Positions 1 through 64,000 of a DNA stretch of 64,000 nt are shown here, piece by piece. Source of the stretch: Candidatus Hadarchaeota archaeon (GTDB lineage Archaea; Hadarchaeota; Hadarchaeia; Hadarchaeales; Hadarchaeaceae); NCBI GenBank assembly GCA_964514965.1, contig CAZETV010000001.1, forward strand, positions 889,239 to 953,238. Reading direction: 5' to 3'. Positions within the stretch are counted from its first letter, which is position 1. Each line of letters starts with the position of its first letter. Under the pieces are notes generated by a model that was not told the origin of the DNA, ran no database searches, and saw only the letters and a program-made list of their open reading frames with translations. A program made the translations under genes and the position numbers.

Positions 1-270
1 GAGCTTGGGTATTATTGTTCCCCACCAATGGTTTTCCACGTTGTCTTGGATATTTTCGAATGTGACGTACGAAGCTTCGAGTGCGAGTATAATCCTAGAG
101 CCACCTATGATATCCACCCCAAAATGGAGACCACGTGTATACTGAGCTGGCCACCCCACCGCGGTTTCCGCTTTTGAATCAACCGCTTTCCAAGGGCTCC
201 AAACCAGCAAGGTACACAAGAAAACTGTGAATAGCAACAGTGCGATGCGGCGTTCTCTAAATACTGACAT
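1..270 (-). CDS. secD: Protein-export membrane protein SecD, N-terminal part (gene runs off the window start)
   Basis: Minus-strand frame starting at ATG 270..268 translates MSVFRERRIALLLFTVFLCTLLVWSPWKAV...GVDIIGGSRIILAL, a typical SecD N-terminus with signal anchor and GGxRI motif; overlaps the secF stop by 14 nt. Not in the supplied ORF track, which lists a different frame. Confidence 0.6.
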   Translation of the reverse strand, partial: MSVFRERRIALLLFTVFLCTLLVWSPWKAVDSKAETAVGWPAQYTRGLHFGVDIIGGSRIILALEASYVTFENIQDNVENHWWGTIIPKL

Positions 271-1129
271 GGTATTCCTTCCTCCTCTGTCGTTCTGCAT
301 GCCGCATAATGATTGCAGCGTTTAAGAACCAAGTGTTAAAAATGTCAATTATTATTCCAAAGATTATCACGGCTGTTAACTGGTAAAGCTGGGGGGCTGT
401 CGTTAGAATGTTGATGGCGAAGAGAGGGGTAAGTGTGCTGCCGCTCATCATCAAGCCCGTGCGCATCGCATCGACCACCTGCTCCTTGGGTTCGCCCCCG
501 ACCCGCTTGAGCACTCGGGTGGTGAGCAGGATGTTTGTGTCAACGGCGTATCCGATGAGCATCAGCAGACCTGCTACCGACGCCAGGCTGAGTTCGACAC
601 GGAACAGCGCCATACATCCGAAGACCCCCAGCAAGTCGAGCCCTACGGCGAGCAAGATTGCCCCCACCGTGACGCGGTGCCGGAAGGCGATGAAGATGAT
701 GACGCCCATCGCGATGAAGGCGCCGACCATAGCTCTTACGGCCTGCTCAGAATAGATGCTGGTGATGGTCGCTCCTCTCACCTCCACGGTGACGGAGTTC
801 TCAGGGATGCCAAATCGGGATAAAAGCATGCTTTTAATGAGGAGAGTTTCGTTTTCATTCAGTACGTTGCCGATCCCTATATCGAGACCATTTTCAACGA
901 TGTCAACATTAGCATTGTAGCCAGTTAGATTTTCAACGGAGATTTCAACAGCGCTAGCATCAGGGACATTTTCTACCCCCTGCACTCTTATTAAAGCACT
1001 TTCCCTGAAATCAGTACTGAATGGGACACTGAGCACTAACATGGAAATAGTCAGAACCGCAATCAGGGCTAGCGGAATCGCAGCTAATTGGCGGTTGCTT
1101 AAGTGCTTCTGAGGCCAAGCGAATTTCAT
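257..1129 (-). CDS. secF: Protein-export membrane protein SecF
   Basis: 290 aa multi-TM protein with SecF-like periplasmic domain and C-terminal TM bundle; adjacent to secD. Confidence 0.8.
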   Translation of the reverse strand: MKFAWPQKHLSNRQLAAIPLALIAVLTISMLVLSVPFSTDFRESALIRVQGVENVPDASAVEISVENLTGYNANVDIVENGLDIGIGNVLNENETLLIKSMLLSRFGIPENSVTVEVRGATITSIYSEQAVRAMVGAFIAMGVIIFIAFRHRVTVGAILLAVGLDLLGVFGCMALFRVELSLASVAGLLMLIGYAVDTNILLTTRVLKRVGGEPKEQVVDAMRTGLMMSGSTLTPLFAINILTTAPQLYQLTAVIIFGIIIDIFNTWFLNAAIIMRHAERQRRKEYHVSI

Positions 1130-1185
1130 CGTTAACCCTCTTGTTATTTTTAGTAGAGGATAAATAACTTGACGAGGTCGGACGA

Positions 1186-1941
1186 ATGATAGAGGAAAAC
1201 GAGCAAATCATCCTCATCGACGAGCGAGGCAGAAAATATCTTGTCAAAGCCGAGCGAAAACATCTCCACACGGATCTGGGGGTTATTGATTTGAGCGAAG
1301 CTATCAAACAAGAACCAGGAGCGAGGTTAAAATCTCATGTTGGCAAAGAATTCATTCTTCTGCGCCCGCGCATCGTTGATTACCTCCAGAAGCTCCGTCG
1401 CGTTCCCCAGATAATGCTGCCCAAAGATGCCGCACAGATCGTCGCGTATACCGGCGTGGGACCGGGAGATTTCGTCGTCGATGCAGGTGCGGGGTCTGGT
1501 GCACTGGCGATTTTTCTCGGCAACCTTGTTCGACCCAACGGACGTGTGGTGAGCTATGAGGTGCGGGAGGATTTCGCGTGCGTGGCGGAAGAGAACATCA
1601 ACATGGCAGGGCTCGGCGATATTGTGACGGTGAAGCTGAAAGATATCTATGAAGGAATTGACGAGCTTGATGTTGACTTGTTGACGCTTGACCTCCCCCA
1701 GCCCGAGCGAGTTTTGCCGCACGCGGAACGAGTCCTTAAACCTGGTGGGCACCTTGTGACATTTGCTCCCTGCGTTGAACATTTACAACGCCTCTATCGG
1801 GAGCTACCAAATTACCGCTTCGTACACTACAAGACTATCGAGTGTCTTGTTCGGGAATTCGAGGTCAAACCGAGTTGCACCCGCCCCAAGACGCGGATGA
1901 TTGCACACACAGGCTATTTAACATTCGCACGGCGCACGTAA
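1186..1941 (+). CDS. trmI: tRNA (adenine-N1)-methyltransferase, TrmI/Gcd14 family
   Basis: SAM-binding motif VVDAGAGSGALAIFL in a 251 aa protein with TrmI-like N-terminal domain. Confidence 0.7.
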   Translation: MIEENEQIILIDERGRKYLVKAERKHLHTDLGVIDLSEAIKQEPGARLKSHVGKEFILLRPRIVDYLQKLRRVPQIMLPKDAAQIVAYTGVGPGDFVVDAGAGSGALAIFLGNLVRPNGRVVSYEVREDFACVAEENINMAGLGDIVTVKLKDIYEGIDELDVDLLTLDLPQPERVLPHAERVLKPGGHLVTFAPCVEHLQRLYRELPNYRFVHYKTIECLVREFEVKPSCTRPKTRMIAHTGYLTFARRT

Positions 1942-1951
1942 CAAACAGTTT

Positions 1952-2350
1952 TTAAGACTTTATTAAGCGTCCTTTGAATCCGTAATAAATGACACCGTCT
2001 TGGCTCTCCTCGCCCATCCGCCTGAAGACTATTTCAACCTCATCGCCCATCTTGATCTCATCTATGTTGCAGTCGGTGATCTGCGCAGTCAAGCGTGGCC
2101 CATCTTCGAGTTCGATGATTGCGAGCACGTAGGGCACTTGATCTTCAAAACCTTCTGCAGCAACGTGTATCACCGTGTAAGAGAGAACCTTGCCTTGGCG
2201 TTTGAGCCGGTAAGGTTCGAGCTTACCCATCCTCCTGCAGAAGGGGCAGATTGAGCGGGGCGGAAATAAGATTTTGTTGCAATTTCCGCAGCGTGCCCCT
2301 ATGAGGTTATATCGGTTTGGTATCTCTCTCCAGAAACGCGGAACGGCCAT
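1952..2350 (-). CDS. DUF35 OB-fold/zinc-ribbon protein, partner of archaeal thiolase and HMG-CoA synthase
   Basis: CxxC...CxxC zinc ribbon (CGNCNK...CPFC) followed by OB-fold-like region; start set to ATG at 2350 (MAVPRFW), 2 nt after the thiolase stop, rather than the longer ORF-track start at 2407. Confidence 0.7.
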   Translation of the reverse strand: MAVPRFWREIPNRYNLIGARCGNCNKILFPPRSICPFCRRMGKLEPYRLKRQGKVLSYTVIHVAAEGFEDQVPYVLAIIELEDGPRLTAQITDCNIDEIKMGDEVEIVFRRMGEESQDGVIYYGFKGRLIKS

Positions 2351-2351
2351 A

Positions 2352-3515
2352 TTAGTCACCTCGCCTAAACACATGCACCACCGCAGTTCCTCCCGAGCCA
2401 CCGACATTGTGTGCTAACCCAATCTCCGCTCCATCGACTTGGCGCTTGCCCGCCTCGCTTCTAAGCTGTTGCGTGATTTCCACGGCTTGAGCGATGCCAG
2501 TAGCGCCCACGGGGTGCCCCTTACCCTTGAGCCCGCCACTCGTGTTTACAGGGATTCGTCCACCTATCGCGGTCTCGCCCTGCTCGGTCACTTTGCCACC
2601 TTCACCTTTCTTGCAAAACCCTAGATCCTCGATTGCCATGAGTTCGGCTATTGTGAAGCAGTCGTGAACCTCTGCTAGATCGATGTTATTCGGCTTGACA
2701 CCAGCCATTTTGTACGCTGTTCGTGCAGCTTCAATGGCAGCTTGTAGACTCGTGAGAGATGTACGGCTGTGGAGCGAGATAGTATCACTCGCTTGGCCGG
2801 TACCAACTACCAAGATTGGGGTATCTGTGAGTTTTCGCGCCTTCTCCGCGGAGGCGAGGATTACGCAGGCAGCGCCGTCGGTAATCGGGGAGCAATCGAG
2901 CAATTTCAGGGGCAGGGTAACGGGTGGAGACTTCATCACGTCATCGACTGTTACCTCCATCTGATATTGCGCGCAGGTGTTGAAACACGCGTTGTGGTGA
3001 TTTTTTACAGCCACTGCCGCCATTTGTTCTTCTGTGGTTCCAAATTCGTACATGTGGCGGCGAGCCATCAGCGCATAGAGACCTGGGAAGGTGGCACCTA
3101 CGAATACCTCCCATTCTTGGTCAGCTGCTGTCGCAAGTGCTCCGGTGGCTGCCCCTGTGAGAACATCAGTCATTTTCTCTATGCCAGCCGCGACGACGAT
3201 ATCGTGGAGGCCCGAGCCAACGTCGATTACCGCTTGGCGGAGTGCAAGTCCGCCTGACGCGCAGGCTCCCTCGACGCGCGTGGATGGGAGGGGTACAAGT
3301 CCAGCGTGGTCTGCGACAATTGAGGAAATATGTTCTTGGCGGATGAACTGACCAGAGGACATGTTTCCCACGTAAATCGCGCCTATCTGTTTTCCGTCGA
3401 TTCCAGCATCCTCAATCGCACGAGCACCTGCTTCCATCATCATCTCTCTAAAAGAGACATCCCAGAGTTCGCCGAACTTCGTCAGTCCAACGCCTATTAC
3501 TGCAACATCGCGCAT
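2352..3515 (-). CDS. Acetyl-CoA C-acetyltransferase (archaeal thiolase)
   Basis: 387 aa thiolase-fold protein with active-site Cys context (EGACASGG) and C-terminal thiolase motifs (HNVGGSG). Confidence 0.85.
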
Positions 3516-4571
3516 CTACTTCACCAGCAGTCTCCTGAATTTTGCGTAGGTGGCGTAGTCGATGTAAACCTTCCGATTCGAATAGTCGAGCACCTTGGGG
3601 GACGCATCACGTTTATCCTCAATACCGTCGCTCACGAGGATGCTGAAGGCATCGCTTCCTGCACCCGATCCATACGAAACAGCGAGTATCCGCTCCTTGG
3701 GCTTGGCTTGGTCGAGGACAGCGGCTAGGCCTATCATGGTTGATCCCGAGTAGGTGTTGCCTATTATAGGTGTCAGCAAGCCCGGTTTTACTTGCTCCCT
3801 CGAGAATCCCAAATCCGTGGCAGCATGCAAGGGGAATTTTCCATTTGGCTGGTGGAAAACTGCGTAGGCGAAATCTTTGGGAGTGAGCTGAAGTTGTCGG
3901 AGCAGACCGTTAGCCGCGGAGAGCACGTGTTTATAGTAAGCGGGCTTTCCAGTGAACCGCCCTCCGTGTTTGGGGTAAGGTCGCATATCCCGACGCCAGA
4001 AGTCGGGCGTATCAGTGGTGTAGGAGTAGGTACCTTCGATCTTTGCTATGGTCTTGCTTCCGTTCTTGCCCACAATGAAGGCGCCCCCTCCAGCTGCAGC
4101 GGTGTACTCGAGGCTATCTCCAGGGGCCCCTTGAGCTGTATCAGACCCGATTGCCATACCATATTTTATCATGCCAGCTTCAACTGCCCCCATACAGGTC
4201 TGAATCCCGGCTGTGCCCGCTTTGCACGCGAATTCGTAGTCGGCGGCTGTGAGGTCTGGGGTTGCTTCTATAGCTTCTGCTACAATCGTGGCCGTTGGTT
4301 TAACTGCGTAAGGATGGGACTCTGAGCCGATGTAGATTGCGCCTATATCTTGAGGGTCAATGTCCGCCTGCTTCACGGCGTTGCGCGCGGCTTCGACTGC
4401 TATGGTGGCGGTATCTTCATCAGGTCCAGGGACGGATTTTTCCCCGACCAAAAGCCCATGCTTAACGCGCTCGGGATTTTCCCCCCAGACTTTTGCTATC
4501 TCTTCTACCCGTATACGGTACCTAGGAATGTAAACGCCGTAACCGACTATGCCAACGTCCATTAGCGTCAC
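3516..4571 (-). CDS. Hydroxymethylglutaryl-CoA synthase (archaeal)
   Basis: 351 aa; N-terminus [17 protein letters not shown] and catalytic Cys context (EFACKAGT) typical of archaeal HMGCS; translationally coupled to thiolase and DUF35 genes. Confidence 0.85.
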
Positions 4572-4667
4572 CTTTTATTGAATGTTAATTTTTGTGTCAA
4601 TGCTCAAGCGAAAGCAATAAAAACCTTTCGATTGTCGGAAAAAACATCGGCAATTGTCGTGAGAAGG

Positions 4668-5381
4668 TCAGCGAACGCACTTTCGAAGCCCCTCGATTAG
4701 TTCCCTGACTGACGGAAGTTTAGAAATTACGAGTGGAACTCGTAGAACCTCGGCTATTTTTACCCCAAGCACATCGGCACGCTTGAGTTCGCCGTGTAAA
4801 ATTACCATCCCAGGGGTTATCCCGATCACCTTCACAGCTACCATGGGCGAGCGTCCCGTCGTTACACCAGTAAAGACAAGCGCCCGCTCAGTAGTTAATC
4901 CGTAGAGTCGCCTGAAATCGTCGGCGGAGAGACCCAGTACAGCTTTGTGGCTATCGATGATGGTATACCCAAAGAGCTTCTGGTCGAGCAGCTCCTTGTT
5001 CGCAACGACATTGCCGTCGACCACCTTACAGACGGTCTTCCCATCAGTTGGTTCGCCAAACTCTCGGATTTCAAGCACGACATCTGGCGGCAACTGAGTG
5101 CCGAACACATGAGAAAATATCCTAGACACTTCTCCCCCATGTTGTTCATCAAGCTTAAGGAAGGCGTCGACCACACGCTTGATAGTCGCTGCCCCAGGCG
5201 ATTTCCTCCGCCCGGCCTCGTAGTCGCTGATTACTGAGGAGGAAACGTTCATCATTTTGGCGAGCGAGGTCTGGTTAATCCCAAATCGCTCTCGCCAGCG
5301 CTTAAAAGCTCCTCCTGGGTCGTCGGAGAGGGTTATGTCGCCAGCTATCCATCGCGCGATCCTTTCTCTTACTTCAGCCAT
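4668..5381 (-). CDS. HTH-domain transcriptional regulator (XRE-like HTH plus C-terminal domain)
   Basis: Helix-turn-helix segment GINQTSLAKMMNVSSSVISDYEAGRR near the N-terminus; 237 aa. Confidence 0.5.
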   Translation of the reverse strand: MAEVRERIARWIAGDITLSDDPGGAFKRWRERFGINQTSLAKMMNVSSSVISDYEAGRRKSPGAATIKRVVDAFLKLDEQHGGEVSRIFSHVFGTQLPPDVVLEIREFGEPTDGKTVCKVVDGNVVANKELLDQKLFGYTIIDSHKAVLGLSADDFRRLYGLTTERALVFTGVTTGRSPMVAVKVIGITPGMVILHGELKRADVLGVKIAEVLRVPLVISKLPSVRELIEGLRKCVR

Positions 5382-5432
5382 AATGTACCAATATCTAATC
5401 TCGGGATCGGAGGATAAGAATATTGGGAATGC

Positions 5433-6014
5433 TCAGTTTTTTTTCTGCGGTTTTCCAGCTAGTTTAAATAAGTCTGCTTTGGTAACAATGCCGATTACTT
5501 TTCCGTGTTCAACGACGACAACCGCCGGTTCATGTTCGAGTAGGGGGTAAACGACATCAATATCGGTGTCCTTGCTCACGGTTGGAAACGAATTTTCCAT
5601 TATCTCGCTGACGTTGCGTTTAAGCAGTCTGTTCATGTTTTCGCCCGAGGCAATATTGCGCACAACTGTAGCTTCAGATATCGAGCCCACCTGCACTTCT
5701 TCATTAAGCACTGGAAGTTGCGAAATGTCGTATGATTTCATGAGGTGGATTGCTTTGTCTACGGCGTCATGAGACTTTAAAGCTACAATTGGCGAAGTCA
5801 TTATTTGTCCAACTGTTGCACGCTTCTCCATAGCAGTTGCCCGCTCAAGCGCTTTGGATATTTTTTCAAGGGTGGAAACCCGGGGGTCTGCGGCTTTTGC
5901 CTCGATTTTAGCGATATAAGCTTGGGTTACGCCTGCGAGTTCTGCTAGTTGCGCTTGGGTTAGTCCGAGCCTCGTGCGCATTACTTTGATTTCGGAAAGT
6001 CGTAGTATTCGCAT
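5433..6014 (-). CDS. HTH (XRE-type) regulator fused to a CBS domain
   Basis: N-terminal HTH (LGLTQAQLAELAGVTQAYIAKIE) followed by CBS-like region (VGQIMTSP...VVVEHGKVIGIVTKADL). Confidence 0.55.
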   Translation of the reverse strand: MRILRLSEIKVMRTRLGLTQAQLAELAGVTQAYIAKIEAKAADPRVSTLEKISKALERATAMEKRATVGQIMTSPIVALKSHDAVDKAIHLMKSYDISQLPVLNEEVQVGSISEATVVRNIASGENMNRLLKRNVSEIMENSFPTVSKDTDIDVVYPLLEHEPAVVVVEHGKVIGIVTKADLFKLAGKPQKKN

Positions 6015-6089
6015 AAAAATCTTCTATTCCTAGCAGTTATATTTTTGGCAAAACCTATAAATAGATAGCGGATTGAAAATCCGAGAGGC

Positions 6090-7307
6090 GTGAACTTGGC
6101 GCGTAATATAATAGTCGAGGAGTTTAAGCAAATTCCCCTCGAGAAACAAAAGCTGGAAATCGTTGAGCGAAAGGGGCTTGGCCATCCTGACTCTATGTGT
6201 GATGCGATTTTGGATCGAGTTTCAGTAGAGTTAAGCAAAGAGTATTTGAAAAAATTTGGCATGATTATGCACCACAATGCGGATAAATCTTTGCTCGTCG
6301 CTGGGGAGGTTGAGACAAGATTTGGTGGTGGCGAAGTGAAGCAACCAATGCTTTTGATTTTCGGCGACCGAGCGACTGAAGAGGTTGAGGGAACCAAAAT
6401 TCCGGTGAAGGATATCGCGATTAGTGCTGCGAAGAGCTGGATAAAAGAAAATTTGAGGTTTGTCGATCCGGAAAAGCACATGCGCTATCAAGTCGAGTTT
6501 AAACCTGGGTCTGCGGCGCTCACGGACATCTTCAAGCGCAAGGGTAAAGTGCTTAGCGCTAATGACACCTCGGCTGCAGTCGGCTATGCACCGATGACTT
6601 GGACAGAGCAGCTTGTGTTAAAGACAGAACGCTACTTGAATTCTCCGGAGTTAAAAAAGGAATTTCCTGAAGCTGGTGAGGATGTCAAGGTGATGGGCTT
6701 TCGTAAGAACGACGAGCTCTATCTAACTGTTGGGATGGCTTTCGTTGACCGGTTCGTAGAGAACGAGGACGATTACTTCAGAAAGAGGGAAGAAATCCTC
6801 AAGCAACTATACGAATTCGTGAAAGGGAATTCCGTCCTCAAAAAGATCAAGCTCAAACTTAACACTCTCGATGTGCGCGGGCGGGGTGTTGGAGGAACGT
6901 ATCTCACTGTGCTCGGAACGAGCGCTGATGGGGCGGACTCTGGTCAAGTCGGAAGAGGCAATCGTCCAAATGGAGTGATTCCGCTAAATCGTCATGTTGG
7001 TTCGGAGGCGGCAGCGGGCAAGAATCCAGTTAGTCACGTGGGCAAAATTTACAATTTGCTTACGCATCAAATCGCGAATGAAATTTACAGTCAAGTTTCA
7101 GGATTGGATGAGGTCTATGTTTGGATAGTTAGCCAAATAGGGAAATCTATTGATGAGCCAGCAATCGCAGTCGCTCGAGTCGTCACTAAGCCTGGCACAA
7201 CAATCGAGAGTGTCAGGAGGCAGATAGCGGAAGTAGTGGACGAAGAGCTTGGGCATATAGACAAAATCTGCATTAAGCTCGCCGAAGGAAAAATTCCAAT
7301 TTGTTGA
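6090..7307 (+). CDS. metK: S-adenosylmethionine synthetase, archaeal type
   Basis: 405 aa with the archaeal MAT signature GHPDSMCDAI; GTG start. Confidence 0.85.
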   Translation: MNLARNIIVEEFKQIPLEKQKLEIVERKGLGHPDSMCDAILDRVSVELSKEYLKKFGMIMHHNADKSLLVAGEVETRFGGGEVKQPMLLIFGDRATEEVEGTKIPVKDIAISAAKSWIKENLRFVDPEKHMRYQVEFKPGSAALTDIFKRKGKVLSANDTSAAVGYAPMTWTEQLVLKTERYLNSPELKKEFPEAGEDVKVMGFRKNDELYLTVGMAFVDRFVENEDDYFRKREEILKQLYEFVKGNSVLKKIKLKLNTLDVRGRGVGGTYLTVLGTSADGADSGQVGRGNRPNGVIPLNRHVGSEAAAGKNPVSHVGKIYNLLTHQIANEIYSQVSGLDEVYVWIVSQIGKSIDEPAIAVARVVTKPGTTIESVRRQIAEVVDEELGHIDKICIKLAEGKIPIC

Positions 7308-7394
7308 ATTTCGTATTTCAAGCGGAAAACCTTTGTAAGGATTATTCAAAGTTTTAGTGGTGATGTTATTTTTCGGATCTTACACCGCGATGGC

Positions 7395-8867
7395 ATGGGT
7401 CGAGTGAGCAGGCTTAGCACCCCACACGGTGATGTGACAACCCCCACTCTTATGCCTGTTATCAATCCATCGGATGTAATTTTATCGCCCAACCAGATGC
7501 GTCGTGAGTTCGGCTCTGAGTTAGTGATAACAAACGCTTACCTAACCCGTCGCTGCTTCGGAGAAAATGCGACCAAAAAAGGGATTCACGGCGTTCTTGA
7601 TTACGATGGCCCAATCGCAACCGATTCTGGAGGTTATCAGATTTTACGCTACGGTGACGTGGATGTCAGTCCTGAGGAAATTGTGCGCTACCAAGAAGCA
7701 ATCGCTCCTGATATCGCGACTATCCTCGATATCCCGACTGGTGTTCGAGCGACTAAGACGCATGCAGCAGAAACGGTGCGGATAACACTTGAGCGAGCCA
7801 AACAGGCGGTCGAACTCAGGTCCAACCCTAAAGTGATGTGGTGTGGACCGGTGCAGGGGGGTCTCTTCAGCGATTTGGTCGCCCAGAGTGCACGCGAGAT
7901 TGGGAAGCTCGACTTTCAGCTGCACGCGATAGGGAGCCCCGTCGAGTTGCTAGAGGGATATCGTTATGCGGAGCTTGTCGATCTCGTCATGACTGCGAAG
8001 CAGCACCTGCCACTCGATCGCCCCACGCATCTTTTCGGTGCAGGACATCCTATGATGTTTGCGCTCGCCGTGGCGATGGGCTGTGACTTCTTCGACTCCG
8101 CTGCGTACGTGCTCTACGCGCGTGATGGCCGTTACATGACATCGGATGGAACATTTTGTCTCGATGAGCTATCTTATCTGCCATGTGAGTGCCCTGTTTG
8201 TGTGGCGCATTTGCCAAATGAGTTCAGACATGTCTCGCAGGACGAGCGAATCAAACTCTTGGCTAGGCACAATCTTCATGTCGCTTTCGGTGAGCTGCGA
8301 CGCATCCGTCAGGCGATTGTTGAGGGAAGTTTATGGGCATATCTCGAGATGCGGTGTCGCGCCCATCCGCGACTGCTTGATGGGTTTCGAAGATTAGTGA
8401 AATATCGAGATTTCATCGAGCGGTTTGACCCAGTGACCAAGCCATCAGCATTCTGCTATCTTGGTGAAGGATCTGCGAATCGTCCGGAGGTCGTGCGCCA
8501 TAGAAGGAGGCTTGAGGAGCGTTATAGTCCACCTCCGTTGTCCACCCTAGCACTTCTACCGGCCTTTGAAGGCGAGCGCCCCAAGCTGGAGAAATTTGAG
8601 CAAACCCACCTCGTAAGACTAGTGCCTCCTTTCGGCATCGTCCCTGAGGAACTCGAAGAGGTTTACCCGCTCGGGCAATTTCAGATACCTCGAGAACTTG
8701 ACGCGGTACAGATTAAATCAGTGACCGAGGCCCTTTCTCGCTTTTTCGAGCGGTACGGTGAACACTACGAACGAGTCTTGCTGTTCAACGACGAACGACG
8801 ATGGGGCAACGCACTCGTTGATGCATGCGAAAAAGTTGAGGAAAAACTAAAAACAATTCAGCTCTGA
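7395..8867 (+). CDS. tgtA: Archaeosine tRNA-guanine transglycosylase
   Basis: 490 aa TIM-barrel TGT with zinc site CECPVCVAH and tRNA-guanine transglycosylase core motifs (TDSGGYQ). Confidence 0.7.
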   Translation: MGRVSRLSTPHGDVTTPTLMPVINPSDVILSPNQMRREFGSELVITNAYLTRRCFGENATKKGIHGVLDYDGPIATDSGGYQILRYGDVDVSPEEIVRYQEAIAPDIATILDIPTGVRATKTHAAETVRITLERAKQAVELRSNPKVMWCGPVQGGLFSDLVAQSAREIGKLDFQLHAIGSPVELLEGYRYAELVDLVMTAKQHLPLDRPTHLFGAGHPMMFALAVAMGCDFFDSAAYVLYARDGRYMTSDGTFCLDELSYLPCECPVCVAHLPNEFRHVSQDERIKLLARHNLHVAFGELRRIRQAIVEGSLWAYLEMRCRAHPRLLDGFRRLVKYRDFIERFDPVTKPSAFCYLGEGSANRPEVVRHRRRLEERYSPPPLSTLALLPAFEGERPKLEKFEQTHLVRLVPPFGIVPEELEEVYPLGQFQIPRELDAVQIKSVTEALSRFFERYGEHYERVLLFNDERRWGNALVDACEKVEEKLKTIQL

Positions 8868-8940
8868 TGTGCAAAATTGAGCCCACAAAAAATAAATAAT
8901 CTAAGCGCCTAACAAATTCGGGCTGGATTGGTGATAAAAC

Positions 8941-9381
8941 TTGGACAGTGTTGACATAAAACTTTTGAAAATGTTAAACAACGACGCACACGTTCCGTTG
9001 CGCAGAATGGGGCGCGAGGTTGGCCTCAGCACTTCAGGAGTGAGGCGGCGAATTAAGCAACTCGAGCGCTCTGGTCTGATTAAACAATACTCAGCGCTTA
9101 TAGACCCTAGAAAATTCGGCTATGGGGTGATGGCTTTCGTCAGTGTTGATGTCGATAACAGGAGCATGGACGAGCTCGTTCGTTCTTTGTCGCGCTGCCA
9201 TCAAGTATGTGAGATTCATCACACGACAGGAGGTCATGGGTTAATGATGAAGATACGTGCCCGTGATTTAGAAAGCCTGAAGAAGTTCGTTGATGACCGC
9301 ATCCAATCATTCGACTCGGTAAAGAGCGTCCAGACCATCGTGGCTATGGGGACCGTCAAGGAAACCATCTTGAATCTCTAG
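8941..9381 (+). CDS. Lrp/AsnC family transcriptional regulator
   Basis: N-terminal HTH (DIKLLKMLNNDAHVPLRRMGREVGLSTSGVRRRIKQLERSGLIKQY) and C-terminal RAM domain; TTG start in the ORF track. Confidence 0.7.
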   Translation: MDSVDIKLLKMLNNDAHVPLRRMGREVGLSTSGVRRRIKQLERSGLIKQYSALIDPRKFGYGVMAFVSVDVDNRSMDELVRSLSRCHQVCEIHHTTGGHGLMMKIRARDLESLKKFVDDRIQSFDSVKSVQTIVAMGTVKETILNL

Positions 9382-9389
9382 GTGCTAAG

Positions 9390-9620
9390 ATGCAGGAAGC
9401 CGAGGCAAAACTCATTCGAGATTCGTTCTCATCTGTTAGGCCTTATCTTGCGTACCCTCAGGAACTCCGAAGCTTGATCGAGCAGAATATTGATGAGAGC
9501 GCAAGCGTCGAGAAATTCATCGAGGAGCTCAAACAAAATATTTCTGAGAAATTAGATACTACGCGAAAAACAGATAAACAGATTTTCCTGAATGAGTTGC
9601 GCCGCCATCTTTCCAAATAA
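9390..9620 (+). CDS. Hypothetical small protein (76 aa)
   Basis: ORF immediately downstream of the Lrp gene; no recognisable motif. Confidence 0.25.
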   Translation: MQEAEAKLIRDSFSSVRPYLAYPQELRSLIEQNIDESASVEKFIEELKQNISEKLDTTRKTDKQIFLNELRRHLSK

Positions 9621-9667
9621 AATCTAAATTAGTTTAAATCTGGGGGATAATATAGAAATTAGGAACT

Positions 9668-10600
9668 ATGGTAAATGCTGAAATCAAGCAAATCGCGCAG
9701 GATATTCGAACGATGCGCATACGTGGTGCTGGTAGAATCGCTCGTGCTGCGGCTCGGGCCTTAAAAATCGTTGCAAAAACGAGCCGAGCTAAGGCACCTG
9801 CCGAGTTCACGAGAGAGCTCGGTCGCGTTTCAGAACTTTTGTTGGCAACCCGACCGACCGCGGTTTCGTTGTCAAACGCTGTTCGCTACGTCATTTTGGG
9901 TGTGAAGCGAGCAAAAGGGGTAGATACTAAAGCCCTGCGAAGGGCCGTCATTTCCCGCGCGGACGAGTTCATTCGCGGTTCAATGGGGGCCGTCGAGCAG
10001 ATAGGCGAGATAGGCGCGCGTCGTATCTCTGACGGCGACGTAATACTCACCCACTGCAACAGCGATTGTGCGCTCGCGATAATCAAGGCGGCTTTCAAAC
10101 AGGGCAAAAATATCCAAACATTCGCTACAGAATCCCGTCCGATGCGGCAGGGCTTAATAAGCGTGCGAGAGCTGAGGAAAGTTGGAATTCCCACCACACT
10201 CATCGTCGACTCGGCTGTGCGTCACTTTATTCGGGATATAGACAAGGTAATAGTTGGTGCAGACAGCATCGCGGCGAATGGAGCGGTAGTCAACAAAATA
10301 GGGACTTCCCAAATCGCCCTCATCGCTCACGAAGCTCGAGTGTTGTTTTTCGTTGCTGCGGAGAGCTATAAATTCCACCCTGAGACGCTAGTAGGGCGGC
10401 TGGTAGAGATCGAGGAGCGCCCGCCCAAAGAGATTGTTAATCCTAGGCGCTTTCCAGGCGTGAAAATCCGCAATCCAGTCTTCGATATCACGCCGCCAGA
10501 GTATGTAGACCTTATCATAACCGAGCACGGCATAATCCCGCCTTCAGCAGCTTACATGGTGATTCAGGAACTCTTTGAGTGGAAGCTTAGAAAAGGATGA
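9668..10600 (+). CDS. eIF-2B alpha/beta/delta family protein, probably ribose-1,5-bisphosphate isomerase
   Basis: 310 aa e2b2-family sequence (IRGAGRIARAAARAL...TRPTAVSL...SYKFHPETLVG...DITPPEYVDLIITEHGIIPP) resembling archaeal R15P isomerases. Confidence 0.55.
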   Translation: MVNAEIKQIAQDIRTMRIRGAGRIARAAARALKIVAKTSRAKAPAEFTRELGRVSELLLATRPTAVSLSNAVRYVILGVKRAKGVDTKALRRAVISRADEFIRGSMGAVEQIGEIGARRISDGDVILTHCNSDCALAIIKAAFKQGKNIQTFATESRPMRQGLISVRELRKVGIPTTLIVDSAVRHFIRDIDKVIVGADSIAANGAVVNKIGTSQIALIAHEARVLFFVAAESYKFHPETLVGRLVEIEERPPKEIVNPRRFPGVKIRNPVFDITPPEYVDLIITEHGIIPPSAAYMVIQELFEWKLRKG

Positions 10601-10730
10601 ATCTAAATCCATCTGAGTTAAATTTCCATTTCTAGGGAATAAGATTTTTTGCAGTGAGATGAAAATTTGTCAAAATCTTAATTATCTTAACATTCTTCAC
10701 GTAATTTTGGGGGCATGTTTAATGCTTTTT

Positions 10731-11669
10731 TCACTGTTGTGACAAGGAGAGAATCTGCATACGTGTATCGGAAAGTTTTCGCGCGATGAGTTCCGCTACC
10801 TTCATCATCACCAGATATCCTCGATGGTGATTTTTTTTGAAGATTTTATCTACCAATTCATCAGCGACAATAGTAACAACTTTTGCCTTGTCCAAACAGC
10901 GCGCGTGAGTAGTGAACTTGCGAGTGCGAAGTAGAGAGGGATAGCCAAAAAGCCTACCTTTGGTCATCGTATAGACGGAAATTCTCTTTCCAGGGTAAAT
11001 TTCTATTTCGATGGAAACCCTTCCTTCCAGGGACATGTATATTTTTTCTGCTTTGTCCCCCTCTTTGAAAATCAAGTCCCCCTGTTCGAACTCCTCGACT
11101 TTTGCCAGTTTGGCAATGTCTTTCAGTTCTTCCAATGTTAAAAACTCAAAAATATCCATTTCCTTCAAAATTTCCGGTTTCACTGCCATCTTACCCTCTT
11201 CTTGATTGTTTATTTCTTTTAAAACTTTTTCGGCTAGAGTAGGCAATTTTTTTTCGATGGTTTTGCTCAATCTGTCGCCCCATGAAACTTTCTTTGGTTG
11301 TATGCCGACAATTCTCACATTTTTAAAATCGTAACCAATTTTCTTCCCCACCTTGATGACATCGATTAAATCAATTTCATGTAGTGAAAATTTCTCGCTG
11401 CTTGGCATGGCGAGGATCTGCTCGGCGTCAAAGCTAGCAATATAGCCTGGTTCTTTTCCCATATCCGCGGCGTCTACTAGCACTACCTTTTCAAAGCCCT
11501 TCATCTCTTCCAGAAACTCGAATCCAAAAATAGCCCCATCTACAAGTTTTATCTTATTATCTAGGACTCTGCTCTTCAAGTACTCCACACATCTTATGCC
11601 CACACCTTCATCTTTCAGTAGGATATTTCCTAGGCCGACGATGAGTTTGCGCTCATTCAACGAAATCAA
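10731..11669 (-). CDS. Hydrogenase maturation endopeptidase (HycI/HybD family) fused to a C-terminal cyclic-nucleotide-binding (CAP-like) domain
   Basis: N-terminal 155 aa carry protease motifs (LIVGLGNILLKDEGVGI, VVLVDAADMG, SLHEIDL); C-terminal 150 aa carry a cNMP-binding beta-roll signature (FKEGDKAEKIYMSLEGRVSIE...KGRLFGYPSLL). Single uninterrupted ORF directly downstream of the hydrogenase large subunit. Confidence 0.7.
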   Translation of the reverse strand: MISLNERKLIVGLGNILLKDEGVGIRCVEYLKSRVLDNKIKLVDGAIFGFEFLEEMKGFEKVVLVDAADMGKEPGYIASFDAEQILAMPSSEKFSLHEIDLIDVIKVGKKIGYDFKNVRIVGIQPKKVSWGDRLSKTIEKKLPTLAEKVLKEINNQEEGKMAVKPEILKEMDIFEFLTLEELKDIAKLAKVEEFEQGDLIFKEGDKAEKIYMSLEGRVSIEIEIYPGKRISVYTMTKGRLFGYPSLLRTRKFTTHARCLDKAKVVTIVADELVDKIFKKNHHRGYLVMMKVAELIARKLSDTRMQILSLSQQ

Positions 11670-12984
11670 CTTTCAGCATGTGGGTTGAACATGAAATGCA
11701 TGGGTCATAAGCTCTGACTAGCATCTCCAATAAACGGGTGATCTCCTTTTTTGGTTTGTCTAGTATCTCCGGTACCAATCTCCGAATATCTCCTTCAATG
11801 TTGGCTAGATTTTGTGCCGTTGGAATGATGCAGTTCGCCGATTCGATTAGACCGCGATCATTAAGTTTGTACTCGTGGATTAGGAGCCCTCTAGGGGCCT
11901 CAACTATGCCTACACCCCAACTCCTTTTTATGTTGGGAAGTTTTACTGACCAACCTGCGATTGGCGGCCGTTTTTCCCTCTCATCCTTTATCCCCTGCGA
12001 TAATAACTCCTCAATCAATTCTACCATGGACTCCAGACAATGTACGAGTTCAACTATTTGGGCGAAAGTTATGTGGTAAGGATTATAGCTTAGGGTCTCC
12101 AATCCAAGTTCCTCCGCTGTTTCCCTCGCCTTTGGCGTCAGTTGCTTGAAGTTGTTGTTGAATCTGGAAAGGGCACCCACCATATACGGTTTCATAGGGC
12201 CTAATGCATGCTTTGCTGTGGAATAATCTACGACATTTTCGCGTATCTTGTGTTTGTAGTCTCTCTGTTGATATTTGTCAGTTTCAGAAGATTTTATCGT
12301 CCCATCGTAGAATGCGTACTCATCGGGGTGGGTAAAACAAACGTAGTCGGTTTTCCTTTCGAATTGGGGGGCTTTAAATTTAGAGAAAAATTTGACTGTA
12401 CTTGGAACATCTTTTTCTAAAAATTGTTTTATTTTGGAGAGTAGTTCCCGCATTTGGTCATTGGTCACCAAGTTAGTGAAGCCGTCCACGGTCATGGAGA
12501 TAGGATGTGTATGTCGACCCACAATTGTATCACAGATATCGTGGGCAAGTTTTTTCCAGCTGATGCCTGTTTTCACAACCTCTGGAGAGGTAGAAGCTAG
12601 GGGGATTATTGAGTGTGTTCCAACAAAATCTGGGGCAGCGAGGAAGAAGCAGTGGAGGGCATGAGAATCCATAATTTCTGCAGCTGTTAGAATTTTCCTC
12701 AAGGTCTCCGTTTGCCAAGTGGGTTTAATGCCAAGTGCATCTTCAATTGCCTTTATGGAGGCATTCGTGTGTGATATAGAACAGATGCCACAAATACGGC
12801 TGACGATGTGAACAGCTTCAGAAAAACGCCGGCCGGCCAGCATCGCTTCAAAAAAGCGAGGTGACTCGGCAATTTCGAGTTTGACCTCTTTCAACTCCCC
12901 TCTTTTTACATCTACAACGATGTTCCCGTGACCTTCAATTCTGGCGATATGATGGACATGAACGTTGATGTCTTTTCTACTCAT
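11653..12984 (-). CDS. hydA: [NiFe] hydrogenase large (alpha) subunit, sulfhydrogenase-like (group 3b-type)
   Basis: N-terminal RxCGxCxxxH motif (RICGICSISH) and C-terminal DPCxxCxxH motif (DPCISCSTH). Confidence 0.85.
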   Translation of the reverse strand: MSRKDINVHVHHIARIEGHGNIVVDVKRGELKEVKLEIAESPRFFEAMLAGRRFSEAVHIVSRICGICSISHTNASIKAIEDALGIKPTWQTETLRKILTAAEIMDSHALHCFFLAAPDFVGTHSIIPLASTSPEVVKTGISWKKLAHDICDTIVGRHTHPISMTVDGFTNLVTNDQMRELLSKIKQFLEKDVPSTVKFFSKFKAPQFERKTDYVCFTHPDEYAFYDGTIKSSETDKYQQRDYKHKIRENVVDYSTAKHALGPMKPYMVGALSRFNNNFKQLTPKARETAEELGLETLSYNPYHITFAQIVELVHCLESMVELIEELLSQGIKDEREKRPPIAGWSVKLPNIKRSWGVGIVEAPRGLLIHEYKLNDRGLIESANCIIPTAQNLANIEGDIRRLVPEILDKPKKEITRLLEMLVRAYDPCISCSTHMLKVDFVE

Positions 12985-13730
12985 CTTACCAACCCACTCA
13001 ACCCGTTGTACATACGATAAAACCTCAACTTATCTTCGGCGGATATTCCATATTTCTCCAAGACCTCTTCGAAAGCGTCCAAATTGGGGTCGGGGATTGG
13101 TCCTCGACATCCTTCACAAGCATTCCCCACAGATGGACAGGCCGCCCCGCAGCCTGCTCTCGTTATCGGTCCCATGCAAACAATAGGGTTCGGTTTATGG
13201 TATAGGCAGACGTTTCCTTTCATTTTACACTCAACGCAGATAGGATAATCCGGGACAAAAGGTTTCGTGCCGTTTAAAAGGGAGGCTGTGACACGCAAAA
13301 ACTCCTTTTTATCGATGGGACACTCCGGGATAAAGTAATCCACCTTAATGATCGCATCGACAGGCTGGGCCAATATGGAATCAAAAACCCATGCCTTGTC
13401 CCCGTAGACCCTCTTTCTGATCTCTAGCTGATTGTGAAAGTTTTTAATGGCGTTGATTCCAGCGATATGAGCGCATGCGCCCAATGCCACACATATTTTC
13501 GCCCTCTTTCTAATTTTCCTGACCCTCTCTATATCTTGAGAAGTAGAGATCGAACCTTCGATGAAAGCAATATCGTAATCCTGTCCCTTGTAACTAGATG
13601 CCTCACGAAAGTTTACTATATCCACCGATTCGAATAGGTCCAGAAGTTTTTCTCCTAAGGAAAGGACGGTCAACTGGCAACCTTCGCAGCAGGTGAAGTC
13701 AAAAAATGCCACTTTTGGTTTCTTCATCAT
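12981..13730 (-). CDS. hydD: [NiFe] hydrogenase small (delta) subunit
   Basis: 249 aa with proximal cluster cysteines (FFDFTCCEGCQL) and further Cys ligands. Confidence 0.8.
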   Translation of the reverse strand: MMKKPKVAFFDFTCCEGCQLTVLSLGEKLLDLFESVDIVNFREASSYKGQDYDIAFIEGSISTSQDIERVRKIRKRAKICVALGACAHIAGINAIKNFHNQLEIRKRVYGDKAWVFDSILAQPVDAIIKVDYFIPECPIDKKEFLRVTASLLNGTKPFVPDYPICVECKMKGNVCLYHKPNPIVCMGPITRAGCGAACPSVGNACEGCRGPIPDPNLDAFEEVLEKYGISAEDKLRFYRMYNGLSGLVR

Positions 13731-14542
13731 ATAGCCTCTGGCAAATTTTTAATTTGATTGTAGTTGAAAACTGGGCCATCTTGACAAACATAGATGTTGT
13801 TGATTTGGCAATGCCCGCATTTTCCTACTCCACATTTCATCTTGCGCTCCAATGATATCCAGATGTTTTCATCAGGAACTTTGCGATTTTTCAGTTCCCT
13901 GATGACAAAGCGATACATGACTGGTGGGCCGACAATGGCCGCTTGGGTTTTTCTAGGATCGAACTGAATATGGGGGAAAAGGTTGGTGATGACCCCTACG
14001 TTGCCCTGCCATGTTTCGTCTCCGACATCAACCGTTACATGATACTCGACATCATCTCTTTCTTCCCAGCTATTCAACTCCTCTTTGAAAAGAAGTTCCT
14101 GTGGTCTCCTCGAACCGTAGAGGATGTAGACTTTTCCATAATCTTCTCTGGAATTTAAAACGGTCCAGATGAAAGAACGAAGGGGGGCCAGCCCAAGCCC
14201 TCCTGCTATGAAGAGTATGTCTTTTCCCTTGAAATACTTAAGTTCAAACCCTTTACCGAAAGGACCTCGAATTCCAATTTTATCTCCTGATTTCCTGCTG
14301 TGCAGAGCTCTGGTGACATTCCCAATCGCCCGTACACATAGTTGAAATGTCGGTAAGCTGGAGGGAGCGGACGAGATGGAGATGGGAGCCTCTCCAACGC
14401 CAAAAACCGATACCTCCACAAATTGTCCTGGCTGATAGTTGAGATTTTTTCCTGACAGAAGCTCGATTTCAAACAAACGTTCCGTTTTGGTAAGTTGTTC
14501 TATTTTGTTTATTCTTGCTATCTCGGGCGCATAGATCGTCAT
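13727..14542 (-). CDS. hydG: Hydrogenase gamma subunit (FAD/NAD(P)-binding with 2Fe-2S)
   Basis: 271 aa ferredoxin-NADP-reductase-like fold with C-terminal Cys cluster (CGVGKCGHCQ). Confidence 0.75.
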   Translation of the reverse strand: MTIYAPEIARINKIEQLTKTERLFEIELLSGKNLNYQPGQFVEVSVFGVGEAPISISSAPSSLPTFQLCVRAIGNVTRALHSRKSGDKIGIRGPFGKGFELKYFKGKDILFIAGGLGLAPLRSFIWTVLNSREDYGKVYILYGSRRPQELLFKEELNSWEERDDVEYHVTVDVGDETWQGNVGVITNLFPHIQFDPRKTQAAIVGPPVMYRFVIRELKNRKVPDENIWISLERKMKCGVGKCGHCQINNIYVCQDGPVFNYNQIKNLPEAI

Positions 14543-15633
14543 ATCCGCTTCCTCTTCTCATAAAGTTCATTTTCGATGTCTAAAGGATCAACAATCTTCG
14601 TTAAGCAAGCTTTTCCACATCTTCCACATCCAGTGCAAAAAGACTTCCCCCATTTTTCAAAAAGGTACCAGTCCTTCCGGTTGGTTCTGTGACGCAATCG
14701 AGTACCCCTTTCTTCTCTGAATATCTCTCCTGAGGCCACCCTAGTGAAATCGGTAAGAAGACAACCGTCCCAGAAGCGAGAACGATTCCCCCGCTTCAAG
14801 TTTAACTCGATATAATCTCTTACATCAAAGCAGTAACAGGTGGGGCAGACCATGTTGCAAGACCCGCAGTTGAAACACTTTGCTCCATGCTCATCCCATA
14901 CACGGCTGTCGTAATTTTCTTTCAGTAGCTTGGGTAGGTCTTCAAGTTTGGGCTTAAGCTTTCGCTGCTGTTTATTAAAGAAATTGTCTCTTCTCCTTCG
15001 GATTTTTCCCAATTCCTTGGCATCTGATCGGGTCGCTTTTTTAGCAATCCCAGAAATAAGAGATTCTCCTCTTTTGGAACCTACTTCTACAAAGAAGTTG
15101 TCCCCCATATCGGTTAAGAAAAGGTCAAACCCCTCCCGCGGAAGTACGGACCCCTTGCGGTAGCAGAATGACTCTGGGGAGCAGGGGAGGAGACATTCCG
15201 CTCCGATTATAGTTAGATACCCCCGCTTCTTGAGATAATTTTCATCCAAATTTTTTTCCGAGAAAACTTTATCCAAAAGTGCAGTTCCATTTATGTCGCA
15301 AGGATGGATCCCGAGTAAAATCACCGGTTTTGCATCCATCTTGGCCTCTACCTTGACCTCATCGTCAACTTCGTATTCGGTCAATTCTTCTTCTTGTGGG
15401 AAAAGAAAAGTTTTTGGAGGGATGACTGTTTGAGGACCTTCCCAGAGAATCTCTTTCGTGGACTTTATCGGTTTAAAATTAGCTTGATTTTCCTGCTTCA
15501 CGGGGGCTACTACTTCTTTTCCGTCTCTAATTATTCTATCAATTAACTTTAAAAAATCTTTTTTGGTTATCGAATATTTCCCCATTTTTTCACCATTCTG
15601 GATTTCCAAATTCACTGCTATCCAAGCCATCAC
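14539..15633 (-). CDS. hydB: Hydrogenase beta subunit (iron-sulfur)
   Basis: 364 aa with multiple 4Fe-4S Cys motifs (CFNCGSCNMVCPTCYC, CTGCGRCGKAC). Confidence 0.75.
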   Translation of the reverse strand: MMAWIAVNLEIQNGEKMGKYSITKKDFLKLIDRIIRDGKEVVAPVKQENQANFKPIKSTKEILWEGPQTVIPPKTFLFPQEEELTEYEVDDEVKVEAKMDAKPVILLGIHPCDINGTALLDKVFSEKNLDENYLKKRGYLTIIGAECLLPCSPESFCYRKGSVLPREGFDLFLTDMGDNFFVEVGSKRGESLISGIAKKATRSDAKELGKIRRRRDNFFNKQQRKLKPKLEDLPKLLKENYDSRVWDEHGAKCFNCGSCNMVCPTCYCFDVRDYIELNLKRGNRSRFWDGCLLTDFTRVASGEIFREERGTRLRHRTNRKDWYLFEKWGKSFCTGCGRCGKACLTKIVDPLDIENELYEKRKRI

Positions 15634-15657
15634 CTTTATCAGGCTTATTTAATTAAT

Positions 15658-15672
15658 TATCGTATCGATAAT
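15658..15672. promoter_or_regulatory. Inverted repeat TTATCG-N3-CGATAA upstream of the hydrogenase operon
   Basis: Perfect 6-bp half-sites separated by 3 nt, about 25-40 bp upstream of the hydB start in an AT-rich intergenic region; a candidate operator or promoter element. Confidence 0.2.
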
Positions 15673-15847
15673 TTCTTGTTGAATCGCAATTCATGTTTAA
15701 TATTCCCCCGATAGAGAAATTTTTGTCCATGTTAAACCTTTTCGTTCTTTAATTAAGCAGCTCCAGCATTTGAAGTGCAAGTTAGTTTGTAATAGGCGTC
15801 GCGAAAGGAGTTGCCTTTCTTTTTCGAATTTAAGAGTGCAGATAGAA

Positions 15848-16114
15848 TTATCCCATCTTGTAGACGAGATCACCTTCACGCACGCGCTCTTGGACTCTCA
15901 ACCCAATTGATTGCCCCGCGCCAGCGCTCTGCACTTTTTCGTGCTCAATCTGTATTGAATCCACCGTCTGTTGGATATTGGTCGTCGCGCCTTCAATCGA
16001 TATTTTATCGCCTACTTTGACCTCGTCACTTAGGTCCACGACTCCAACCCCTATCTTTGTAAAGTAGTGGGATATTTTACCCACGAGTTTCTTCTCAACG
16101 GGTGCTTCTTCCAT
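15848..16114 (-). CDS. Hypothetical small protein (88 aa)
   Basis: ORF between the cbiO end and the hydrogenase operon; no diagnostic motif recognised. Confidence 0.35.
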   Translation of the reverse strand: MEEAPVEKKLVGKISHYFTKIGVGVVDLSDEVKVGDKISIEGATTNIQQTVDSIQIEHEKVQSAGAGQSIGLRVQERVREGDLVYKMG

Positions 16115-16202
16115 TCAATTCACCAGATTAAGATAAGTTGACCCTAATTTATGCCTTTTCCTCTTCCACCAGTTGACTTTAGTATCGACAATTGAGGGTC
16201 TC

Positions 16203-16877
16203 TCATTTGAAAATCTCACTTTTTTTGCCAATTTCCTTTACGATTTTTCCATCATTGATCAGATAAGTTCGGTTACATATTTTCATTAAATCTAAATCAT
16301 GTCCTGCCACTACCATCGTGTGGTGTTTTTTAAGTTCTTTTAAAAGTTTCATAAACTCTTTTTTTATCCAAGGGTCGAGAGCCAATGTTGGCTCATCAAG
16401 AACCAAAATCTCAGGCTTCATGGAGAGTACGGTTGCTATTGCGACTCTTTTCTTTTCCCCGTAGCTTAAGTGATGCGAGCTTCGGTTTTCTAACCTTTCA
16501 AGACCCACAGCTTTTAGTGCTTTTCTAACTCTCCTTTTTACTTCCCATTCACTGAGCCCCATATTTACTGGCCCAAACGCGACATCTTCGAAAACCGTCG
16601 GCATGAACATTTGGTCATCTGGATTTTGGAACACAAGCCCCACTTTGCTTCTGACTTCCCTTGTTTTTTTGCGTAAATCCATCCCGATAACGCGTACACG
16701 ACCTCTTTGTGGCTGTAGGATGCCGTTTAAGTGAAGAAGAAGAGTAGATTTTCCTGAGCCGTTGGGGCCTATTAAGCATATGCTCTCCTCTCTTTCGATA
16801 TCTAGGTTAATGCCATGTAACGCTTTCGTACCATCAGGATAGGTGTAGTGCAGATTTTTTATTTCAATAGCTTTCAT
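16203..16877 (-). CDS. cbiO: ECF/CbiO-type ABC transporter ATPase (cobalt/nickel)
   Basis: Walker A (GPNGSGKST), ABC signature (LSYGEKKR) and Walker B (LVLDEP). Confidence 0.8.
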   Translation of the reverse strand: MKAIEIKNLHYTYPDGTKALHGINLDIEREESICLIGPNGSGKSTLLLHLNGILQPQRGRVRVIGMDLRKKTREVRSKVGLVFQNPDDQMFMPTVFEDVAFGPVNMGLSEWEVKRRVRKALKAVGLERLENRSSHHLSYGEKKRVAIATVLSMKPEILVLDEPTLALDPWIKKEFMKLLKELKKHHTMVVAGHDLDLMKICNRTYLINDGKIVKEIGKKSEIFK

Positions 16878-17674
16878 ACCACCACTAATATTAGTATTAG
16901 AAGTAAGAAAAAGCTAGAGAAGAAGAAGGTATCCGATCTCTTGAATTCAAGTTTGTGTGTTAGCTTAATTTCCCCATTGAACCCTCTGGATCGCATTGCA
17001 GTATAAATGCGCTCTCCTCTTTCATAGCTTTTTGCGAACAATGTTCCAATCATGTATCCAAAGAGTTTTACATTTTGTAATCTGCTAAGACTAGGTGCCC
17101 TTGCATCGCGTGCCCTGCGCATTCGCTCGAACTCATCTATAGCGATGAAAATAAAGCGGTACATAAAAGAGAGAATCATTACGAAGATTTTTGGCAGTTT
17201 CAGTCTTTGAAATCCGTTTAGGAGTTTCGGAAACGGGGTTGTTGAAGTAAGAGCGATCATGGCAAGCACACAAAGCCACGATTTTACAAGCACGTTGAGA
17301 AAAATCAACAGGGCTGAGTGGGTTATTCTAAAAATGCCAATATTGTATGATCCAGCTGCGTCACCACCGCCTAAGAACGGCAACCCTATAGCAACGAGCA
17401 GCACAAATGGAACTATCACCGAGGATCTCTTCAGGATAAATCTAAGCGGAACTCGTGAGATTAGGATAATCGAGAAGACTAGTGCCCCGTAAAAGGCGAA
17501 TTTCGGGGCCTGAGTTATTGGAGTGAAAATTACGAAGAAAAGGAAGGAAAAAAGCGCGATTATTTTCACTCTTGGGTCTAAAACATGTATTGAACTATGC
17601 AAATTACTATGCTGGTCTAGAAAATGATGCTTCATATGCTGTTTCAGCGTCTCCGTTTTAAGATTGTACCCCAA
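16874..17674 (-). CDS. cbiQ: Cobalt/nickel ECF transporter transmembrane component CbiQ
   Basis: Multi-TM 266 aa protein translationally coupled to cbiO and cbiN. Confidence 0.7.
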   Translation of the reverse strand: MGYNLKTETLKQHMKHHFLDQHSNLHSSIHVLDPRVKIIALFSFLFFVIFTPITQAPKFAFYGALVFSIILISRVPLRFILKRSSVIVPFVLLVAIGLPFLGGGDAAGSYNIGIFRITHSALLIFLNVLVKSWLCVLAMIALTSTTPFPKLLNGFQRLKLPKIFVMILSFMYRFIFIAIDEFERMRRARDARAPSLSRLQNVKLFGYMIGTLFAKSYERGERIYTAMRSRGFNGEIKLTHKLEFKRSDTFFFSSFFLLLILILVVV

Positions 17675-17937
17675 CCCAGAGTTATACCGATAATGATAAA
17701 CACTCCGACTAGACCCGCTAGCGATGTGGCAAGTGCTTTATTTTCAATGCCGGGGATGGCATAGTCAGGCATCGGAGAGTGCATGGCTTCTTGTCCCTCA
17801 GCTTTCTCTGCGAATCCTTGATCCTCTGCAACTCGTTCGAGACCATCTGGCTCGGAGGAGGCGAAAAGCGATAGCACACATGCCATAGAGATCGCGATGA
17901 CAAGTCCGGCGATCCACCATTTTTCTTTGAGTTTCAT
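17644..17937 (-). CDS. cbiN: Cobalt/nickel transport protein CbiN-like small membrane protein
   Basis: 97 aa with two TM helices, located between cbiM and cbiQ. Confidence 0.55.
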   Translation of the reverse strand: MKLKEKWWIAGLVIAISMACVLSLFASSEPDGLERVAEDQGFAEKAEGQEAMHSPMPDYAIPGIENKALATSLAGLVGVFIIIGITLGWGTILKRRR

Positions 17938-17945
17938 TTTTTCAC

Positions 17946-18581
17946 CTAGATTTTTGGTAGCTTCAGCAAGTCTGGCCGCGTCTTTAGGACGAAGCTAATT
18001 ACCGAAATGGTGATGGCGGCCTCGATGATGCCGATTATTACGTGGATTCCTACCATTGCCGGCAGAGCTATCCCAAGAGGCGAAGTTCCTGAAGCTGCTA
18101 ACTCAAATGCGCATGCCGCCGACGCGAGCACCACAGCGATCCAAGCAGCGACGCCAGCTCCAATAATCATGCCTCTGTCCCCTTTCACAGCTTTTTTAAC
18201 ACCCTGGTAGATGAAATAGCCAAGGATGGTGCCAATAAGCCCCATGTTGATGATGTTCGCGCCCATCGTAGTTATCCCTCCATCTTGGAAGAATATTGCT
18301 TGTACACCAAAGATTGACCCCATTACAATCGATCCAGCCAGCGGGCCGACAAAAACAGCGATGAGTACTCCGCCGAGCATATGTCCGCTGGTGCCGCCAG
18401 CTACTGGCACGTTTAACATTTGTGCTGCGAAAATGAATGCTGCTAGCACGCCTAGTAGTGGAACGTGCCTATCTCCAAGTTTTTTATTAGTCCTCCAAAC
18501 TGCGACGACCAGAATCAGCATAGCGACTACCCACAATGGTGCCCATACCGCAACGCTTAGAAATCCATCTGGTATGTGCAT
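17946..18581 (-). CDS. cbiM: Cobalt/nickel ECF transporter substrate-capture component CbiM/NikM
   Basis: Start set to ATG at 18581 giving the N-terminus MHIPDGFLS; the ORF-track start at 18680 would abut the nikR start. Confidence 0.8.
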   Translation of the reverse strand: MHIPDGFLSVAVWAPLWVVAMLILVVAVWRTNKKLGDRHVPLLGVLAAFIFAAQMLNVPVAGGTSGHMLGGVLIAVFVGPLAGSIVMGSIFGVQAIFFQDGGITTMGANIINMGLIGTILGYFIYQGVKKAVKGDRGMIIGAGVAAWIAVVLASAACAFELAASGTSPLGIALPAMVGIHVIIGIIEAAITISVISFVLKTRPDLLKLPKI

Positions 18582-18597
18582 AATGGCCCCATCTGGG

Positions 18598-18627
18598 AGT
18601 AATACTTTTTGGTATAAAAATATTACT
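18598..18627. promoter_or_regulatory. Candidate NikR operator: AGTAATA-N16-TATTACT
   Basis: Perfect 7-bp inverted repeat with 16-bp spacer, in the 97-bp divergent intergenic region between cbiM (start 18581) and nikR (start 18679); the spacer contains a TATA-like GGTATAAAAATA. Confidence 0.45.
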
Positions 18628-18678
18628 GTCATAGATAACTTGAAAAACACTTGGCAACGAAGTTTGCAGGGAGTTGGC

Positions 18679-19083
18679 ATGCCGAAAAAGATAACGCGAG
18701 TGAGCTTGACGTTGCCTCAAGATTTGTTGGATGAGCTCGATTGCTCTCTTAAAGCTCAAGGTTATACAAGTCGTTCGGAGGCGATCCGTGATGCTTTACG
18801 AGATTTTTTGGCGAGCTACAAGTGGCGCAAGGAGCTTAAGGGCGAACGTATCGGGGTCGTAATACTAGTGTACGAGCACGATGTCCGAGGGCTGATTGAC
18901 GCACTCATGGATATCCAGCACGTGAGTTCGAGTATAATAAGCGCAGTCCAGCATTTGCATGTCGACGCCAAAAACTGCTTGGAAACACTGATTGTCAAGG
19001 GCCCCTCAGAGGAGATCCGCAAGCTTGTCGATCGCTTGGGCGCCCTGCGAGGCGTCAAACAGGTCAAGCTGGTGGTTGTTTGA
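18679..19083 (+). CDS. nikR: Nickel-responsive regulator NikR
   Basis: 134 aa; N-terminal ribbon-helix-helix (KITRVSLTLPQDLLDELD...GYTSRSEAIRDALRDFL) plus C-terminal ACT-like metal-binding domain with His/Cys (EHD...HVD..C). Start taken at ATG 18679, not the 285-aa ORF-track extension. Confidence 0.8.
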   Translation: MPKKITRVSLTLPQDLLDELDCSLKAQGYTSRSEAIRDALRDFLASYKWRKELKGERIGVVILVYEHDVRGLIDALMDIQHVSSSIISAVQHLHVDAKNCLETLIVKGPSEEIRKLVDRLGALRGVKQVKLVVV

Positions 19084-19667
19084 AATTAAATGAATTTTTG
19101 GAAAGGCTTAACAACCTCAAGCGAATCTCCCGCACGGGCTGGTTGATTTGCAACGTCCCACTCAGCGAGGTCGAGGATGTGGCGCAGCATACCTTCGACG
19201 TTACGGCAATAACCCTGTTACTTGCCGATGAACTCGAGCGTAAAGGCAAGAAACTTGACAGGGAGCGAGCTCTAAGCATGGCGGTCGTGCACGATTGGGC
19301 TGAGGTCGAAGTCGGAGATTTTCCCTACACGGCGTTGAAATACTTAGGTCCCGCTGGTACGAAGAAACGCATAGAGAGGGGAGTACTTGAGGATATTCTG
19401 AATGGGCTGCCGAATAAAGAAAAATACCTAAAGCTTTGGTTGGAATATAGCGAGAAACGCACTCTCGAGGCTAAGCTCGTTCATGTGGCAGATTATATAT
19501 CAATGCTCGTGCAGGCGGTCAAATATCGTGAGCGAGGCAATCGTTCTAAGGAACTCGATGAGCTTTGGCATGCGGTTCGCAAGGATATCAAGATTTATGG
19601 AAAGGAATTGCCGCCAATAATGGCGTTGATAAAAGAATTTGACAGACGCTATTCTAGTCTCCAATGA
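19080..19667 (+). CDS. HD-domain phosphohydrolase
   Basis: HD motif context (HTFDV...HDWAEVEVGD); TTG start overlapping the nikR stop. Confidence 0.6.
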   Translation: MKLNEFLERLNNLKRISRTGWLICNVPLSEVEDVAQHTFDVTAITLLLADELERKGKKLDRERALSMAVVHDWAEVEVGDFPYTALKYLGPAGTKKRIERGVLEDILNGLPNKEKYLKLWLEYSEKRTLEAKLVHVADYISMLVQAVKYRERGNRSKELDELWHAVRKDIKIYGKELPPIMALIKEFDRRYSSLQ

Positions 19668-19713
19668 ACAAAATTATTTCATTTTTTGGGGCTGGAATTT
19701 CTCACATTTAAGA

Positions 19714-21660
19714 TTAAGTTTTAACGGATTGTTTTTCTATCATTTTTCTGAATTCTTCATATTCACGTTTTACTTCCTCTACAGAAGCTCCATCCTCCAA
19801 TGTGGTGACATCACCTAATGGTATCTGTGAGGCGATTGCTTTCAAAACTCTTCTCATAATTTTTCCGCTTCTTGTCTTCGGAAGTTTTGAAACGAAGTGT
19901 ATTTCCTCTGGTTTCGCGACAGGCCCAACAGAATTTCTTAAGTGTTTTGTTATTTCTTTTTTAAGTTCTTCGCTGGGTTCATATTTTTTTCTTAAAATAG
20001 CGAAAACTACAATAACTTCTCCCTTAATTTCATCCGGTTTGCCGATCACTGCGGCCTCTGCTACCGCTGGGTGGGAAACAACTGCGCTTTCTAGTTCCAT
20101 GGTGCCTAACCTGTGTCCCGCGATTTTTAAAACCTCATCCGCCCTGCCGAGCAGCCAGAAGTATCCTTCTGAGTCTTTTATACAATAATCTCCCGTATAG
20201 TAAACATTTGGAAACTTAGACCAGTAAGTTTGCTTATAACGCTCGGGGTCCTTGTATATTGTCATAAACATGCCTGGCCAAGGCTTCTTTATAATGAGGT
20301 AACCTCTTACGCCTGGATTCGCAGGTGTGCCGTTTTCTTCCACCACATCGGCGTCAATGCCTGGTAACGGGAATGTTGCAGATCCAGGTTTAAGAGGGAC
20401 CAATCCTATACCTGGCGCGGGTGAAATCATCACACCTCCTGTTTCTGTCTGCCACCAAGTGTCGACTATGGGGCAACGTTCTCCGCCTATGTTTTTGAAA
20501 TACCATCTCCATGCCTCTGGGTTTATTGGCTCTCCTACAGTGCCTAAGATTGATAGGCTACTCAAATCGTGTTTTTTAGGCCATTCTTCTCCGTATCTCA
20601 TGAACATGCGTATGGCTGTTGGCGATGTGTAAAAGATTGTTACCTTATATTTTTCGATTATTTCCCACCACCTGTCTGGATTTGGATAATCAGGTGCTCC
20701 TTCGTGTACAACTATAGAAGCCCCGTGCATTAGTGGTGCGTAAACAATTGAGCTGTGCCCGGTCACCCATCCCACATCAGCAGTGCACCAATATACGCTG
20801 TCTTCTTTTATGTCGAAAACCCATTCATAGATGGAATTTATAAAGGTCAGGTAACCTCCTGTGCTGTGGACTATGCCTTTTGGTTTTCCTGTCGTGCCTG
20901 ACGTATATAGAATGTAAAGTGGATGAGTGCTTTCTACAAGCTCTGGGAGAATATATTCCCCGACATCTTTTTTCGTGATTTCGTGGTACCATAAGTCTCT
21001 CCCTTTCTTCATGTTAACCTCTTGGCCTGTTCTTTTCACCACTATTACTCTCTCAATTGAGGGGGTATTCTCCACGGCAGCGTCTACTATCTCTTTTAAT
21101 GGTATTTTTTTACCTCTTCTGAAGCTGCCATCTGCCGTTATGAGCACTTTTGCTCCCGTGTCGTTCACACGATCCGCGAGTGCTATTGAGCTGAATCCAG
21201 AAAATATCACGGTGTGTATTGCGCCTATTCTTGCTGCTGCCAACATAGCAATGGGTAGTTCGGGGATCATAGGCAAATAGAGGGCTACCTTATCCCCGAC
21301 TTTGACTCCGAGTTTTTGAAGTGCTGATCCTAAACGATTTACCATCCGCCCCAGTTGCGAGTAACTTAATGTTCTTTCCTCACCGCCCTCTCCTTCCCAG
21401 TATATTGCTACTTTGTTTCTCCTCCAAGTTTTCAAGTGTCTATCGATACACAAAGAAGAGGCGTTGAGCATTCCTCCAACGAACCATTTTGCAAATGGAG
21501 GATTCCATTCAAGTACCTTATCCCATGTTTTGAACCATTCAAGTTTTCTCGCTTCTTGTCCCCAAAACTCTTCTGGGTTATCTAAGGACTTTCGGTACAT
21601 ATCTTCATATTTCTTTATCGGCCAATATTTCAGCTCTGCCGGGAGAGATTCTGGTTGCAT
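19714..21660 (-). CDS. acs: Acetyl-CoA synthetase (AMP-forming)
   Basis: 648 aa with adenylate-forming motifs (YTSGTTGKPKG, YWCTADVGWVTGHS, TGDY, PKTRSGKIMRR). Confidence 0.9.
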   Translation of the reverse strand: MQPESLPAELKYWPIKKYEDMYRKSLDNPEEFWGQEARKLEWFKTWDKVLEWNPPFAKWFVGGMLNASSLCIDRHLKTWRRNKVAIYWEGEGGEERTLSYSQLGRMVNRLGSALQKLGVKVGDKVALYLPMIPELPIAMLAAARIGAIHTVIFSGFSSIALADRVNDTGAKVLITADGSFRRGKKIPLKEIVDAAVENTPSIERVIVVKRTGQEVNMKKGRDLWYHEITKKDVGEYILPELVESTHPLYILYTSGTTGKPKGIVHSTGGYLTFINSIYEWVFDIKEDSVYWCTADVGWVTGHSSIVYAPLMHGASIVVHEGAPDYPNPDRWWEIIEKYKVTIFYTSPTAIRMFMRYGEEWPKKHDLSSLSILGTVGEPINPEAWRWYFKNIGGERCPIVDTWWQTETGGVMISPAPGIGLVPLKPGSATFPLPGIDADVVEENGTPANPGVRGYLIIKKPWPGMFMTIYKDPERYKQTYWSKFPNVYYTGDYCIKDSEGYFWLLGRADEVLKIAGHRLGTMELESAVVSHPAVAEAAVIGKPDEIKGEVIVVFAILRKKYEPSEELKKEITKHLRNSVGPVAKPEEIHFVSKLPKTRSGKIMRRVLKAIASQIPLGDVTTLEDGASVEEVKREYEEFRKMIEKQSVKT

Positions 21661-21812
21661 TTACAAACCACCGAGGTTTAAATTCAATTTTATTGGATTA
21701 AAACTTTTTTACTACATTATATATTTATCTTTCCAAGCAAATTGGACCAATAGAGTCAGTTATTAAGACCTTTAGTCATGTCTAAATATCTACTAATTGA
21801 AAGTGCGTTAGA

Positions 21813-23681
21813 ATGGACCAGATTTCAATCGTCTTTCAGCCTTATGGCAAGAGGGTTCGCGCGTCTAACGATGATGACATACTGGAGATTGCAAATAGGG
21901 CTGGAATAAACATCAGGAGTATATGCGGCGGTAAGGGGAGCTGCGGCAAGTGCAAGGTGATAATAAGAAAAGGGAGGATCGATTTTAGATACAATCAAAA
22001 GGAAAAGCTTCTGACGGAGGAAGAACTCTCAAGCGGGTATGTGTTGGCTTGTTTAACCCGCTGCGAGTCGGACTGTGAAGTGCTGGTTCCACCTGAGTCT
22101 AGAATTGAGGGGCAAAAAATACTCTCGGACGCCACGATACCTGAAATCCAGATTGACCCCGCGGTTAAGAAATTCTTTATCCCGCCCAAGCAACTCCGCG
22201 GCCAATCCGCCGAACAGCTCATGAAGAGCTTTCAATCGTTTACCAAGGCGCGCAGCTTCTCGGACGAAGTCGGTTCAAAGCTAAAATCTATCGCTGACCG
22301 ATGCGGCGAGGAAGGAGCAACCCTGACCGTTTGGTTGTTGAAGCCTACGAAGATTTTGGATGTAGAGATCGGGGATACATCGAAAAGGAACTTCGGCCTT
22401 GCAATCGATATCGGGACAACAAAGCTTTCTGCATATCTTGTGGACCTAACGACGGGGAAAATCCTCGGAAGTGAATCCGATTACAATCGACAGCTGATGT
22501 ACGGTGAAGACTTGGTTTCGAGAATTGGGTATACGGTGGACAGAGAAGATGGGATAAAAAACATGCAGAGGGCGGTACTTAATACAGCTAATAACTTGAT
22601 CAAAAGGCTAGCCTCGAATCACGGTGTGGAAGCGAGTTGGATAACTGACGTGTGTACTGCAGGGAACACCGTGATGACCTATTTTTTCCTGAATAAGGAT
22701 GCATCTCCCCTCCTCGAACCGAACGCTGAGGTATCAAAGCAATCGATGATTACGGATGCTCAGTCCATAGGTCTTGGGGTTAATTCCGAGGCAAAAGTTT
22801 ACTGCCTGCCTTGCGTGAGCAGATTTTTAGGCGGGGACATCATTGGGGACGTCCTGCTCTCGCGAATCTACGCGTCTGAAGAAATCTCTTTGCTTTTAGA
22901 TATCGGAACAAACGTTGAGGTCATCTTCGGGAGCAAGGGATGGTTCCTTTCTACGACTGCGGCTGCGGGTCCGGCTTTTGAAGGGTGGGGAATAAAATTC
23001 GGAATGAGGTCGGTCGAAGGAGCAATAGACCATGTGAAGATTGACCCGGAGACTCTAAAGGCGAGCTTTACAGTTATCGGAGGGGTGAAACCGAGGGGGA
23101 TATGTGGTTCGGGCTTGATAGATGCGATGAGCGAGATGTTCAGGAATGGTATCTTAGATAGCTTGGGGAAGGTGAATATGAAGCTGGGCTCCCCCTACGT
23201 TCGGAGCGGCGAGGAAGGGTATGAATACGTTGTGGCGCCAGCTTCTGAAACGGACATCGGCAAGGATATAGTCATAACCAAAAAGGACATTCTAAACCTC
23301 ATCGATTCCAAGGCCGCGGCTTGCTCCTCCATCAGCGTTATAATGAAAAAAATGAATTTGTCCGTGCACGATGTTGCCAATGTGTATGTTTGTGGTGCGT
23401 TTGCCAACTACATGGACCTGAACAGCGCGATGGCGATAGGGCTCCTGCCGGAATTCCCAAAAGCCCAAATGAAGTTCCTCGGAAACGGTTCGGTAGCCGG
23501 GGCTTATTTGACATTAATTTCTCAGGAGCAGAGGAAAAAAGCAGATGAGATAGCAAGCTTGATGGCTTACTTCGATTTGCTCAAGGATGCGGACTTTATG
23601 GATGAATATACGGCGGCCTACATGCTTCCCGGAAAACGTGAGCTTTTCCCGACATGGTGGGAAGCGAGCCGGAAAAGGTAA
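21813..23681 (+). CDS. Reductive activator of corrinoid iron-sulfur protein (RACo-like): 2Fe-2S ferredoxin plus ASKHA ATPase
   Basis: N-terminal plant-type ferredoxin Cys motif (CGGKGSCGKCKV...C) followed by an ASKHA-like ATPase domain (DIGTTKL...); convergent with cdhE. Confidence 0.7.
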   Translation: MDQISIVFQPYGKRVRASNDDDILEIANRAGINIRSICGGKGSCGKCKVIIRKGRIDFRYNQKEKLLTEEELSSGYVLACLTRCESDCEVLVPPESRIEGQKILSDATIPEIQIDPAVKKFFIPPKQLRGQSAEQLMKSFQSFTKARSFSDEVGSKLKSIADRCGEEGATLTVWLLKPTKILDVEIGDTSKRNFGLAIDIGTTKLSAYLVDLTTGKILGSESDYNRQLMYGEDLVSRIGYTVDREDGIKNMQRAVLNTANNLIKRLASNHGVEASWITDVCTAGNTVMTYFFLNKDASPLLEPNAEVSKQSMITDAQSIGLGVNSEAKVYCLPCVSRFLGGDIIGDVLLSRIYASEEISLLLDIGTNVEVIFGSKGWFLSTTAAAGPAFEGWGIKFGMRSVEGAIDHVKIDPETLKASFTVIGGVKPRGICGSGLIDAMSEMFRNGILDSLGKVNMKLGSPYVRSGEEGYEYVVAPASETDIGKDIVITKKDILNLIDSKAAACSSISVIMKKMNLSVHDVANVYVCGAFANYMDLNSAMAIGLLPEFPKAQMKFLGNGSVAGAYLTLISQEQRKKADEIASLMAYFDLLKDADFMDEYTAAYMLPGKRELFPTWWEASRKR

Positions 23682-23698
23682 GGATACATTTTCGTCGT

Positions 23699-25117
23699 TT
23701 AGGAGTTTTTCCATTTCTCTTTGACGAATTTCGATATTCCCGAGGAGTCCCGGGGCCCTACCATAACTTCCCACCCGGTCTCGTCTTCGATCTCCCCCGA
23801 AAGCCTTGCGGCCATCCCCGGGATTATGAGCTTTTTGTGTTTGACCATTTTTTCTACGCCGGATTCCTTGACGACCTCGGCCACCTGCTTTGCGGTCAGC
23901 TTTCTACCGGCAACGGCGCTCTCAAGAGATATCCCTTCGGAGTCGGCCACGAGCAGGTAGCAATCGATTTTAGCGGCCTCGATATCCCCAGAGACGATAT
24001 AATATGTCAGGGCGAAGTTGCTCGTCACGAAAACGGGGGATGTTTCATTTGGATTGCCTATAGGCCTCAATCCGGGTTTGACCGAGACGGGCTTTCTAGG
24101 GTCTGTGTACATGTTGAATCTTAGCACGACGTTCGGCAATAGGGTCCAGCCCTCTAAACTGTGCATTATCAATATGTCTGTATACCTCTCTATCAGCATG
24201 GCCGCCACGAGCGCCTCTCGCCAAGCCTTCGATTGACCTTCCCCATTAGATGATGCCCACGCGGTTATCGGGGTTCCCATCAAGGGAAAACCGGATAGTT
24301 TATCTTCTTCGTTGCAAGCCTTCCATCGGAGCATCGTGAGCGCGTTTATGGTTGATGATAGACCTTCGCCGGAAAATGTGCCTGGGTCGATCACCAAGTT
24401 TTTCACACCATAGTCCAAGAGCGTTTTGGTCAGGGATCTTAACGTGCCCAAGTCATTCGGGCTGGAAACGGTCAAAGGACACTTATGCTTTAAAGAGAGC
24501 TCGGCCATCTCCTTCCAGTTATCCTTCGTTGCCGCGTAGAGAAGGGGGCTACTATCCCCGATTGCCGATAATCCTGCCTTCATGACTTCCGGGTTCAACG
24601 AACAGAGGACAAGGGGTAGGTTCGTGTTATTGCTCACAAATTTCACGATTTTCCCGAATTTTTTTGGTTCGTTTGAAACCGATCTAACGGCCAAGGCGTC
24701 GAGAGTTAGCTCCTTTCCTATGTAAGTGTAATCGAAATTTTCAACGAACTTGATTCTTTTCATCAACTCACTTTCACTCATTTCATCGGTTACATCGAGG
24801 GCGATCGTTGTGGGGTTAAAGTAAGTTAGTTCGTGCCTATGCATGACGAATTCTCCCCCGATCTTTGCCACTTTGCCCTTGTTCCCGAATTCCACCTCGT
24901 TCACGGATGGGCTCAGCATAACCTTCAACTCCGAGTAATTCTTCTTGTACTTTTCATCCTCCAAGAGCGGGGAGCACTTTTCGATTTTTGTCTCCATGTT
25001 CACGAGTCCCACTGCGAAGGCCATGCAGTTTTCCGCTCCGCACTTCTTGCAGTTGGTCCGCGGGAGCAGCGTGTAAACTTTGATTGGGCTAATGTTCTTC
25101 TTAGGCACTTCAACCAC
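23699..25117 (-). CDS. cdhE: CODH/ACS gamma subunit (corrinoid Fe-S protein large subunit)
   Basis: N-terminal 4Fe-4S motif (CKKCGAENCMAF) and TIM-barrel corrinoid-binding region; 472 aa. Confidence 0.85.
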   Translation of the reverse strand: MVEVPKKNISPIKVYTLLPRTNCKKCGAENCMAFAVGLVNMETKIEKCSPLLEDEKYKKNYSELKVMLSPSVNEVEFGNKGKVAKIGGEFVMHRHELTYFNPTTIALDVTDEMSESELMKRIKFVENFDYTYIGKELTLDALAVRSVSNEPKKFGKIVKFVSNNTNLPLVLCSLNPEVMKAGLSAIGDSSPLLYAATKDNWKEMAELSLKHKCPLTVSSPNDLGTLRSLTKTLLDYGVKNLVIDPGTFSGEGLSSTINALTMLRWKACNEEDKLSGFPLMGTPITAWASSNGEGQSKAWREALVAAMLIERYTDILIMHSLEGWTLLPNVVLRFNMYTDPRKPVSVKPGLRPIGNPNETSPVFVTSNFALTYYIVSGDIEAAKIDCYLLVADSEGISLESAVAGRKLTAKQVAEVVKESGVEKMVKHKKLIIPGMAARLSGEIEDETGWEVMVGPRDSSGISKFVKEKWKNS

Positions 25118-26294
25118 CTAATTTCGCCGATGTCCAGTCGGGGATCTCCCTCGCTACCCCATTTTTGAGTAGATAATCGACGATTTCTTTTACAGTTTTC
25201 ACGGATGTTGGATGAAGCATCATGAGGTAATCCGCGCCGGCCAAGAGCATGGACAAAGCCGTTATAGTTTCCCATATGGGCCCTCTGATTTCCTTCGGGC
25301 CCCATATTGGTTCCATCTCCAACCAGGCCTCTCTGGAAGCCCAAGCGTTCGATATCCCAGAGACCAATGGGTGCTGAAGTTCTTGGTCACCTTTCAGAGC
25401 TGCAAGCCTAGCCCGCTCCGCGATGGTGAACCCATATTCAAGACCATAACCTATCCCTGCGCAATTCGTGTCCATAACTATTTGGTTCTTTGATAGATAA
25501 TCGTATAGCCTTCGGTTGAGCTCTCTAGCCTTGTCCAAGTCCATCTGTGTGAAAGCGATGGCCACATGCCCATGCTCTTTGAATGGTTTGCTTGCTTTCT
25601 CGATATCCATGTCCAAGTTGAGAGAGTTTATCAGGAGCCTTTCGCCAGACCCCGCCTCGGCTACTTTTTCAAATACCTCAACATCTTTGGCGGGATTTCC
25701 AGAACCTCCCACGCATAGCGGAACCTTAATGGCTTGGAGAACTTCTTCGATTAACCTCGCCGAGTCTCGAGGAGAAGTGTCTTTAATGTACGGATCCGTG
25801 CTCACCAAGTGTAGGTTAACCATATCTGCGCCGTATTTTTCAACACATTGTTTGGCCCACTCAGGGGGATCTTCTAGCGCATCGCCGAAATAGCTCCTGA
25901 CCGCCCCGGGGAGTGTGATTTTCATGTCGAACACATCCATAGATATCACTGGACGGTGCACCATGGAGCCCTCGAACGTGTAGAATGCCGCTGTAGTCTC
26001 GCCCCCTATGATGTAATTCCTGTCCCGCGTCCCCTCATCGTTCACCTTGGCACCCAGTGTGACTTCGGGGATTTTTCCGACCCACTCGGTTTTCGGAAGA
26101 CTGAATTCGGCCTTGGCCAACTCAGTCGGTTTTACTTTGGTGGGGATAACTCTGTGGAGGGTTGGGAGCATTTTTAATGCTAGTTCTTTAACATCGATTG
26201 TAACGTCTTCCAGCTCAAGCTCTTCATACTTTGACAAATTTCCAACTAAACTGTCGCTGAGTTTTTTGGCGAGGTCATCTTCTTTTTTTGCCAT
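25110..26294 (-). CDS. cdhD: CODH/ACS delta subunit (corrinoid Fe-S protein small subunit)
   Basis: 394 aa TIM-barrel protein between cdhC and cdhE. Confidence 0.8.
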   Translation of the reverse strand: MAKKEDDLAKKLSDSLVGNLSKYEELELEDVTIDVKELALKMLPTLHRVIPTKVKPTELAKAEFSLPKTEWVGKIPEVTLGAKVNDEGTRDRNYIIGGETTAAFYTFEGSMVHRPVISMDVFDMKITLPGAVRSYFGDALEDPPEWAKQCVEKYGADMVNLHLVSTDPYIKDTSPRDSARLIEEVLQAIKVPLCVGGSGNPAKDVEVFEKVAEAGSGERLLINSLNLDMDIEKASKPFKEHGHVAIAFTQMDLDKARELNRRLYDYLSKNQIVMDTNCAGIGYGLEYGFTIAERARLAALKGDQELQHPLVSGISNAWASREAWLEMEPIWGPKEIRGPIWETITALSMLLAGADYLMMLHPTSVKTVKEIVDYLLKNGVAREIPDWTSAKLGG

Positions 26295-26315
26295 CTCATC
26301 CCTCTAAAGTAATGA

Positions 26316-27695
26316 TTACTCTTTTTTCTTTCGTCTTCGAATGATGACTTTTTCGGCATGGATTTTCGCGTTTTTAAGGATGATGGTAAAGCCGCCAGTC
26401 GTTGGTATTGCGATCTCCCCGGTCGATTCAGCAGGTACGGGCTCGTTGACCTCAGCTGGTGCAGCAACTTCTGGCGTGGCCTTCCAGCGCTCGGTGACTG
26501 GGTGTGTATGTGTCTCAAGGAACCCCTTTAAATCATCAATTGTTCCTACGTCTTTTTCGGTCGCGATTTTGTCCACAACCTCGGCAGGTATGAAATTCTT
26601 GACTCTCTCTTTTATCACCGCGGGCATCCAGACTATACGGTTCCATCCTCCGTCCACTTGGAGAAACTTGGGAGACCTCATGTACTCAATCGACACACCG
26701 TGGAAACCATCGACTTGCCGTCCCCCCGCAGTTGAATCAGCCATTGCCGAAAATGTCAATCCATTAACGGCCGATCCCCTGAAATCTCTGTGAATCAATC
26801 CAATCCCATCCACTTCAGGAATGTAGAACGCTGTCCCTTCAAAGCAGCCACATGATGTGTGAGGGTGATCAAATGCCGTGTATAACTGCACTCTGTCATA
26901 CTCCCCGAGCGTTTTTTCCTTCACTATTTTGTTAACACCTTCGAATTCGCCTGCAAACTCGTCGATGGTTTTTCCCTTTTTTATTTCAAAGATTGAACCC
27001 TTGGGATCAACTCGCGCGGCGGCCCTTCCATCGAACCAACTTATGGCACCGCAATTGGCGTATCTTTGTGGGGTTATTATGCAAACGTGAGTTGGAGCGA
27101 AGGATTGACAAAGTGTGCACCCGTAAAAAACCTCAACATCGCCGTCCTTCAATCCTCGAGCCCTAGCATCGCGGGCCTCGTAGATTTTGAGGGCCTCGGA
27201 GTGCATTTCCTGTACTTTCGAGGGGTCCGTGATGAAGGTGATTTGTATTTTTTCGATGATTGGCAATTCACTTCTGTATAACCTTTCCAAGACTTTTCCA
27301 ATCAATTGAAGAGTCAATCCTTTTTTGACTGACTTTTTGCTCACGCGGAACCAGATGTCATAACGCTGGTTTAGGTGCATGAACCCCTCGATGTAGTTGC
27401 AGAAATCGTGGATATGCCTCTCGAAGACTCCTTCCATCTCCTCATCGAGTTCATTGCCGGCAACTTCGATGTAGATTCCAAGTGGGACAGAACTCCCTTC
27501 CTTCAAATCCTTGAGTTCCGGGCCTATTACGGTGATTTTTCCGTCCTCAACATCATCCTTTACCCGCAAAAGTTCAAATTTATAATTTACTTTAGTTCCA
27601 CCGAACTCTACGTGCATGTCTGGCTTCCGGATTCTCTCTCCCTCGTATATCACTCCTACATCTACTGGGATGTCTGCAAACATGCCAGTTTTCAT
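26316..27695 (-). CDS. cdhC: CODH/ACS beta subunit (acetyl-CoA synthase, A-cluster)
   Basis: 459 aa with A-cluster cysteine region (CTLCQSF...C, HTSCGCFEG). Confidence 0.85.
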   Translation of the reverse strand: MKTGMFADIPVDVGVIYEGERIRKPDMHVEFGGTKVNYKFELLRVKDDVEDGKITVIGPELKDLKEGSSVPLGIYIEVAGNELDEEMEGVFERHIHDFCNYIEGFMHLNQRYDIWFRVSKKSVKKGLTLQLIGKVLERLYRSELPIIEKIQITFITDPSKVQEMHSEALKIYEARDARARGLKDGDVEVFYGCTLCQSFAPTHVCIITPQRYANCGAISWFDGRAAARVDPKGSIFEIKKGKTIDEFAGEFEGVNKIVKEKTLGEYDRVQLYTAFDHPHTSCGCFEGTAFYIPEVDGIGLIHRDFRGSAVNGLTFSAMADSTAGGRQVDGFHGVSIEYMRSPKFLQVDGGWNRIVWMPAVIKERVKNFIPAEVVDKIATEKDVGTIDDLKGFLETHTHPVTERWKATPEVAAPAEVNEPVPAESTGEIAIPTTGGFTIILKNAKIHAEKVIIRRRKKKE

Positions 27696-28228
27696 TTCCC
27701 TTCCACCTTTTGAGCAATTATTTCCAAATTTTCATGCCAATTTTTAAGCGAGAGATTTGGGAAAGACCAACTGCAATGTGGCTGATAAAATCTGTTTATG
27801 GAGATCGTCTTGAGGTTGGGAACAAAGGATTTGAGCCCAGATTCGATTACCCATTCCATATAATATGGGATTCCTAAGAGCAACGCGAGGTCGTGGGAAC
27901 TTCCTTCACCAGAAACGCTCCACTCCGGGTCGGTGAGTCTAGTACCTATATCCATCGCGGACATCCAGGCATCTGGCTGAAAATCCCTCTTAAGGAACTC
28001 CGCAACAGTTTGAGCAGTGGCAACTACAGGTATTTTCGCAGCTCTTGCGATGCGAATGACATAATCGATTGGCTTTTTATTCCCCAAATCTACTTCAGCA
28101 GCCTCATGCCCGACGATGAAAATCGGACGTTTGGCTTTCTTTATCATCGTGGAGGCAACTTCCGGATTTTTAATCACGAGGGCCTTTTTCGGACCAGGAA
28201 TTTCAGCTTTCTGCCAAGGCTCGGCCAT
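27692..28228 (-). CDS. cdhB: CODH/ACS epsilon subunit
   Basis: 178 aa protein between cdhA and cdhC, the conserved position and size of the epsilon subunit. Confidence 0.7.
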   Translation of the reverse strand: MAEPWQKAEIPGPKKALVIKNPEVASTMIKKAKRPIFIVGHEAAEVDLGNKKPIDYVIRIARAAKIPVVATAQTVAEFLKRDFQPDAWMSAMDIGTRLTDPEWSVSGEGSSHDLALLLGIPYYMEWVIESGLKSFVPNLKTISINRFYQPHCSWSFPNLSLKNWHENLEIIAQKVEGK

Positions 28229-28230
28229 GT

Positions 28231-30573
28231 TTATTCCTTCTTCGTTCTGATGAGTCTATGTATCAGTGTGGGATCTGGAATTTCGCTCTCCTTCCAGCCC
28301 TTCTCTTTGAGTACTCCTATTACCTCATCCTTCATCGTAATTGGGATGTCGCCGACTGAACGCACAAATAAGTGGATATCTTCGGGTAAGATTCTGTAAA
28401 GCCTCCTGTGCAGATCAATGTAATGATTCAGCTTTATTGCTCTACCTTTAGTTGTGTCGTTGGGCCTCATGCAAAGTTTGGGTATCATTACCATTGCTTC
28501 CTCTTTTGTCTCCGCCGTGCAGAATAAATGTTCAGGCGTCGGTCCTACATAAACGCGCTTCCCTGAGCGAGCGTCAAGCACATACCAGTCCTCCTCACGA
28601 TCTTCCCTCCCCAAGAGCATGCGTCTATATTTAGACCCGTGTGGGCCGACGATGACCGGAATACCCAGCCGCCAACAACCGCTGGCTATGGAAGCGGCCT
28701 TTTGGGACATAGCCCCCCAAGCTACACCAACCGCACCAACCCGATTGTGTATATAGTCTGCGATTTCCTCGTAATTTGCACGGAGCTTACGCTTAGCGAA
28801 AATGCTCGCTATCTTGATCGCGGCCCCTGTTATGTGAGAATTGGCGACACAAGAGCCAACGTTGACGAGCCCGCCGGCATCGAACACGCCGGAGTATGTT
28901 TCGTAAAGGCCGATCCCTTCCTCATTTTTATAATTCGCGATACTCATGGCGGAGCATCCCGAAGTTGTTATAATGTAGCGGCGCTTTGCGAATTCATTGA
29001 CCATGTTTCCAACATCTTTCCAGCTACCCGGATAGTTCGAGCAACCTACGAATGCCACGATTCCAGGTATCTCACCCAAGACTATTGGAGAACCCACCCG
29101 CCTTATTTCTACATCTTGGATCGCGCCCCTGCCAACCCGAATTTTACTCTTTTCCTCTTTGATCTTCGACCTCGATGCTCCGACTATCATGGTGTGTGGG
29201 AGCAAATTTTGGGGGCAGACCCACTCGCAACGCCCACAGCCTATGCAAGAATCGTAGAGGTCCGCGAACTTCTGTAAGTCCCTTTTAGCTGCTGCCTCCA
29301 TAGCTTCGGGAATGAGCAAATCGTTTGGACAGGCCCGCCTGCATGCATCGCACTTCGTGCATCGCTGTGCTGCCTTGATTATCTTCCCTTTCGCTGGAAC
29401 CACTTTGAACTTGTTTCGTTTTGGAGCTACTTCAATCGCTACTCTAACAGCTACTTCTCCAACCTTTTCTGGATCGACGATAAACGCGCCAGGGCTCTTC
29501 CCTTCCACGAGATCTCTCACTATTTCATCCGCTGGATCCAAAGTTCGGTTGGGCAACCCTTGAGAATTCTTGGGGTTCGTCGCAATCAGAGGTGCCTTGA
29601 CCTTCTGAGCTTCAATGAGCACATCCGCACGAATGCATTGCTCATCGGTCACGATAACATCCGGGATCCCGTTCCTCACGAATCTTAGTTGCCAAGAGAG
29701 TGGCCCAACTATCTTGGCCCTCGAATGATGTCTGGTGATATCATGAGCTGTACAGCATAGCCCACAGAGCTCTACGTTTTCCTCAAGCCCCCTTTCTTTT
29801 AAGTAATCCATTATCCCAATTGCAGGCGGGACGTTGTGTCCGATGACTAAGATAACTGGCTTGGATGCATCGATGGAACCCATGCCTATTTCAGCGAGCG
29901 GAGCTTCTGGGTCAGCTTTTGGAAAACCGTAGGTCGAAATTTGCGCTATATCTGCTATCTCCATGGCGACATGATCTATCATGCCAGCATGGAACACTTT
30001 GGACTCAAAATCTAGATTGTTGCCTTCTTGCCCCGTATGGGTGGCAGAAAGGAGTTGGACGATTTCAGTCTCGCAGTAATCGAGAGCATCCTCCAAGTCT
30101 CCAAGCCTTCTGGGCTTGATACCCGTTACCAAGCGGAGGTGAGGGGCCTCAACTTCAACATTTTCCTCCCCCACGTTGATTGGATAATCTCGGCCATATT
30201 TCTCCATCAAATGGTCGAATAAGTGTCTGGCGTGACCGCAATGGGTTGCTGCCCCTATGCAACACGCTAGCAAGACGATGCGTGACTGCTGTGCCGACAT
30301 GTCGAGCCCGCATGCCCCTCGCTTTCCTTGGCTCAGATCGCACTTACCCATCGTGCATAGGCAACAGAGATCGCAGAACGGTAGATAAAATGGTTTGTAT
30401 TTATTTAAGAGCTTGAGATCCCATTCCCTCAGGGCCTCCATCTCAGGCATAGGAGTTGGACCAGCCTCTTCCTCCCACTCCTCTATAATTTTTCCTATGG
30501 TTAACTCGAGGCCTTTTGCCTTCACGAGGCCTGTTTCAAGTTCATCAAGTTTGATTCGCGCTTTGGAGCCCAC
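28231..30573 (-). CDS. cdhA: CODH/ACS alpha subunit (Ni-Fe CO dehydrogenase catalytic subunit)
   Basis: 780 aa with N-terminal Cys-rich cluster region and internal two-4Fe-4S ferredoxin insert (CTKCDACRRACP, CIGCGRCEWVCP), typical of archaeal CdhA. Confidence 0.9.
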   Translation of the reverse strand: MGSKARIKLDELETGLVKAKGLELTIGKIIEEWEEEAGPTPMPEMEALREWDLKLLNKYKPFYLPFCDLCCLCTMGKCDLSQGKRGACGLDMSAQQSRIVLLACCIGAATHCGHARHLFDHLMEKYGRDYPINVGEENVEVEAPHLRLVTGIKPRRLGDLEDALDYCETEIVQLLSATHTGQEGNNLDFESKVFHAGMIDHVAMEIADIAQISTYGFPKADPEAPLAEIGMGSIDASKPVILVIGHNVPPAIGIMDYLKERGLEENVELCGLCCTAHDITRHHSRAKIVGPLSWQLRFVRNGIPDVIVTDEQCIRADVLIEAQKVKAPLIATNPKNSQGLPNRTLDPADEIVRDLVEGKSPGAFIVDPEKVGEVAVRVAIEVAPKRNKFKVVPAKGKIIKAAQRCTKCDACRRACPNDLLIPEAMEAAAKRDLQKFADLYDSCIGCGRCEWVCPQNLLPHTMIVGASRSKIKEEKSKIRVGRGAIQDVEIRRVGSPIVLGEIPGIVAFVGCSNYPGSWKDVGNMVNEFAKRRYIITTSGCSAMSIANYKNEEGIGLYETYSGVFDAGGLVNVGSCVANSHITGAAIKIASIFAKRKLRANYEEIADYIHNRVGAVGVAWGAMSQKAASIASGCWRLGIPVIVGPHGSKYRRMLLGREDREEDWYVLDARSGKRVYVGPTPEHLFCTAETKEEAMVMIPKLCMRPNDTTKGRAIKLNHYIDLHRRLYRILPEDIHLFVRSVGDIPITMKDEVIGVLKEKGWKESEIPDPTLIHRLIRTKKE

Positions 30574-30706
30574 CGAATCGCCTTGTTTAAATTTGTATCT
30601 ACCAATAATAACCCTTTTGAATTGTATGGAATTTCTTATTCATTTTTTTGGAAAAAATACTTAAAAAAAATAATAAAACTAGGTACAAACTGGAATATAG
30701 AAAAAA

Positions 30707-30997
30707 TTATTTTTCGGTTTTTGCACTTTTAGCTATTTTTTTAAGCTCTTTCGCCCTAGAAGGGGTTATAAGTTTTCGTTTTTCTAGATCTTCGATGCAT
30801 TTCAATGCATATCCACACCAGGTGACACATGAAGGCGTTGCCTCTCTATGCAACATTCGCCCACAATTATAACATTTTACTTCGGTCTCGTAGCCCAAGA
30901 ATTCTACTTCTTCACCGCAGGCTGGGCAAGTTCGCACTGTTATTTTTGGCTCCACGAGTTCCTTAGCACCCGGACATCTCTTCAGCATTTTTCCCAC
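30707..30997 (-). CDS. Cys-rich zinc-ribbon-like small protein (96 aa), unknown function
   Basis: Eight Cys in CxxC-type pairs (CPACGEE, KCYNCG, SCVTWCGYALKC) and a basic C-terminal tail; sits 133 bp upstream of cdhA on the same strand. Confidence 0.4.
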   Translation of the reverse strand: MGKMLKRCPGAKELVEPKITVRTCPACGEEVEFLGYETEVKCYNCGRMLHREATPSCVTWCGYALKCIEDLEKRKLITPSRAKELKKIAKSAKTEK

Positions 30998-31117
30998 TTT
31001 TGGATATAATTGTTTAATTAAACGATTTAAGCTTAATTTTTAAAATGAGCGAAAGAAAGTTACTGTTAAAGTCTTAGACGGCGAATAAGTTTTAGGACGG
31101 AAAATAAAGGTGTTCGA

Positions 31118-31897
31118 ATGGAAAAGAAGAGGTTGGTTTTAGCCATCTCAGGAAAGGGCGGGGTGGGCAAAACCACTTTGGCCGCTTTAATGCTGAAAAT
31201 CTTAACCGAAAAAAAACAAAAAAGTATCTTGGTCATCGATGCGAATCCCGACTCAAATCTCTCCAATCTCTTAGGGATTTCTAATGGTAAAAAAACAGTT
31301 GGGAACGTAACGGATGAGCTGAAGAGGTCCCTCTGGAAAGGCGAAATCCCGCCAAATGTGATGAAGAAGGATATTCTCGAATACCACATTTTTGAAATTT
31401 TGGAGGAAACTCCGAATTTTGATCTATTAGTAATGGGGAGGAGTGAGGGTGAAGGATGCTATTGTTTGTTGAACAAGCTCATCGCAGATATCATCGACAC
31501 GCTCTCTAAAAATTACGACTTGACGATAATGGACGAGCATGCGGGGCTAGAGCACCTAAGTCGAAGAACTGATCGGGATGTTGATGTAATGATAATCGTC
31601 ACAGATCCTAGCTCCATGGGATTTCAGACGGCGCGGAGGATAAAGGAGCTAGCTAAAGAGGTCCACATCGAGTTCAAAAAAATCTACCTCGTGGGGAACA
31701 AGTTCACGCCTGAGATGGAGCAGATGCTAGAGGACGAAGCAAATAAAATAGGCGTCGAATATGCTGGTAATATCCCGCACGACGACGATGTTCTCAGATA
31801 TAACCTCACCGGGCGACCGTTGGTTGAACTGCCGTCCATGAGCCCGGCCTTGGTGACGGCGAAAAACATCTTGATACGGATGGGGCTTTTGGGCTAA
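31118..31897 (+). CDS. cooC: CO dehydrogenase nickel-insertion ATPase CooC/AcsF
   Basis: Deviant Walker A (GKGGVGKTT) and MinD/ParA-like fold; divergent from the cdh operon. Confidence 0.8.
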   Translation: MEKKRLVLAISGKGGVGKTTLAALMLKILTEKKQKSILVIDANPDSNLSNLLGISNGKKTVGNVTDELKRSLWKGEIPPNVMKKDILEYHIFEILEETPNFDLLVMGRSEGEGCYCLLNKLIADIIDTLSKNYDLTIMDEHAGLEHLSRRTDRDVDVMIIVTDPSSMGFQTARRIKELAKEVHIEFKKIYLVGNKFTPEMEQMLEDEANKIGVEYAGNIPHDDDVLRYNLTGRPLVELPSMSPALVTAKNILIRMGLLG

Positions 31898-31952
31898 ACA
31901 AGAAGTCAAAAATTTGAACCAAAATTAAAGGATTCGGTTCGCATGAAGGGAT

Positions 31953-32681
31953 TTATTTTCTGAATTTTTGTAGTTTTTTTAGCAGCTCCTTGTCACCTTC
32001 ATAGTCTCCAGCGCAAGTCGCGATTATGCCATCTACAAGACCATCCAATTTCGCTGCGTATTCTTCAACACGATCCATAGTCGTTGTGCTTGGCCACCCG
32101 ATTATCTTTAAAATTTCCTTATTTTTGGGGGTTCCTACAAGGAAGTAAGAGTACAAGGGTTTGTTTAGACGTTTACACTCTTCAGCTATTCGCTCCAGTA
32201 TGGGGAAGGACTTATCTTCAAGTCTCATGAAACATATGAAATCCCATGCACCCCCCACTCGGGCAATACTTTCTTCCGCGGATCGGCGTGCTGTAATCAA
32301 GCAGCCTAACTTTAGATCTTTTATATGCACCGTTGTGCGTAAGAAATTTCGGGCTTCCTCGGAGGATTTTAACATTTTTATGGGCTCTCCGTGCTTGGGG
32401 ATGTCGCCCATAGAGAGCACGATTCCGTCAAGACCTATAGCATCTGCAGCTAGAGCCAGGCCCCCGGCTTCAACCGGGCCCTTATAGTGTAATATGAAGA
32501 TGGGTATCACCATTTTGTCTGGGTATTTAGTTTTGAGGATGCAGCCCACAACCGTCCCGCTGGGTGCCGGCATGCCTGCGGCGCTATCCGTGACGTTCCA
32601 TCCATCAACCAAATCATGAGTTTCTTCGGCAAGTTTCAGAAAATCGCGCGTTGGGACAAACTCGTGTAATATCCTCATCAC
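31953..32681 (-). CDS. MetF-like methylene-tetrahydrofolate/H4MPT reductase family protein (short form)
   Basis: Segments EFVPTRD, VTDSAAG and IVLSMGD align by eye with E. coli MetF segments EFFPPRT, VTYGANS and IVALRGD; only 242 aa, shorter than canonical MetF. Confidence 0.5.
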   Translation of the reverse strand: MMRILHEFVPTRDFLKLAEETHDLVDGWNVTDSAAGMPAPSGTVVGCILKTKYPDKMVIPIFILHYKGPVEAGGLALAADAIGLDGIVLSMGDIPKHGEPIKMLKSSEEARNFLRTTVHIKDLKLGCLITARRSAEESIARVGGAWDFICFMRLEDKSFPILERIAEECKRLNKPLYSYFLVGTPKNKEILKIIGWPSTTTMDRVEEYAAKLDGLVDGIIATCAGDYEGDKELLKKLQKFRK

Positions 32682-32951
32682 AATCCCTAAGAAGGATATT
32701 GGTTGGGATTAAAAAATCTTTTGGGCGCAATCACAATCGTTCTTTATAAACCTTGAGTGGTTCATGGCTTTGCTAATAAACTCCCCGATCACCCCGACTT
32801 TATTAGCAGAATCGACTTTATGAGCAAAGCCGTGGTTCATCCCTCCGAAATACGGGAAGGACCGCAAAGCCTACGATTCGGGAAAGCTGGGGGGGAAAGG
32901 CATAAGTCAACATACTTTACCACGCTCAAGTGAATAGGGTGGGCGTCTGCC

Positions 32952-33722
32952 ATGATGGCTAAAAGAAAAATCCTAAAAATCGACCTCAGAAAACGCAAAA
33001 AATCCGAAGAGGAGGATCTCCTAGCTGTTGACAAGCTTATTAACATCTTCGTTAACGGGGAGTATTTCGTCACCCTCATGGCAAGTCCAAGAAATATTCG
33101 GGAATTGGCGATCGGTCACTTGCTGGGGCAGGGCATCATTAGTACGCTGGAGGATATCGAGCATGTGAGCATAAGGGGAAAAAACGTCAACCTGAGGACA
33201 AAAGCTGAAATTCAACTTGGAGCCACCAAATTCCCGAAGGTAATCCCGACCGCTTGTGGTGCATCGGAGGACATTATTGAACTTCTAGGTAAATCGGGTG
33301 TACTGAAACTCAAGGTGAAATTTAGTGCAGAAAATATTGGGGGTGCGTTTAAATCACTTTACTCTGCGTCTAAGATTTTTAAAAAAAGCGGGGGCACCCA
33401 CGCAGCGGCTTTGTTCGCGTGGAATGGAAAAATGAAATTTTGCATAGAGGATGTCGGGAGGCATAACGCGGTAGACAAGGTCATCGGGAGAGGGCTGATT
33501 GAGGGCGTGAATTTTACAAGGAGCTTTATGATCTCGACGGGTAGGTTATCGGCGGATATGGTGATCAAGTGTGCGAGAGCCGGGATACCGCTCGCTGCAT
33601 CAAAAGCAGCCCCTCTTGAATCAGGCCTCCTAGCGGCTGAGATGAGCGGCTTGACGCTTGTCGGTTTCGTTAGGGGGAGCCGAATGAACGTGTACACGCG
33701 CCCTGAACGGGTGAAATTTTAG
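32952..33722 (+). CDS. fdhD: Formate dehydrogenase accessory sulfurtransferase FdhD
   Basis: 256 aa FdhD-like sequence (TACGASE...GGTHAAALF...GRHNAVDKVIG). Confidence 0.8.
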   Translation: MMAKRKILKIDLRKRKKSEEEDLLAVDKLINIFVNGEYFVTLMASPRNIRELAIGHLLGQGIISTLEDIEHVSIRGKNVNLRTKAEIQLGATKFPKVIPTACGASEDIIELLGKSGVLKLKVKFSAENIGGAFKSLYSASKIFKKSGGTHAAALFAWNGKMKFCIEDVGRHNAVDKVIGRGLIEGVNFTRSFMISTGRLSADMVIKCARAGIPLAASKAAPLESGLLAAEMSGLTLVGFVRGSRMNVYTRPERVKF

Positions 33723-34343
33723 ATGGGAAAGCTCGGCATTTTGGTTTTAGCGGGCGGGGGCAGCAAGAGGTTTGGTAGAGAGAAGCCCTTTTTCGAGATA
33801 AACGGGAAACCCATGATTCAGCACGTAGTAGGAAAGATCTCCAAACTATCCAAAGAATTAGTGATATCGTGTAGGTCTAGCCGAGAGAAACTGGCGAGAA
33901 TGTTTCCTAGCGCAAAAGTCATTGTGGACAAGGATGAGAGGAAAGGAGCATTAACGGGCCTAGTGAGCGTGCTTCCTGAGATCAGATCTGAGTACACGGC
34001 TTTGGTAACGTGCGACTGCCCGAAAATCAGGCTGGAAGTCATTGAGTTGTTATTTGAGAAAGCGAAAAACCATAGCGGTGCAGTCGCCAGATGGCCGAAT
34101 GGTTATGTGGAACCACTTCAAGCCGTTTACGAAACGGAAAAACTGCTAAAGGCCGTGAACGAGGTGTGGAAAAGGGGGGAAATGAGGTTAATGGAGGTCC
34201 TAAATATAGTCCCGGATATCGTTTACGTATCGACGGAGGAACTAAGGGGGATTGATCCAAAATTGGAATCATTCCTGAATGTGAACTCACCTGAGGACAT
34301 CGAGCTTCTGTCGGCGGGAAATCTAAATAGAGGATATAGGTAG
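33723..34343 (+). CDS. mobA: Molybdenum cofactor guanylyltransferase MobA
   Basis: N-terminal LAGGGSKRFG nucleotide-binding motif, 206 aa; start immediately after the fdhD stop. Confidence 0.75.
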   Translation: MGKLGILVLAGGGSKRFGREKPFFEINGKPMIQHVVGKISKLSKELVISCRSSREKLARMFPSAKVIVDKDERKGALTGLVSVLPEIRSEYTALVTCDCPKIRLEVIELLFEKAKNHSGAVARWPNGYVEPLQAVYETEKLLKAVNEVWKRGEMRLMEVLNIVPDIVYVSTEELRGIDPKLESFLNVNSPEDIELLSAGNLNRGYR

Positions 34344-34448
34344 GCGAGTTAACCCTGAAAACCTTCGACCATTCTATAAACAGCATTTACCAAAACCATG
34401 TTAATGGTGGTAATTACGTCAAGGCCCACTTTGCCTATTAATTCAATC

Positions 34449-35612
34449 ATGGTGGTCGGTGTCAACACCAGACCAATCGTCAAATCAGCGAAGGCCCTCG
34501 GCTTGAAAACTATTGCTGTAGATTGTTTTGGCGACATCGATTTGCGTGGATATGCAGATGATGTGTTTTCTGTCAGATCCGCCGAGTTGAAGGTTCAGCC
34601 TAAAAGCTCGAAAAGACCTAGTCTCTTTCATCTCTCGCTCCAAGCTCTTGAAACCCACAACGTCGATGCAATTATTTTAACATCGGGCATGGAGCACTAC
34701 TCAGCGTTTATTGAGGATCTTGGAAAGAGGGCAAAAATAATTGGAAATGACACGACAAGCTTGGAGACGTGCAAAAATAAAGAGAAACTTTTTCGCATAG
34801 CGGATAAACTTGGCATCCCCTACCCGCTCACACGTAGGGTTAGAAAGCTAGATGAAGCGTTAGAGGCCGCACGGGATATCGGGTACCCCGTTGTTTTGAA
34901 GCCGGCTTTTGGAGGCGGCGGCATCGGGATAAGGCTTGCTAGGTCACCGGATGAGTTGGTGCGATTCTTTGGAAGGGTGTTGTCAGCGGGTGATAAAAAG
35001 AATTTGTACGTGCAAAAGTACATTCAAGGCATCGATGCTAGCACATCTATCTTGTCGAACGGTGATGAGGCCAAGTGTCTAACAATTAACGAGCAAATCA
35101 TAGGCGACAAACGGTTGGGCGTGCCCAGGCCATTTGGTTACTGTGGCAACGTGATACCTCTAAACAAAACCGAGTTTGAAAACCAAATCGCCGAGACATC
35201 GAAAGCGATTTGTGAGGAAATCGGATTGGTGGGCTCGAATGGGGTCGATTTCGTCCTTTCTGACAAGCCATACCTGATGGAGATAAATCCCAGATTTCAG
35301 AATACGATTGATTGCGTCGAAGGACTTCTCGGGATAAACCTTGTTTGGGAACATATCCAATCTTGTCTGGGTGAGCTAGGCAGATACAAGCAACCCAGCG
35401 GTTACTCCGCTAAGCTAATCCTGTATGCTAAGAGAGATTCTAGAATTCCGGACCTCAGAGGAACACCAAGTATTGTTGATGTGCCCGCACCCAAAACAAC
35501 GGTTAGAAAAGGAAAACCAATTTGCTGCGTCTTAAAGTTTGGTGGAGACAGACGCAGGCTAATCGTCGATGCGTATAGAGCGGCGGGTAAGCTCTACGAG
35601 AAAATATATTAA
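34449..35612 (+). CDS. ATP-grasp family ligase, unassigned (adjacent to methanofuran biosynthesis genes)
   Basis: ATP-grasp fold features (VVLKPAFGGGGIGIRLA, nucleotide-binding and Mg-binding regions EINPRFQ); start chosen at ATG 34449 (MVVGVNTRP). Confidence 0.6.
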   Translation: MVVGVNTRPIVKSAKALGLKTIAVDCFGDIDLRGYADDVFSVRSAELKVQPKSSKRPSLFHLSLQALETHNVDAIILTSGMEHYSAFIEDLGKRAKIIGNDTTSLETCKNKEKLFRIADKLGIPYPLTRRVRKLDEALEAARDIGYPVVLKPAFGGGGIGIRLARSPDELVRFFGRVLSAGDKKNLYVQKYIQGIDASTSILSNGDEAKCLTINEQIIGDKRLGVPRPFGYCGNVIPLNKTEFENQIAETSKAICEEIGLVGSNGVDFVLSDKPYLMEINPRFQNTIDCVEGLLGINLVWEHIQSCLGELGRYKQPSGYSAKLILYAKRDSRIPDLRGTPSIVDVPAPKTTVRKGKPICCVLKFGGDRRRLIVDAYRAAGKLYEKIY

Positions 35613-36334
35613 CACAGCTTCAACCGATTAATGTCTTCTCTTGTAATCACTCCTTTGTGAAGTGATGTTGCAACAAGGACGCCTGCTGCGCCATGGTCAC
35701 GCAACAAGCGAATATCTTCGATGCTTATCACCCCGCCCCCCACAAGCACTGGCATATTTGTGCATTGCAAAGCTAAGTTCAACGATTCAAAATCCGGCCC
35801 CCCTTGGGTGCCTACCCTATCTAAGGACAGAAGAATTATCTCAGAAGCCCCCTCACCCTCAAATTTTCGAATGAGTTCTTCTAGTCGTAGCCGCATCAAG
35901 TCCGACCTAGCAACCACATGTCCAAATTTAACATCGATACTGGCCGCCACGGGCATTTTATGAGCGTTTATTAATTTGGGAATTTCCTCGAAGGATTCAA
36001 GCGTCTCCGTAGCGAGCACAATTTTTTCCACACCTTTTTCCACGTATTTATCAACTTCATCAGCTCGTCTGAAGCCCGCATCCACCATGATTTTCATCCC
36101 GGTTTCGGCCACGATTTGGCCTATCACACGGTGATTGTGGCCGATTCGACGAATGGCATCCAGATCTGCGATGTAGAGTTCTTCTAGGCCGAGCTTTTGG
36201 AACGCCCTTGCCACTGATAGGGGATCAGAATTCCCCACGAGGACACTTCGAACCGCTTTGTATCTCTCTCGTTCACCTGCAATCGCATGGACGACTTTGC
36301 TGTGCATGATGTCAATGACTGGAATAACCCTCAT
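35609..36334 (-). CDS. HisA/HisF-family TIM-barrel protein, unassigned
   Basis: 241 aa with (beta/alpha)8 HisA/HisF-like phosphate-binding segments (VIPVIDI...YIADLD...VLVGGGVISIEDI); translationally coupled to mfnE. Confidence 0.6.
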   Translation of the reverse strand: MRVIPVIDIMHSKVVHAIAGERERYKAVRSVLVGNSDPLSVARAFQKLGLEELYIADLDAIRRIGHNHRVIGQIVAETGMKIMVDAGFRRADEVDKYVEKGVEKIVLATETLESFEEIPKLINAHKMPVAASIDVKFGHVVARSDLMRLRLEELIRKFEGEGASEIILLSLDRVGTQGGPDFESLNLALQCTNMPVLVGGGVISIEDIRLLRDHGAAGVLVATSLHKGVITREDINRLKLC

Positions 36335-36972
36335 AGCGAGACCTCCGGTAATATCGTTGTGCAGGTAGTTTCCTTTCCACTTAGTATTTTTTTGATTCGA
36401 TCAGGATGCCTTCCGTTCACCACCCAGCAGGTTATACCCGTGTGCTCTAAAGTCTGCGACAGTTTTGGATCCACACAGGATTGGTCAATTTTCCTAAGCT
36501 TCTGGATGGAGATAGATTTCTGAAGTCGCCCCTGTTCGAGAATTCCGTCAATCATTTTAACCAAAAGGAGTTTTTTACAACCAATCTTTTCGGTGACCCA
36601 TGCTGCAATTGAATCTGAGGTTACCTTCCATGTGGGTTCAAGTTCCGGAGAGCAACCCAAAGTTCTATACGGAAGAAATATCGAACACCCCCGCGCTTCC
36701 CTTTTAGGGATATCCGTTAAGGTCGAGCCATCGATTAGATCGTGGAACATCAACCCATAGAGATTCATGCTAAGAATCGCCATTTGGTGGGCAACTTGAT
36801 CGGAGAACTCGTGCTTCATCTGCAGCTTACGCACGAGATTCGCAAAATCACCACCGCCTGGGATAATGAGTAAGCCGTGGCGATTGGATATCTCCTTTAA
36901 AGTTCTGCATAAGTTCCTCAGGGCAGGGGGGTCAGCTTGTAAGCCTCCACCCACCTTAATCACGACATCCAT
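36331..36972 (-). CDS. mfnE: Amino-acid-kinase-family kinase, probable MfnE (methanofuran biosynthesis)
   Basis: 213 aa with kinase N-terminus VVIKVGGGL and IIPGGGDFAN; position inside the mfn cluster. Assignment by family and context. Confidence 0.5.
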   Translation of the reverse strand: MDVVIKVGGGLQADPPALRNLCRTLKEISNRHGLLIIPGGGDFANLVRKLQMKHEFSDQVAHQMAILSMNLYGLMFHDLIDGSTLTDIPKREARGCSIFLPYRTLGCSPELEPTWKVTSDSIAAWVTEKIGCKKLLLVKMIDGILEQGRLQKSISIQKLRKIDQSCVDPKLSQTLEHTGITCWVVNGRHPDRIKKILSGKETTCTTILPEVSL

Positions 36973-38002
36973 GCTTGAGCGCCTCCGCAGCCAGTAGACT
37001 GGCGCCGAATGCGGGCGCCATCAACGCCGCCTCCTCACCATACAGAGTTGCGAAATCGATGACTTCATTGAATCCCAAGGCCCGAACAGCTTTTTCAGCG
37101 AGAATCCTCCTACCGAGGCCTGCCACTACAATCTTCGAACTCTTTGGAAGCTTATGTAATCTAATGACTTTTTCAAGTACTTTGGCCACGAGGTCTATTT
37201 GTTTCTCATGGAAGGCTTTCGCAGCCATGATGATTTGCCTTTTCCCGATCTCATCCACATCACTGCAGAAAACCCTTGCGATACGTTGCATACAGCTCGC
37301 TCTATCCTTTTTCCTGCCGTCGGGAGTTTCGCACATATAATCCTCCTCTTCAATCATCCCAAGCACTCTATAGACATCGGCTGTGATGGCAAAGTTTTCG
37401 GCGGCAATCCTCGTTTTTTTGCCGCTGAGCGACACTTCTGAGCAAATAAATGGCAGCGGGGTGCGGAGAACCCCCATATAAAGAAGTTCGCCAGTCCTCA
37501 ATCTCTGAAGGTCGGTCTGTCCCAGAGGGGAGGGCCTGACTTTCTTTAAGGGAATTATGTCTGTGGTAGTGCTTCCGACGTCCATGAAAATGCAATTAGG
37601 ATATTTCCTTCCCACGATCGAGGTGCTGGCAATCCAATTGGCTGCTGCGAGCTTTCCCGGGAAAGCAAGCGATTGTTCGCGCGTAAACAAGGCACCATCT
37701 AACGACACAAACAAACAGACCTTTTTCCCAAATGCACCACATGTGACTTCAACTATCTCAGCTACTCCTTCATGTTTGGTCCGAAAGATATCGCAGAGTT
37801 CCCCAGTTAAGGTAACTCCAACGACTTGTGGGCGGGTGAATTCGGCGAGATTTCTAAGGAATCGGTCGAGCGCTTCCTTGTTCTTCCATAGCGGAATGTA
37901 CTTGAGCCAGCATCTTTGTACTTTCTCGTCCTCAAGCAGAACGGCTTTTGTGTTTGCCCCGCCTATGTCAAGACCAAGCGATCGCATCCCCACCGACCCC
38001 AA
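36956..38002 (-). CDS. mfnF: Hydantoinase-A-like ASKHA protein, probable MfnF (methanofuran biosynthesis)
   Basis: 348 aa ASKHA-like protein with LGLDIGGANTK and FMDVGSTTTDIIP motifs, matching the H4MPT-linked C1 pathway family to which MfnF belongs. Confidence 0.5.
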   Translation of the reverse strand: MGSVGMRSLGLDIGGANTKAVLLEDEKVQRCWLKYIPLWKNKEALDRFLRNLAEFTRPQVVGVTLTGELCDIFRTKHEGVAEIVEVTCGAFGKKVCLFVSLDGALFTREQSLAFPGKLAAANWIASTSIVGRKYPNCIFMDVGSTTTDIIPLKKVRPSPLGQTDLQRLRTGELLYMGVLRTPLPFICSEVSLSGKKTRIAAENFAITADVYRVLGMIEEEDYMCETPDGRKKDRASCMQRIARVFCSDVDEIGKRQIIMAAKAFHEKQIDLVAKVLEKVIRLHKLPKSSKIVVAGLGRRILAEKAVRALGFNEVIDFATLYGEEAALMAPAFGASLLAAEALKHGCRD

Positions 38003-39116
38003 TCAAAGTAGCAACCTCGTTTAACGTGCTTTCGAGCCTGTGTTCAGCGCTTCTGGCGGTGATTCCAGATTCCACGATGATTGAAAGCGGGCGCCCTTTC
38101 TGGATACTCCCATTGGACGGGATGGGTGGAGAGATAACTCCTGGGATTTCCCGGAGTTTGCCCAGCTTTTTGACATTCATTCTGATGTTCTTTCCAGCTT
38201 TGGGGATTTTCATCAAAGAATATCCCTCAAGCTTTGGGTTGGGCATGGTTGCTCCGTCGATGAGCACCCTCACCAAGATTTCTCCTAGATTTGCTTGGAG
38301 TACTCGAGCTAATGCGACGAAGGATGTAGTTATCCGAGGGTTTAACTCTATGAAAAAAGGCGAAGTTCCGACAACTAGGTCGACCCCACAATAACCGCGC
38401 AAACCTAGACTTTCGGCAGCTTTGAGAGCGATCTCGGCGCATTTTTCTTTTAGCGGATGATCAAGCGGGACTGCTCCGCCAACATACATGAATCGGCCTT
38501 TTTGAATTGCTATCTCCTGTCGGTTTACAGATAGTACAGTTCCTCCCTCTTCCCCCATCATCAAACAACAACTTGCATGTTCACCCTCAAGGAATTCCTG
38601 AAAAATCACACCCGCGGCGCCACGTGATGACGTAGCAAATTTGATTCCTTCGCAGCCAATCCCATCCACAGGTTTGATAAGGACTCTTCCGGTGCCGCGC
38701 GGTTTTTTCCATGTCTTCGGCTGTGGAACAATCCCTTGGAGCATGCGATGCGTGAGCCATTTGTTTGCGCAAATCCGAATGATTTCTGCTTGGGACCCGA
38801 GCACCTTTATACTCCTTTTTCTTAGTTTCGTGCTTATCTCCTCAAGCTCGCGTCCTTTCTCAGGTGCTATAACCAATGCTGCATCGGGCCTGCATTTCAA
38901 AGCTGCATTTAATCCATTTCGATTTGGGAACACATCTGCATCTAACCAATCAGCTAGCCCCCTAAGCCTTTTGTCGAGAACCGTGATGATGTCGAAGCCG
39001 CTACCGCTGAACTCGCTCACCATGGTTCTCAACATGGCGAAGCCTTCGGAGAGAAGTTGAGCGTTAGTCTCTGGATGAAGGCCCCCAGCCACACTTTCAA
39101 GTATTAAGACGCGCAT
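37968..39116 (-). CDS. mfnD: ATP-grasp ligase, probable tyramine--L-glutamate ligase MfnD
   Basis: 382 aa ATP-grasp protein (KPVDGIGCEGI, ELNPRITTSF) between mfnB and mfnF. Confidence 0.5.
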   Translation of the reverse strand: MRVLILESVAGGLHPETNAQLLSEGFAMLRTMVSEFSGSGFDIITVLDKRLRGLADWLDADVFPNRNGLNAALKCRPDAALVIAPEKGRELEEISTKLRKRSIKVLGSQAEIIRICANKWLTHRMLQGIVPQPKTWKKPRGTGRVLIKPVDGIGCEGIKFATSSRGAAGVIFQEFLEGEHASCCLMMGEEGGTVLSVNRQEIAIQKGRFMYVGGAVPLDHPLKEKCAEIALKAAESLGLRGYCGVDLVVGTSPFFIELNPRITTSFVALARVLQANLGEILVRVLIDGATMPNPKLEGYSLMKIPKAGKNIRMNVKKLGKLREIPGVISPPIPSNGSIQKGRPLSIIVESGITARSAEHRLESTLNEVATLIGVGGDAIAWS

Positions 39117-39118
39117 AA

Positions 39119-39850
39119 CTAAGCCCTCAGAATTTTTTTCAGCCGCCGAACGAGTCTCTCGGATACTCTGCCATTTTTTCTGTCCCCACCCTCACAGACC
39201 ACTCCCCTAACCCCGATTACGTCTGGATTCAGCGACTTCAGCGTCTGTACTTCTTTAAGCCCTAACGAACCGGCGAGAGAAGCCCATAGACCGTATGAAT
39301 GTGAATTGTTAACGAAATTCTCCAAATCTTCTCTCCGAAGGAAATCTGTGAGGGGCCGGCCGTCCTTGATTGCCGTATCTATCATTGCAATGTCAGCTTC
39401 ACATTCGCCCGCTATTTCAGGTATGAGCAGGGGATTTATTGTTCCAGACCTCTCAAAGTCCCCATAAGTACATACAGCAACCTTTGCCGATCCATAAGTG
39501 CCTTTAACCGCCCTTACCACCTGCTTTACAAAGTATATGGCACTTTTCACATCTTTTGGACCTTTCAGTCCGACTTTTATTATATTAGCCCCCGCTTTAA
39601 GGGCACCAAACGCCGCTAGGGCAGCACTTCCCGGAAGGTCAGGGAAATCGCCAATGGCCGCGCTGAGAGGTATGTTCGCGGGTACGGATTGCCTCACGTT
39701 AGCTATGACCCATGGGAAGTTTGCACCGAGCGATCCCTCTTCAGGGTTCTTAATGTCGAGAATATCGGCTCCCCCTCTGATAGCGGCCAATGCCTCCTCG
39801 ATGTCTCTAGGGCTGACAAGAAGTAGGGTCAAGTTAGGTCCTCCAGGCAT
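39119..39850 (-). CDS. mfnB: DUF556/MfnB-type (5-formylfuran-3-yl)methyl phosphate synthase
   Basis: 243 aa class I aldolase-like TIM barrel with LLLVSPRDIEEALAAIRGGADILDIKNP N-terminus and catalytic Lys context (IIKVGLKG). Confidence 0.65.
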   Translation of the reverse strand: MPGGPNLTLLLVSPRDIEEALAAIRGGADILDIKNPEEGSLGANFPWVIANVRQSVPANIPLSAAIGDFPDLPGSAALAAFGALKAGANIIKVGLKGPKDVKSAIYFVKQVVRAVKGTYGSAKVAVCTYGDFERSGTINPLLIPEIAGECEADIAMIDTAIKDGRPLTDFLRREDLENFVNNSHSYGLWASLAGSLGLKEVQTLKSLNPDVIGVRGVVCEGGDRKNGRVSERLVRRLKKILRA

Positions 39851-40959
39851 TCGTCGAAATCAGCCAAAAATGAAGTTATGTGTTTTAGACGATGATGGGG
39901 CATGACCACAAGTCTGATGCTCCGCGGCTGACTATTCATAGATACGAGCCACCCTCTTGCTTCCAGTTTATCGCAGACATCGCTTAAATTGACAGTATCC
40001 GATTTGACGGCAACGATGTTGAGTTCGGGCTCCACTATGAGGTCCACGGCGTCCATCTTTCTGATGCCTATCGCCAGCTTTTGCGTTAGGTCCATGCAGC
40101 GCTTAACTATCTTTTGGTAGCCTTTGTACCCTAATGAGTTAAGAAGGGCCCAAACTGCGGCTACGGACGCGCCCGATCTCGTGCCCAAGAGAGTTGAGTT
40201 TGGGCTGTTCAGATAGGGCGGATTCATTTCGATTTTTTTAAGCCAATTTCCATTGCGGAAAAGGATGGACCCCGCTGGTATGGGGGCAAGCCCCATCTTA
40301 TGAGGGTCTAGGGTGATGGATGATACCGAACCTATGCTAAAATCCCAAGGGGGAGGATTTTTAATGAAGGGTAAGACAAAACCTCCAAACGATGCATCTA
40401 CGTGAAGAAAACAGCCAAGATCCTCAGCAATTTCAGCGATCTCCTCGATTGGATCTACCAAACCAAGTGCCACCGTGCCAGCAGTGGCCGTAATGGCTAG
40501 AGTCTCTTTGCTGGCTTTTTCTTGTATGCTGTCGACGCTTGCACGGTAAGTCTCATCGAGTGCTATGTGAGTAAGATTCAGCTGTTGAAGATTACATGCC
40601 TTAGTTACAGAATAATGAGCAGAAACAGGCGCGATTACATTTTTTCGGTTTAGTAGTTTTCTGGCAACCCACAAGGTAACTATGTTCCCTTCAGTTCCTC
40701 CCGAAGTTATGTAGCCAGCTGCCTCAGGTCTTGAAGTCAATGTACCGATTTTTCTTATCGCCTCTTCTTCCAGTGATTTCACGCTTGGGAAAATTCGGGG
40801 GTCCAATAGATTCGTTTCAAGAAACATCAAATATGCATCAACGGCTACCTTCAATGGTTTTGAACACATGGAGCAAAAAACTCTGCCAGAATCATAGCTC
40901 CAATCCTGGCTCCGTCTGTCCTCAAGCGATTTCAACAGCTCTTTGGCGGAGCCAGTCAT
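39829..40959 (-). CDS. mfnA: L-tyrosine decarboxylase MfnA (PLP-dependent, group II decarboxylase)
   Basis: 376 aa with PLP-lysine motif context (SITLDPHKMGLAPIPAG) and SGGTEGN segment typical of archaeal MfnA. Confidence 0.8.
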   Translation of the reverse strand: MTGSAKELLKSLEDRRSQDWSYDSGRVFCSMCSKPLKVAVDAYLMFLETNLLDPRIFPSVKSLEEEAIRKIGTLTSRPEAAGYITSGGTEGNIVTLWVARKLLNRKNVIAPVSAHYSVTKACNLQQLNLTHIALDETYRASVDSIQEKASKETLAITATAGTVALGLVDPIEEIAEIAEDLGCFLHVDASFGGFVLPFIKNPPPWDFSIGSVSSITLDPHKMGLAPIPAGSILFRNGNWLKKIEMNPPYLNSPNSTLLGTRSGASVAAVWALLNSLGYKGYQKIVKRCMDLTQKLAIGIRKMDAVDLIVEPELNIVAVKSDTVNLSDVCDKLEARGWLVSMNSQPRSIRLVVMPHHRLKHITSFLADFDECLEDLT

Positions 40960-41030
40960 AGAATCCCAAGCGTAAATTTTTGGTCTGAATTTATAAATGC
41001 GAGAGTGCCAATAAATTTGGAGGTTTGGTC

Positions 41031-41858
41031 ATGGTTCAAAGGGTGAGAGTAGGATTAGTTAAGATGGGCAACCTCGGCACTTCTGCCATGTTAGATCTGA
41101 TGCTCGATGAGCGGGCGGAAAGGGAGGACATCGACTTTAGGGTTGTGGCATCTGGGCCGAAAATAACCGAGGAGGACTGTAAAGGGGTTTCTGAAAAAAT
41201 TCTTGATTTCAATCCCGAACTAATCATAGCAATAAGCCCAAATCCTTCCGTTCCGGGACCTTCGAAGGCCAGAGAAATCCTCAAGAAATCTGGCAAGCCT
41301 TGCATAATCATCGGCGATGCCCCAGGTACTAAAATCGCCGGAGAACTTGAGAAGACAGGTTTTGGCTACATATTCGTCGAGGCGGATTCCATGCTTGGCG
41401 CAAGAATGGAATTTCTTGACCCTATCGAGATGTCGCTCTTTAATGCGGATGTAATCAAGGTTCTTTCAGTAACCGGCGCTTTCCGAGTTGTTTATGAGGA
41501 GGTTGATAAAGCAATCGAGGGCGTGAAGTCTAGCAAGCCCTATTTGCCGAAGATAATTATCGACCGTGATAAAGCTGTAAACGCCGCCGAATTTGAAAAT
41601 CCCTATGCGCGTGCGAAGGCCATGGCAGCTTTTGAAATAGCGAAAAAAGTTGCAGACGTAAGCGTTGAGGGCTGTTTTAGGGTCAAGGAGAAAGAGAGGT
41701 ACATACCGATTGTGGCGGCGGCGCATGAGATGATGAGGACGGCCGCAAAGTTATGTGACGAAGCTCGCGAAATAGAAAAAAGCGAGGACTCTGTGCTAAG
41801 GAGGCCGCATGGAAGAAAAGGCGAACTCCTCTCGAAACGAAAGCTTATGGGAATCTAG
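41031..41858 (+). CDS. mtd: F420-dependent methylene-tetrahydromethanopterin dehydrogenase
   Basis: N-terminus MVQRVRVGLVKMGNLGTSAMLDLMLDERAERED matches the Mtd family; GGAGGT Shine-Dalgarno 8 nt upstream of ATG 41031 (ORF track began at an upstream TTG). Confidence 0.85.
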   Translation: MVQRVRVGLVKMGNLGTSAMLDLMLDERAEREDIDFRVVASGPKITEEDCKGVSEKILDFNPELIIAISPNPSVPGPSKAREILKKSGKPCIIIGDAPGTKIAGELEKTGFGYIFVEADSMLGARMEFLDPIEMSLFNADVIKVLSVTGAFRVVYEEVDKAIEGVKSSKPYLPKIIIDRDKAVNAAEFENPYARAKAMAAFEIAKKVADVSVEGCFRVKEKERYIPIVAAAHEMMRTAAKLCDEAREIEKSEDSVLRRPHGRKGELLSKRKLMGI

Positions 41859-41860
41859 AA

Positions 41861-42967
41861 TTGGCACTCCTCGGTACTAAGTGCGGGGATTCTTGTACGC
41901 TCATTAATAGAGGGGCACTAAAATTGTTTGGAATAGGGATGAAAGGAAAACCGCTGGAAGGTGACATGGTAGAAACGGCGGATAACATTATTTTCGATGT
42001 TAGAGGACATACCCATCCGCCCGGAAGGGTCATTGCTTATCCCAAGTACGTGTCAGATTTGAGAGGGAACTTGAGGCGTGGCGAAACCACTTTTCGGAGG
42101 GTCCGCACCTTTCAAGATTTGCATGATGCAATTGAGCAGTTGGATTCAAAGTATTTGATTTACGATCCTGTTTTCGGCGAAAAATTATGCGAAGTTTCGG
42201 AGGAAGGTATAAACTATCACTATAGACCCAGCGACTGTCTGTCAGAGCTGCGACGTAAAAAGGAGCTGGACAAAGTCGAAAATGAGGCACTTTCCCTGCT
42301 TCAGCTCATGAAAACGGAAGCCAAAGTTCCGTGGAACAAGCTAGGACTTTCTGGGTCAATACTTACGAAGCTCTACACAATCTCGTCTGACATTGATCCC
42401 GTTGTTTATGGATTGAAGAACTGCTGCCGAGTATACGCGAGCATAATGCAGTTGTTGGAGGATGGGGAAATAGAATTAGAGAAGGTGAAGGAGGAAGAGA
42501 AGAAGGAAGATTATAAAAAAGAAATTCGTTCCGGAGAGTTGGATAAATCTGTAGTCTCTTATGAAGATTACATGCGCGTGGAAATGAGAAAAACCTTTGT
42601 GGGGCGGTTTGGCGGTCGGAAGTACTCCATAAAATTCGTCAAGGATTGGGGTGAGGTAGAGAGTACCTATGGGGTGGTTAAGTGTACTCCAAGAGGAAGT
42701 GTTAGAATAAAGGCCAAAATCGAGGACGATTCGGATGCAATCTTCATGCCAGGCGCCTATAAGATTTGTAACGTCAAGCTCTTGGAGGGGCCAGATTTTG
42801 TGCCAGTGGAGATTTTATCAGTTCACTTAAGGTTCTGTGAACAGGCAAAAAGGGGCGAAACTGTTATCGCGCGGGGAAAGCTTGAATCTGTACAGCGGAG
42901 AAGTGGGGACGAATATTATAGGCTCGTCCTTGGGAACGAGGCTTCAGACTACATGATTTTAGTTTGA
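41861..42967 (+). CDS. Uncharacterized protein with central Pol-beta-superfamily nucleotidyltransferase motif
   Basis: 368-aa ORF starting 3 nt after the mtd stop; contains GS-x9-DxD signature (LGLSGSILTKLYTISSDIDPVVYG) about 150 aa from the N-terminus, flanked by unrecognised N- and C-terminal domains. Confidence 0.4.
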   Translation: MALLGTKCGDSCTLINRGALKLFGIGMKGKPLEGDMVETADNIIFDVRGHTHPPGRVIAYPKYVSDLRGNLRRGETTFRRVRTFQDLHDAIEQLDSKYLIYDPVFGEKLCEVSEEGINYHYRPSDCLSELRRKKELDKVENEALSLLQLMKTEAKVPWNKLGLSGSILTKLYTISSDIDPVVYGLKNCCRVYASIMQLLEDGEIELEKVKEEEKKEDYKKEIRSGELDKSVVSYEDYMRVEMRKTFVGRFGGRKYSIKFVKDWGEVESTYGVVKCTPRGSVRIKAKIEDDSDAIFMPGAYKICNVKLLEGPDFVPVEILSVHLRFCEQAKRGETVIARGKLESVQRRSGDEYYRLVLGNEASDYMILV

Positions 42968-43004
42968 GGTTCAAAAATCAGGTTTCTAAAACTAAGATTA
43001 AAAT

Positions 43005-43877
43005 TCAATGAGTTAAAACGTGATCGATTATCTTTTTGGTTATACTTACTTTTGTCGTGGATTGGAGACCTTTCCACCCAGGAATGGCGTTGACCTCAGT
43101 AATGAAGAACTCGTCATCCCGTTCAACGATGTCCACCCCGGCGTACTCACATCTCAAGATTTCTGCCGACTTTATCGATGCTTCTTCTAGCTCTCCACGT
43201 AATTCACATGGCTCGACTCTCGCTCCCTTTGAAAAGTTAGTCTTCCAGCTTTCGCCGACTCTCTTCATTGCCGCTATAACTTCATCCCCGATAATGAAAG
43301 CCCTTATATCCTCGTTGCGATGAGGAATGAACTCTTGGACGTAATACACATACCTTCCAAATTCAAGGGCCGTAAAAACTCTATATGCTAGGTCCCGATC
43401 ACTCACTCGTACCATCCCCGCACCCAAAGAGCCGAAGAGGGGCTTGACTATCACGTCCTTGAACTCCTCGAAGGCCTTCATGGCATCGTCATGCTTTTCG
43501 GTAACGATAGTCTTGGGGGTCGGGATTCCCGCATCTTCCAACAAAGAGCACGTATAGAACTTATCCGCACATCGCTCTATGGCGATTGCAGGGTTCAGTA
43601 CCTTTACTCCCAAATTCTCCAGCCTGTGAAGCGTATCCATTCTGAATATCAGCTGTTCCGCTGATCCTTTCGGCACCCATCTGACAATTAATGAGTCGAA
43701 CTCATCAAGATCGTGACCACAACATGAGACGCGTGGCTTTCCGCTCAACTTTGCGACTAGGTAAGAAAGAGGAAAGGTAAAACAGCTGATTTTTCTGCTT
43801 TCTATTTCTTCCCTCAACTGCTCAACATTCCAGTCATTTTTACCTGAGGTAAAAATTCCGATTTTCTTCACACGCAT
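43005..43877 (-). CDS. mptN: RimK-like ATP-grasp glutamate ligase, probably tetrahydromethanopterin:alpha-L-glutamate ligase (MptN) or CofF-like
   Basis: 290 aa RimK-type ATP-grasp (VIVKPLFGSLGAGM, EVNAIPGWKG); last gene of the fwd-ftr-mch operon. Confidence 0.55.
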   Translation of the reverse strand: MRVKKIGIFTSGKNDWNVEQLREEIESRKISCFTFPLSYLVAKLSGKPRVSCCGHDLDEFDSLIVRWVPKGSAEQLIFRMDTLHRLENLGVKVLNPAIAIERCADKFYTCSLLEDAGIPTPKTIVTEKHDDAMKAFEEFKDVIVKPLFGSLGAGMVRVSDRDLAYRVFTALEFGRYVYYVQEFIPHRNEDIRAFIIGDEVIAAMKRVGESWKTNFSKGARVEPCELRGELEEASIKSAEILRCEYAGVDIVERDDEFFITEVNAIPGWKGLQSTTKVSITKKIIDHVLTH

Positions 43878-44809
43878 GCACCCAGTGATTTCGCCAGCAC
43901 TTCCTCGTCAATGCTTCCGGCATGAAAAACTCTTCCGGTCCTCAGGTTGTTTATCGTTACTTCGGCGGGGGAGAAAAGTTTTGGATCGATCTTGAAGAAG
44001 TCCCTATCATATTTTTCGAAGAGTTCAAGGAATGGCAGGCCGTAGTCCTTGGAGGCGCGTGAGGGAATTTCATCGATCACCTTCTCAACCTCAGAGTCGT
44101 CAGCATCCACGAAGTACATCGTCCTCCCACCGTAGAGCACACAGTCGTTGGTTTTCCCCATCGCTTCTAGATCGTTTTTGGTCACTGGCGCTACGGGAGC
44201 ACTTCCGCTCCCGCAGATTATCTCGCCTATATCGAACCCGACCTCATGTAGCTTGTGCACGCCGGTTTCCACAATTCTCGCTGATATCTGGATGCTCCCA
44301 ACAATGCTTGCAGTCGGGGCAGCCAAGATGTAGAGACTATCGGGCTTCACCTTGCATTTTTGGGCGATGAAATCCGCTACCTTTTCGTTTGGTATTTTTC
44401 TAGTCTCGAGCGTGATGACCGCTTTCTCACACCTATCTTCATATTTCAATTCTCGGAACAGCTTTTCCTCCACCCTCGCCAGCGCCCTCGCGGGACCCGA
44501 ACCCATCGCGAAGTAATCTTCAACTTTTATCGCCCACCCAGCAAATTGAGAAGCCATGCATGATATCGCGGGATGGTCCACGTTCACATGGACATAGGGC
44601 CTTTTCTCCATGCAAAGACTAACGCCGCCAAGACCCCCTAGACACGCCTCTGAAAAAAGTTTGCCAGCTTTAAGGCTCCCCTGCACCTTGATTCCAGAGT
44701 CGATCACTACTGCCCCATTTTTTAGTTTGAGGACTTTGACCCCCAGTTCTTCCTCACTTTGAGTCATCGCGTCTGCTATTTTTGAAGCTCTTTCGTTCAC
44801 GCTTATCAT
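43868..44809 (-). CDS. mch: Methenyl-tetrahydromethanopterin cyclohydrolase
   Basis: 313 aa with the Mch family N-terminus (ISVNERASKIADAM) and conserved core. Confidence 0.85.
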   Translation of the reverse strand: MISVNERASKIADAMTQSEEELGVKVLKLKNGAVVIDSGIKVQGSLKAGKLFSEACLGGLGGVSLCMEKRPYVHVNVDHPAISCMASQFAGWAIKVEDYFAMGSGPARALARVEEKLFRELKYEDRCEKAVITLETRKIPNEKVADFIAQKCKVKPDSLYILAAPTASIVGSIQISARIVETGVHKLHEVGFDIGEIICGSGSAPVAPVTKNDLEAMGKTNDCVLYGGRTMYFVDADDSEVEKVIDEIPSRASKDYGLPFLELFEKYDRDFFKIDPKLFSPAEVTINNLRTGRVFHAGSIDEEVLAKSLGACV

Positions 44810-45627
44810 GTCGCGCCTCCTTTCCAGATCAGTATCTCCCCCTTCCCTAGGGCGGCAATATCTCCGTTATACCTATCGTAGAAACCCTCGATGTGTTCTT
44901 TTTTGACAGGTAAATCATATTTTTCCAGTCTTTTTAGGAAGGCTCTGATGAAAGTCGGTTTGTAGGTGCAACTATATCTGAAGGTCGGCAGTAGCTTCGG
45001 GGGATTGAAGGCTATGATGGTTCCCCTATCCATCCCGGCTCCCGCTTTCTCCCCGATATCGCCGGAACAGACTATTGACCCACCTGTCATGAGTGCGCCG
45101 GTTAAGTTTCCTAGTTTGCCTTTGATGACGATTGCGCCCCTTCTCATCAGTTCTCCGACCTCGCGTCCGGCATCGCCTTCAATTATAATCATTCCGCCCT
45201 TCATTCCGACTTTAGAACCCCGGTAACCCGAACCAACGAGGTTTCGGGCGTTCCCTCTGACCCTTATCAGCCCCCCTTTCATCTCGGCCCCGAGCCAATC
45301 CCCAGCGTTTCCGTGAACGAGTATCTCTCCTCCTTGCATCTCCCGACCAAGGTGCATTCCAGCACTCCCCTCGATTACCAACTTGCCTTTGCTCATCCTT
45401 GCCCCAATATGCTTGACCGCGCTGACATCGCCAGTGATAACTATCTTCTCAGTTCCATCCGATTCCTGTTCGATATTGAAGATATCAGTCAATCTTTTCC
45501 TTCGGTTTCCCCACAAAAGCTCGAGACTTTTTAGCTCCGCCACAGACTTACCAGAAAATACATCGGGTGAGATGCATTCGGCCTCAACCGGCACCTTAAA
45601 TTTGACTTTAGGTTTGAGGATGATCAT
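44806..45627 (-). CDS. fwdC: Formylmethanofuran dehydrogenase subunit C
   Basis: 273 aa beta-helix protein with repeated G-x-x-G-x-x-M/L-x-x-G repeats (GNAGDWLGAEMKGG, GDAGREVGELMRRG). Confidence 0.8.
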   Translation of the reverse strand: MIILKPKVKFKVPVEAECISPDVFSGKSVAELKSLELLWGNRRKRLTDIFNIEQESDGTEKIVITGDVSAVKHIGARMSKGKLVIEGSAGMHLGREMQGGEILVHGNAGDWLGAEMKGGLIRVRGNARNLVGSGYRGSKVGMKGGMIIIEGDAGREVGELMRRGAIVIKGKLGNLTGALMTGGSIVCSGDIGEKAGAGMDRGTIIAFNPPKLLPTFRYSCTYKPTFIRAFLKRLEKYDLPVKKEHIEGFYDRYNGDIAALGKGEILIWKGGAT

Positions 45628-46520
45628 CGGTTGCCCTCGAAGAGTTTGTGGAGGTAGACCAAGTGTTTGCCCAGCTTGCCCCCATAGTTTCCGGCAGTTA
45701 TGAGCTTTATCCCGTCCACACTACAGGCTTCTTCGATTCCCGCCTTCGTGGCTTTTTTCACGCTTTCTCCGTCCAATCCGTTTATCACTATTTCTAGGAC
45801 GGAGTTGACATCCTGCGGTATCTTGCTTTCCACTACAGATCTCAGGGTCGGACAATATGCGGTATTCGTCGAAGCCCTTAGGAACTTGTACTTCGACCCG
45901 ACCTTGCTACCGCTCCTTACTACACCGCCGGGAAATGGAGTTATCACATTTTTGATTCCTTTTATAGCTTCGACTGCTTTCTCCGCGGCCTCAAGCACGC
46001 AGTCGGCATCTCTCCCCAAGATGAGGAAGTTACCTCCTCCCACGGCTTTTCGGACTTTGAACTTTTCCTCAACTAAAAATTCACCCTCCATGGCGGGGAT
46101 TCTCCAAAACCTCCTGCCGTCGATCCGCTTGGCAATTTGATAGCCGTCCCCGAAAAATCTCAACTTCCCACCAATGTTTATTTCCTTCTCCCCTTCCAAG
46201 TTGTTGAAACAGGCCGTTGTGGGACAAGTCATTATGCATTGACCAACCCTCCGCATGAGCTGGTCCTCGAGGGTCTTTTCGGACATGGCTAAAACTAGAA
46301 TGTTCGCCCCCGGTCTTCCATCTGGGGTTTCTTTGACTCTCACAAGATTCTCTATCCCAGCTTCAGCCCCGCACGCTATGACTGAAGTGGCAAATCCCGT
46401 GGTGGTGTTCGTAGCGTGCAAAGCCCATTTTTTGTTTTTCGCCGTTATCAACAAGCGTGCCGCTACCATATCGAAGGCTTCGGCAAATGTATCTTCTATT
46501 TCCACTCCGTTTATCTGCAT
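45624..46520 (-). CDS. ftr: Formylmethanofuran--tetrahydromethanopterin N-formyltransferase
   Basis: 298 aa with the Ftr N-terminus (MQINGVEIEDTFAEAFDMVAARLLITA) and length typical of Ftr. Confidence 0.9.
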   Translation of the reverse strand: MQINGVEIEDTFAEAFDMVAARLLITAKNKKWALHATNTTTGFATSVIACGAEAGIENLVRVKETPDGRPGANILVLAMSEKTLEDQLMRRVGQCIMTCPTTACFNNLEGEKEINIGGKLRFFGDGYQIAKRIDGRRFWRIPAMEGEFLVEEKFKVRKAVGGGNFLILGRDADCVLEAAEKAVEAIKGIKNVITPFPGGVVRSGSKVGSKYKFLRASTNTAYCPTLRSVVESKIPQDVNSVLEIVINGLDGESVKKATKAGIEEACSVDGIKLITAGNYGGKLGKHLVYLHKLFEGNR

Positions 46521-48118
46521 GGTATCATCTCTCCTCTGGGCAGGTACTCGTCCTGCACGGGGTAGTTTTCTAAGGCGACCGTATAGTACTTAGCGAAATC
46601 TTCCCTCATCTCATCGGTCACCTCGCCTCCAGCGTTTACCCAGTAAGTTCTCCCTTGGGGTGATTCAACTATTTTCCCATCCTTCAACACAATTTTCCCA
46701 TCCTTGATCACGTATTTAGCCCTCGAGAAAGAGCGTTTTATATCGTTCTCTTTGAACTCGTAAATTGCTACATCGGCATCGGCTCCCACACCTAGATGTC
46801 CTTTTTGCGTGAGTCCCAAGAGCTTGGCAGCGGCTGCCCTCGTTATTATGGCAATTTCGAACAGCGAATATTCCCTGTCTATCCCTCCGAGACCAGTTCT
46901 AGACGAAGCGGCGCGATGAACGGACTGAAGCATCTGATCGCGCGCCTGCTTGTTCATCAACCAAGAGATGACTTCTGGGTAGTGGTAGAATGGGCCCCCG
47001 TTGGGGTGATCGGTGGTCATGAAGAACTTCCACGGATCTTTAACTAGCAGAGCCATCTCCAACCCGATTGCCCACTGAACGGCATTGACGGGGCTCTTAG
47101 CTTTGTAAACATGCGGGACTATGCCAGCGCCCTCTTCCATCTCCACATCTGCATTGTACCACTTGTTCCCGGTCATCTTGTAAAGGCTGTGTTGCATTGG
47201 ACCGTCGGCCGTCATTGTGGTAGCGTCGTCGAATATGACTTGCCCCATATCACAAGTCACGTTTTCGCGCTGGTTTATCCGCTTCGCGAGCTCGGCTGCC
47301 CCCGAGGCTAATTTCGCCCAACTGTCCCCCGCGTAAGAGTTAAACTGGATGTGAGTGATGTGAATCCTTCCTTTGACTGCATTTATCGATTCTGCGGTCG
47401 TCTCGAAATTCCCGGGTGTCCCAAGGTTGTTGCAGTGAACGTGAATGGGGTGGGGGAGTTTCAACTCTTCGTTGACCTTCGCTAGACCAGTGAGTATCTC
47501 TCGGGGGGTTACTTCGTAATTATCGACCCTGTCATTGATGCTTTTTACGTTCCTGCCCCACTTCCAGTTTTCCACTCCACCTGGATTCACTATTTTTACG
47601 ACGCACCCCCTTGTCGCCTTTAAGAGCCATGCAACGAAGTTCTTGAGCTTTTCAAAGTCCTTCTCCTTGACGTACCTCAAGACGAAGTGGTTATTGCCCA
47701 TGAGTGTGTAACACCCCTTGTCCACGATTGGGATGTCGTTTAGCTCCTCGTGTGTGTGCCTCGCCCCTAGTGGAGGTACAGCAGCTTCCATCAGGGTCGT
47801 GTAACCAAGCTTCACGTACCTATACCCTGTCACAAACGTTGTGGGGACAGTGTATCCGACCCCGCCTCTCGTGATTTCTGTTTTCGAAACGGGGTCCTTT
47901 CTGTGGTCTTCAGGTCTGAACAACCTGCCGAGGTTAACCTTAGAACCAGCGATGTGGGTGTGGATCTCCACGCCTCCAGGTAGGACGATCAGCCCAGAGG
48001 CATCTATTTCCTTTCCATCAGCTTCCTCGACTATTTTCCCGTTTTTGATGAACAGATCTTTCTTTTCTCCGTTTATCCCGTTCAAGGGGTCGTAGATGGT
48101 GCCATTCTTGATAATCAA
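46511..48118 (-). CDS. fwdA: Formylmethanofuran dehydrogenase subunit A (amidohydrolase)
   Basis: 535 aa amidohydrolase fold with metal-binding HxH (GGVEIHTHIAG) and downstream His/Asp ligands. Confidence 0.85.
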   Translation of the reverse strand: MIIKNGTIYDPLNGINGEKKDLFIKNGKIVEEADGKEIDASGLIVLPGGVEIHTHIAGSKVNLGRLFRPEDHRKDPVSKTEITRGGVGYTVPTTFVTGYRYVKLGYTTLMEAAVPPLGARHTHEELNDIPIVDKGCYTLMGNNHFVLRYVKEKDFEKLKNFVAWLLKATRGCVVKIVNPGGVENWKWGRNVKSINDRVDNYEVTPREILTGLAKVNEELKLPHPIHVHCNNLGTPGNFETTAESINAVKGRIHITHIQFNSYAGDSWAKLASGAAELAKRINQRENVTCDMGQVIFDDATTMTADGPMQHSLYKMTGNKWYNADVEMEEGAGIVPHVYKAKSPVNAVQWAIGLEMALLVKDPWKFFMTTDHPNGGPFYHYPEVISWLMNKQARDQMLQSVHRAASSRTGLGGIDREYSLFEIAIITRAAAAKLLGLTQKGHLGVGADADVAIYEFKENDIKRSFSRAKYVIKDGKIVLKDGKIVESPQGRTYWVNAGGEVTDEMREDFAKYYTVALENYPVQDEYLPRGEMIPCR

Positions 48119-49386
48119 GCTTTCACCTTCTCAATAATTCTTTTCAAAATTTCTCTATCGGGTAAGAACTCCGAATCGATTACTTTTTTGAGCCTTAGGG
48201 GGATTCCGTCCATTCTGTAGGCAGTTCCATCGCACTCTATCCCAGCTATCGCTGAGGGAATTACAATCCTGGCAATTAAGGAAGTAAGGCTGATTTTTGG
48301 ATCGATAACGATTGTTGGGATCGTAGTCAAATGCTTGGAAGCTTGGGCGGGGAAATGCGCAACGGGGTCGGAGGCTATTATGAGAGCGGCATCACATTCT
48401 CCACGAGCCAAGATATCCACAGCAGAAAATTCACCTGGATTGTAAACCGGATAACCTTTGGAGAAATTGACCGCATAAGGGTAGCCAGTGCACCAAGTCA
48501 TCACATCGTTGGCACCAGACACGTTATAGTGGCCCCTCATCGGGATTATGGCGAATTTGGTGTGGTCATTCAAATCCCTGACGAGGCGGAGAGCCGCGTC
48601 GACGTTCATGTGCTTTCCCCCAGTCATCGTAAGACCTAGGCCGAAGAATATCACCCCAAATTTGCAACTCTTCATTTTCTCCGCAAGTTGTTTGATGGTT
48701 TCAGAAGGTACCCCTGCAACATCCCCCACATCATATCCCTTGACCACAGCTCTGAATGCCGAAAGCAACTCGTAGTCTTGGCCGGGCTTAACTTTTACAA
48801 AAAGATTGGCCATCTTCGAGGTCTTCGTTTCTCTCACATCAATGTGCACTATCTCCCGACCTTTCTTTCCACTTTCTGTGTAGAGGCCTCTAGGGGTTAT
48901 CGAGTATCGCGTTGCGTGCTTGATATGGGCCTCCGCTGGGTTACACCCCCAGAAAATCACCAAATCGGCCCTGTTTTTGACTTCCCCTAGTGTACATTTT
49001 GCAGCTCCACAATCTTGGGCTGCTTGAATGGTTGGTCCGTGGCAGACGGAGCTCGTGTTATCAATGGATGCTCCAGTCAATTCGGCGAGCTCGACAGCCA
49101 GTCTCTGGGCGTCGGTTTCGGTAGAGCTCAGGCCGTATATCAATGGAAAATCGGCTTTCTTCAAAATCTCCGCTGTTTTCTCCAAAGTTCTTTCTATTGA
49201 CACTTCAACGAGTTTCCTTTTTTTCTTTATTTGAGGTTTAGCTCTGTCTTTAGCGTGGTTCAGAAATTTACTTTTGGAGAATGCGCAAGCATTTTTAACA
49301 TCGACTACCCTTCCATCTTCCGTTACAACTTCTATATCATCACAAAGACATCCACAAAGAGGACACACGATATTTTTGTAATTCAT
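48115..49386 (-). CDS. fwdB: Formylmethanofuran dehydrogenase subunit B (molybdo/tungstopterin catalytic subunit, Cys-type)
   Basis: N-terminal 4Fe-4S motif CPLCGCLCDD; catalytic Cys-His dipeptide in SSVCHGP (Cys, no in-frame TGA), so not a selenoprotein. Confidence 0.85.
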   Translation of the reverse strand: MNYKNIVCPLCGCLCDDIEVVTEDGRVVDVKNACAFSKSKFLNHAKDRAKPQIKKKRKLVEVSIERTLEKTAEILKKADFPLIYGLSSTETDAQRLAVELAELTGASIDNTSSVCHGPTIQAAQDCGAAKCTLGEVKNRADLVIFWGCNPAEAHIKHATRYSITPRGLYTESGKKGREIVHIDVRETKTSKMANLFVKVKPGQDYELLSAFRAVVKGYDVGDVAGVPSETIKQLAEKMKSCKFGVIFFGLGLTMTGGKHMNVDAALRLVRDLNDHTKFAIIPMRGHYNVSGANDVMTWCTGYPYAVNFSKGYPVYNPGEFSAVDILARGECDAALIIASDPVAHFPAQASKHLTTIPTIVIDPKISLTSLIARIVIPSAIAGIECDGTAYRMDGIPLRLKKVIDSEFLPDREILKRIIEKVKA

Positions 49387-49772
49387 TTAATCCCTTTTAT
49401 TTGTGTTATGGCATTTACTATTTTCAATATATCTTTGTCCGTCGCTAAAATCTCCGCTTCAACGCCTTTAGAATCTGGCATCCCGGTTCCTTGAGTATCC
49501 GCGCTTATCACCATATTTGCCCAAGGCCCGTAGGGCATGAAAGCGATTCCGTGGTCTATTCTCGACTCTTTACACCTAACGACGGTTGAACCGAATTTGG
49601 TGCTAACTTCTACATTTTCACCCTCTTTAGCACCGATTTCTTTCATATCGTTTTCATTCATCATGACCATGGCGACATTTTTAGAATATTCCTCAGAAGT
49701 TTTGCTAATTTCTAGACTTGTCCCCTGTTCTACCGTCCTTCCACTGATTAAAATCACTTTCATGTGATTCAT
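49383..49772 (-). CDS. fwdD: Formylmethanofuran dehydrogenase subunit D
   Basis: 129 aa molybdopterin-dinucleotide-binding-domain-like small subunit, first gene of the operon. Confidence 0.75.
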   Translation of the reverse strand: MNHMKVILISGRTVEQGTSLEISKTSEEYSKNVAMVMMNENDMKEIGAKEGENVEVSTKFGSTVVRCKESRIDHGIAFMPYGPWANMVISADTQGTGMPDSKGVEAEILATDKDILKIVNAITQIKGIK

Positions 49773-49876
49773 CTAGCTCTTTTCTAGTTCTAATATTAAA
49801 GCGGGACATTTTAACTTTTTGTAAAAAATATTTGTGTAGATATGGAAAAAGTTGTAGGCAGAAGATTTAAACAAAA

Positions 49877-50941
49877 ATGAAACATACGCAAACTTGTAGC
49901 GACGATGGAAAGGTAAAGTTGATGAATATACCATATGGGGAACTTAAAACGACCGTGGTCGGGAGCTTTCCCTTACAGCACTCTATAGAAAACATGCGTA
50001 GGACATTTTCAGATCAGATCGAAGCTGGGATAAATTTCCCATGTTATGGGCAACTTTTGGATATGAATTTAATGTTTCTAGAACCTTTGGCAAAAGAAAA
50101 ATGTGGAATCGATATAATTGCGGGGGAGGCGTGGATCACCGGTTTATTAGAGGTTCCTAAGAGGCCCATATCTCTCGAGTTCTTGGAACTAGCTCAAGAG
50201 TACCTCAAAAAGAACCCCTCCGAAGAGGTTGACGGGATTAAAGTCCCCATCACAGGCCCAATCACCTTATCATCCGCGACGAAGGTTTCTGAAAAACATC
50301 TTGCTATAGAACACCCAGATTTTATTCTAGATTTTTCCAATATCGTGGCTGAAATCGCGAAATGGTACGACAAAGCAGGGGCGGGGCTGATAATGATTGA
50401 TGAGCCTTCTTTGAGTTATGCCAAATGGTTTGGGACGGAGCCCGATGTTCTAATCGAAGCGATTAATAAACCCATGAAAGCGATAAAGAACGCCCTATCT
50501 TCGGTTCACGTATGTGGTGACATTTCCGCGGTCACGGACATCCTCATCCAATCGGAAGCTCCAATATTAGATCACAGCTTCAGTGACTTTCCAGCCAACT
50601 TAGGATTTTATTCCAGAGGCGTTTTAGAGAGAGCCGATAAGATGATAGGGTTTGGCTGTGTGAGTTCAACACCAGACCCACAGCTTCTGTTAGACATCAG
50701 CGCGGGAAAGGCTCAATGGACGGAAGCGGTAGAATCCGTGGATAAAATAGAAAAGTTGATTCTTGAGGGAGGGAAGAGGTTCGGACTTGAGAGATTAATT
50801 ATAGACCCAGATTGCGGGTTTGGCGGGATGAGAGAATATTTTAAAGACGACACTGGGCAGAGGATAGCAACTGGAAAGCTGAGAAATATGGTCGGGGCTG
50901 TAAGGGGTGCTAGGAAAAAATTGGGAATGCCCCATAGTTAG
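49877..50941 (+). CDS. metE: Cobalamin-independent methionine synthase (MetE C-terminal domain) family protein
   Basis: VVGSFP motif, IMIDEP, and zinc-ligand contexts HVCGD and DPDCGFG characteristic of the MetE catalytic domain; archaeal short form. Confidence 0.6.
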   Translation: MKHTQTCSDDGKVKLMNIPYGELKTTVVGSFPLQHSIENMRRTFSDQIEAGINFPCYGQLLDMNLMFLEPLAKEKCGIDIIAGEAWITGLLEVPKRPISLEFLELAQEYLKKNPSEEVDGIKVPITGPITLSSATKVSEKHLAIEHPDFILDFSNIVAEIAKWYDKAGAGLIMIDEPSLSYAKWFGTEPDVLIEAINKPMKAIKNALSSVHVCGDISAVTDILIQSEAPILDHSFSDFPANLGFYSRGVLERADKMIGFGCVSSTPDPQLLLDISAGKAQWTEAVESVDKIEKLILEGGKRFGLERLIIDPDCGFGGMREYFKDDTGQRIATGKLRNMVGAVRGARKKLGMPHS

Positions 50942-50968
50942 TGATTATTTTCAGATGAGTGTGATATT

Positions 50969-51922
50969 TTGAGAATTCACATCAAAACACCATCGCGGTT
51001 GCATTTTGGGATAATCGATCTCAGCAGAAGCTTAGGCCGCAGCTATGGTTCAATGGGTTTAGCGATAGAGGGGCGTGGGTATGAAATCCTTGCCGAGAAA
51101 GGCGAGGAGCTAGAGGTACTTGGGCCGGGGGAGGATGCAGAGCAAGCAAGAAAGATTGCCGAAAAAGTTACGCAAATTTACAAAATTCCACGTCAGGTCA
51201 AAATAAACATACTTGAGAACATCCCGATGCATGTAGGGCTGGGCTCCACGACCCAACTGACGCTGGCGGTGGCAACGGCTATCACGAAACTTTATGGTGT
51301 GAAGGCTTCATCCGTTGAGCTTGCGGAGAAAATGGGCAGGGGGAAAAATTCTGGTGTGGGGGCCTACGCTTTCATGAAGGGGGGTTTCATTGTTGGTGGA
51401 GGGATTAAGAGAAGAGGATTTCCGCCGATGATTTTCAGACACGATTTTCCTGAAGAATGGCGCTTCGTAATCGTTATACCGCAAATTGGGAGGGGACTCG
51501 ATGAAAAAACTGAAGAGGGGCTGTTCAAGCGAATAACAGCTTCTACTGATGTTGCCCGAAGAATTTGCCACTCACTCGTCATGAAAATGCTGCCCTCTAT
51601 TGTGGAACATGACGTAGAGAGTTTTGGACAGGTTTTGACTGAGGTTCAGAGGCTCGTTGGGGAAGCTTTTTCCCCCTACCAAGGAGGCGTGTTCGGGGGT
51701 CAGATAGTTTCTGATATCGTTAATCGGATGCTGGAGGAGGGGGCATATGGTGCTGGGCAGAGTTCTTGGGGTCCGACGGTTTATGGGTTGGTTGAGGATA
51801 ATGCCCAAGCGGAGGAACTAAAAGAAAAAATTTTGGAGTTCTTAAAGGGTAAAAGTTACAAAGCTGGCTTAATGGTGGTCAGACCAAACAATGAAGGAGC
51901 TAAGGTAGAAATCGAGGACTAA
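50969..51922 (+). CDS. mptG: Beta-ribofuranosylaminobenzene 5'-phosphate synthase (GHMP-kinase fold), methanopterin biosynthesis
   Basis: N-terminus PSRLHFGIIDL and GHMP motif (PMHVGLGSTTQL) typical of beta-RFAP synthase. Confidence 0.7.
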   Translation: MRIHIKTPSRLHFGIIDLSRSLGRSYGSMGLAIEGRGYEILAEKGEELEVLGPGEDAEQARKIAEKVTQIYKIPRQVKINILENIPMHVGLGSTTQLTLAVATAITKLYGVKASSVELAEKMGRGKNSGVGAYAFMKGGFIVGGGIKRRGFPPMIFRHDFPEEWRFVIVIPQIGRGLDEKTEEGLFKRITASTDVARRICHSLVMKMLPSIVEHDVESFGQVLTEVQRLVGEAFSPYQGGVFGGQIVSDIVNRMLEEGAYGAGQSSWGPTVYGLVEDNAQAEELKEKILEFLKGKSYKAGLMVVRPNNEGAKVEIED

Positions 51923-53063
51923 ATGGGATTTTCTCTTCCAACTTTTGTTTCACGCTTTTTCCTTTTGGATGATAAATATGGTCCAATGCTGTACCTTTTG
52001 AATTTTTGATGCCCATCCACTCGATGAGCTTGGCAAATTTGCTCCTTGTCAAACCATCAGCGACCATTGCGTACCCTTGAGCCGATTCTTTGACCCTTCT
52101 CGCCCCCTGAAGCCACCCGATTCTCCTCACTGGCGCGAATTTGGCGAGTCTCTCTAGCAGTTCATCCTTAACTCTTTCGATTCTCGTTAATCTACCTGAA
52201 AGCAGGATTTCTTTGGGATGGGGAACCGTGACCATCATTGAAGCGACGCCCTTTACTATATCCTCGATCATTGTCTCCCACGCCACTTCGCAGTGCTTAT
52301 CAGAATTTGCGCATCCAATCAGCTCTTCAGGGGAAAGCTTGCCAGACACGGAAATTCCACCACCCGTGAAAATATCCATTTTTTCCCATTTCCCGACTAG
52401 CTGTGTGAGTTCCGCGTCCATGCCGCCTGAAGTTAGAAATCCGATTCCCCCCATAGTTCCGCCGATTCCATCGACAATTTTTCCTTCGCTTATGCCAAGA
52501 ACTGCGTTATACCCAAAGCCCATCTCAACGAGGATGAAGGAGACCTCGGAGTATGGAATGTTTAGCTTTTGGGCCTGATCGTAAACTCCGAGGACGCCAA
52601 TGCACATCTTGTCGACTGTCCCCATGTCAAGCTTGTTGATTTTTCTGTGCGCGGGCACTGTGGGAAGCTCAATCACGCCTGGGATGTAACAAACCGGCCA
52701 ACCCCTGCGCTTCATTTCCATTGCTGTTTCGGTCATAGCTGAATAGACCATTATTCCGATGTCACCTTTTGTTAAAGCGGCCTCCAAGTCCTCTTTCTTC
52801 AGGAGGAGTATGTAGGTAAGGTACCAGTCCCTAAGGGTCTGGATGTTCAAATCTCTCAGATACGTTAATTCAACGCCGTATCCAGAGGGACCAGCTATCA
52901 AATCTAGCGGCATCGCTTTTTCGGTAGCTTCGATTAACAGCTTTGGGTTTTTGGCAACCTCAGGAGTTTCTAAAATTTCCTCAAAGTACACTTCTCCATT
53001 TTCCAGCCCGCATAAATCAAAACTCTTTGTACCGGGGTCTATACCCAAAACCCTGACTTTCAT
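51900..53063 (-). CDS. ASKHA-superfamily protein (DUF1464-like), unknown function
   Basis: N-terminal phosphate-1 motif (VLGIDPGTKSFD) of the actin/sugar-kinase fold; last gene of the H4MPT biosynthesis operon. Confidence 0.4.
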   Translation of the reverse strand: MKVRVLGIDPGTKSFDLCGLENGEVYFEEILETPEVAKNPKLLIEATEKAMPLDLIAGPSGYGVELTYLRDLNIQTLRDWYLTYILLLKKEDLEAALTKGDIGIMVYSAMTETAMEMKRRGWPVCYIPGVIELPTVPAHRKINKLDMGTVDKMCIGVLGVYDQAQKLNIPYSEVSFILVEMGFGYNAVLGISEGKIVDGIGGTMGGIGFLTSGGMDAELTQLVGKWEKMDIFTGGGISVSGKLSPEELIGCANSDKHCEVAWETMIEDIVKGVASMMVTVPHPKEILLSGRLTRIERVKDELLERLAKFAPVRRIGWLQGARRVKESAQGYAMVADGLTRSKFAKLIEWMGIKNSKGTALDHIYHPKGKSVKQKLEEKIPFSPRFLP

Positions 53064-53110
53064 CGATTCATCCTTCCGTGAGGTCTATTCCATTTTCCAT
53101 TGTGTGCGAT

Positions 53111-54676
53111 TTAGAAAAGCTCTTTCTCCTGCAGATAGCTCCTGCCAGTTCTCAGAGCAATCTCGGCTTTCTGGAGTTCGCGCCCCAAGTATGCGGCATG
53201 TTCGATATCACTAATCAATCCTTTTTCTATAATTTCATAGCATATCTCCTCGGCGGTTTTCCCTCTTATCACGATTTTTGGGTCCCTTCCAGCGTACATG
53301 ACGGCGACTATCTCATATTTGTCAACGAAAATTTTGAAGAAACCTGTTTGATCGAGCTTAAACTTTCTCTTTGCCGATGCGTGGATTGCACTTGCTACCT
53401 TCTCGACATTTTTATCGTATAGGTCGAAAACCTTTCTCTTTTCCTTTAGGATTAGCAGGTCCAATCCTAAATCCTTGGGGACGGTGGACCTTATCTTCGA
53501 TATCGTCGTCATCTCCCTCGCCTTTCTGACCTCTGCAACATTTCCCTGCGTTTTATCGCTCGCTTCCACGGTGAGCACGAAACTTGTCCCTAGTTCGCTT
53601 GCGGCTCCAACTAACAAAGCTGTCATACCCACTGAATCTGCATCGTAAAGCTCAACCACGTTTCCTATCCCCATCAAGATCGGAAGTTCGGGATCAAGTC
53701 CCCTCAACTCGTAAAAGGACAACAGGGAGGCAACGAATCCACGGTTAACGGGTTCTAGGATGGGGTCGGCTATCACCCGTTTGTATCCGAGTTTCTCCGA
53801 TTTTTTCACCAGTTTCATCAAATACTCTACCTTTTCTCTTGGTGCACGCGGGTAATAGCCGCGCTTCGTGTTTAATGGAACGAGGACAGCGGGCACTTCA
53901 AGATTTTGAAATTCATTGATGGTGGCGCCGTTTATGCTCAGGATCAAATCAATTTCGCACTCGATGGCCTTTTTGATCTCAGTTTTGTTTAAAGTGTCAA
54001 TGCTTATCGGGACATCGAAATTATCTTTTAGTGTGGACACAAGCCTCGGAACTTCATCGACCATCTCCCTTCCCGCGAGCATTCCGATATCGATGATTTC
54101 AGCTCCGCTTTCGAAGTATCGTTTGGCGACTTCAATGATTTTCTCGTCAGAAAAGAGTGGCGCATCAGCTATTTCTCCGATGACCCTCGGCGGAAAATCT
54201 CTGCCAGCGGGAACCGCCGTCTTGCCCTTCCCAATCAAGAAATTGTGAGGTTCAGAAAGCCTTTTTTTAGCAGCTTCCTCGGCGATTTTAAGTTGTTTTT
54301 TTATAGAGGCTTTAATCTCAGAGTTTAGGAGCTCGCATGCTGGTTTCTCTTTCGAAAGCTCTATTTTATCTAAATTGTCCAGCACAATGGGGATGTCTGC
54401 AGCGTACTTTGGCCCCTTAAAAGTGGGTATCCCAAGTTTATTTTCTATCATCTTCAAGTCAAATCTAACTAGCCCTGGAACGAGGAGCATCGAGAAGTTG
54501 TTCAAGTTGATTTTTTTTAATTCATTTATCAAAAGTTCTGGAGTCATGAATGATGCAACGGAGAGTGGCAGGACTTTTACATCAGAAGGTATAGTGCTTT
54601 CGACGGCATACCTTCGAACTAACTTTTCAGCGAGTTCAGCCGTTACCAGCAGTATTCTCTTGCCCATCGGCACCAC
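53111..54676 (-). CDS. Dihydropteroate-synthase-like protein with C-terminal extension (methanopterin biosynthesis)
   Basis: 521 aa; pterin-binding TIM-barrel segments (EIIDIGMLAG, ISIDT) resembling the DHPS homologues that condense dihydropterin-PP with beta-RFAP in methanogens. Confidence 0.6.
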   Translation of the reverse strand: MVPMGKRILLVTAELAEKLVRRYAVESTIPSDVKVLPLSVASFMTPELLINELKKINLNNFSMLLVPGLVRFDLKMIENKLGIPTFKGPKYAADIPIVLDNLDKIELSKEKPACELLNSEIKASIKKQLKIAEEAAKKRLSEPHNFLIGKGKTAVPAGRDFPPRVIGEIADAPLFSDEKIIEVAKRYFESGAEIIDIGMLAGREMVDEVPRLVSTLKDNFDVPISIDTLNKTEIKKAIECEIDLILSINGATINEFQNLEVPAVLVPLNTKRGYYPRAPREKVEYLMKLVKKSEKLGYKRVIADPILEPVNRGFVASLLSFYELRGLDPELPILMGIGNVVELYDADSVGMTALLVGAASELGTSFVLTVEASDKTQGNVAEVRKAREMTTISKIRSTVPKDLGLDLLILKEKRKVFDLYDKNVEKVASAIHASAKRKFKLDQTGFFKIFVDKYEIVAVMYAGRDPKIVIRGKTAEEICYEIIEKGLISDIEHAAYLGRELQKAEIALRTGRSYLQEKELF

Positions 54677-55414
54677 TTAGAGAACTTCATTTAGAGTTTT
54701 TGGAATTTTTTTCGGACTATCGATTACAACATAGTTTTTATTTTTCTGCATTTTCTTGACATTTTCGATATCAATTTTTCTGAGAGTAACTTTGACTTCT
54801 TGGCCGAAGGTAACCGCGCCATAAGGGCACTTTTTGAGGCAAATGCCGCACCCTTCACACTTGGTGAGGTCTATTTTTGAATGTCCGTCAGAGAGAACTA
54901 TCGCTTCAAATAGGCAAAGGTCGATTATCGAACAAGCTTCGCAATTCAGACAAATTTCTCGGTTTATCAGGTACGGAAGTCTCGTTCTTTTCTTAATCCC
55001 AATTTGATCGCTCGGAACAATTATTATCGGTACTTTTCCCTTCTCGGCCTGTGCTATGGCGTTTGTAACTAAGGTGTCGGTGATTCCAGCAATAGTTTTT
55101 GCAACCGTGTTTGCACTCGCCGGTGAAATGATCAGAGCATCGTAGGTTCCTCTTAATAAACGTCCTGCAAGCGGGAAGTCGGGGCCCTGCTGGACTTCAA
55201 GGATCACTTCTCGGTAATAATTACCCGGGCAAATCTTGCTCAGTTTTTGCCAAAGCCCATAAACGCGAACGACCCTTTCTCCAGCTGAGGAAACGAAGCA
55301 TGATACCACATGCTCTCTCGCTAATTTCTCCATAACGTCGAATGTCTCTTGAAGAAAATGTCCGGCTCCTGTTATGCCCCACCCTATTTTTACCAATTCA
55401 CTACCCCATCTCAT
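54677..55414 (-). CDS. dmrX: Flavoprotein with two 4Fe-4S ferredoxin motifs, DmrX-like dihydromethanopterin reductase
   Basis: N-terminal flavoprotein fold (IGWGITGAGH, IISPASANT) plus C-terminal CLNCEAC...CEGCGICLKKCP motifs. Confidence 0.55.
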   Translation of the reverse strand: MRWGSELVKIGWGITGAGHFLQETFDVMEKLAREHVVSCFVSSAGERVVRVYGLWQKLSKICPGNYYREVILEVQQGPDFPLAGRLLRGTYDALIISPASANTVAKTIAGITDTLVTNAIAQAEKGKVPIIIVPSDQIGIKKRTRLPYLINREICLNCEACSIIDLCLFEAIVLSDGHSKIDLTKCEGCGICLKKCPYGAVTFGQEVKVTLRKIDIENVKKMQKNKNYVVIDSPKKIPKTLNEVL

Positions 55415-56087
55415 TTTTGAAGAGACCCTTAATTTTTATCATCAGGTTTAGCTCCACTGAGTGAGGAGCGATTCGCCGACATTTTTCCAAATATTCACTA
55501 ATCTCAAGGAATTTCTTTTTTGCCACGTCATATTTACCATTTTTTAACGCTTCCTTTACCCGAGTTGCCAGTATTGCGGATTCGGTCACGAAGAACTCGG
55601 ACCTTTTGAACGGATAGATGGACGGAGTAATTAACTCAATATTTTTCACCCTTGCAGTAATGTGGGCCACTTCCGAACTGCCGATCTCATCCGAAATCTT
55701 TGCTCGTTCTACCTTTTCAACCTCAATCTCCACATGGGCATCGCTTTTCGCCAGTTTGGGCGCGTTCACGTTTCTCGATTTTTCGAATTCTATTGCGATT
55801 TTACCGAAGCTGGTGAATTCTTTTAGAGCAAGAGATACCAGGAGTTCCACATCTCTTACGATGTTTATAACCGCGGCCTTCGAATGGAGGAGATTCTGGA
55901 AAGTTCTGGTGTTAGTGAAAATTCTTAGAAACAACTTTGATTGATTTATTGTCTTGATACCAACAACCGATGCGTGCGGTCTTTTATCAGGTGAGAAGGT
56001 AGTCAAAATGATTTCCGCTGGGGATTGCTCAGATAGCCCAGTTTCTGCTAATGAGGACATAACAGGCATCTTCATTTCAACATGCAT
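55401..56087 (-). CDS. DUF447-like protein associated with methanopterin biosynthesis
   Basis: 228 aa protein between dmrX-like and CitG-like genes; the same gene set (DUF447 plus CitG-like) accompanies H4MPT biosynthesis in methylotrophs. Confidence 0.45.
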   Translation of the reverse strand: MHVEMKMPVMSSLAETGLSEQSPAEIILTTFSPDKRPHASVVGIKTINQSKLFLRIFTNTRTFQNLLHSKAAVINIVRDVELLVSLALKEFTSFGKIAIEFEKSRNVNAPKLAKSDAHVEIEVEKVERAKISDEIGSSEVAHITARVKNIELITPSIYPFKRSEFFVTESAILATRVKEALKNGKYDVAKKKFLEISEYLEKCRRIAPHSVELNLMIKIKGLFKNEMG

Positions 56088-56120
56088 ATGTTTTTCTCAC
56101 ACATAAAACTCTCAAAGATT

Positions 56121-57104
56121 TCAAGGTATCAACCCATCGAGGATTGCCAGCATTAGGGAGGATGCGGTGAGGTCAGCCGTTGTTCCTGGATTTATTCTTT
56201 TTTTTCTCAGCTCCTCATCAAATTTTTTGATAAGGGTTCTCCCCGCACTTGTTAACATTCCTCCTTTCTTGATGATCGACCTTGCCTCCCCCGATACGTT
56301 TTCCGAGATTTCTTTGCCGTGTATCCTTTGCACGAAGGTATCGGGATATTTTGAGAGTATCTCGAGAAAGCTCTGGACGGTCGTCGTGTTCATGGTTTTA
56401 GTCTTTTCGTACAATTTTTTCACGAGTGGATAGCCGAATTCAAAAGTTATCTCCATGCCGGTGACCCATTCTCTGGATATGTTATCCCACTTTGAGCTGA
56501 TATTCATTATCTCATAGAGCGAGATATGCTCTTTCTTTATCCTATCCTTTGATGTCTCATTCTTTACATCGAGTTCATCCACTCCCTCAAGGCCTGCCGG
56601 GTCCGCAATCAAGATCGCATCGTAGACATTCAGCGCGTCCTCAGGAGTCGTGGATTTCAAGACATTTGAGAGGTTTGCCCTAAGCTTTTTCATTTCAATT
56701 TTACCTTCCCTGCCCAGCGTTATTCCTGCTGCTGCTGCAAGCGGTGTTAAGAGCAGCACTACGCCCAGATTTGTGTTTCCGTCTCTTTGCCATTTCATCG
56801 TGTTTTCAATTGCACTTTTTATTGCTCTTCCAACTCCGATATGAGTCGTTTTGACCCCTCTCTTTCCAACCCTGAACCCTCTCTTGGCCACATCGAGCAA
56901 AATGGGGCCTATCGCTATGGAGCTTGCTATGAAATGCTCAAACGTCATTTCCTTTATATCCGCAGTTCTGTGAACATTTCCCGGCTTTGGGTACCCGCTA
57001 ACCTCTAGCGCTGACGCGAGTTGTGCGGCTCTTGCTATATCTTCGATATCCATCAAGATTACCTGCGCGGCCTTGCTTATTTTTCGTGTTGTATCATTTA
57101 ACAA
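56121..57104 (-). CDS. Triphosphoribosyl-dephospho-CoA synthase (CitG)-like protein, methanopterin biosynthesis associated
   Basis: CitG-family motif GYPKPGNVHR and 327 aa length. Confidence 0.6.
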   Translation of the reverse strand: MLNDTTRKISKAAQVILMDIEDIARAAQLASALEVSGYPKPGNVHRTADIKEMTFEHFIASSIAIGPILLDVAKRGFRVGKRGVKTTHIGVGRAIKSAIENTMKWQRDGNTNLGVVLLLTPLAAAAGITLGREGKIEMKKLRANLSNVLKSTTPEDALNVYDAILIADPAGLEGVDELDVKNETSKDRIKKEHISLYEIMNISSKWDNISREWVTGMEITFEFGYPLVKKLYEKTKTMNTTTVQSFLEILSKYPDTFVQRIHGKEISENVSGEARSIIKKGGMLTSAGRTLIKKFDEELRKKRINPGTTADLTASSLMLAILDGLIP

Positions 57105-57107
57105 CGT

Positions 57108-57578
57108 TTATGAGAGATGTTTGAGGTTACCAGACTTGGCTCGTTTTTTCTTCACGAGTTTTCCGAGCCCACGTTTTTGGAGCATCGCTTCGATCTCTCG
57201 CTCGGACGGTTGCGGGAGTAAGGTAGGAGCAGGGGTTCGGGACAGTTTCATCCTGAACGCTCCAATTATTTTGCTTGCAGCGAGCGTATACGCAAGCACT
57301 ACCGCGCAGAAGTAGAGCGGTTCAAGCGCGAGCGCCATGGATGTGAAGATTGCGGGTCCGACGATTGCGACCCCGACCGCTAGGGCAATCACGATCGTTT
57401 TGACCTTTCGACGGCGATAAATTACCGTGAGCTTGCCGCCCAGACCTAAGAGCAGCGCCTCCAGCCCAAAAGCCAAAGAACCGAAGAGGAGAATTATATA
57501 GAGGATTTCGATGGTGCTCAAGCAGGTCACCAATCGAGCTAGGTTGACAAACGATTTAAAATGTGAGCGGCGCCGCAT
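57108..57578 (-). CDS. Small membrane protein (start uncertain)
   Basis: Hydrophobic helices (ILYIILLFGSLAFGLEALLLGL, IVIALAVGVAIVGPAIF); longest ORF overlaps the nth start, so the true start is probably internal (TTG at 57521 or ATG at 57338). Confidence 0.35.
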   Translation of the reverse strand: MRRRSHFKSFVNLARLVTCLSTIEILYIILLFGSLAFGLEALLLGLGGKLTVIYRRRKVKTIVIALAVGVAIVGPAIFTSMALALEPLYFCAVVLAYTLAASKIIGAFRMKLSRTPAPTLLPQPSEREIEAMLQKRGLGKLVKKKRAKSGNLKHLS

Positions 57579-58227
57579 GGTGGCAATTTTGGGACGTTTG
57601 GGTGCTGAGTTCGAGCTCTGGCGCCGTTACACTAATGACCCGTTTCTCCTATTGGTTGGGACGGTGCTCTCGCAGAACACCAACTGGCGCAACACCCGTG
57701 CAGCCTATAACCGGCTCATCGCTAAGTTTCGAACACCCGAACAGCTCGCGAGGGCGAGAATAAGGGATATTCAACAGTTAATCAAACCTGCTGGCCTGTA
57801 CAGGATGAAATCTAAACACCTGAAGGAGCTAGCGCGCATAGTGCTCGAGCGATATCACGGGGACCTAAGCACTTTGCTCCGAAAGCCGCCCGAAAAGGCG
57901 CGCCAAGAGTTGCTCTCTTTGCCCGGAATCGGCTACAAGACCGCTGATGTGCTGCTGGTCTTCGGGGCAGGGCGTGACGTGCTGCCGGTTGACACCCACA
58001 TTTTCAGGATCTCAAAACGTCTTGGGTTTGCTTCACCTAAGGCCAACTACGAAAAAGTAAGACTCAAACTTGAGGAACTCACACCTAGCGGCCGTCGCGG
58101 CGAGGCGCATGTGCTGTTGATTCAACACGGTCGGCGTTACTGTCTCGCTCGCAACCCGCTTTGCGATGAATGCCCGATCAAAGACCTCTGCCCAATTGGA
58201 ATTAGTCGTGTAAAGCACGCGCCATAG
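57511..58227 (+). CDS. nth: Endonuclease III (DNA glycosylase/AP lyase)
   Basis: HhH-GPD fold (LPGIGYKTADVLL) and C-terminal 4Fe-4S motif (CLARNPLCDECPIKDLC). Confidence 0.8.
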   Translation: MVLKQVTNRARLTNDLKCERRRMVAILGRLGAEFELWRRYTNDPFLLLVGTVLSQNTNWRNTRAAYNRLIAKFRTPEQLARARIRDIQQLIKPAGLYRMKSKHLKELARIVLERYHGDLSTLLRKPPEKARQELLSLPGIGYKTADVLLVFGAGRDVLPVDTHIFRISKRLGFASPKANYEKVRLKLEELTPSGRRGEAHVLLIQHGRRYCLARNPLCDECPIKDLCPIGISRVKHAP

Positions 58228-58292
58228 CGGAGTTGACGACCACGAGCTTGTCACGCTTTGTATCGAAAAAATGAACTTGATAAATTAACTGT

Positions 58293-58646
58293 TCATCTTT
58301 CTTCAGATTCGATTACATAGTATCTATCTAGCAACTCACAGACGGCTTTAGAAAGAGCATGATAGCACATGTCGGCATCAACTTTTTCTGTGGAGATGCT
58401 AAGAACGTAGTCTCTACAGGTGCAGAAAGTGCGGAAAACTTCATACTCGTCTGATTTCCCCCGCACGAACCATCGCCTACCCCGCCTTATAACGCAATGG
58501 TGCTTGATGGCCTCTAAAGCACGCTTCCCTCGTCCGCTGTAGGCGTCAATTATCGCTCGCTCAAGTTGCGGAGTCAAAATTTCGCCTCGCTTGAGCTGCT
58601 TGAACAGTTCATTCTTTTTGCGGAGGAAAGTTTCCGAGACCACCAC
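58293..58646 (-). CDS. Hypothetical Cys/His-containing small protein (SWIM-zinc-finger-like)
   Basis: 117 aa with CTCRDY...CYH pattern; no firm family assignment. Confidence 0.35.
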   Translation of the reverse strand: MVVSETFLRKKNELFKQLKRGEILTPQLERAIIDAYSGRGKRALEAIKHHCVIRRGRRWFVRGKSDEYEVFRTFCTCRDYVLSISTEKVDADMCYHALSKAVCELLDRYYVIESEER

Positions 58647-58692
58647 ATCCCTATTTCTAAAGGCACGAGAGAGCTATAAAAAATGGAGGCAC

Positions 58693-59523
58693 ATGCTCGA
58701 GCAAACTTTAAGCCTGTTGCGCAAGCAGGGCATAAGACTCAGTAAGCGTGCTGGGCAGCATCAAGTTATAGATTCAACCATTTTGAAACAGATGGTTGGT
58801 TACGCCGAACTCTCCCGTGATGACATGGTGCTGGAGATAGGTGCCGGGATAGGAAATTTAACGCTTTTACTCGTCGCGAATGCGGGTAGAGTGATAGCGA
58901 TAGAGCGAGATAGAAAGCTCGTGAAAGTTCTGGGGGAACGATTGAGGGGGCACTCAAATTTTGAGTTGTTGTGCGGGGATGCGTTGCACATCGAGCTCCC
59001 CAAGTTTAACAAGGTAGTCGCGAACCTCCCCTATGGCATCTCCTCGGACATCACGTTCAAATTACTCGAGCATGGTTTCGAGTCAGCCGTACTTATGTAC
59101 CAACGGGAGTTCGCCGAGCGGCTCGTGGCAAAGCCGGGGTCCGATGATTACAGCCGCCTGACGGTGAATGCTTATTACCGGGCAAGCGTCGAGTTGTTGG
59201 AGGAAGTGTTACCCGAGGCATTTTTCCCCCAACCGAAGGTCACGTCGGCGATCGTCAGGTTCAGGCCGCGAGAGCCCCCATTCAAAGTTAAAAACGAGCA
59301 AGTTTTTTTTGATGTTGTTCGAGCGCTCTTTCAGCATCGGCGCCAGCGGGTGAGGAACGCAATGTACCATTCGTTCGGGGAAATATTCCAGGGGAGGCGC
59401 CCCCCGAAAGCTGAGCGCAGGGCGTTTATCGATAGGAAACTTACAAAGAAGCTTGCGGAGGCCCGTGTGATGGACCTACCGCCCGAGAAATTTGGGGAAA
59501 TAGCGAATTGTTTGGTTAGCTAA
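58693..59523 (+). CDS. rsmA: 16S rRNA (adenine1518/1519-N6)-dimethyltransferase KsgA/Dim1
   Basis: SAM-binding motif LEIGAGIGNLT and catalytic ANLPYGISS; start set at ATG 58693 (MLEQTLSLL) rather than the longer ORF. Confidence 0.8.
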   Translation: MLEQTLSLLRKQGIRLSKRAGQHQVIDSTILKQMVGYAELSRDDMVLEIGAGIGNLTLLLVANAGRVIAIERDRKLVKVLGERLRGHSNFELLCGDALHIELPKFNKVVANLPYGISSDITFKLLEHGFESAVLMYQREFAERLVAKPGSDDYSRLTVNAYYRASVELLEEVLPEAFFPQPKVTSAIVRFRPREPPFKVKNEQVFFDVVRALFQHRRQRVRNAMYHSFGEIFQGRRPPKAERRAFIDRKLTKKLAEARVMDLPPEKFGEIANCLVS

Positions 59524-59609
59524 TCTTCTTTTTTCCTTGTGTTCGTTAAGAAAATGTAGTGAATAGTGAACGGCGAGGATAGCAGCCGCCTGTTCCATTT
59601 TGTCCGGTC

Positions 59610-61805
59610 TTACTCCATAAAGTCTTCAGGCTTGGGCGGCTCCAGTTTTAATCCTTTGCGTTTTCGCGTGTCCCGAACGACTTGTTCTTGAAGCTCCTTT
59701 GGCAGTTGTTCGAATTTTTCGAATTCTGTTCCCCAGATTGCCCTCCCCTCGGTCTCCGAACGCATCTCTGCCGCGAGTCCGAAGGAATTTGCTACTGGCA
59801 GCGAAGCTTTGATGATCGCGATGTCTTCTTCTGACTCCATGGTGGTGATTCGGCCCCGGCGCCCTTGGATGACCTTGGTGGCGCCACCCATGAACTCCTG
59901 CGGCACCCGTACCTCGAGTTTGAGCAAGGGTTCGAGCACCACTGGATTGGCGAGAAGGACCCCAGCCTGAATTGGGCGCCTGACCGCCGGGATGATCTGC
60001 GCTGGCCCGCGGTGCACCGAGTCTTCGTGCAACGATGCGTCGGTGATGAGTAACTTGAGCCTGCGTATGGGCTCACGCATCAGCGGTCCCTCTTCGACTA
60101 CCTCTTTGAAAGCCTCGATAGCATAGTCTTCGACTTCGCGCATGTACTGCACGCCTTTTGTAGCATCAACGAAAATGTTTGAACCGATTATCGAGAGTAC
60201 ATTCCGAGCGGTGTGGGTCTCCCAGCCCAGCTCCCGGAGCACGTTTGCGCGCTCCTTTTTGTCTTGTTTTTCAGCAACTTTGCCCTCCTCGATTGCTTTT
60301 ATAACCTCCGGCTTGAGGGGTTCGGCTGTAATAAAAAAGCGATTGTGTTTGTTTGGGGACTTTCCCTCGACATGTTCGGCCTTACCAAGAATCGTCTCGC
60401 GATAGACGACTATGGGTTCAGATGATTTCACTTCCAGTCCGGCTTCCTTAAGTTTGTATTCGACTATCTCGAGATGAACTTCACCCATCCCCGAAACTAG
60501 GTACTCCCCAGTCTCCTCGTTGATTTTTATCTTTATGTTTGGGTCCTCGCGGGAAATTTTCTTGAGTTCGTTGATGAGCTTTGGCAGATCTTGGAAGTTC
60601 TTCGGCTCGACAGCAACGGTAACTACAGGTTCACTGATGTAGCGGAGCTCCTCGAAGCCCTTACCCTCCGCCCCAACTTCTACTAGCGTCTCTCCCACGT
60701 AGGCCTCTTTCATCCCGATGAGCGCGGCGATGTTGCCAGCGGGCACCTTGTCGACCATCTCGCGCTTAGGCCCTATGTAAATACCGACCTGCTGGATGCG
60801 CGCGTCCTGCCCAGCACTCACCAGTTTGACTGTTTTGCCCTTTTCAAGTGTGCCGGAGAAGACTCGGCCCGTCGAGATGACTCCCGCCTGCTCGTCGACG
60901 ATGACATCGGTGACTATCATGCAAATTTTGCCCTCAGGATTGCAGGAGAACATGTCCTTACCGAGTTCACTCTCCACGTCTCCCTTCCATATAATTGGGA
61001 TTCGGTTCGCCTGTGCCTGTTTTGGGTTGGGAAGGTGGCGAATAACCATATCGAGCACGACCTCGTAAAGTGGGCTTTTCTTCGCCAGCTCCGCTATGTT
61101 GTTCGTCTGGTAAGCGTTGATGATGTCCTTGAAGCTGATGTTTCTGGCCTTCATCTGGGGAATCGAGAGGGCCCACTTCTCTTTCGCCGACCCAAAGGCG
61201 ACTGAACCCTTCTCAACACTTACCCGCCATTTTTCGGCGATGTCAGGAGAAGCGTACCTCCCGATTAGCTGGTTGAACCTAGTTATGAGTTTGACGAACC
61301 GTGCTTGCATCCCATCGGGGGTTAGTTTGAGCTCGTCAATGAGGCGATCCACCTTGTTGATGAATAGTATGGGTCTCGCTCGCTCGCGCAGCGCTTGGCG
61401 GAGCACGGTTTCGGTCTGTGGCATGACGCCCTCGACTGCATCCACAACTACAATCACACCATCGATTGCGCGCAGGGCTCGCGTGACATCACCGCTGAAG
61501 TCGACATGACCCGGGGTGTCAAGCAAGTTGATGAGGTGCTCCTTCCCCCCGAAAGCATGCGCCAGACTCACTGCCGCAGTCTGCACGGTTATCCCGCGCT
61601 GCTGTTCGATTTCAAGATAATCTGTGAAAAGTTGCTCACCCGCCAGCTCGAAACTTATGATTCCCGAAGCGGCGACTAAGCTGTCTGTGAGCGTCGTCTT
61701 GCCGTGATCGACGTGGGCAACTATACCTATGTTTCGGACATGTTCTGGCGTCCACATTATCTTGGCCACGTCGCCTAAGTGTTTGTAACGTCGCATATCC
61801 ACCAC
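59610..61805 (-). CDS. fusA: Translation elongation factor 2 (aEF-2)
   Basis: 731 aa; GTPase motifs AHVDHGKTT, DTPGHVDF, NKVD, and diphthamide-region GRRG...H context (RGPAQIIPAVRR). Confidence 0.9.
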   Translation of the reverse strand: MVDMRRYKHLGDVAKIMWTPEHVRNIGIVAHVDHGKTTLTDSLVAASGIISFELAGEQLFTDYLEIEQQRGITVQTAAVSLAHAFGGKEHLINLLDTPGHVDFSGDVTRALRAIDGVIVVVDAVEGVMPQTETVLRQALRERARPILFINKVDRLIDELKLTPDGMQARFVKLITRFNQLIGRYASPDIAEKWRVSVEKGSVAFGSAKEKWALSIPQMKARNISFKDIINAYQTNNIAELAKKSPLYEVVLDMVIRHLPNPKQAQANRIPIIWKGDVESELGKDMFSCNPEGKICMIVTDVIVDEQAGVISTGRVFSGTLEKGKTVKLVSAGQDARIQQVGIYIGPKREMVDKVPAGNIAALIGMKEAYVGETLVEVGAEGKGFEELRYISEPVVTVAVEPKNFQDLPKLINELKKISREDPNIKIKINEETGEYLVSGMGEVHLEIVEYKLKEAGLEVKSSEPIVVYRETILGKAEHVEGKSPNKHNRFFITAEPLKPEVIKAIEEGKVAEKQDKKERANVLRELGWETHTARNVLSIIGSNIFVDATKGVQYMREVEDYAIEAFKEVVEEGPLMREPIRRLKLLITDASLHEDSVHRGPAQIIPAVRRPIQAGVLLANPVVLEPLLKLEVRVPQEFMGGATKVIQGRRGRITTMESEEDIAIIKASLPVANSFGLAAEMRSETEGRAIWGTEFEKFEQLPKELQEQVVRDTRKRKGLKLEPPKPEDFME

Positions 61806-61845
61806 GTTAGAAAATATCTATATGTCTCATCGTTTAAAAGTAGAG

Positions 61846-63036
61846 CTAACGTAAAGGTAGGAAATCAGATTCAAGTTCATCCTTATTTTTCTCGGGTGGT
61901 GAGGGAAATTCCGTTGGTAACTCCTCGACGCGCTGTCCTATCCCAATCGTATTTCCTATACCGGCGACAATAACCACGTCACCCGGTTTAGTCCGCTCCC
62001 GCACCGCTCGCTTGATTCGTTCGACAGCTACATCGACAGCGCGTACGAGACGTTTGTTGAGGGGTTTTATAGCTTCCTTGAATGACTCCTTGATTATGAT
62101 CGCATCGAGCGGCACCTTGCGCTTTACCGATATTTCCTCGATCTTGTATTTCTCCGTGGGGGGTCCACCTATCGCAGCCCCGACGCCCTCGACCACCTGT
62201 CCGCTCACGTCTCCCTCAAGCTTCAGGGCGGCATCTATCATGATGATTCTGTTCACCTTGCGTTGTGCTACCAAGTGCTTGATTAATTCGCCGGGTTTGC
62301 CGACCCGCCCCCCAGGCCCTTTTGCCTTGACTACAAGCAGTTTTCGCCCCTCGAACTTTGTCTCAGCGTAGACGGTATCTTCGATGGGTTCCCGGCAGGA
62401 GGCCTTCCCGATCAACTGCGTCGCTGTCATTGCCCCAACTCCGTCACCTATCGGTTTTCCGGCAACGAAGGTTTTCGTCGCATCCACGAACGCTTTCGCA
62501 TACTCTTTCAGGAAGGGTAGTTGCATCTGGAGGATCATGACGAGTTGATAACTCTTCGTCTTCTCGGCCAGCAACGTGAAGTGGCGCACCAAGCGATAGA
62601 GGCTGTAGCTCGCCATCGTTCCCTCGATAGTCATCTCCAAATTGGCGGCAGCTTCGGATTCGGCGTTTGGAGCCAAGCGTGTGACGATGTCCTCGAACCT
62701 TTTCTTCCGCACATCCAACACATGTTCAAGTCTGCTAAGCACTCCCGCTGGGTCATCGCTAACTGGCGAAATTGCGAAGAATTCGAGAAAATTGTTGAGC
62801 TCCTGCTCGACATCACGTTTTGGTTTGCCGTGTTTTGTTATCTCCCGGAGCGCGACTCTTTTGCTCTCTTTCGCCCAGCCCTCGAGCTCGTGGACCGACT
62901 TGCGCAGCTGTCCCATCCCCATGCGGGCTTGTAGCCCTATCATGCGGGGCGTGATGAATATGGAGATAGCGAAGAAGACAAAGGCGAAGAGTATCCACGT
63001 AAATATGTCTATGTCGAACGGCATAGCAATCCCCAA
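61846..63036 (-). CDS. Conserved archaeal membrane-anchored protein (DUF1512-like)
   Basis: N-terminal TM helix (IFTWILFAFVFFAISIFI) followed by a soluble domain; 396 aa. Confidence 0.45.
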   Translation of the reverse strand: MGIAMPFDIDIFTWILFAFVFFAISIFITPRMIGLQARMGMGQLRKSVHELEGWAKESKRVALREITKHGKPKRDVEQELNNFLEFFAISPVSDDPAGVLSRLEHVLDVRKKRFEDIVTRLAPNAESEAAANLEMTIEGTMASYSLYRLVRHFTLLAEKTKSYQLVMILQMQLPFLKEYAKAFVDATKTFVAGKPIGDGVGAMTATQLIGKASCREPIEDTVYAETKFEGRKLLVVKAKGPGGRVGKPGELIKHLVAQRKVNRIIMIDAALKLEGDVSGQVVEGVGAAIGGPPTEKYKIEEISVKRKVPLDAIIIKESFKEAIKPLNKRLVRAVDVAVERIKRAVRERTKPGDVVIVAGIGNTIGIGQRVEELPTEFPSPPEKNKDELESDFLPLR

Positions 63037-63111
63037 TCTTGATTGTTCTCTTTTTTCATATAAGTTTGCCGTCGAAAAATTAAAGCCATTCGGTAGTGAA
63101 GTTTGTTAGCT

Positions 63112-63218
63112 GCGGGGGTAGCCAAGTCAGGTCAAAGGTCTAACGACCGGCTGAAGGCGTACGGTTCAGGGCCGTATCCCGTAGGGGTTCGGGGGTTCGA
63201 ATCCCCTCCCCCGCACCA
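63112..63218 (+). tRNA. tRNA-Leu (anticodon CAG) with a 19-nt insertion between the D-arm and the anticodon stem (probable non-canonical intron); CCA encoded
   Basis: Acceptor stem GCGGGGG/CCCCCGC, discriminator A and CCA; D-arm GCC-AAGTCAGGTCAAA-GGT; perfect 5-bp anticodon stem TACGG/CCGTA (63160..63164 with 63172..63176) enclosing loop TTCAGGG (anticodon CAG at 63167..63169); long variable arm CCCGTAGGGGTTC; T-arm GGGGG-TTCGAAT-CCCCT. Nineteen extra nt (about 63140..63158) lie between the D-stem and the anticodon stem. Confidence 0.7.
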
Positions 63219-63307
63219 AATGCGCAATGAGTAAGAAGGTCTATGGAGGTATTTGCGGGCTTTATAGACAAAAATAAGGCAGGAAAACAGGAATTTACAG
63301 TTGCTGC

Positions 63308-63448
63308 CTATTTTCCGAGGAAATTTCGTATTTGCTCTCTCAACCATTCAGCCTTTGAATTATAACCAGATGCCTTCAGTTTTGCTTCAAAAGCTTCAAG
63401 AATCTCCTTTTCAATTTGGGCTTTGATTTCAATAATATCCTGCATCAT
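63308..63448 (-). CDS. Putative ribbon-helix-helix (CopG/antitoxin-like) mini-protein, 46 aa
   Basis: Translated by hand: MMQDIIEIKAQIEKEILEAFEAKLKASGYNSKAEWLREQIRNFLGK; the GYNSKAEWLREQIRNFL segment resembles the RHH helix-2 of NikR and CopG (compare GYTSRSEAIRDALRDFL in the nikR product here). Below the ORF-track length cutoff. Confidence 0.3.
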   Translation of the reverse strand: MMQDIIEIKAQIEKEILEAFEAKLKASGYNSKAEWLREQIRNFLGK

Positions 63449-63501
63449 GATCACTAACGAACAATAAGTTTATAAATATAAGAATATTCTAATATGTTAA
63501 T

Positions 63502-63807
63502 ATGAAAGAGATATATAAAATCCATGCTGAGATGTGTAAAGTTTTTTCAAATCCAACTAGATTGGAAATTCTTAATCTATTAAGAGACAATGAACTGACT
63601 GTTTCTGAATTGACTAATAAGTCAGAATTTACTCAAGTTAACATTTCTCAGCATTTGTCAATAATGAAAAATAAAGGAATAGTCTCATCAAGACGAAAAG
63701 GGAAAAACGTTTACTACAAACTTACTAATCCCAAGATAATCAAAGCATTTGATATAATTAAAGAAGTGTTGGCTGAAAGGTTGAAGAAGAATGGAACGCT
63801 TGTTTAA
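63502..63807 (+). CDS. arsR: ArsR/SmtB family transcriptional regulator
   Basis: 101 aa winged-helix regulator (FSNPTRLEILNLLRDNELTVSELTNKSEFTQVNISQHLSIMKNKGIV). Confidence 0.75.
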   Translation: MKEIYKIHAEMCKVFSNPTRLEILNLLRDNELTVSELTNKSEFTQVNISQHLSIMKNKGIVSSRRKGKNVYYKLTNPKIIKAFDIIKEVLAERLKKNGTLV

Positions 63808-63825
63808 GTGCTATGAGGTGGAAAA

Positions 63826-64000
63826 ATGAGAAAAACTTTCACAATTTTGATTTTTAGTATGTTGTTGTTAAGTGTAAGTCTAGTGTCTGCACATGAATAC
63901 AATTTTAATGAGACAAAGCAACTTATAGATTCAGGAATAAATTGCGATAAACTCACAGACGAGCAGCTTGAAGCCATTGGAGATTATTATATGGAACAAA
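63826..64000 (+). CDS. Secreted or membrane-anchored hypothetical protein (5' part; continues beyond window)
   Basis: ATG preceded by GAGGTG ribosome-binding site; N-terminal signal peptide MRKTFTILIFSMLLLSVSLVSA. Confidence 0.4.
   Translation, partial: MRKTFTILIFSMLLLSVSLVSAHEYNFNETKQLIDSGINCDKLTDEQLEAIGDYYMEQ

Follow-up and report, generated by a model that had tools for sequence, protein, structure and literature searches.

A probable horizontally acquired, AT-rich islet with an ArsR-type operon at the 3' end of a Hadesarchaeal tRNA-Leu(CAG) gene

In most tDNA islands the integrase gene adjoins the tRNA-proximal junction. The 3' ends of tRNA genes are classical targets of tyrosine integrases, archaea included (PMC8371274, PMC4383910), and islands of the Islander type (PMC4383910; for archaea, PMC8371274) lie directly 3' of an intact tRNA gene, have an atypical composition, are missing in close relatives, occupy a tRNA that is reused within the lineage and repeat part of the tRNA 3' end at their distal side. 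The locus described here resembles them in the first four respects and possibly in the last, but its visible 2.5 kb contain no integrase, its visible size is very small, and its distal repeat is a 9-nt T-loop word present twice in a conserved motif rather than a displaced tRNA fragment. It also resembles the cis-mobilizable elements (CIMEs) of Firmicutes (PMC6323972, PMC5704250) in consisting of cargo alone, framed by conserved end motifs that are also found joined or nearly empty; CIMEs, however, are bacterial and are defined by the att sites of a known ICE or IME integrase, whereas for the present block no partner integrase, excision product or autonomous relative is known. With the SSV-type 'suicidal' integrases, whose own gene is split on integration (PMC7253208), it shares an archaeal host and a tRNA gene as target. 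A split int gene leaves fragments at both ends, whereas the minus-strand frame running here from the tRNA-side motif (H, below) into the tRNA is not conserved, and there is no space for an int(C) fragment before the terminal motif (T, below). As to gene content, the block recalls the metal(loid) and sulfur stress operons controlled by ArsR/SmtB regulators of the HlyU, NolR, BigR and Rv0081 subgroup, in which the leading gene codes for a small winged-helix ArsR, whose promoter is overlapped by a palindromic operator, and the genes behind it code for an extracytoplasmic binding protein, a methyltransferase and DsrE. The differences are that the ArsR found here has none of the known metal-site residues and that its Met/His/Cys-rich partner falls outside every described family.

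The window, i.e. the whole stretch of 64,000 nt that was analysed, shows a sharp drop in G+C content at position 63219, from about 0.52 to 0.32. The Logan contig SRR14802574_38374 (L001), which is 100% identical to window positions 53502-64000, adds 1710 nt, so that the visible block amounts to 2.5 kb (63219 to window-equivalent 65710). The features of the locus are as follows.

63112..63218, plus strand: tRNA-Leu(CAG) gene with encoded CCA (Rfam RF00005)
63135..63153 (approximate owing to repeated AAGG), plus strand: 19-nt D-loop insertion of the tRNA-Leu, from the alignment of 11 tRNA-Leu genes
63194..63202, plus strand: T-loop 9-mer GGTTCGAAT of the tRNA-Leu, with two direct-orientation repeats at the distal end of the block
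63220..63293, plus strand: head motif H, conserved and non-coding, adjoining the tRNA CCA, from the L044/L043 alignment
63308..63454, minus strand: ribbon-helix-helix (RHH)-like small protein, 46-48 aa
63469..63493, plus strand: TATA box TTTATAAATA and, behind it, the palindrome AGAATATTCT, promoter/operator of the ArsR operon, conserved in five loci
63502..63807, plus strand: ArsR/SmtB-family winged-helix repressor, 101 aa
63815..63820, plus strand: Shine-Dalgarno-like GAGGTG, read from the sequence, spaced 5 nt from the start codon (ATG) of the operon's second gene
63826..64000 and on to window-equivalent 64338, plus strand: Met/His/Cys-rich secreted protein, 170 aa, with a C-terminal membrane anchor
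L001 10834-11244: ThrRS-editing-domain paralogue (ThrED; PF08915)
L001 11255-11824: SAM methyltransferase
L001 11832-12155: DsrE (PF02635)
L001 12173-12209: conserved terminal motif T, inside which L001 ends

We interpret the block as a horizontally acquired islet of at least 2.5 kb at a tRNA-Leu(CAG) hotspot of a Hadesarchaeon with a G+C content of about 0.48, and give this reading a probability of roughly 0.7. The AT-rich break that the initial annotation had placed 3' of the tRNA-Leu is borne out: positions 63219-64000 have a G+C content of 0.32, the lowest of all windows of equal length (z = -4.2), against a mean of 0.476 (sd 0.037, minimum 0.373) for the other 782-nt windows. Including the extension (63219-65710), the value is 0.347 (z = -4.4), and the lowest other 2.5-kb window has 0.406. 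Codon usage sets the block apart as well, with a GC3 of 0.28-0.37 in its genes, whereas the 52 long open reading frames of the window average 0.52 and none is below 0.40. A return to core composition downstream, which would have spoken against an island, was not seen in the 1.7 kb gained: the extension has a G+C content of about 0.35, staying at 0.30-0.40 to the contig end, and at the last visible base (65710, inside T) the host level has not been regained. The lower-GC stretches at 10.7-17.7 kb of the window were rejected as islands, being made up of ordinary hydrogenase, CbiMQO and NikR genes.

The insertion target and left boundary of the block is the tRNA-Leu gene. A focused Rfam scan of this region matched it to RF00005 with 43.9 bits (gathering score 29), and its anticodon loop reads UUCAGGG. 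It was missed by ARAGORN and by the whole-window Rfam gathering scan because of the 19-nt insertion in its D-loop, which is probably a non-canonical intron. According to the alignment of 11 genes, insertions differing in sequence are present in the window and in three relatives (L002, L007 and L017) and missing in six other Hadesarchaea. The tRNA-Leu of L002 is 100% identical to that of the window.

In the comparison with related genomes, proposed as a check along with the original suggestion of an island, the EF2-DUF1512-tRNA-Leu synteny is kept in about 25 Hadesarchaeal relatives, and in none of them do the block genes lie within 10 kb of the tRNA-Leu. The closest relative (L002, 90% in DUF1512) aligns to position 63218, the last base of the tRNA, and no farther; there, a Cu-type P-type ATPase gene follows 108 nt after the tRNA. 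Between the same tRNA-Leu and the same ATPase, L007 carries an 8.86-kb insertion with a G+C content of 0.39, bounded by an 11-nt tRNA-end repeat, CCGCACCATAG, and a degenerate tRNA-3'-like stretch. Both ends of this island are visible, and no integrase was detected in it by Pfam or PHROGs. In other relatives, low-GC genes including SBF, LMWPc and radical SAM lie right 3' of the tRNA-Leu; we take the SBF gene to encode an ACR3-type arsenite carrier and the LMWPc gene to be ArsC-type. The genes downstream in L002 adjoin the tRNA-Leu in no other relative, and no close ortholog of the Cu-ATPase following it in L002 and L007 was found from the genome of the window. The tRNA-Leu 3' end is a recurrent insertion and replacement hotspot of this lineage, with contents that are often low in G+C and metal- or metalloid-related.

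Almost every relative has its own set of genes 3' of the tRNA-Leu, none with an integrase, which would also be expected of a flexible locus without site-specific integration, where the tRNA marks a synteny break produced by illegitimate or homology-facilitated recombination and the conserved motifs H and T are regulatory or structural. We regard such an origin as unlikely, given that the breakpoint is exact to the base at the tRNA end and that the far junction in L007 combines the 11-nt direct repeat of the tRNA end with a pseudo-T-arm; the motifs themselves bear on it further, as set out below.

The cargo is a widespread, undescribed operon consisting of genes for an ArsR, a Met/His/Cys-rich exported protein, a methyltransferase and DsrE, joined here by ThrED. 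Its layout is archaeal, with a TATA box, a first gene that appears leaderless and Shine-Dalgarno-like motifs before internal genes. Five loci share the 35 nt that precede the ArsR ATG but not the sequence farther upstream, and the operator palindrome reads TTAGAATATTCTAA in the homologous loci. Because the promoter/operator ends about 9 nt before the ATG, with the TATA box about 25-33 nt upstream of it, the transcript is predicted to be leaderless or almost so. The divergent ArsR-family regulator recognized in the initial annotation is confirmed by HTH_5 (PF01022, E = 7e-15) and by the NCBIfam model HTH_metalloreg (NF033788, 88 bits, cut-off 55); its best solved relatives are HlyU, Rv0081, NolR and BigR, and SmtB is also among its relatives in the PDB. 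Inspection of its 101 aa revealed no alpha3 CXC, no alpha5 Asp/His site and no His in the C-terminal helix, and its single Cys is C12. We take the inducer sites of this family to be the alpha3 CXC of ArsR, the alpha5 Asp/His site of SmtB/CzrA and the Cys pair of BigR. Since the known metal-binding residues are missing, the inducer proposed below is a guess.

The second gene begins at 63826 behind its GAGGTG and encodes the signal-peptide protein noted earlier from the letters of the window; similar GGTG or GAGGTG motifs precede the ThrED and DsrE genes. To call this ribosome-binding site 'bacterial-style', as was done then, is a misnomer in view of the archaeal operon layout, and the accompanying hint of a bacterial origin proved wrong: PF08915 occurs in archaea only, the named homologues closest to the cargo are from DPANN, and the promoter is of archaeal type. 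The family of the Met-rich protein numbers over 1600 members, in which C40, C93, H60, H65, H84 and several Met residues are invariant. The protein matches no Pfam family, and Foldseek found no match in the PDB at E < 1; its AF2 model (pLDDT 73) is made up of a small domain of helices, a Met-Gly linker that is disordered, and a TM helix. ThrED matches PF08915 over positions 1-136 of the 137 in the profile (E = 1.5e-44) and ThrRS editing domains in the PDB (E = 2e-15). It has a DTD-like fold family assignment and stands alone, with neither a synthetase domain nor an anticodon-binding domain; to our knowledge, no ThrRS-editing-domain paralogue has been described in an operon of the ArsR/SmtB stress type. 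DsrE matches the profile of DsrE/DsrF-like sulfur-transfer proteins, PF02635 (E = 1e-10; 42 bits, cut-off 22.7), and a YedF-like match is weak.

From these features a possible mode of action can be outlined. Transcription would start at the archaeal TATA box overlapped by the palindromic operator, where ArsR would act as repressor of the operon and be released by a thiophilic metal(loid) or by a reactive sulfur or selenium species. The Met-rich protein would then bind this agent extracellularly, and the methyltransferase and DsrE might deal with it inside the cell.

The ArsR-Met-rich pair is found as a module in other genomes. Its core shows about 76% DNA identity over about 860 nt in four loci (L046, L048, L049 and L050), the ArsR is 69-79% identical to those adjoining Met-rich homologues in L046 and L048-L052, and the core keeps a G+C content of 0.32-0.36 regardless of its flanks (0.33-0.48). 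In L048, with a genome G+C content of 0.48, the module forms a low-GC islet of about 2 kb with both flanks visible, and in the AT-rich contig L052 the same operon lies amid housekeeping genes. That the module is inserted away from any tRNA in both would fit the flexible locus considered above. The closest named Met-rich homologues come from Pacearchaeota and Nanoarchaeota. The cargo is a mosaic of modules native to AT-rich archaea, and these two named hits suggest an AT-rich, DPANN-like lineage as the donor. A small tRNA-adjacent island is in itself routine; the present one points to recent gene flow, at a hotspot used by several species, into an uncultured lineage of the deep subsurface and hot springs, and bears on how small genomes gain stress-response functions and possibly on the contact of DPANN with other archaea.

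A junction of this kind at a conserved tRNA could also result from misassembly, if contigs of the Hadesarchaeon and of a co-occurring AT-rich archaeon had been joined via their common tRNA-Leu(CAG) 3' sequence. In an AT-rich contig (L043) motif H does lie natively 3' of the contig's own tRNA-Leu(CAG), and look-ups of the exact ArsR, ThrED and DUF1512 proteins matched SRR14802574_38374 alone and no other sample; both assemblies may stem from the single run SRR14802574. We nevertheless consider such a chimera very unlikely. Up to and including its final base the tRNA is of Hadesarchaeal type, the putative intron included, with no hybrid region, and its exact match to an L043-type tRNA is limited to about 12 nt at the 3' end, too short for a graph path at k = 31. 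The Logan contig crosses the junction unbroken, and a single NCBI contig of 1,030,738 bp carries both sides as far as DsrE, with DUF1512, ArsR, the Met-rich protein, ThrED, the methyltransferase and DsrE all on it. Moreover, a genuine insertion occupies this site in L007, where the two junctions can both be seen, and the module occurs as an islet in L048.

Motif H is 82% identical to positions 114-188 of L044 and, over 96 nt that include the last 33 nt of the tRNA, about 73% identical to L043. It contains a hairpin (63239-63269) weakly suggested by G-U-compatible changes in three sequences, a feature reminiscent of an RNA element and hence in keeping with a regulatory role at a flexible locus. 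Motif T is common to unrelated metagenome contigs, where it is 97-100% identical, and it contains the tRNA T-loop word GGTTCGAAT twice in direct orientation, at window-equivalent 65687-65695 and 65699-65707 (L001 12186-12206). With the copy in the tRNA this makes three in L001, a number reached in none of 200 shuffles, and the word occurs nowhere else in the 64-kb window. The order of H and T is permuted in unrelated contigs: in L044, T runs straight into H (T|H), and the two are also found enclosing almost nothing (H, about 50 nt, T). The doubled T-loop word, and such near-identity in unrelated contexts with a permuted order, are unlike a static regulatory site and argue against a mere flexible locus.

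As candidates for other kinds of element the motifs were rejected: H is neither coding nor a split SSV-type int fragment, its minus-strand frame being stopped in L043 and the open reading frames across T being short; and inspection showed that T is single-copy at each locus, unlike a CRISPR repeat, has box motifs unfitting for a C/D-box sRNA, and has unpaired T-stems, excluding a tRNA half.

The islet that we favour had been proposed at the outset as the edge of an integrated element or genomic island, and the island part stands, since relatives lack the block, the breakpoint is exact, L007 has another insertion at the same site and the module is mobile. The integrase and att repeat that were to be sought with it did not appear. 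No recombinase or integrase is among the six genes of the visible 2.5 kb (Pfam, NCBIfam and PHROGs), the 1.7 kb past the window encode cargo only, and neither the window nor L001 repeats 12 nt or more of the tRNA 3' end, the 9-nt T-loop word inside T being the only trace. The visible block might accordingly be the tRNA-proximal edge of a larger autonomous element such as a provirus, an integrated plasmid or an ICE-like element, with its integrase and true attR farther downstream and T as an internal feature or a junction of tandem elements. The failure to regain host composition at the last visible base would agree with this, as would the T-then-H arrangement of L044, which is that of a tandem-element junction or an attP, and the classical use of tRNA 3' ends by tyrosine integrases (PMC8371274, PMC4383910). 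We hold it to be quite improbable, in that the cargo has no relatives in IMG/VR (searched with the motifs and a Met-rich profile), INPHARED or PLSDB, and PHROGs gave weak, generic matches only, for ArsR and the methyltransferase. Furthermore, the first 2.5 kb are cargo only, though an integrase is usually tRNA-proximal, and the L007 island at the same site shows no integrase between its two visible ends.

Because the visible block has no integrase, an islet of the kind preferred here would most likely have been integrated in trans by a site-specific recombinase, unless its integrase was lost, and H on the tRNA side and T at the tail, with its pseudo-T-arm, might be remains of att arms. Action in trans is a tentative proposal, more doubtful than not. 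It would be bolder still, and rather improbable, to see H and T as the att arms of a new family of integrase-less archaeal cassettes moved in trans at the 3' end of tRNA-Leu(CAG) in at least two lineages. If so, these lineages would be the Hadesarchaeon and the AT-rich archaeon of L043, whose tRNA-Leu(CAG) differs strongly; the three states of the cassette would be a loaded one (H, 2.4 kb of cargo, T), an almost empty one (H, about 50 nt, T) and one with the motifs joined (T|H); and stress operons would be shuttled from DPANN-like archaea into other archaea. A small cassette would predict a return to the host G+C content of about 0.48-0.52 within some tens of bases of T, where CCGCACCA or a junction of the T/H type would lie.

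Between H and the ArsR promoter, the minus-strand frame at 63308-63454 encodes the RHH-like protein that had been called as a 46-aa open reading frame; its length is 46 aa from an ATG and 48 aa from a GTG. The Pfam RHH_1 match is below threshold (18.9 bits, cut-off 20.5; E = 0.0015), and matches to the N-terminal part of NikR have E values of 3e-4 to 1e-3. The gene is divergent from ArsR and lies outside the conserved ArsR module, since the sequence upstream of the ArsR TATA box differs between loci. Among 1.84 billion representatives it has 12 relatives, several of them 46-64 aa long and 62-78% identical.

At position 63219, directly after a tRNA-Leu(CAG) gene (63112-63218), the G+C content falls from approximately 0.52 to 0.27-0.33. 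The 782 nt that follow have a G+C content of 0.32 (z = -4.2 relative to all other 782-nt windows, with mean 0.476, sd 0.037 and minimum 0.373), and the genes of this block show GC3 values of 0.28-0.37 versus a mean of 0.52 and a minimum of 0.40 in 52 long ORFs of the window. An exact-protein look-up with the ArsR sequence retrieved a Logan contig (SRR14802574_38374, hereafter L001) that matches window 53502-64000 at 100% identity and continues 1710 nt past it, and a G+C content of 0.30-0.40 is maintained through this extension to the contig end. The AT-rich break described in the initial annotation was thus recovered, as were all three of the genes named there (RHH-like, ArsR and signal-peptide protein), and the extension added three more:

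Genes of the AT-rich block, in order
63308-63454, minus strand, RHH-like ORF, 46 aa (ATG start) or 48 aa (GTG start), Pfam match slightly sub-threshold
63502-63807, divergent from the RHH-like ORF, ArsR-family regulator
from 63826, preceded by GAGGTG, exported Met/His/Cys-rich (Met-rich) signal-peptide protein, 170 aa, C-terminal TM helix
on L001, stand-alone ThrRS editing domain (ThrED), 136 aa, PF08915 (E = 1.5e-44), PDB relatives found
on L001, SAM methyltransferase, 189 aa
on L001, DsrE-like protein, 107 aa

We consider that the break and its genes are real and that the block was acquired horizontally and forms an islet at a Hadesarchaeal tRNA-Leu insertion hotspot (probability approximately 0.7), with archaeal cargo that probably derives from an AT-rich, DPANN-like lineage. 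As such, it is a further case of a well-known type of feature. Elsewhere in the window, 10700-17700 and 18226-19083 have a moderately low G+C content (0.40-0.45); their products, read from translations and not from a family scan, include NiFe-hydrogenase subunits, a CbiMQO-type ECF transporter and a NikR-like regulator, and these look like ordinary chromosomal genes rather than an island.

The genomic-island reading was borne out by comparison with relatives. A genome-collection scan with the tRNA-adjacent DUF1512 protein yielded 31 loci, nearly all from Hadesarchaea/Hadarchaeota MAGs, approximately 25 of which keep the EF2-DUF1512-tRNA-Leu synteny, and block proteins were absent within 10 kb in all of these syntenic loci. 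In the closest relative (L002; DUF1512 90% and tRNA 100% identical) the alignment with the window ends at base 63218, and a convergent P-type ATPase gene with a His-rich N-terminus, labelled Cu2+-exporting from the annotation of homologues, lies 108 nt after the tRNA; the genes downstream in L002 stand beside tRNA-Leu in no other relative compared. The next relative (L007, CAZESD010000007.1, 842-9822) has the same tRNA and ATPase separated by 8.86 kb with a G+C content of 0.39. The homology blocks overlap there by an 11-nt repeat, CCGCACCATAG, which bounds this stretch, and a degenerate tRNA-3'-like sequence lies just within the far junction. The stretch is a genuine insertion at this tRNA end, and its two junctions are both visible. 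Its cargo (PqqD, a radical-SAM/SPASM maturase, a methyltransferase, an MBL-fold protein and orphans) differs from that of the block, with no recognisable integrase among it. Low-GC genes also lie directly 3' of tRNA-Leu in L018 (an SBF-family carrier, presumably ACR3-type, G+C 0.43 versus approximately 0.6 in the genes beyond), L020 (an LMWPc phosphatase that we take to be ArsC-type) and L008 and L009 (a radical-SAM gene). Given these differing 3' neighbours, the tRNA-Leu(CAG) 3' flank is a hotspot at which this lineage gains and replaces genes; gain of the block through non-site-specific recombination at so flexible a locus seems rather unlikely. The metal(loid)-related genes directly after tRNA-Leu in L018, L020, L002 and L007 (SBF carrier, LMWPc phosphatase, His-rich P-type ATPase) could reflect coincidence or a locus that collects resistance genes.

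An assembly chimera joined at the tRNA is improbable: the tRNA is Hadesarchaeal through its last base, the exact match between it and the tRNA of the L043 type (from an AT-rich contig described below) spans only approximately 12 nt, and comparable real insertions exist in L007 and in L048, a 491-kb contig. Moreover, the junction is crossed by two assemblies, since one NCBI contig of 1,030,738 bp in the protein database carries DUF1512, ArsR, Met-rich, ThrED, methyltransferase and DsrE and thus joins DUF1512 through DsrE.

The integrase sought in the downstream extension did not appear, as Pfam, NCBIfam and PHROGs searches identified no recombinase among the block genes of the window and L001 up to the contig end; an autonomous element larger than the visible block, its integrase lying beyond the extension, is unlikely. 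No repeat copy of at least 12 nt of the tRNA 3' end is present in the window or L001, but the T-loop word GGTTCGAAT occurs as two direct copies within the last 25 nt of L001 and, in the window, only in the tRNA, three copies being reached by none of 200 shuffles. When metagenomes were scanned with the final 27 nt of L001, this tail motif (T, approximately 37-45 nt) came up in three JGI contigs, 97-100% identical among unrelated surrounding genes. The 75 nt after the window tRNA, a head motif (H), likewise recur in other contigs. In L043 (G+C 0.37), a native tRNA-Leu(CAG) that differs greatly from that of the window is followed by H, approximately 50 nt and T; in L044 H directly follows T, colinear with the tRNA 3' end plus H of the window; and L042 has T without H. 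The hairpin of H is retained with G-U-compatible changes across the only three sequences at hand. The permuted order (H then T versus T joined to H) resembles attL/attR versus attP and thus fits a cassette moved in trans. That H and T are the ends of such a cassette is nevertheless doubtful: neither motif was found in IMG/VR or PLSDB, and no recombinase, circular form or autonomous relative was detected. L001 ends within T at a base that differs among T copies (A or T), consistent with a graph branch from several T copies in the sample. L044, a JGI contig of 1.5 kb, also encodes an IS630-type transposase (389-1428; HTH_33/HTH_32 and DDE_3 in two overlapping, possibly frameshifted ORFs) approximately 200 nt downstream of its T-H junction.

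Genomic context look-ups showed that ArsR and Met-rich form a fixed pair, after which a small ORF, methyltransferase, DUF302, thioredoxin or DsrE is frequent, and the recurrent archaeal operon order is ArsR, Met-rich, (64-aa ORF), methyltransferase, (DUF302), DsrE or thioredoxin:

Recurrent ArsR operon loci
L052, 6116-8449
L048, 7677-9676
L049, 100-1871
window promoter, 63469-63493

Elsewhere the pair is approximately 76% identical to the window DNA across approximately 860 nt, with a G+C content of 0.32-0.36 at every locus and flanks of 0.33-0.48. In L048 (G+C 0.48) it forms a low-GC islet of approximately 2 kb with flanks visible on both sides and no tRNA nearby; in the AT-rich contigs L051 and L052 it matches host composition and sits among housekeeping genes. 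In five loci the 35 nt before the ArsR ATG are kept, including a TATA box and, immediately before the start, the palindrome TTAGAATATTCTAA, a putative operator of the operon. Because conservation stops further upstream, the module starts with an archaeal promoter of its own, and the RHH gene, which belongs to a small family of 46-64 aa, lies outside it. By inspection, ArsR is without canonical metal sites; among proteins of solved structure, its best relatives are HlyU, Rv0081, NolR and BigR. We postulate an autorepressed stress operon, for which a thiophilic metal(loid) or reactive sulfur/selenium species would be the signal.

The Met-rich family has more than 1600 members, and its named close matches come only from Pacearchaeota and Nanoarchaeota MAGs (DPANN archaea; 68-73% identity). 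C40, C93, H60, H65, H84 and several Met are invariant. The AlphaFold model (pLDDT 73) has a signal/TM helix and a TM anchor, together with a small helical domain and a disordered Met-Gly linker; no fold in the PDB matches it, and the protein has no Pfam family. ThrED and the methyltransferase (approximately 190 aa) form a second conserved pair, with 71% DNA identity, in several archaeal contigs:

ThrED and methyltransferase loci
L001, 10834-11824
L034, 6996-7991
L040, 177-1174
L038, 37-2202

In other contigs this pair adjoins tRNA-Cys(GCA), SepSecS/SepCysS-like aminotransferases, ThiF, ThiI and MetX/MetW, or a ThrED-DsrE-CysRS arrangement occurs, which points to a role in the metabolism of sulfur or Cys-tRNA rather than in Thr editing; a Met-rich-DsrE arrangement was also seen. 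Because the modules associate in several combinations, the block is a mosaic, and their association suggests that they share one pathway.

Run on the whole window, neither ARAGORN nor a gathering scan with Rfam detected a tRNA. Rfam restricted to 63000-63400 placed the gene at 63112-63215 (43.9 bits, gathering score 29), ending at 63218 with the encoded CCA, and the anticodon loop, read as UUCAGGG, identifies it as tRNA-Leu(CAG). ARAGORN and the default Rfam filters missed it because of a 19-nt D-loop insertion (63135-63153), which is common to the window, L002, L007 and L017, with divergent sequence and a small hairpin kept, and absent from the tRNA-Leu genes of six other Hadesarchaea and L043. 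This insertion is probably a non-canonical intron. Further upstream, before EF2, the products of window 53500-59600 (L001 1-6100) match DUF6513/Pterin_bind/DUF4346, a flavoprotein with a 4Fe-4S domain, DUF447 and CitG, a set that we take to resemble tetrahydromethanopterin biosynthesis.
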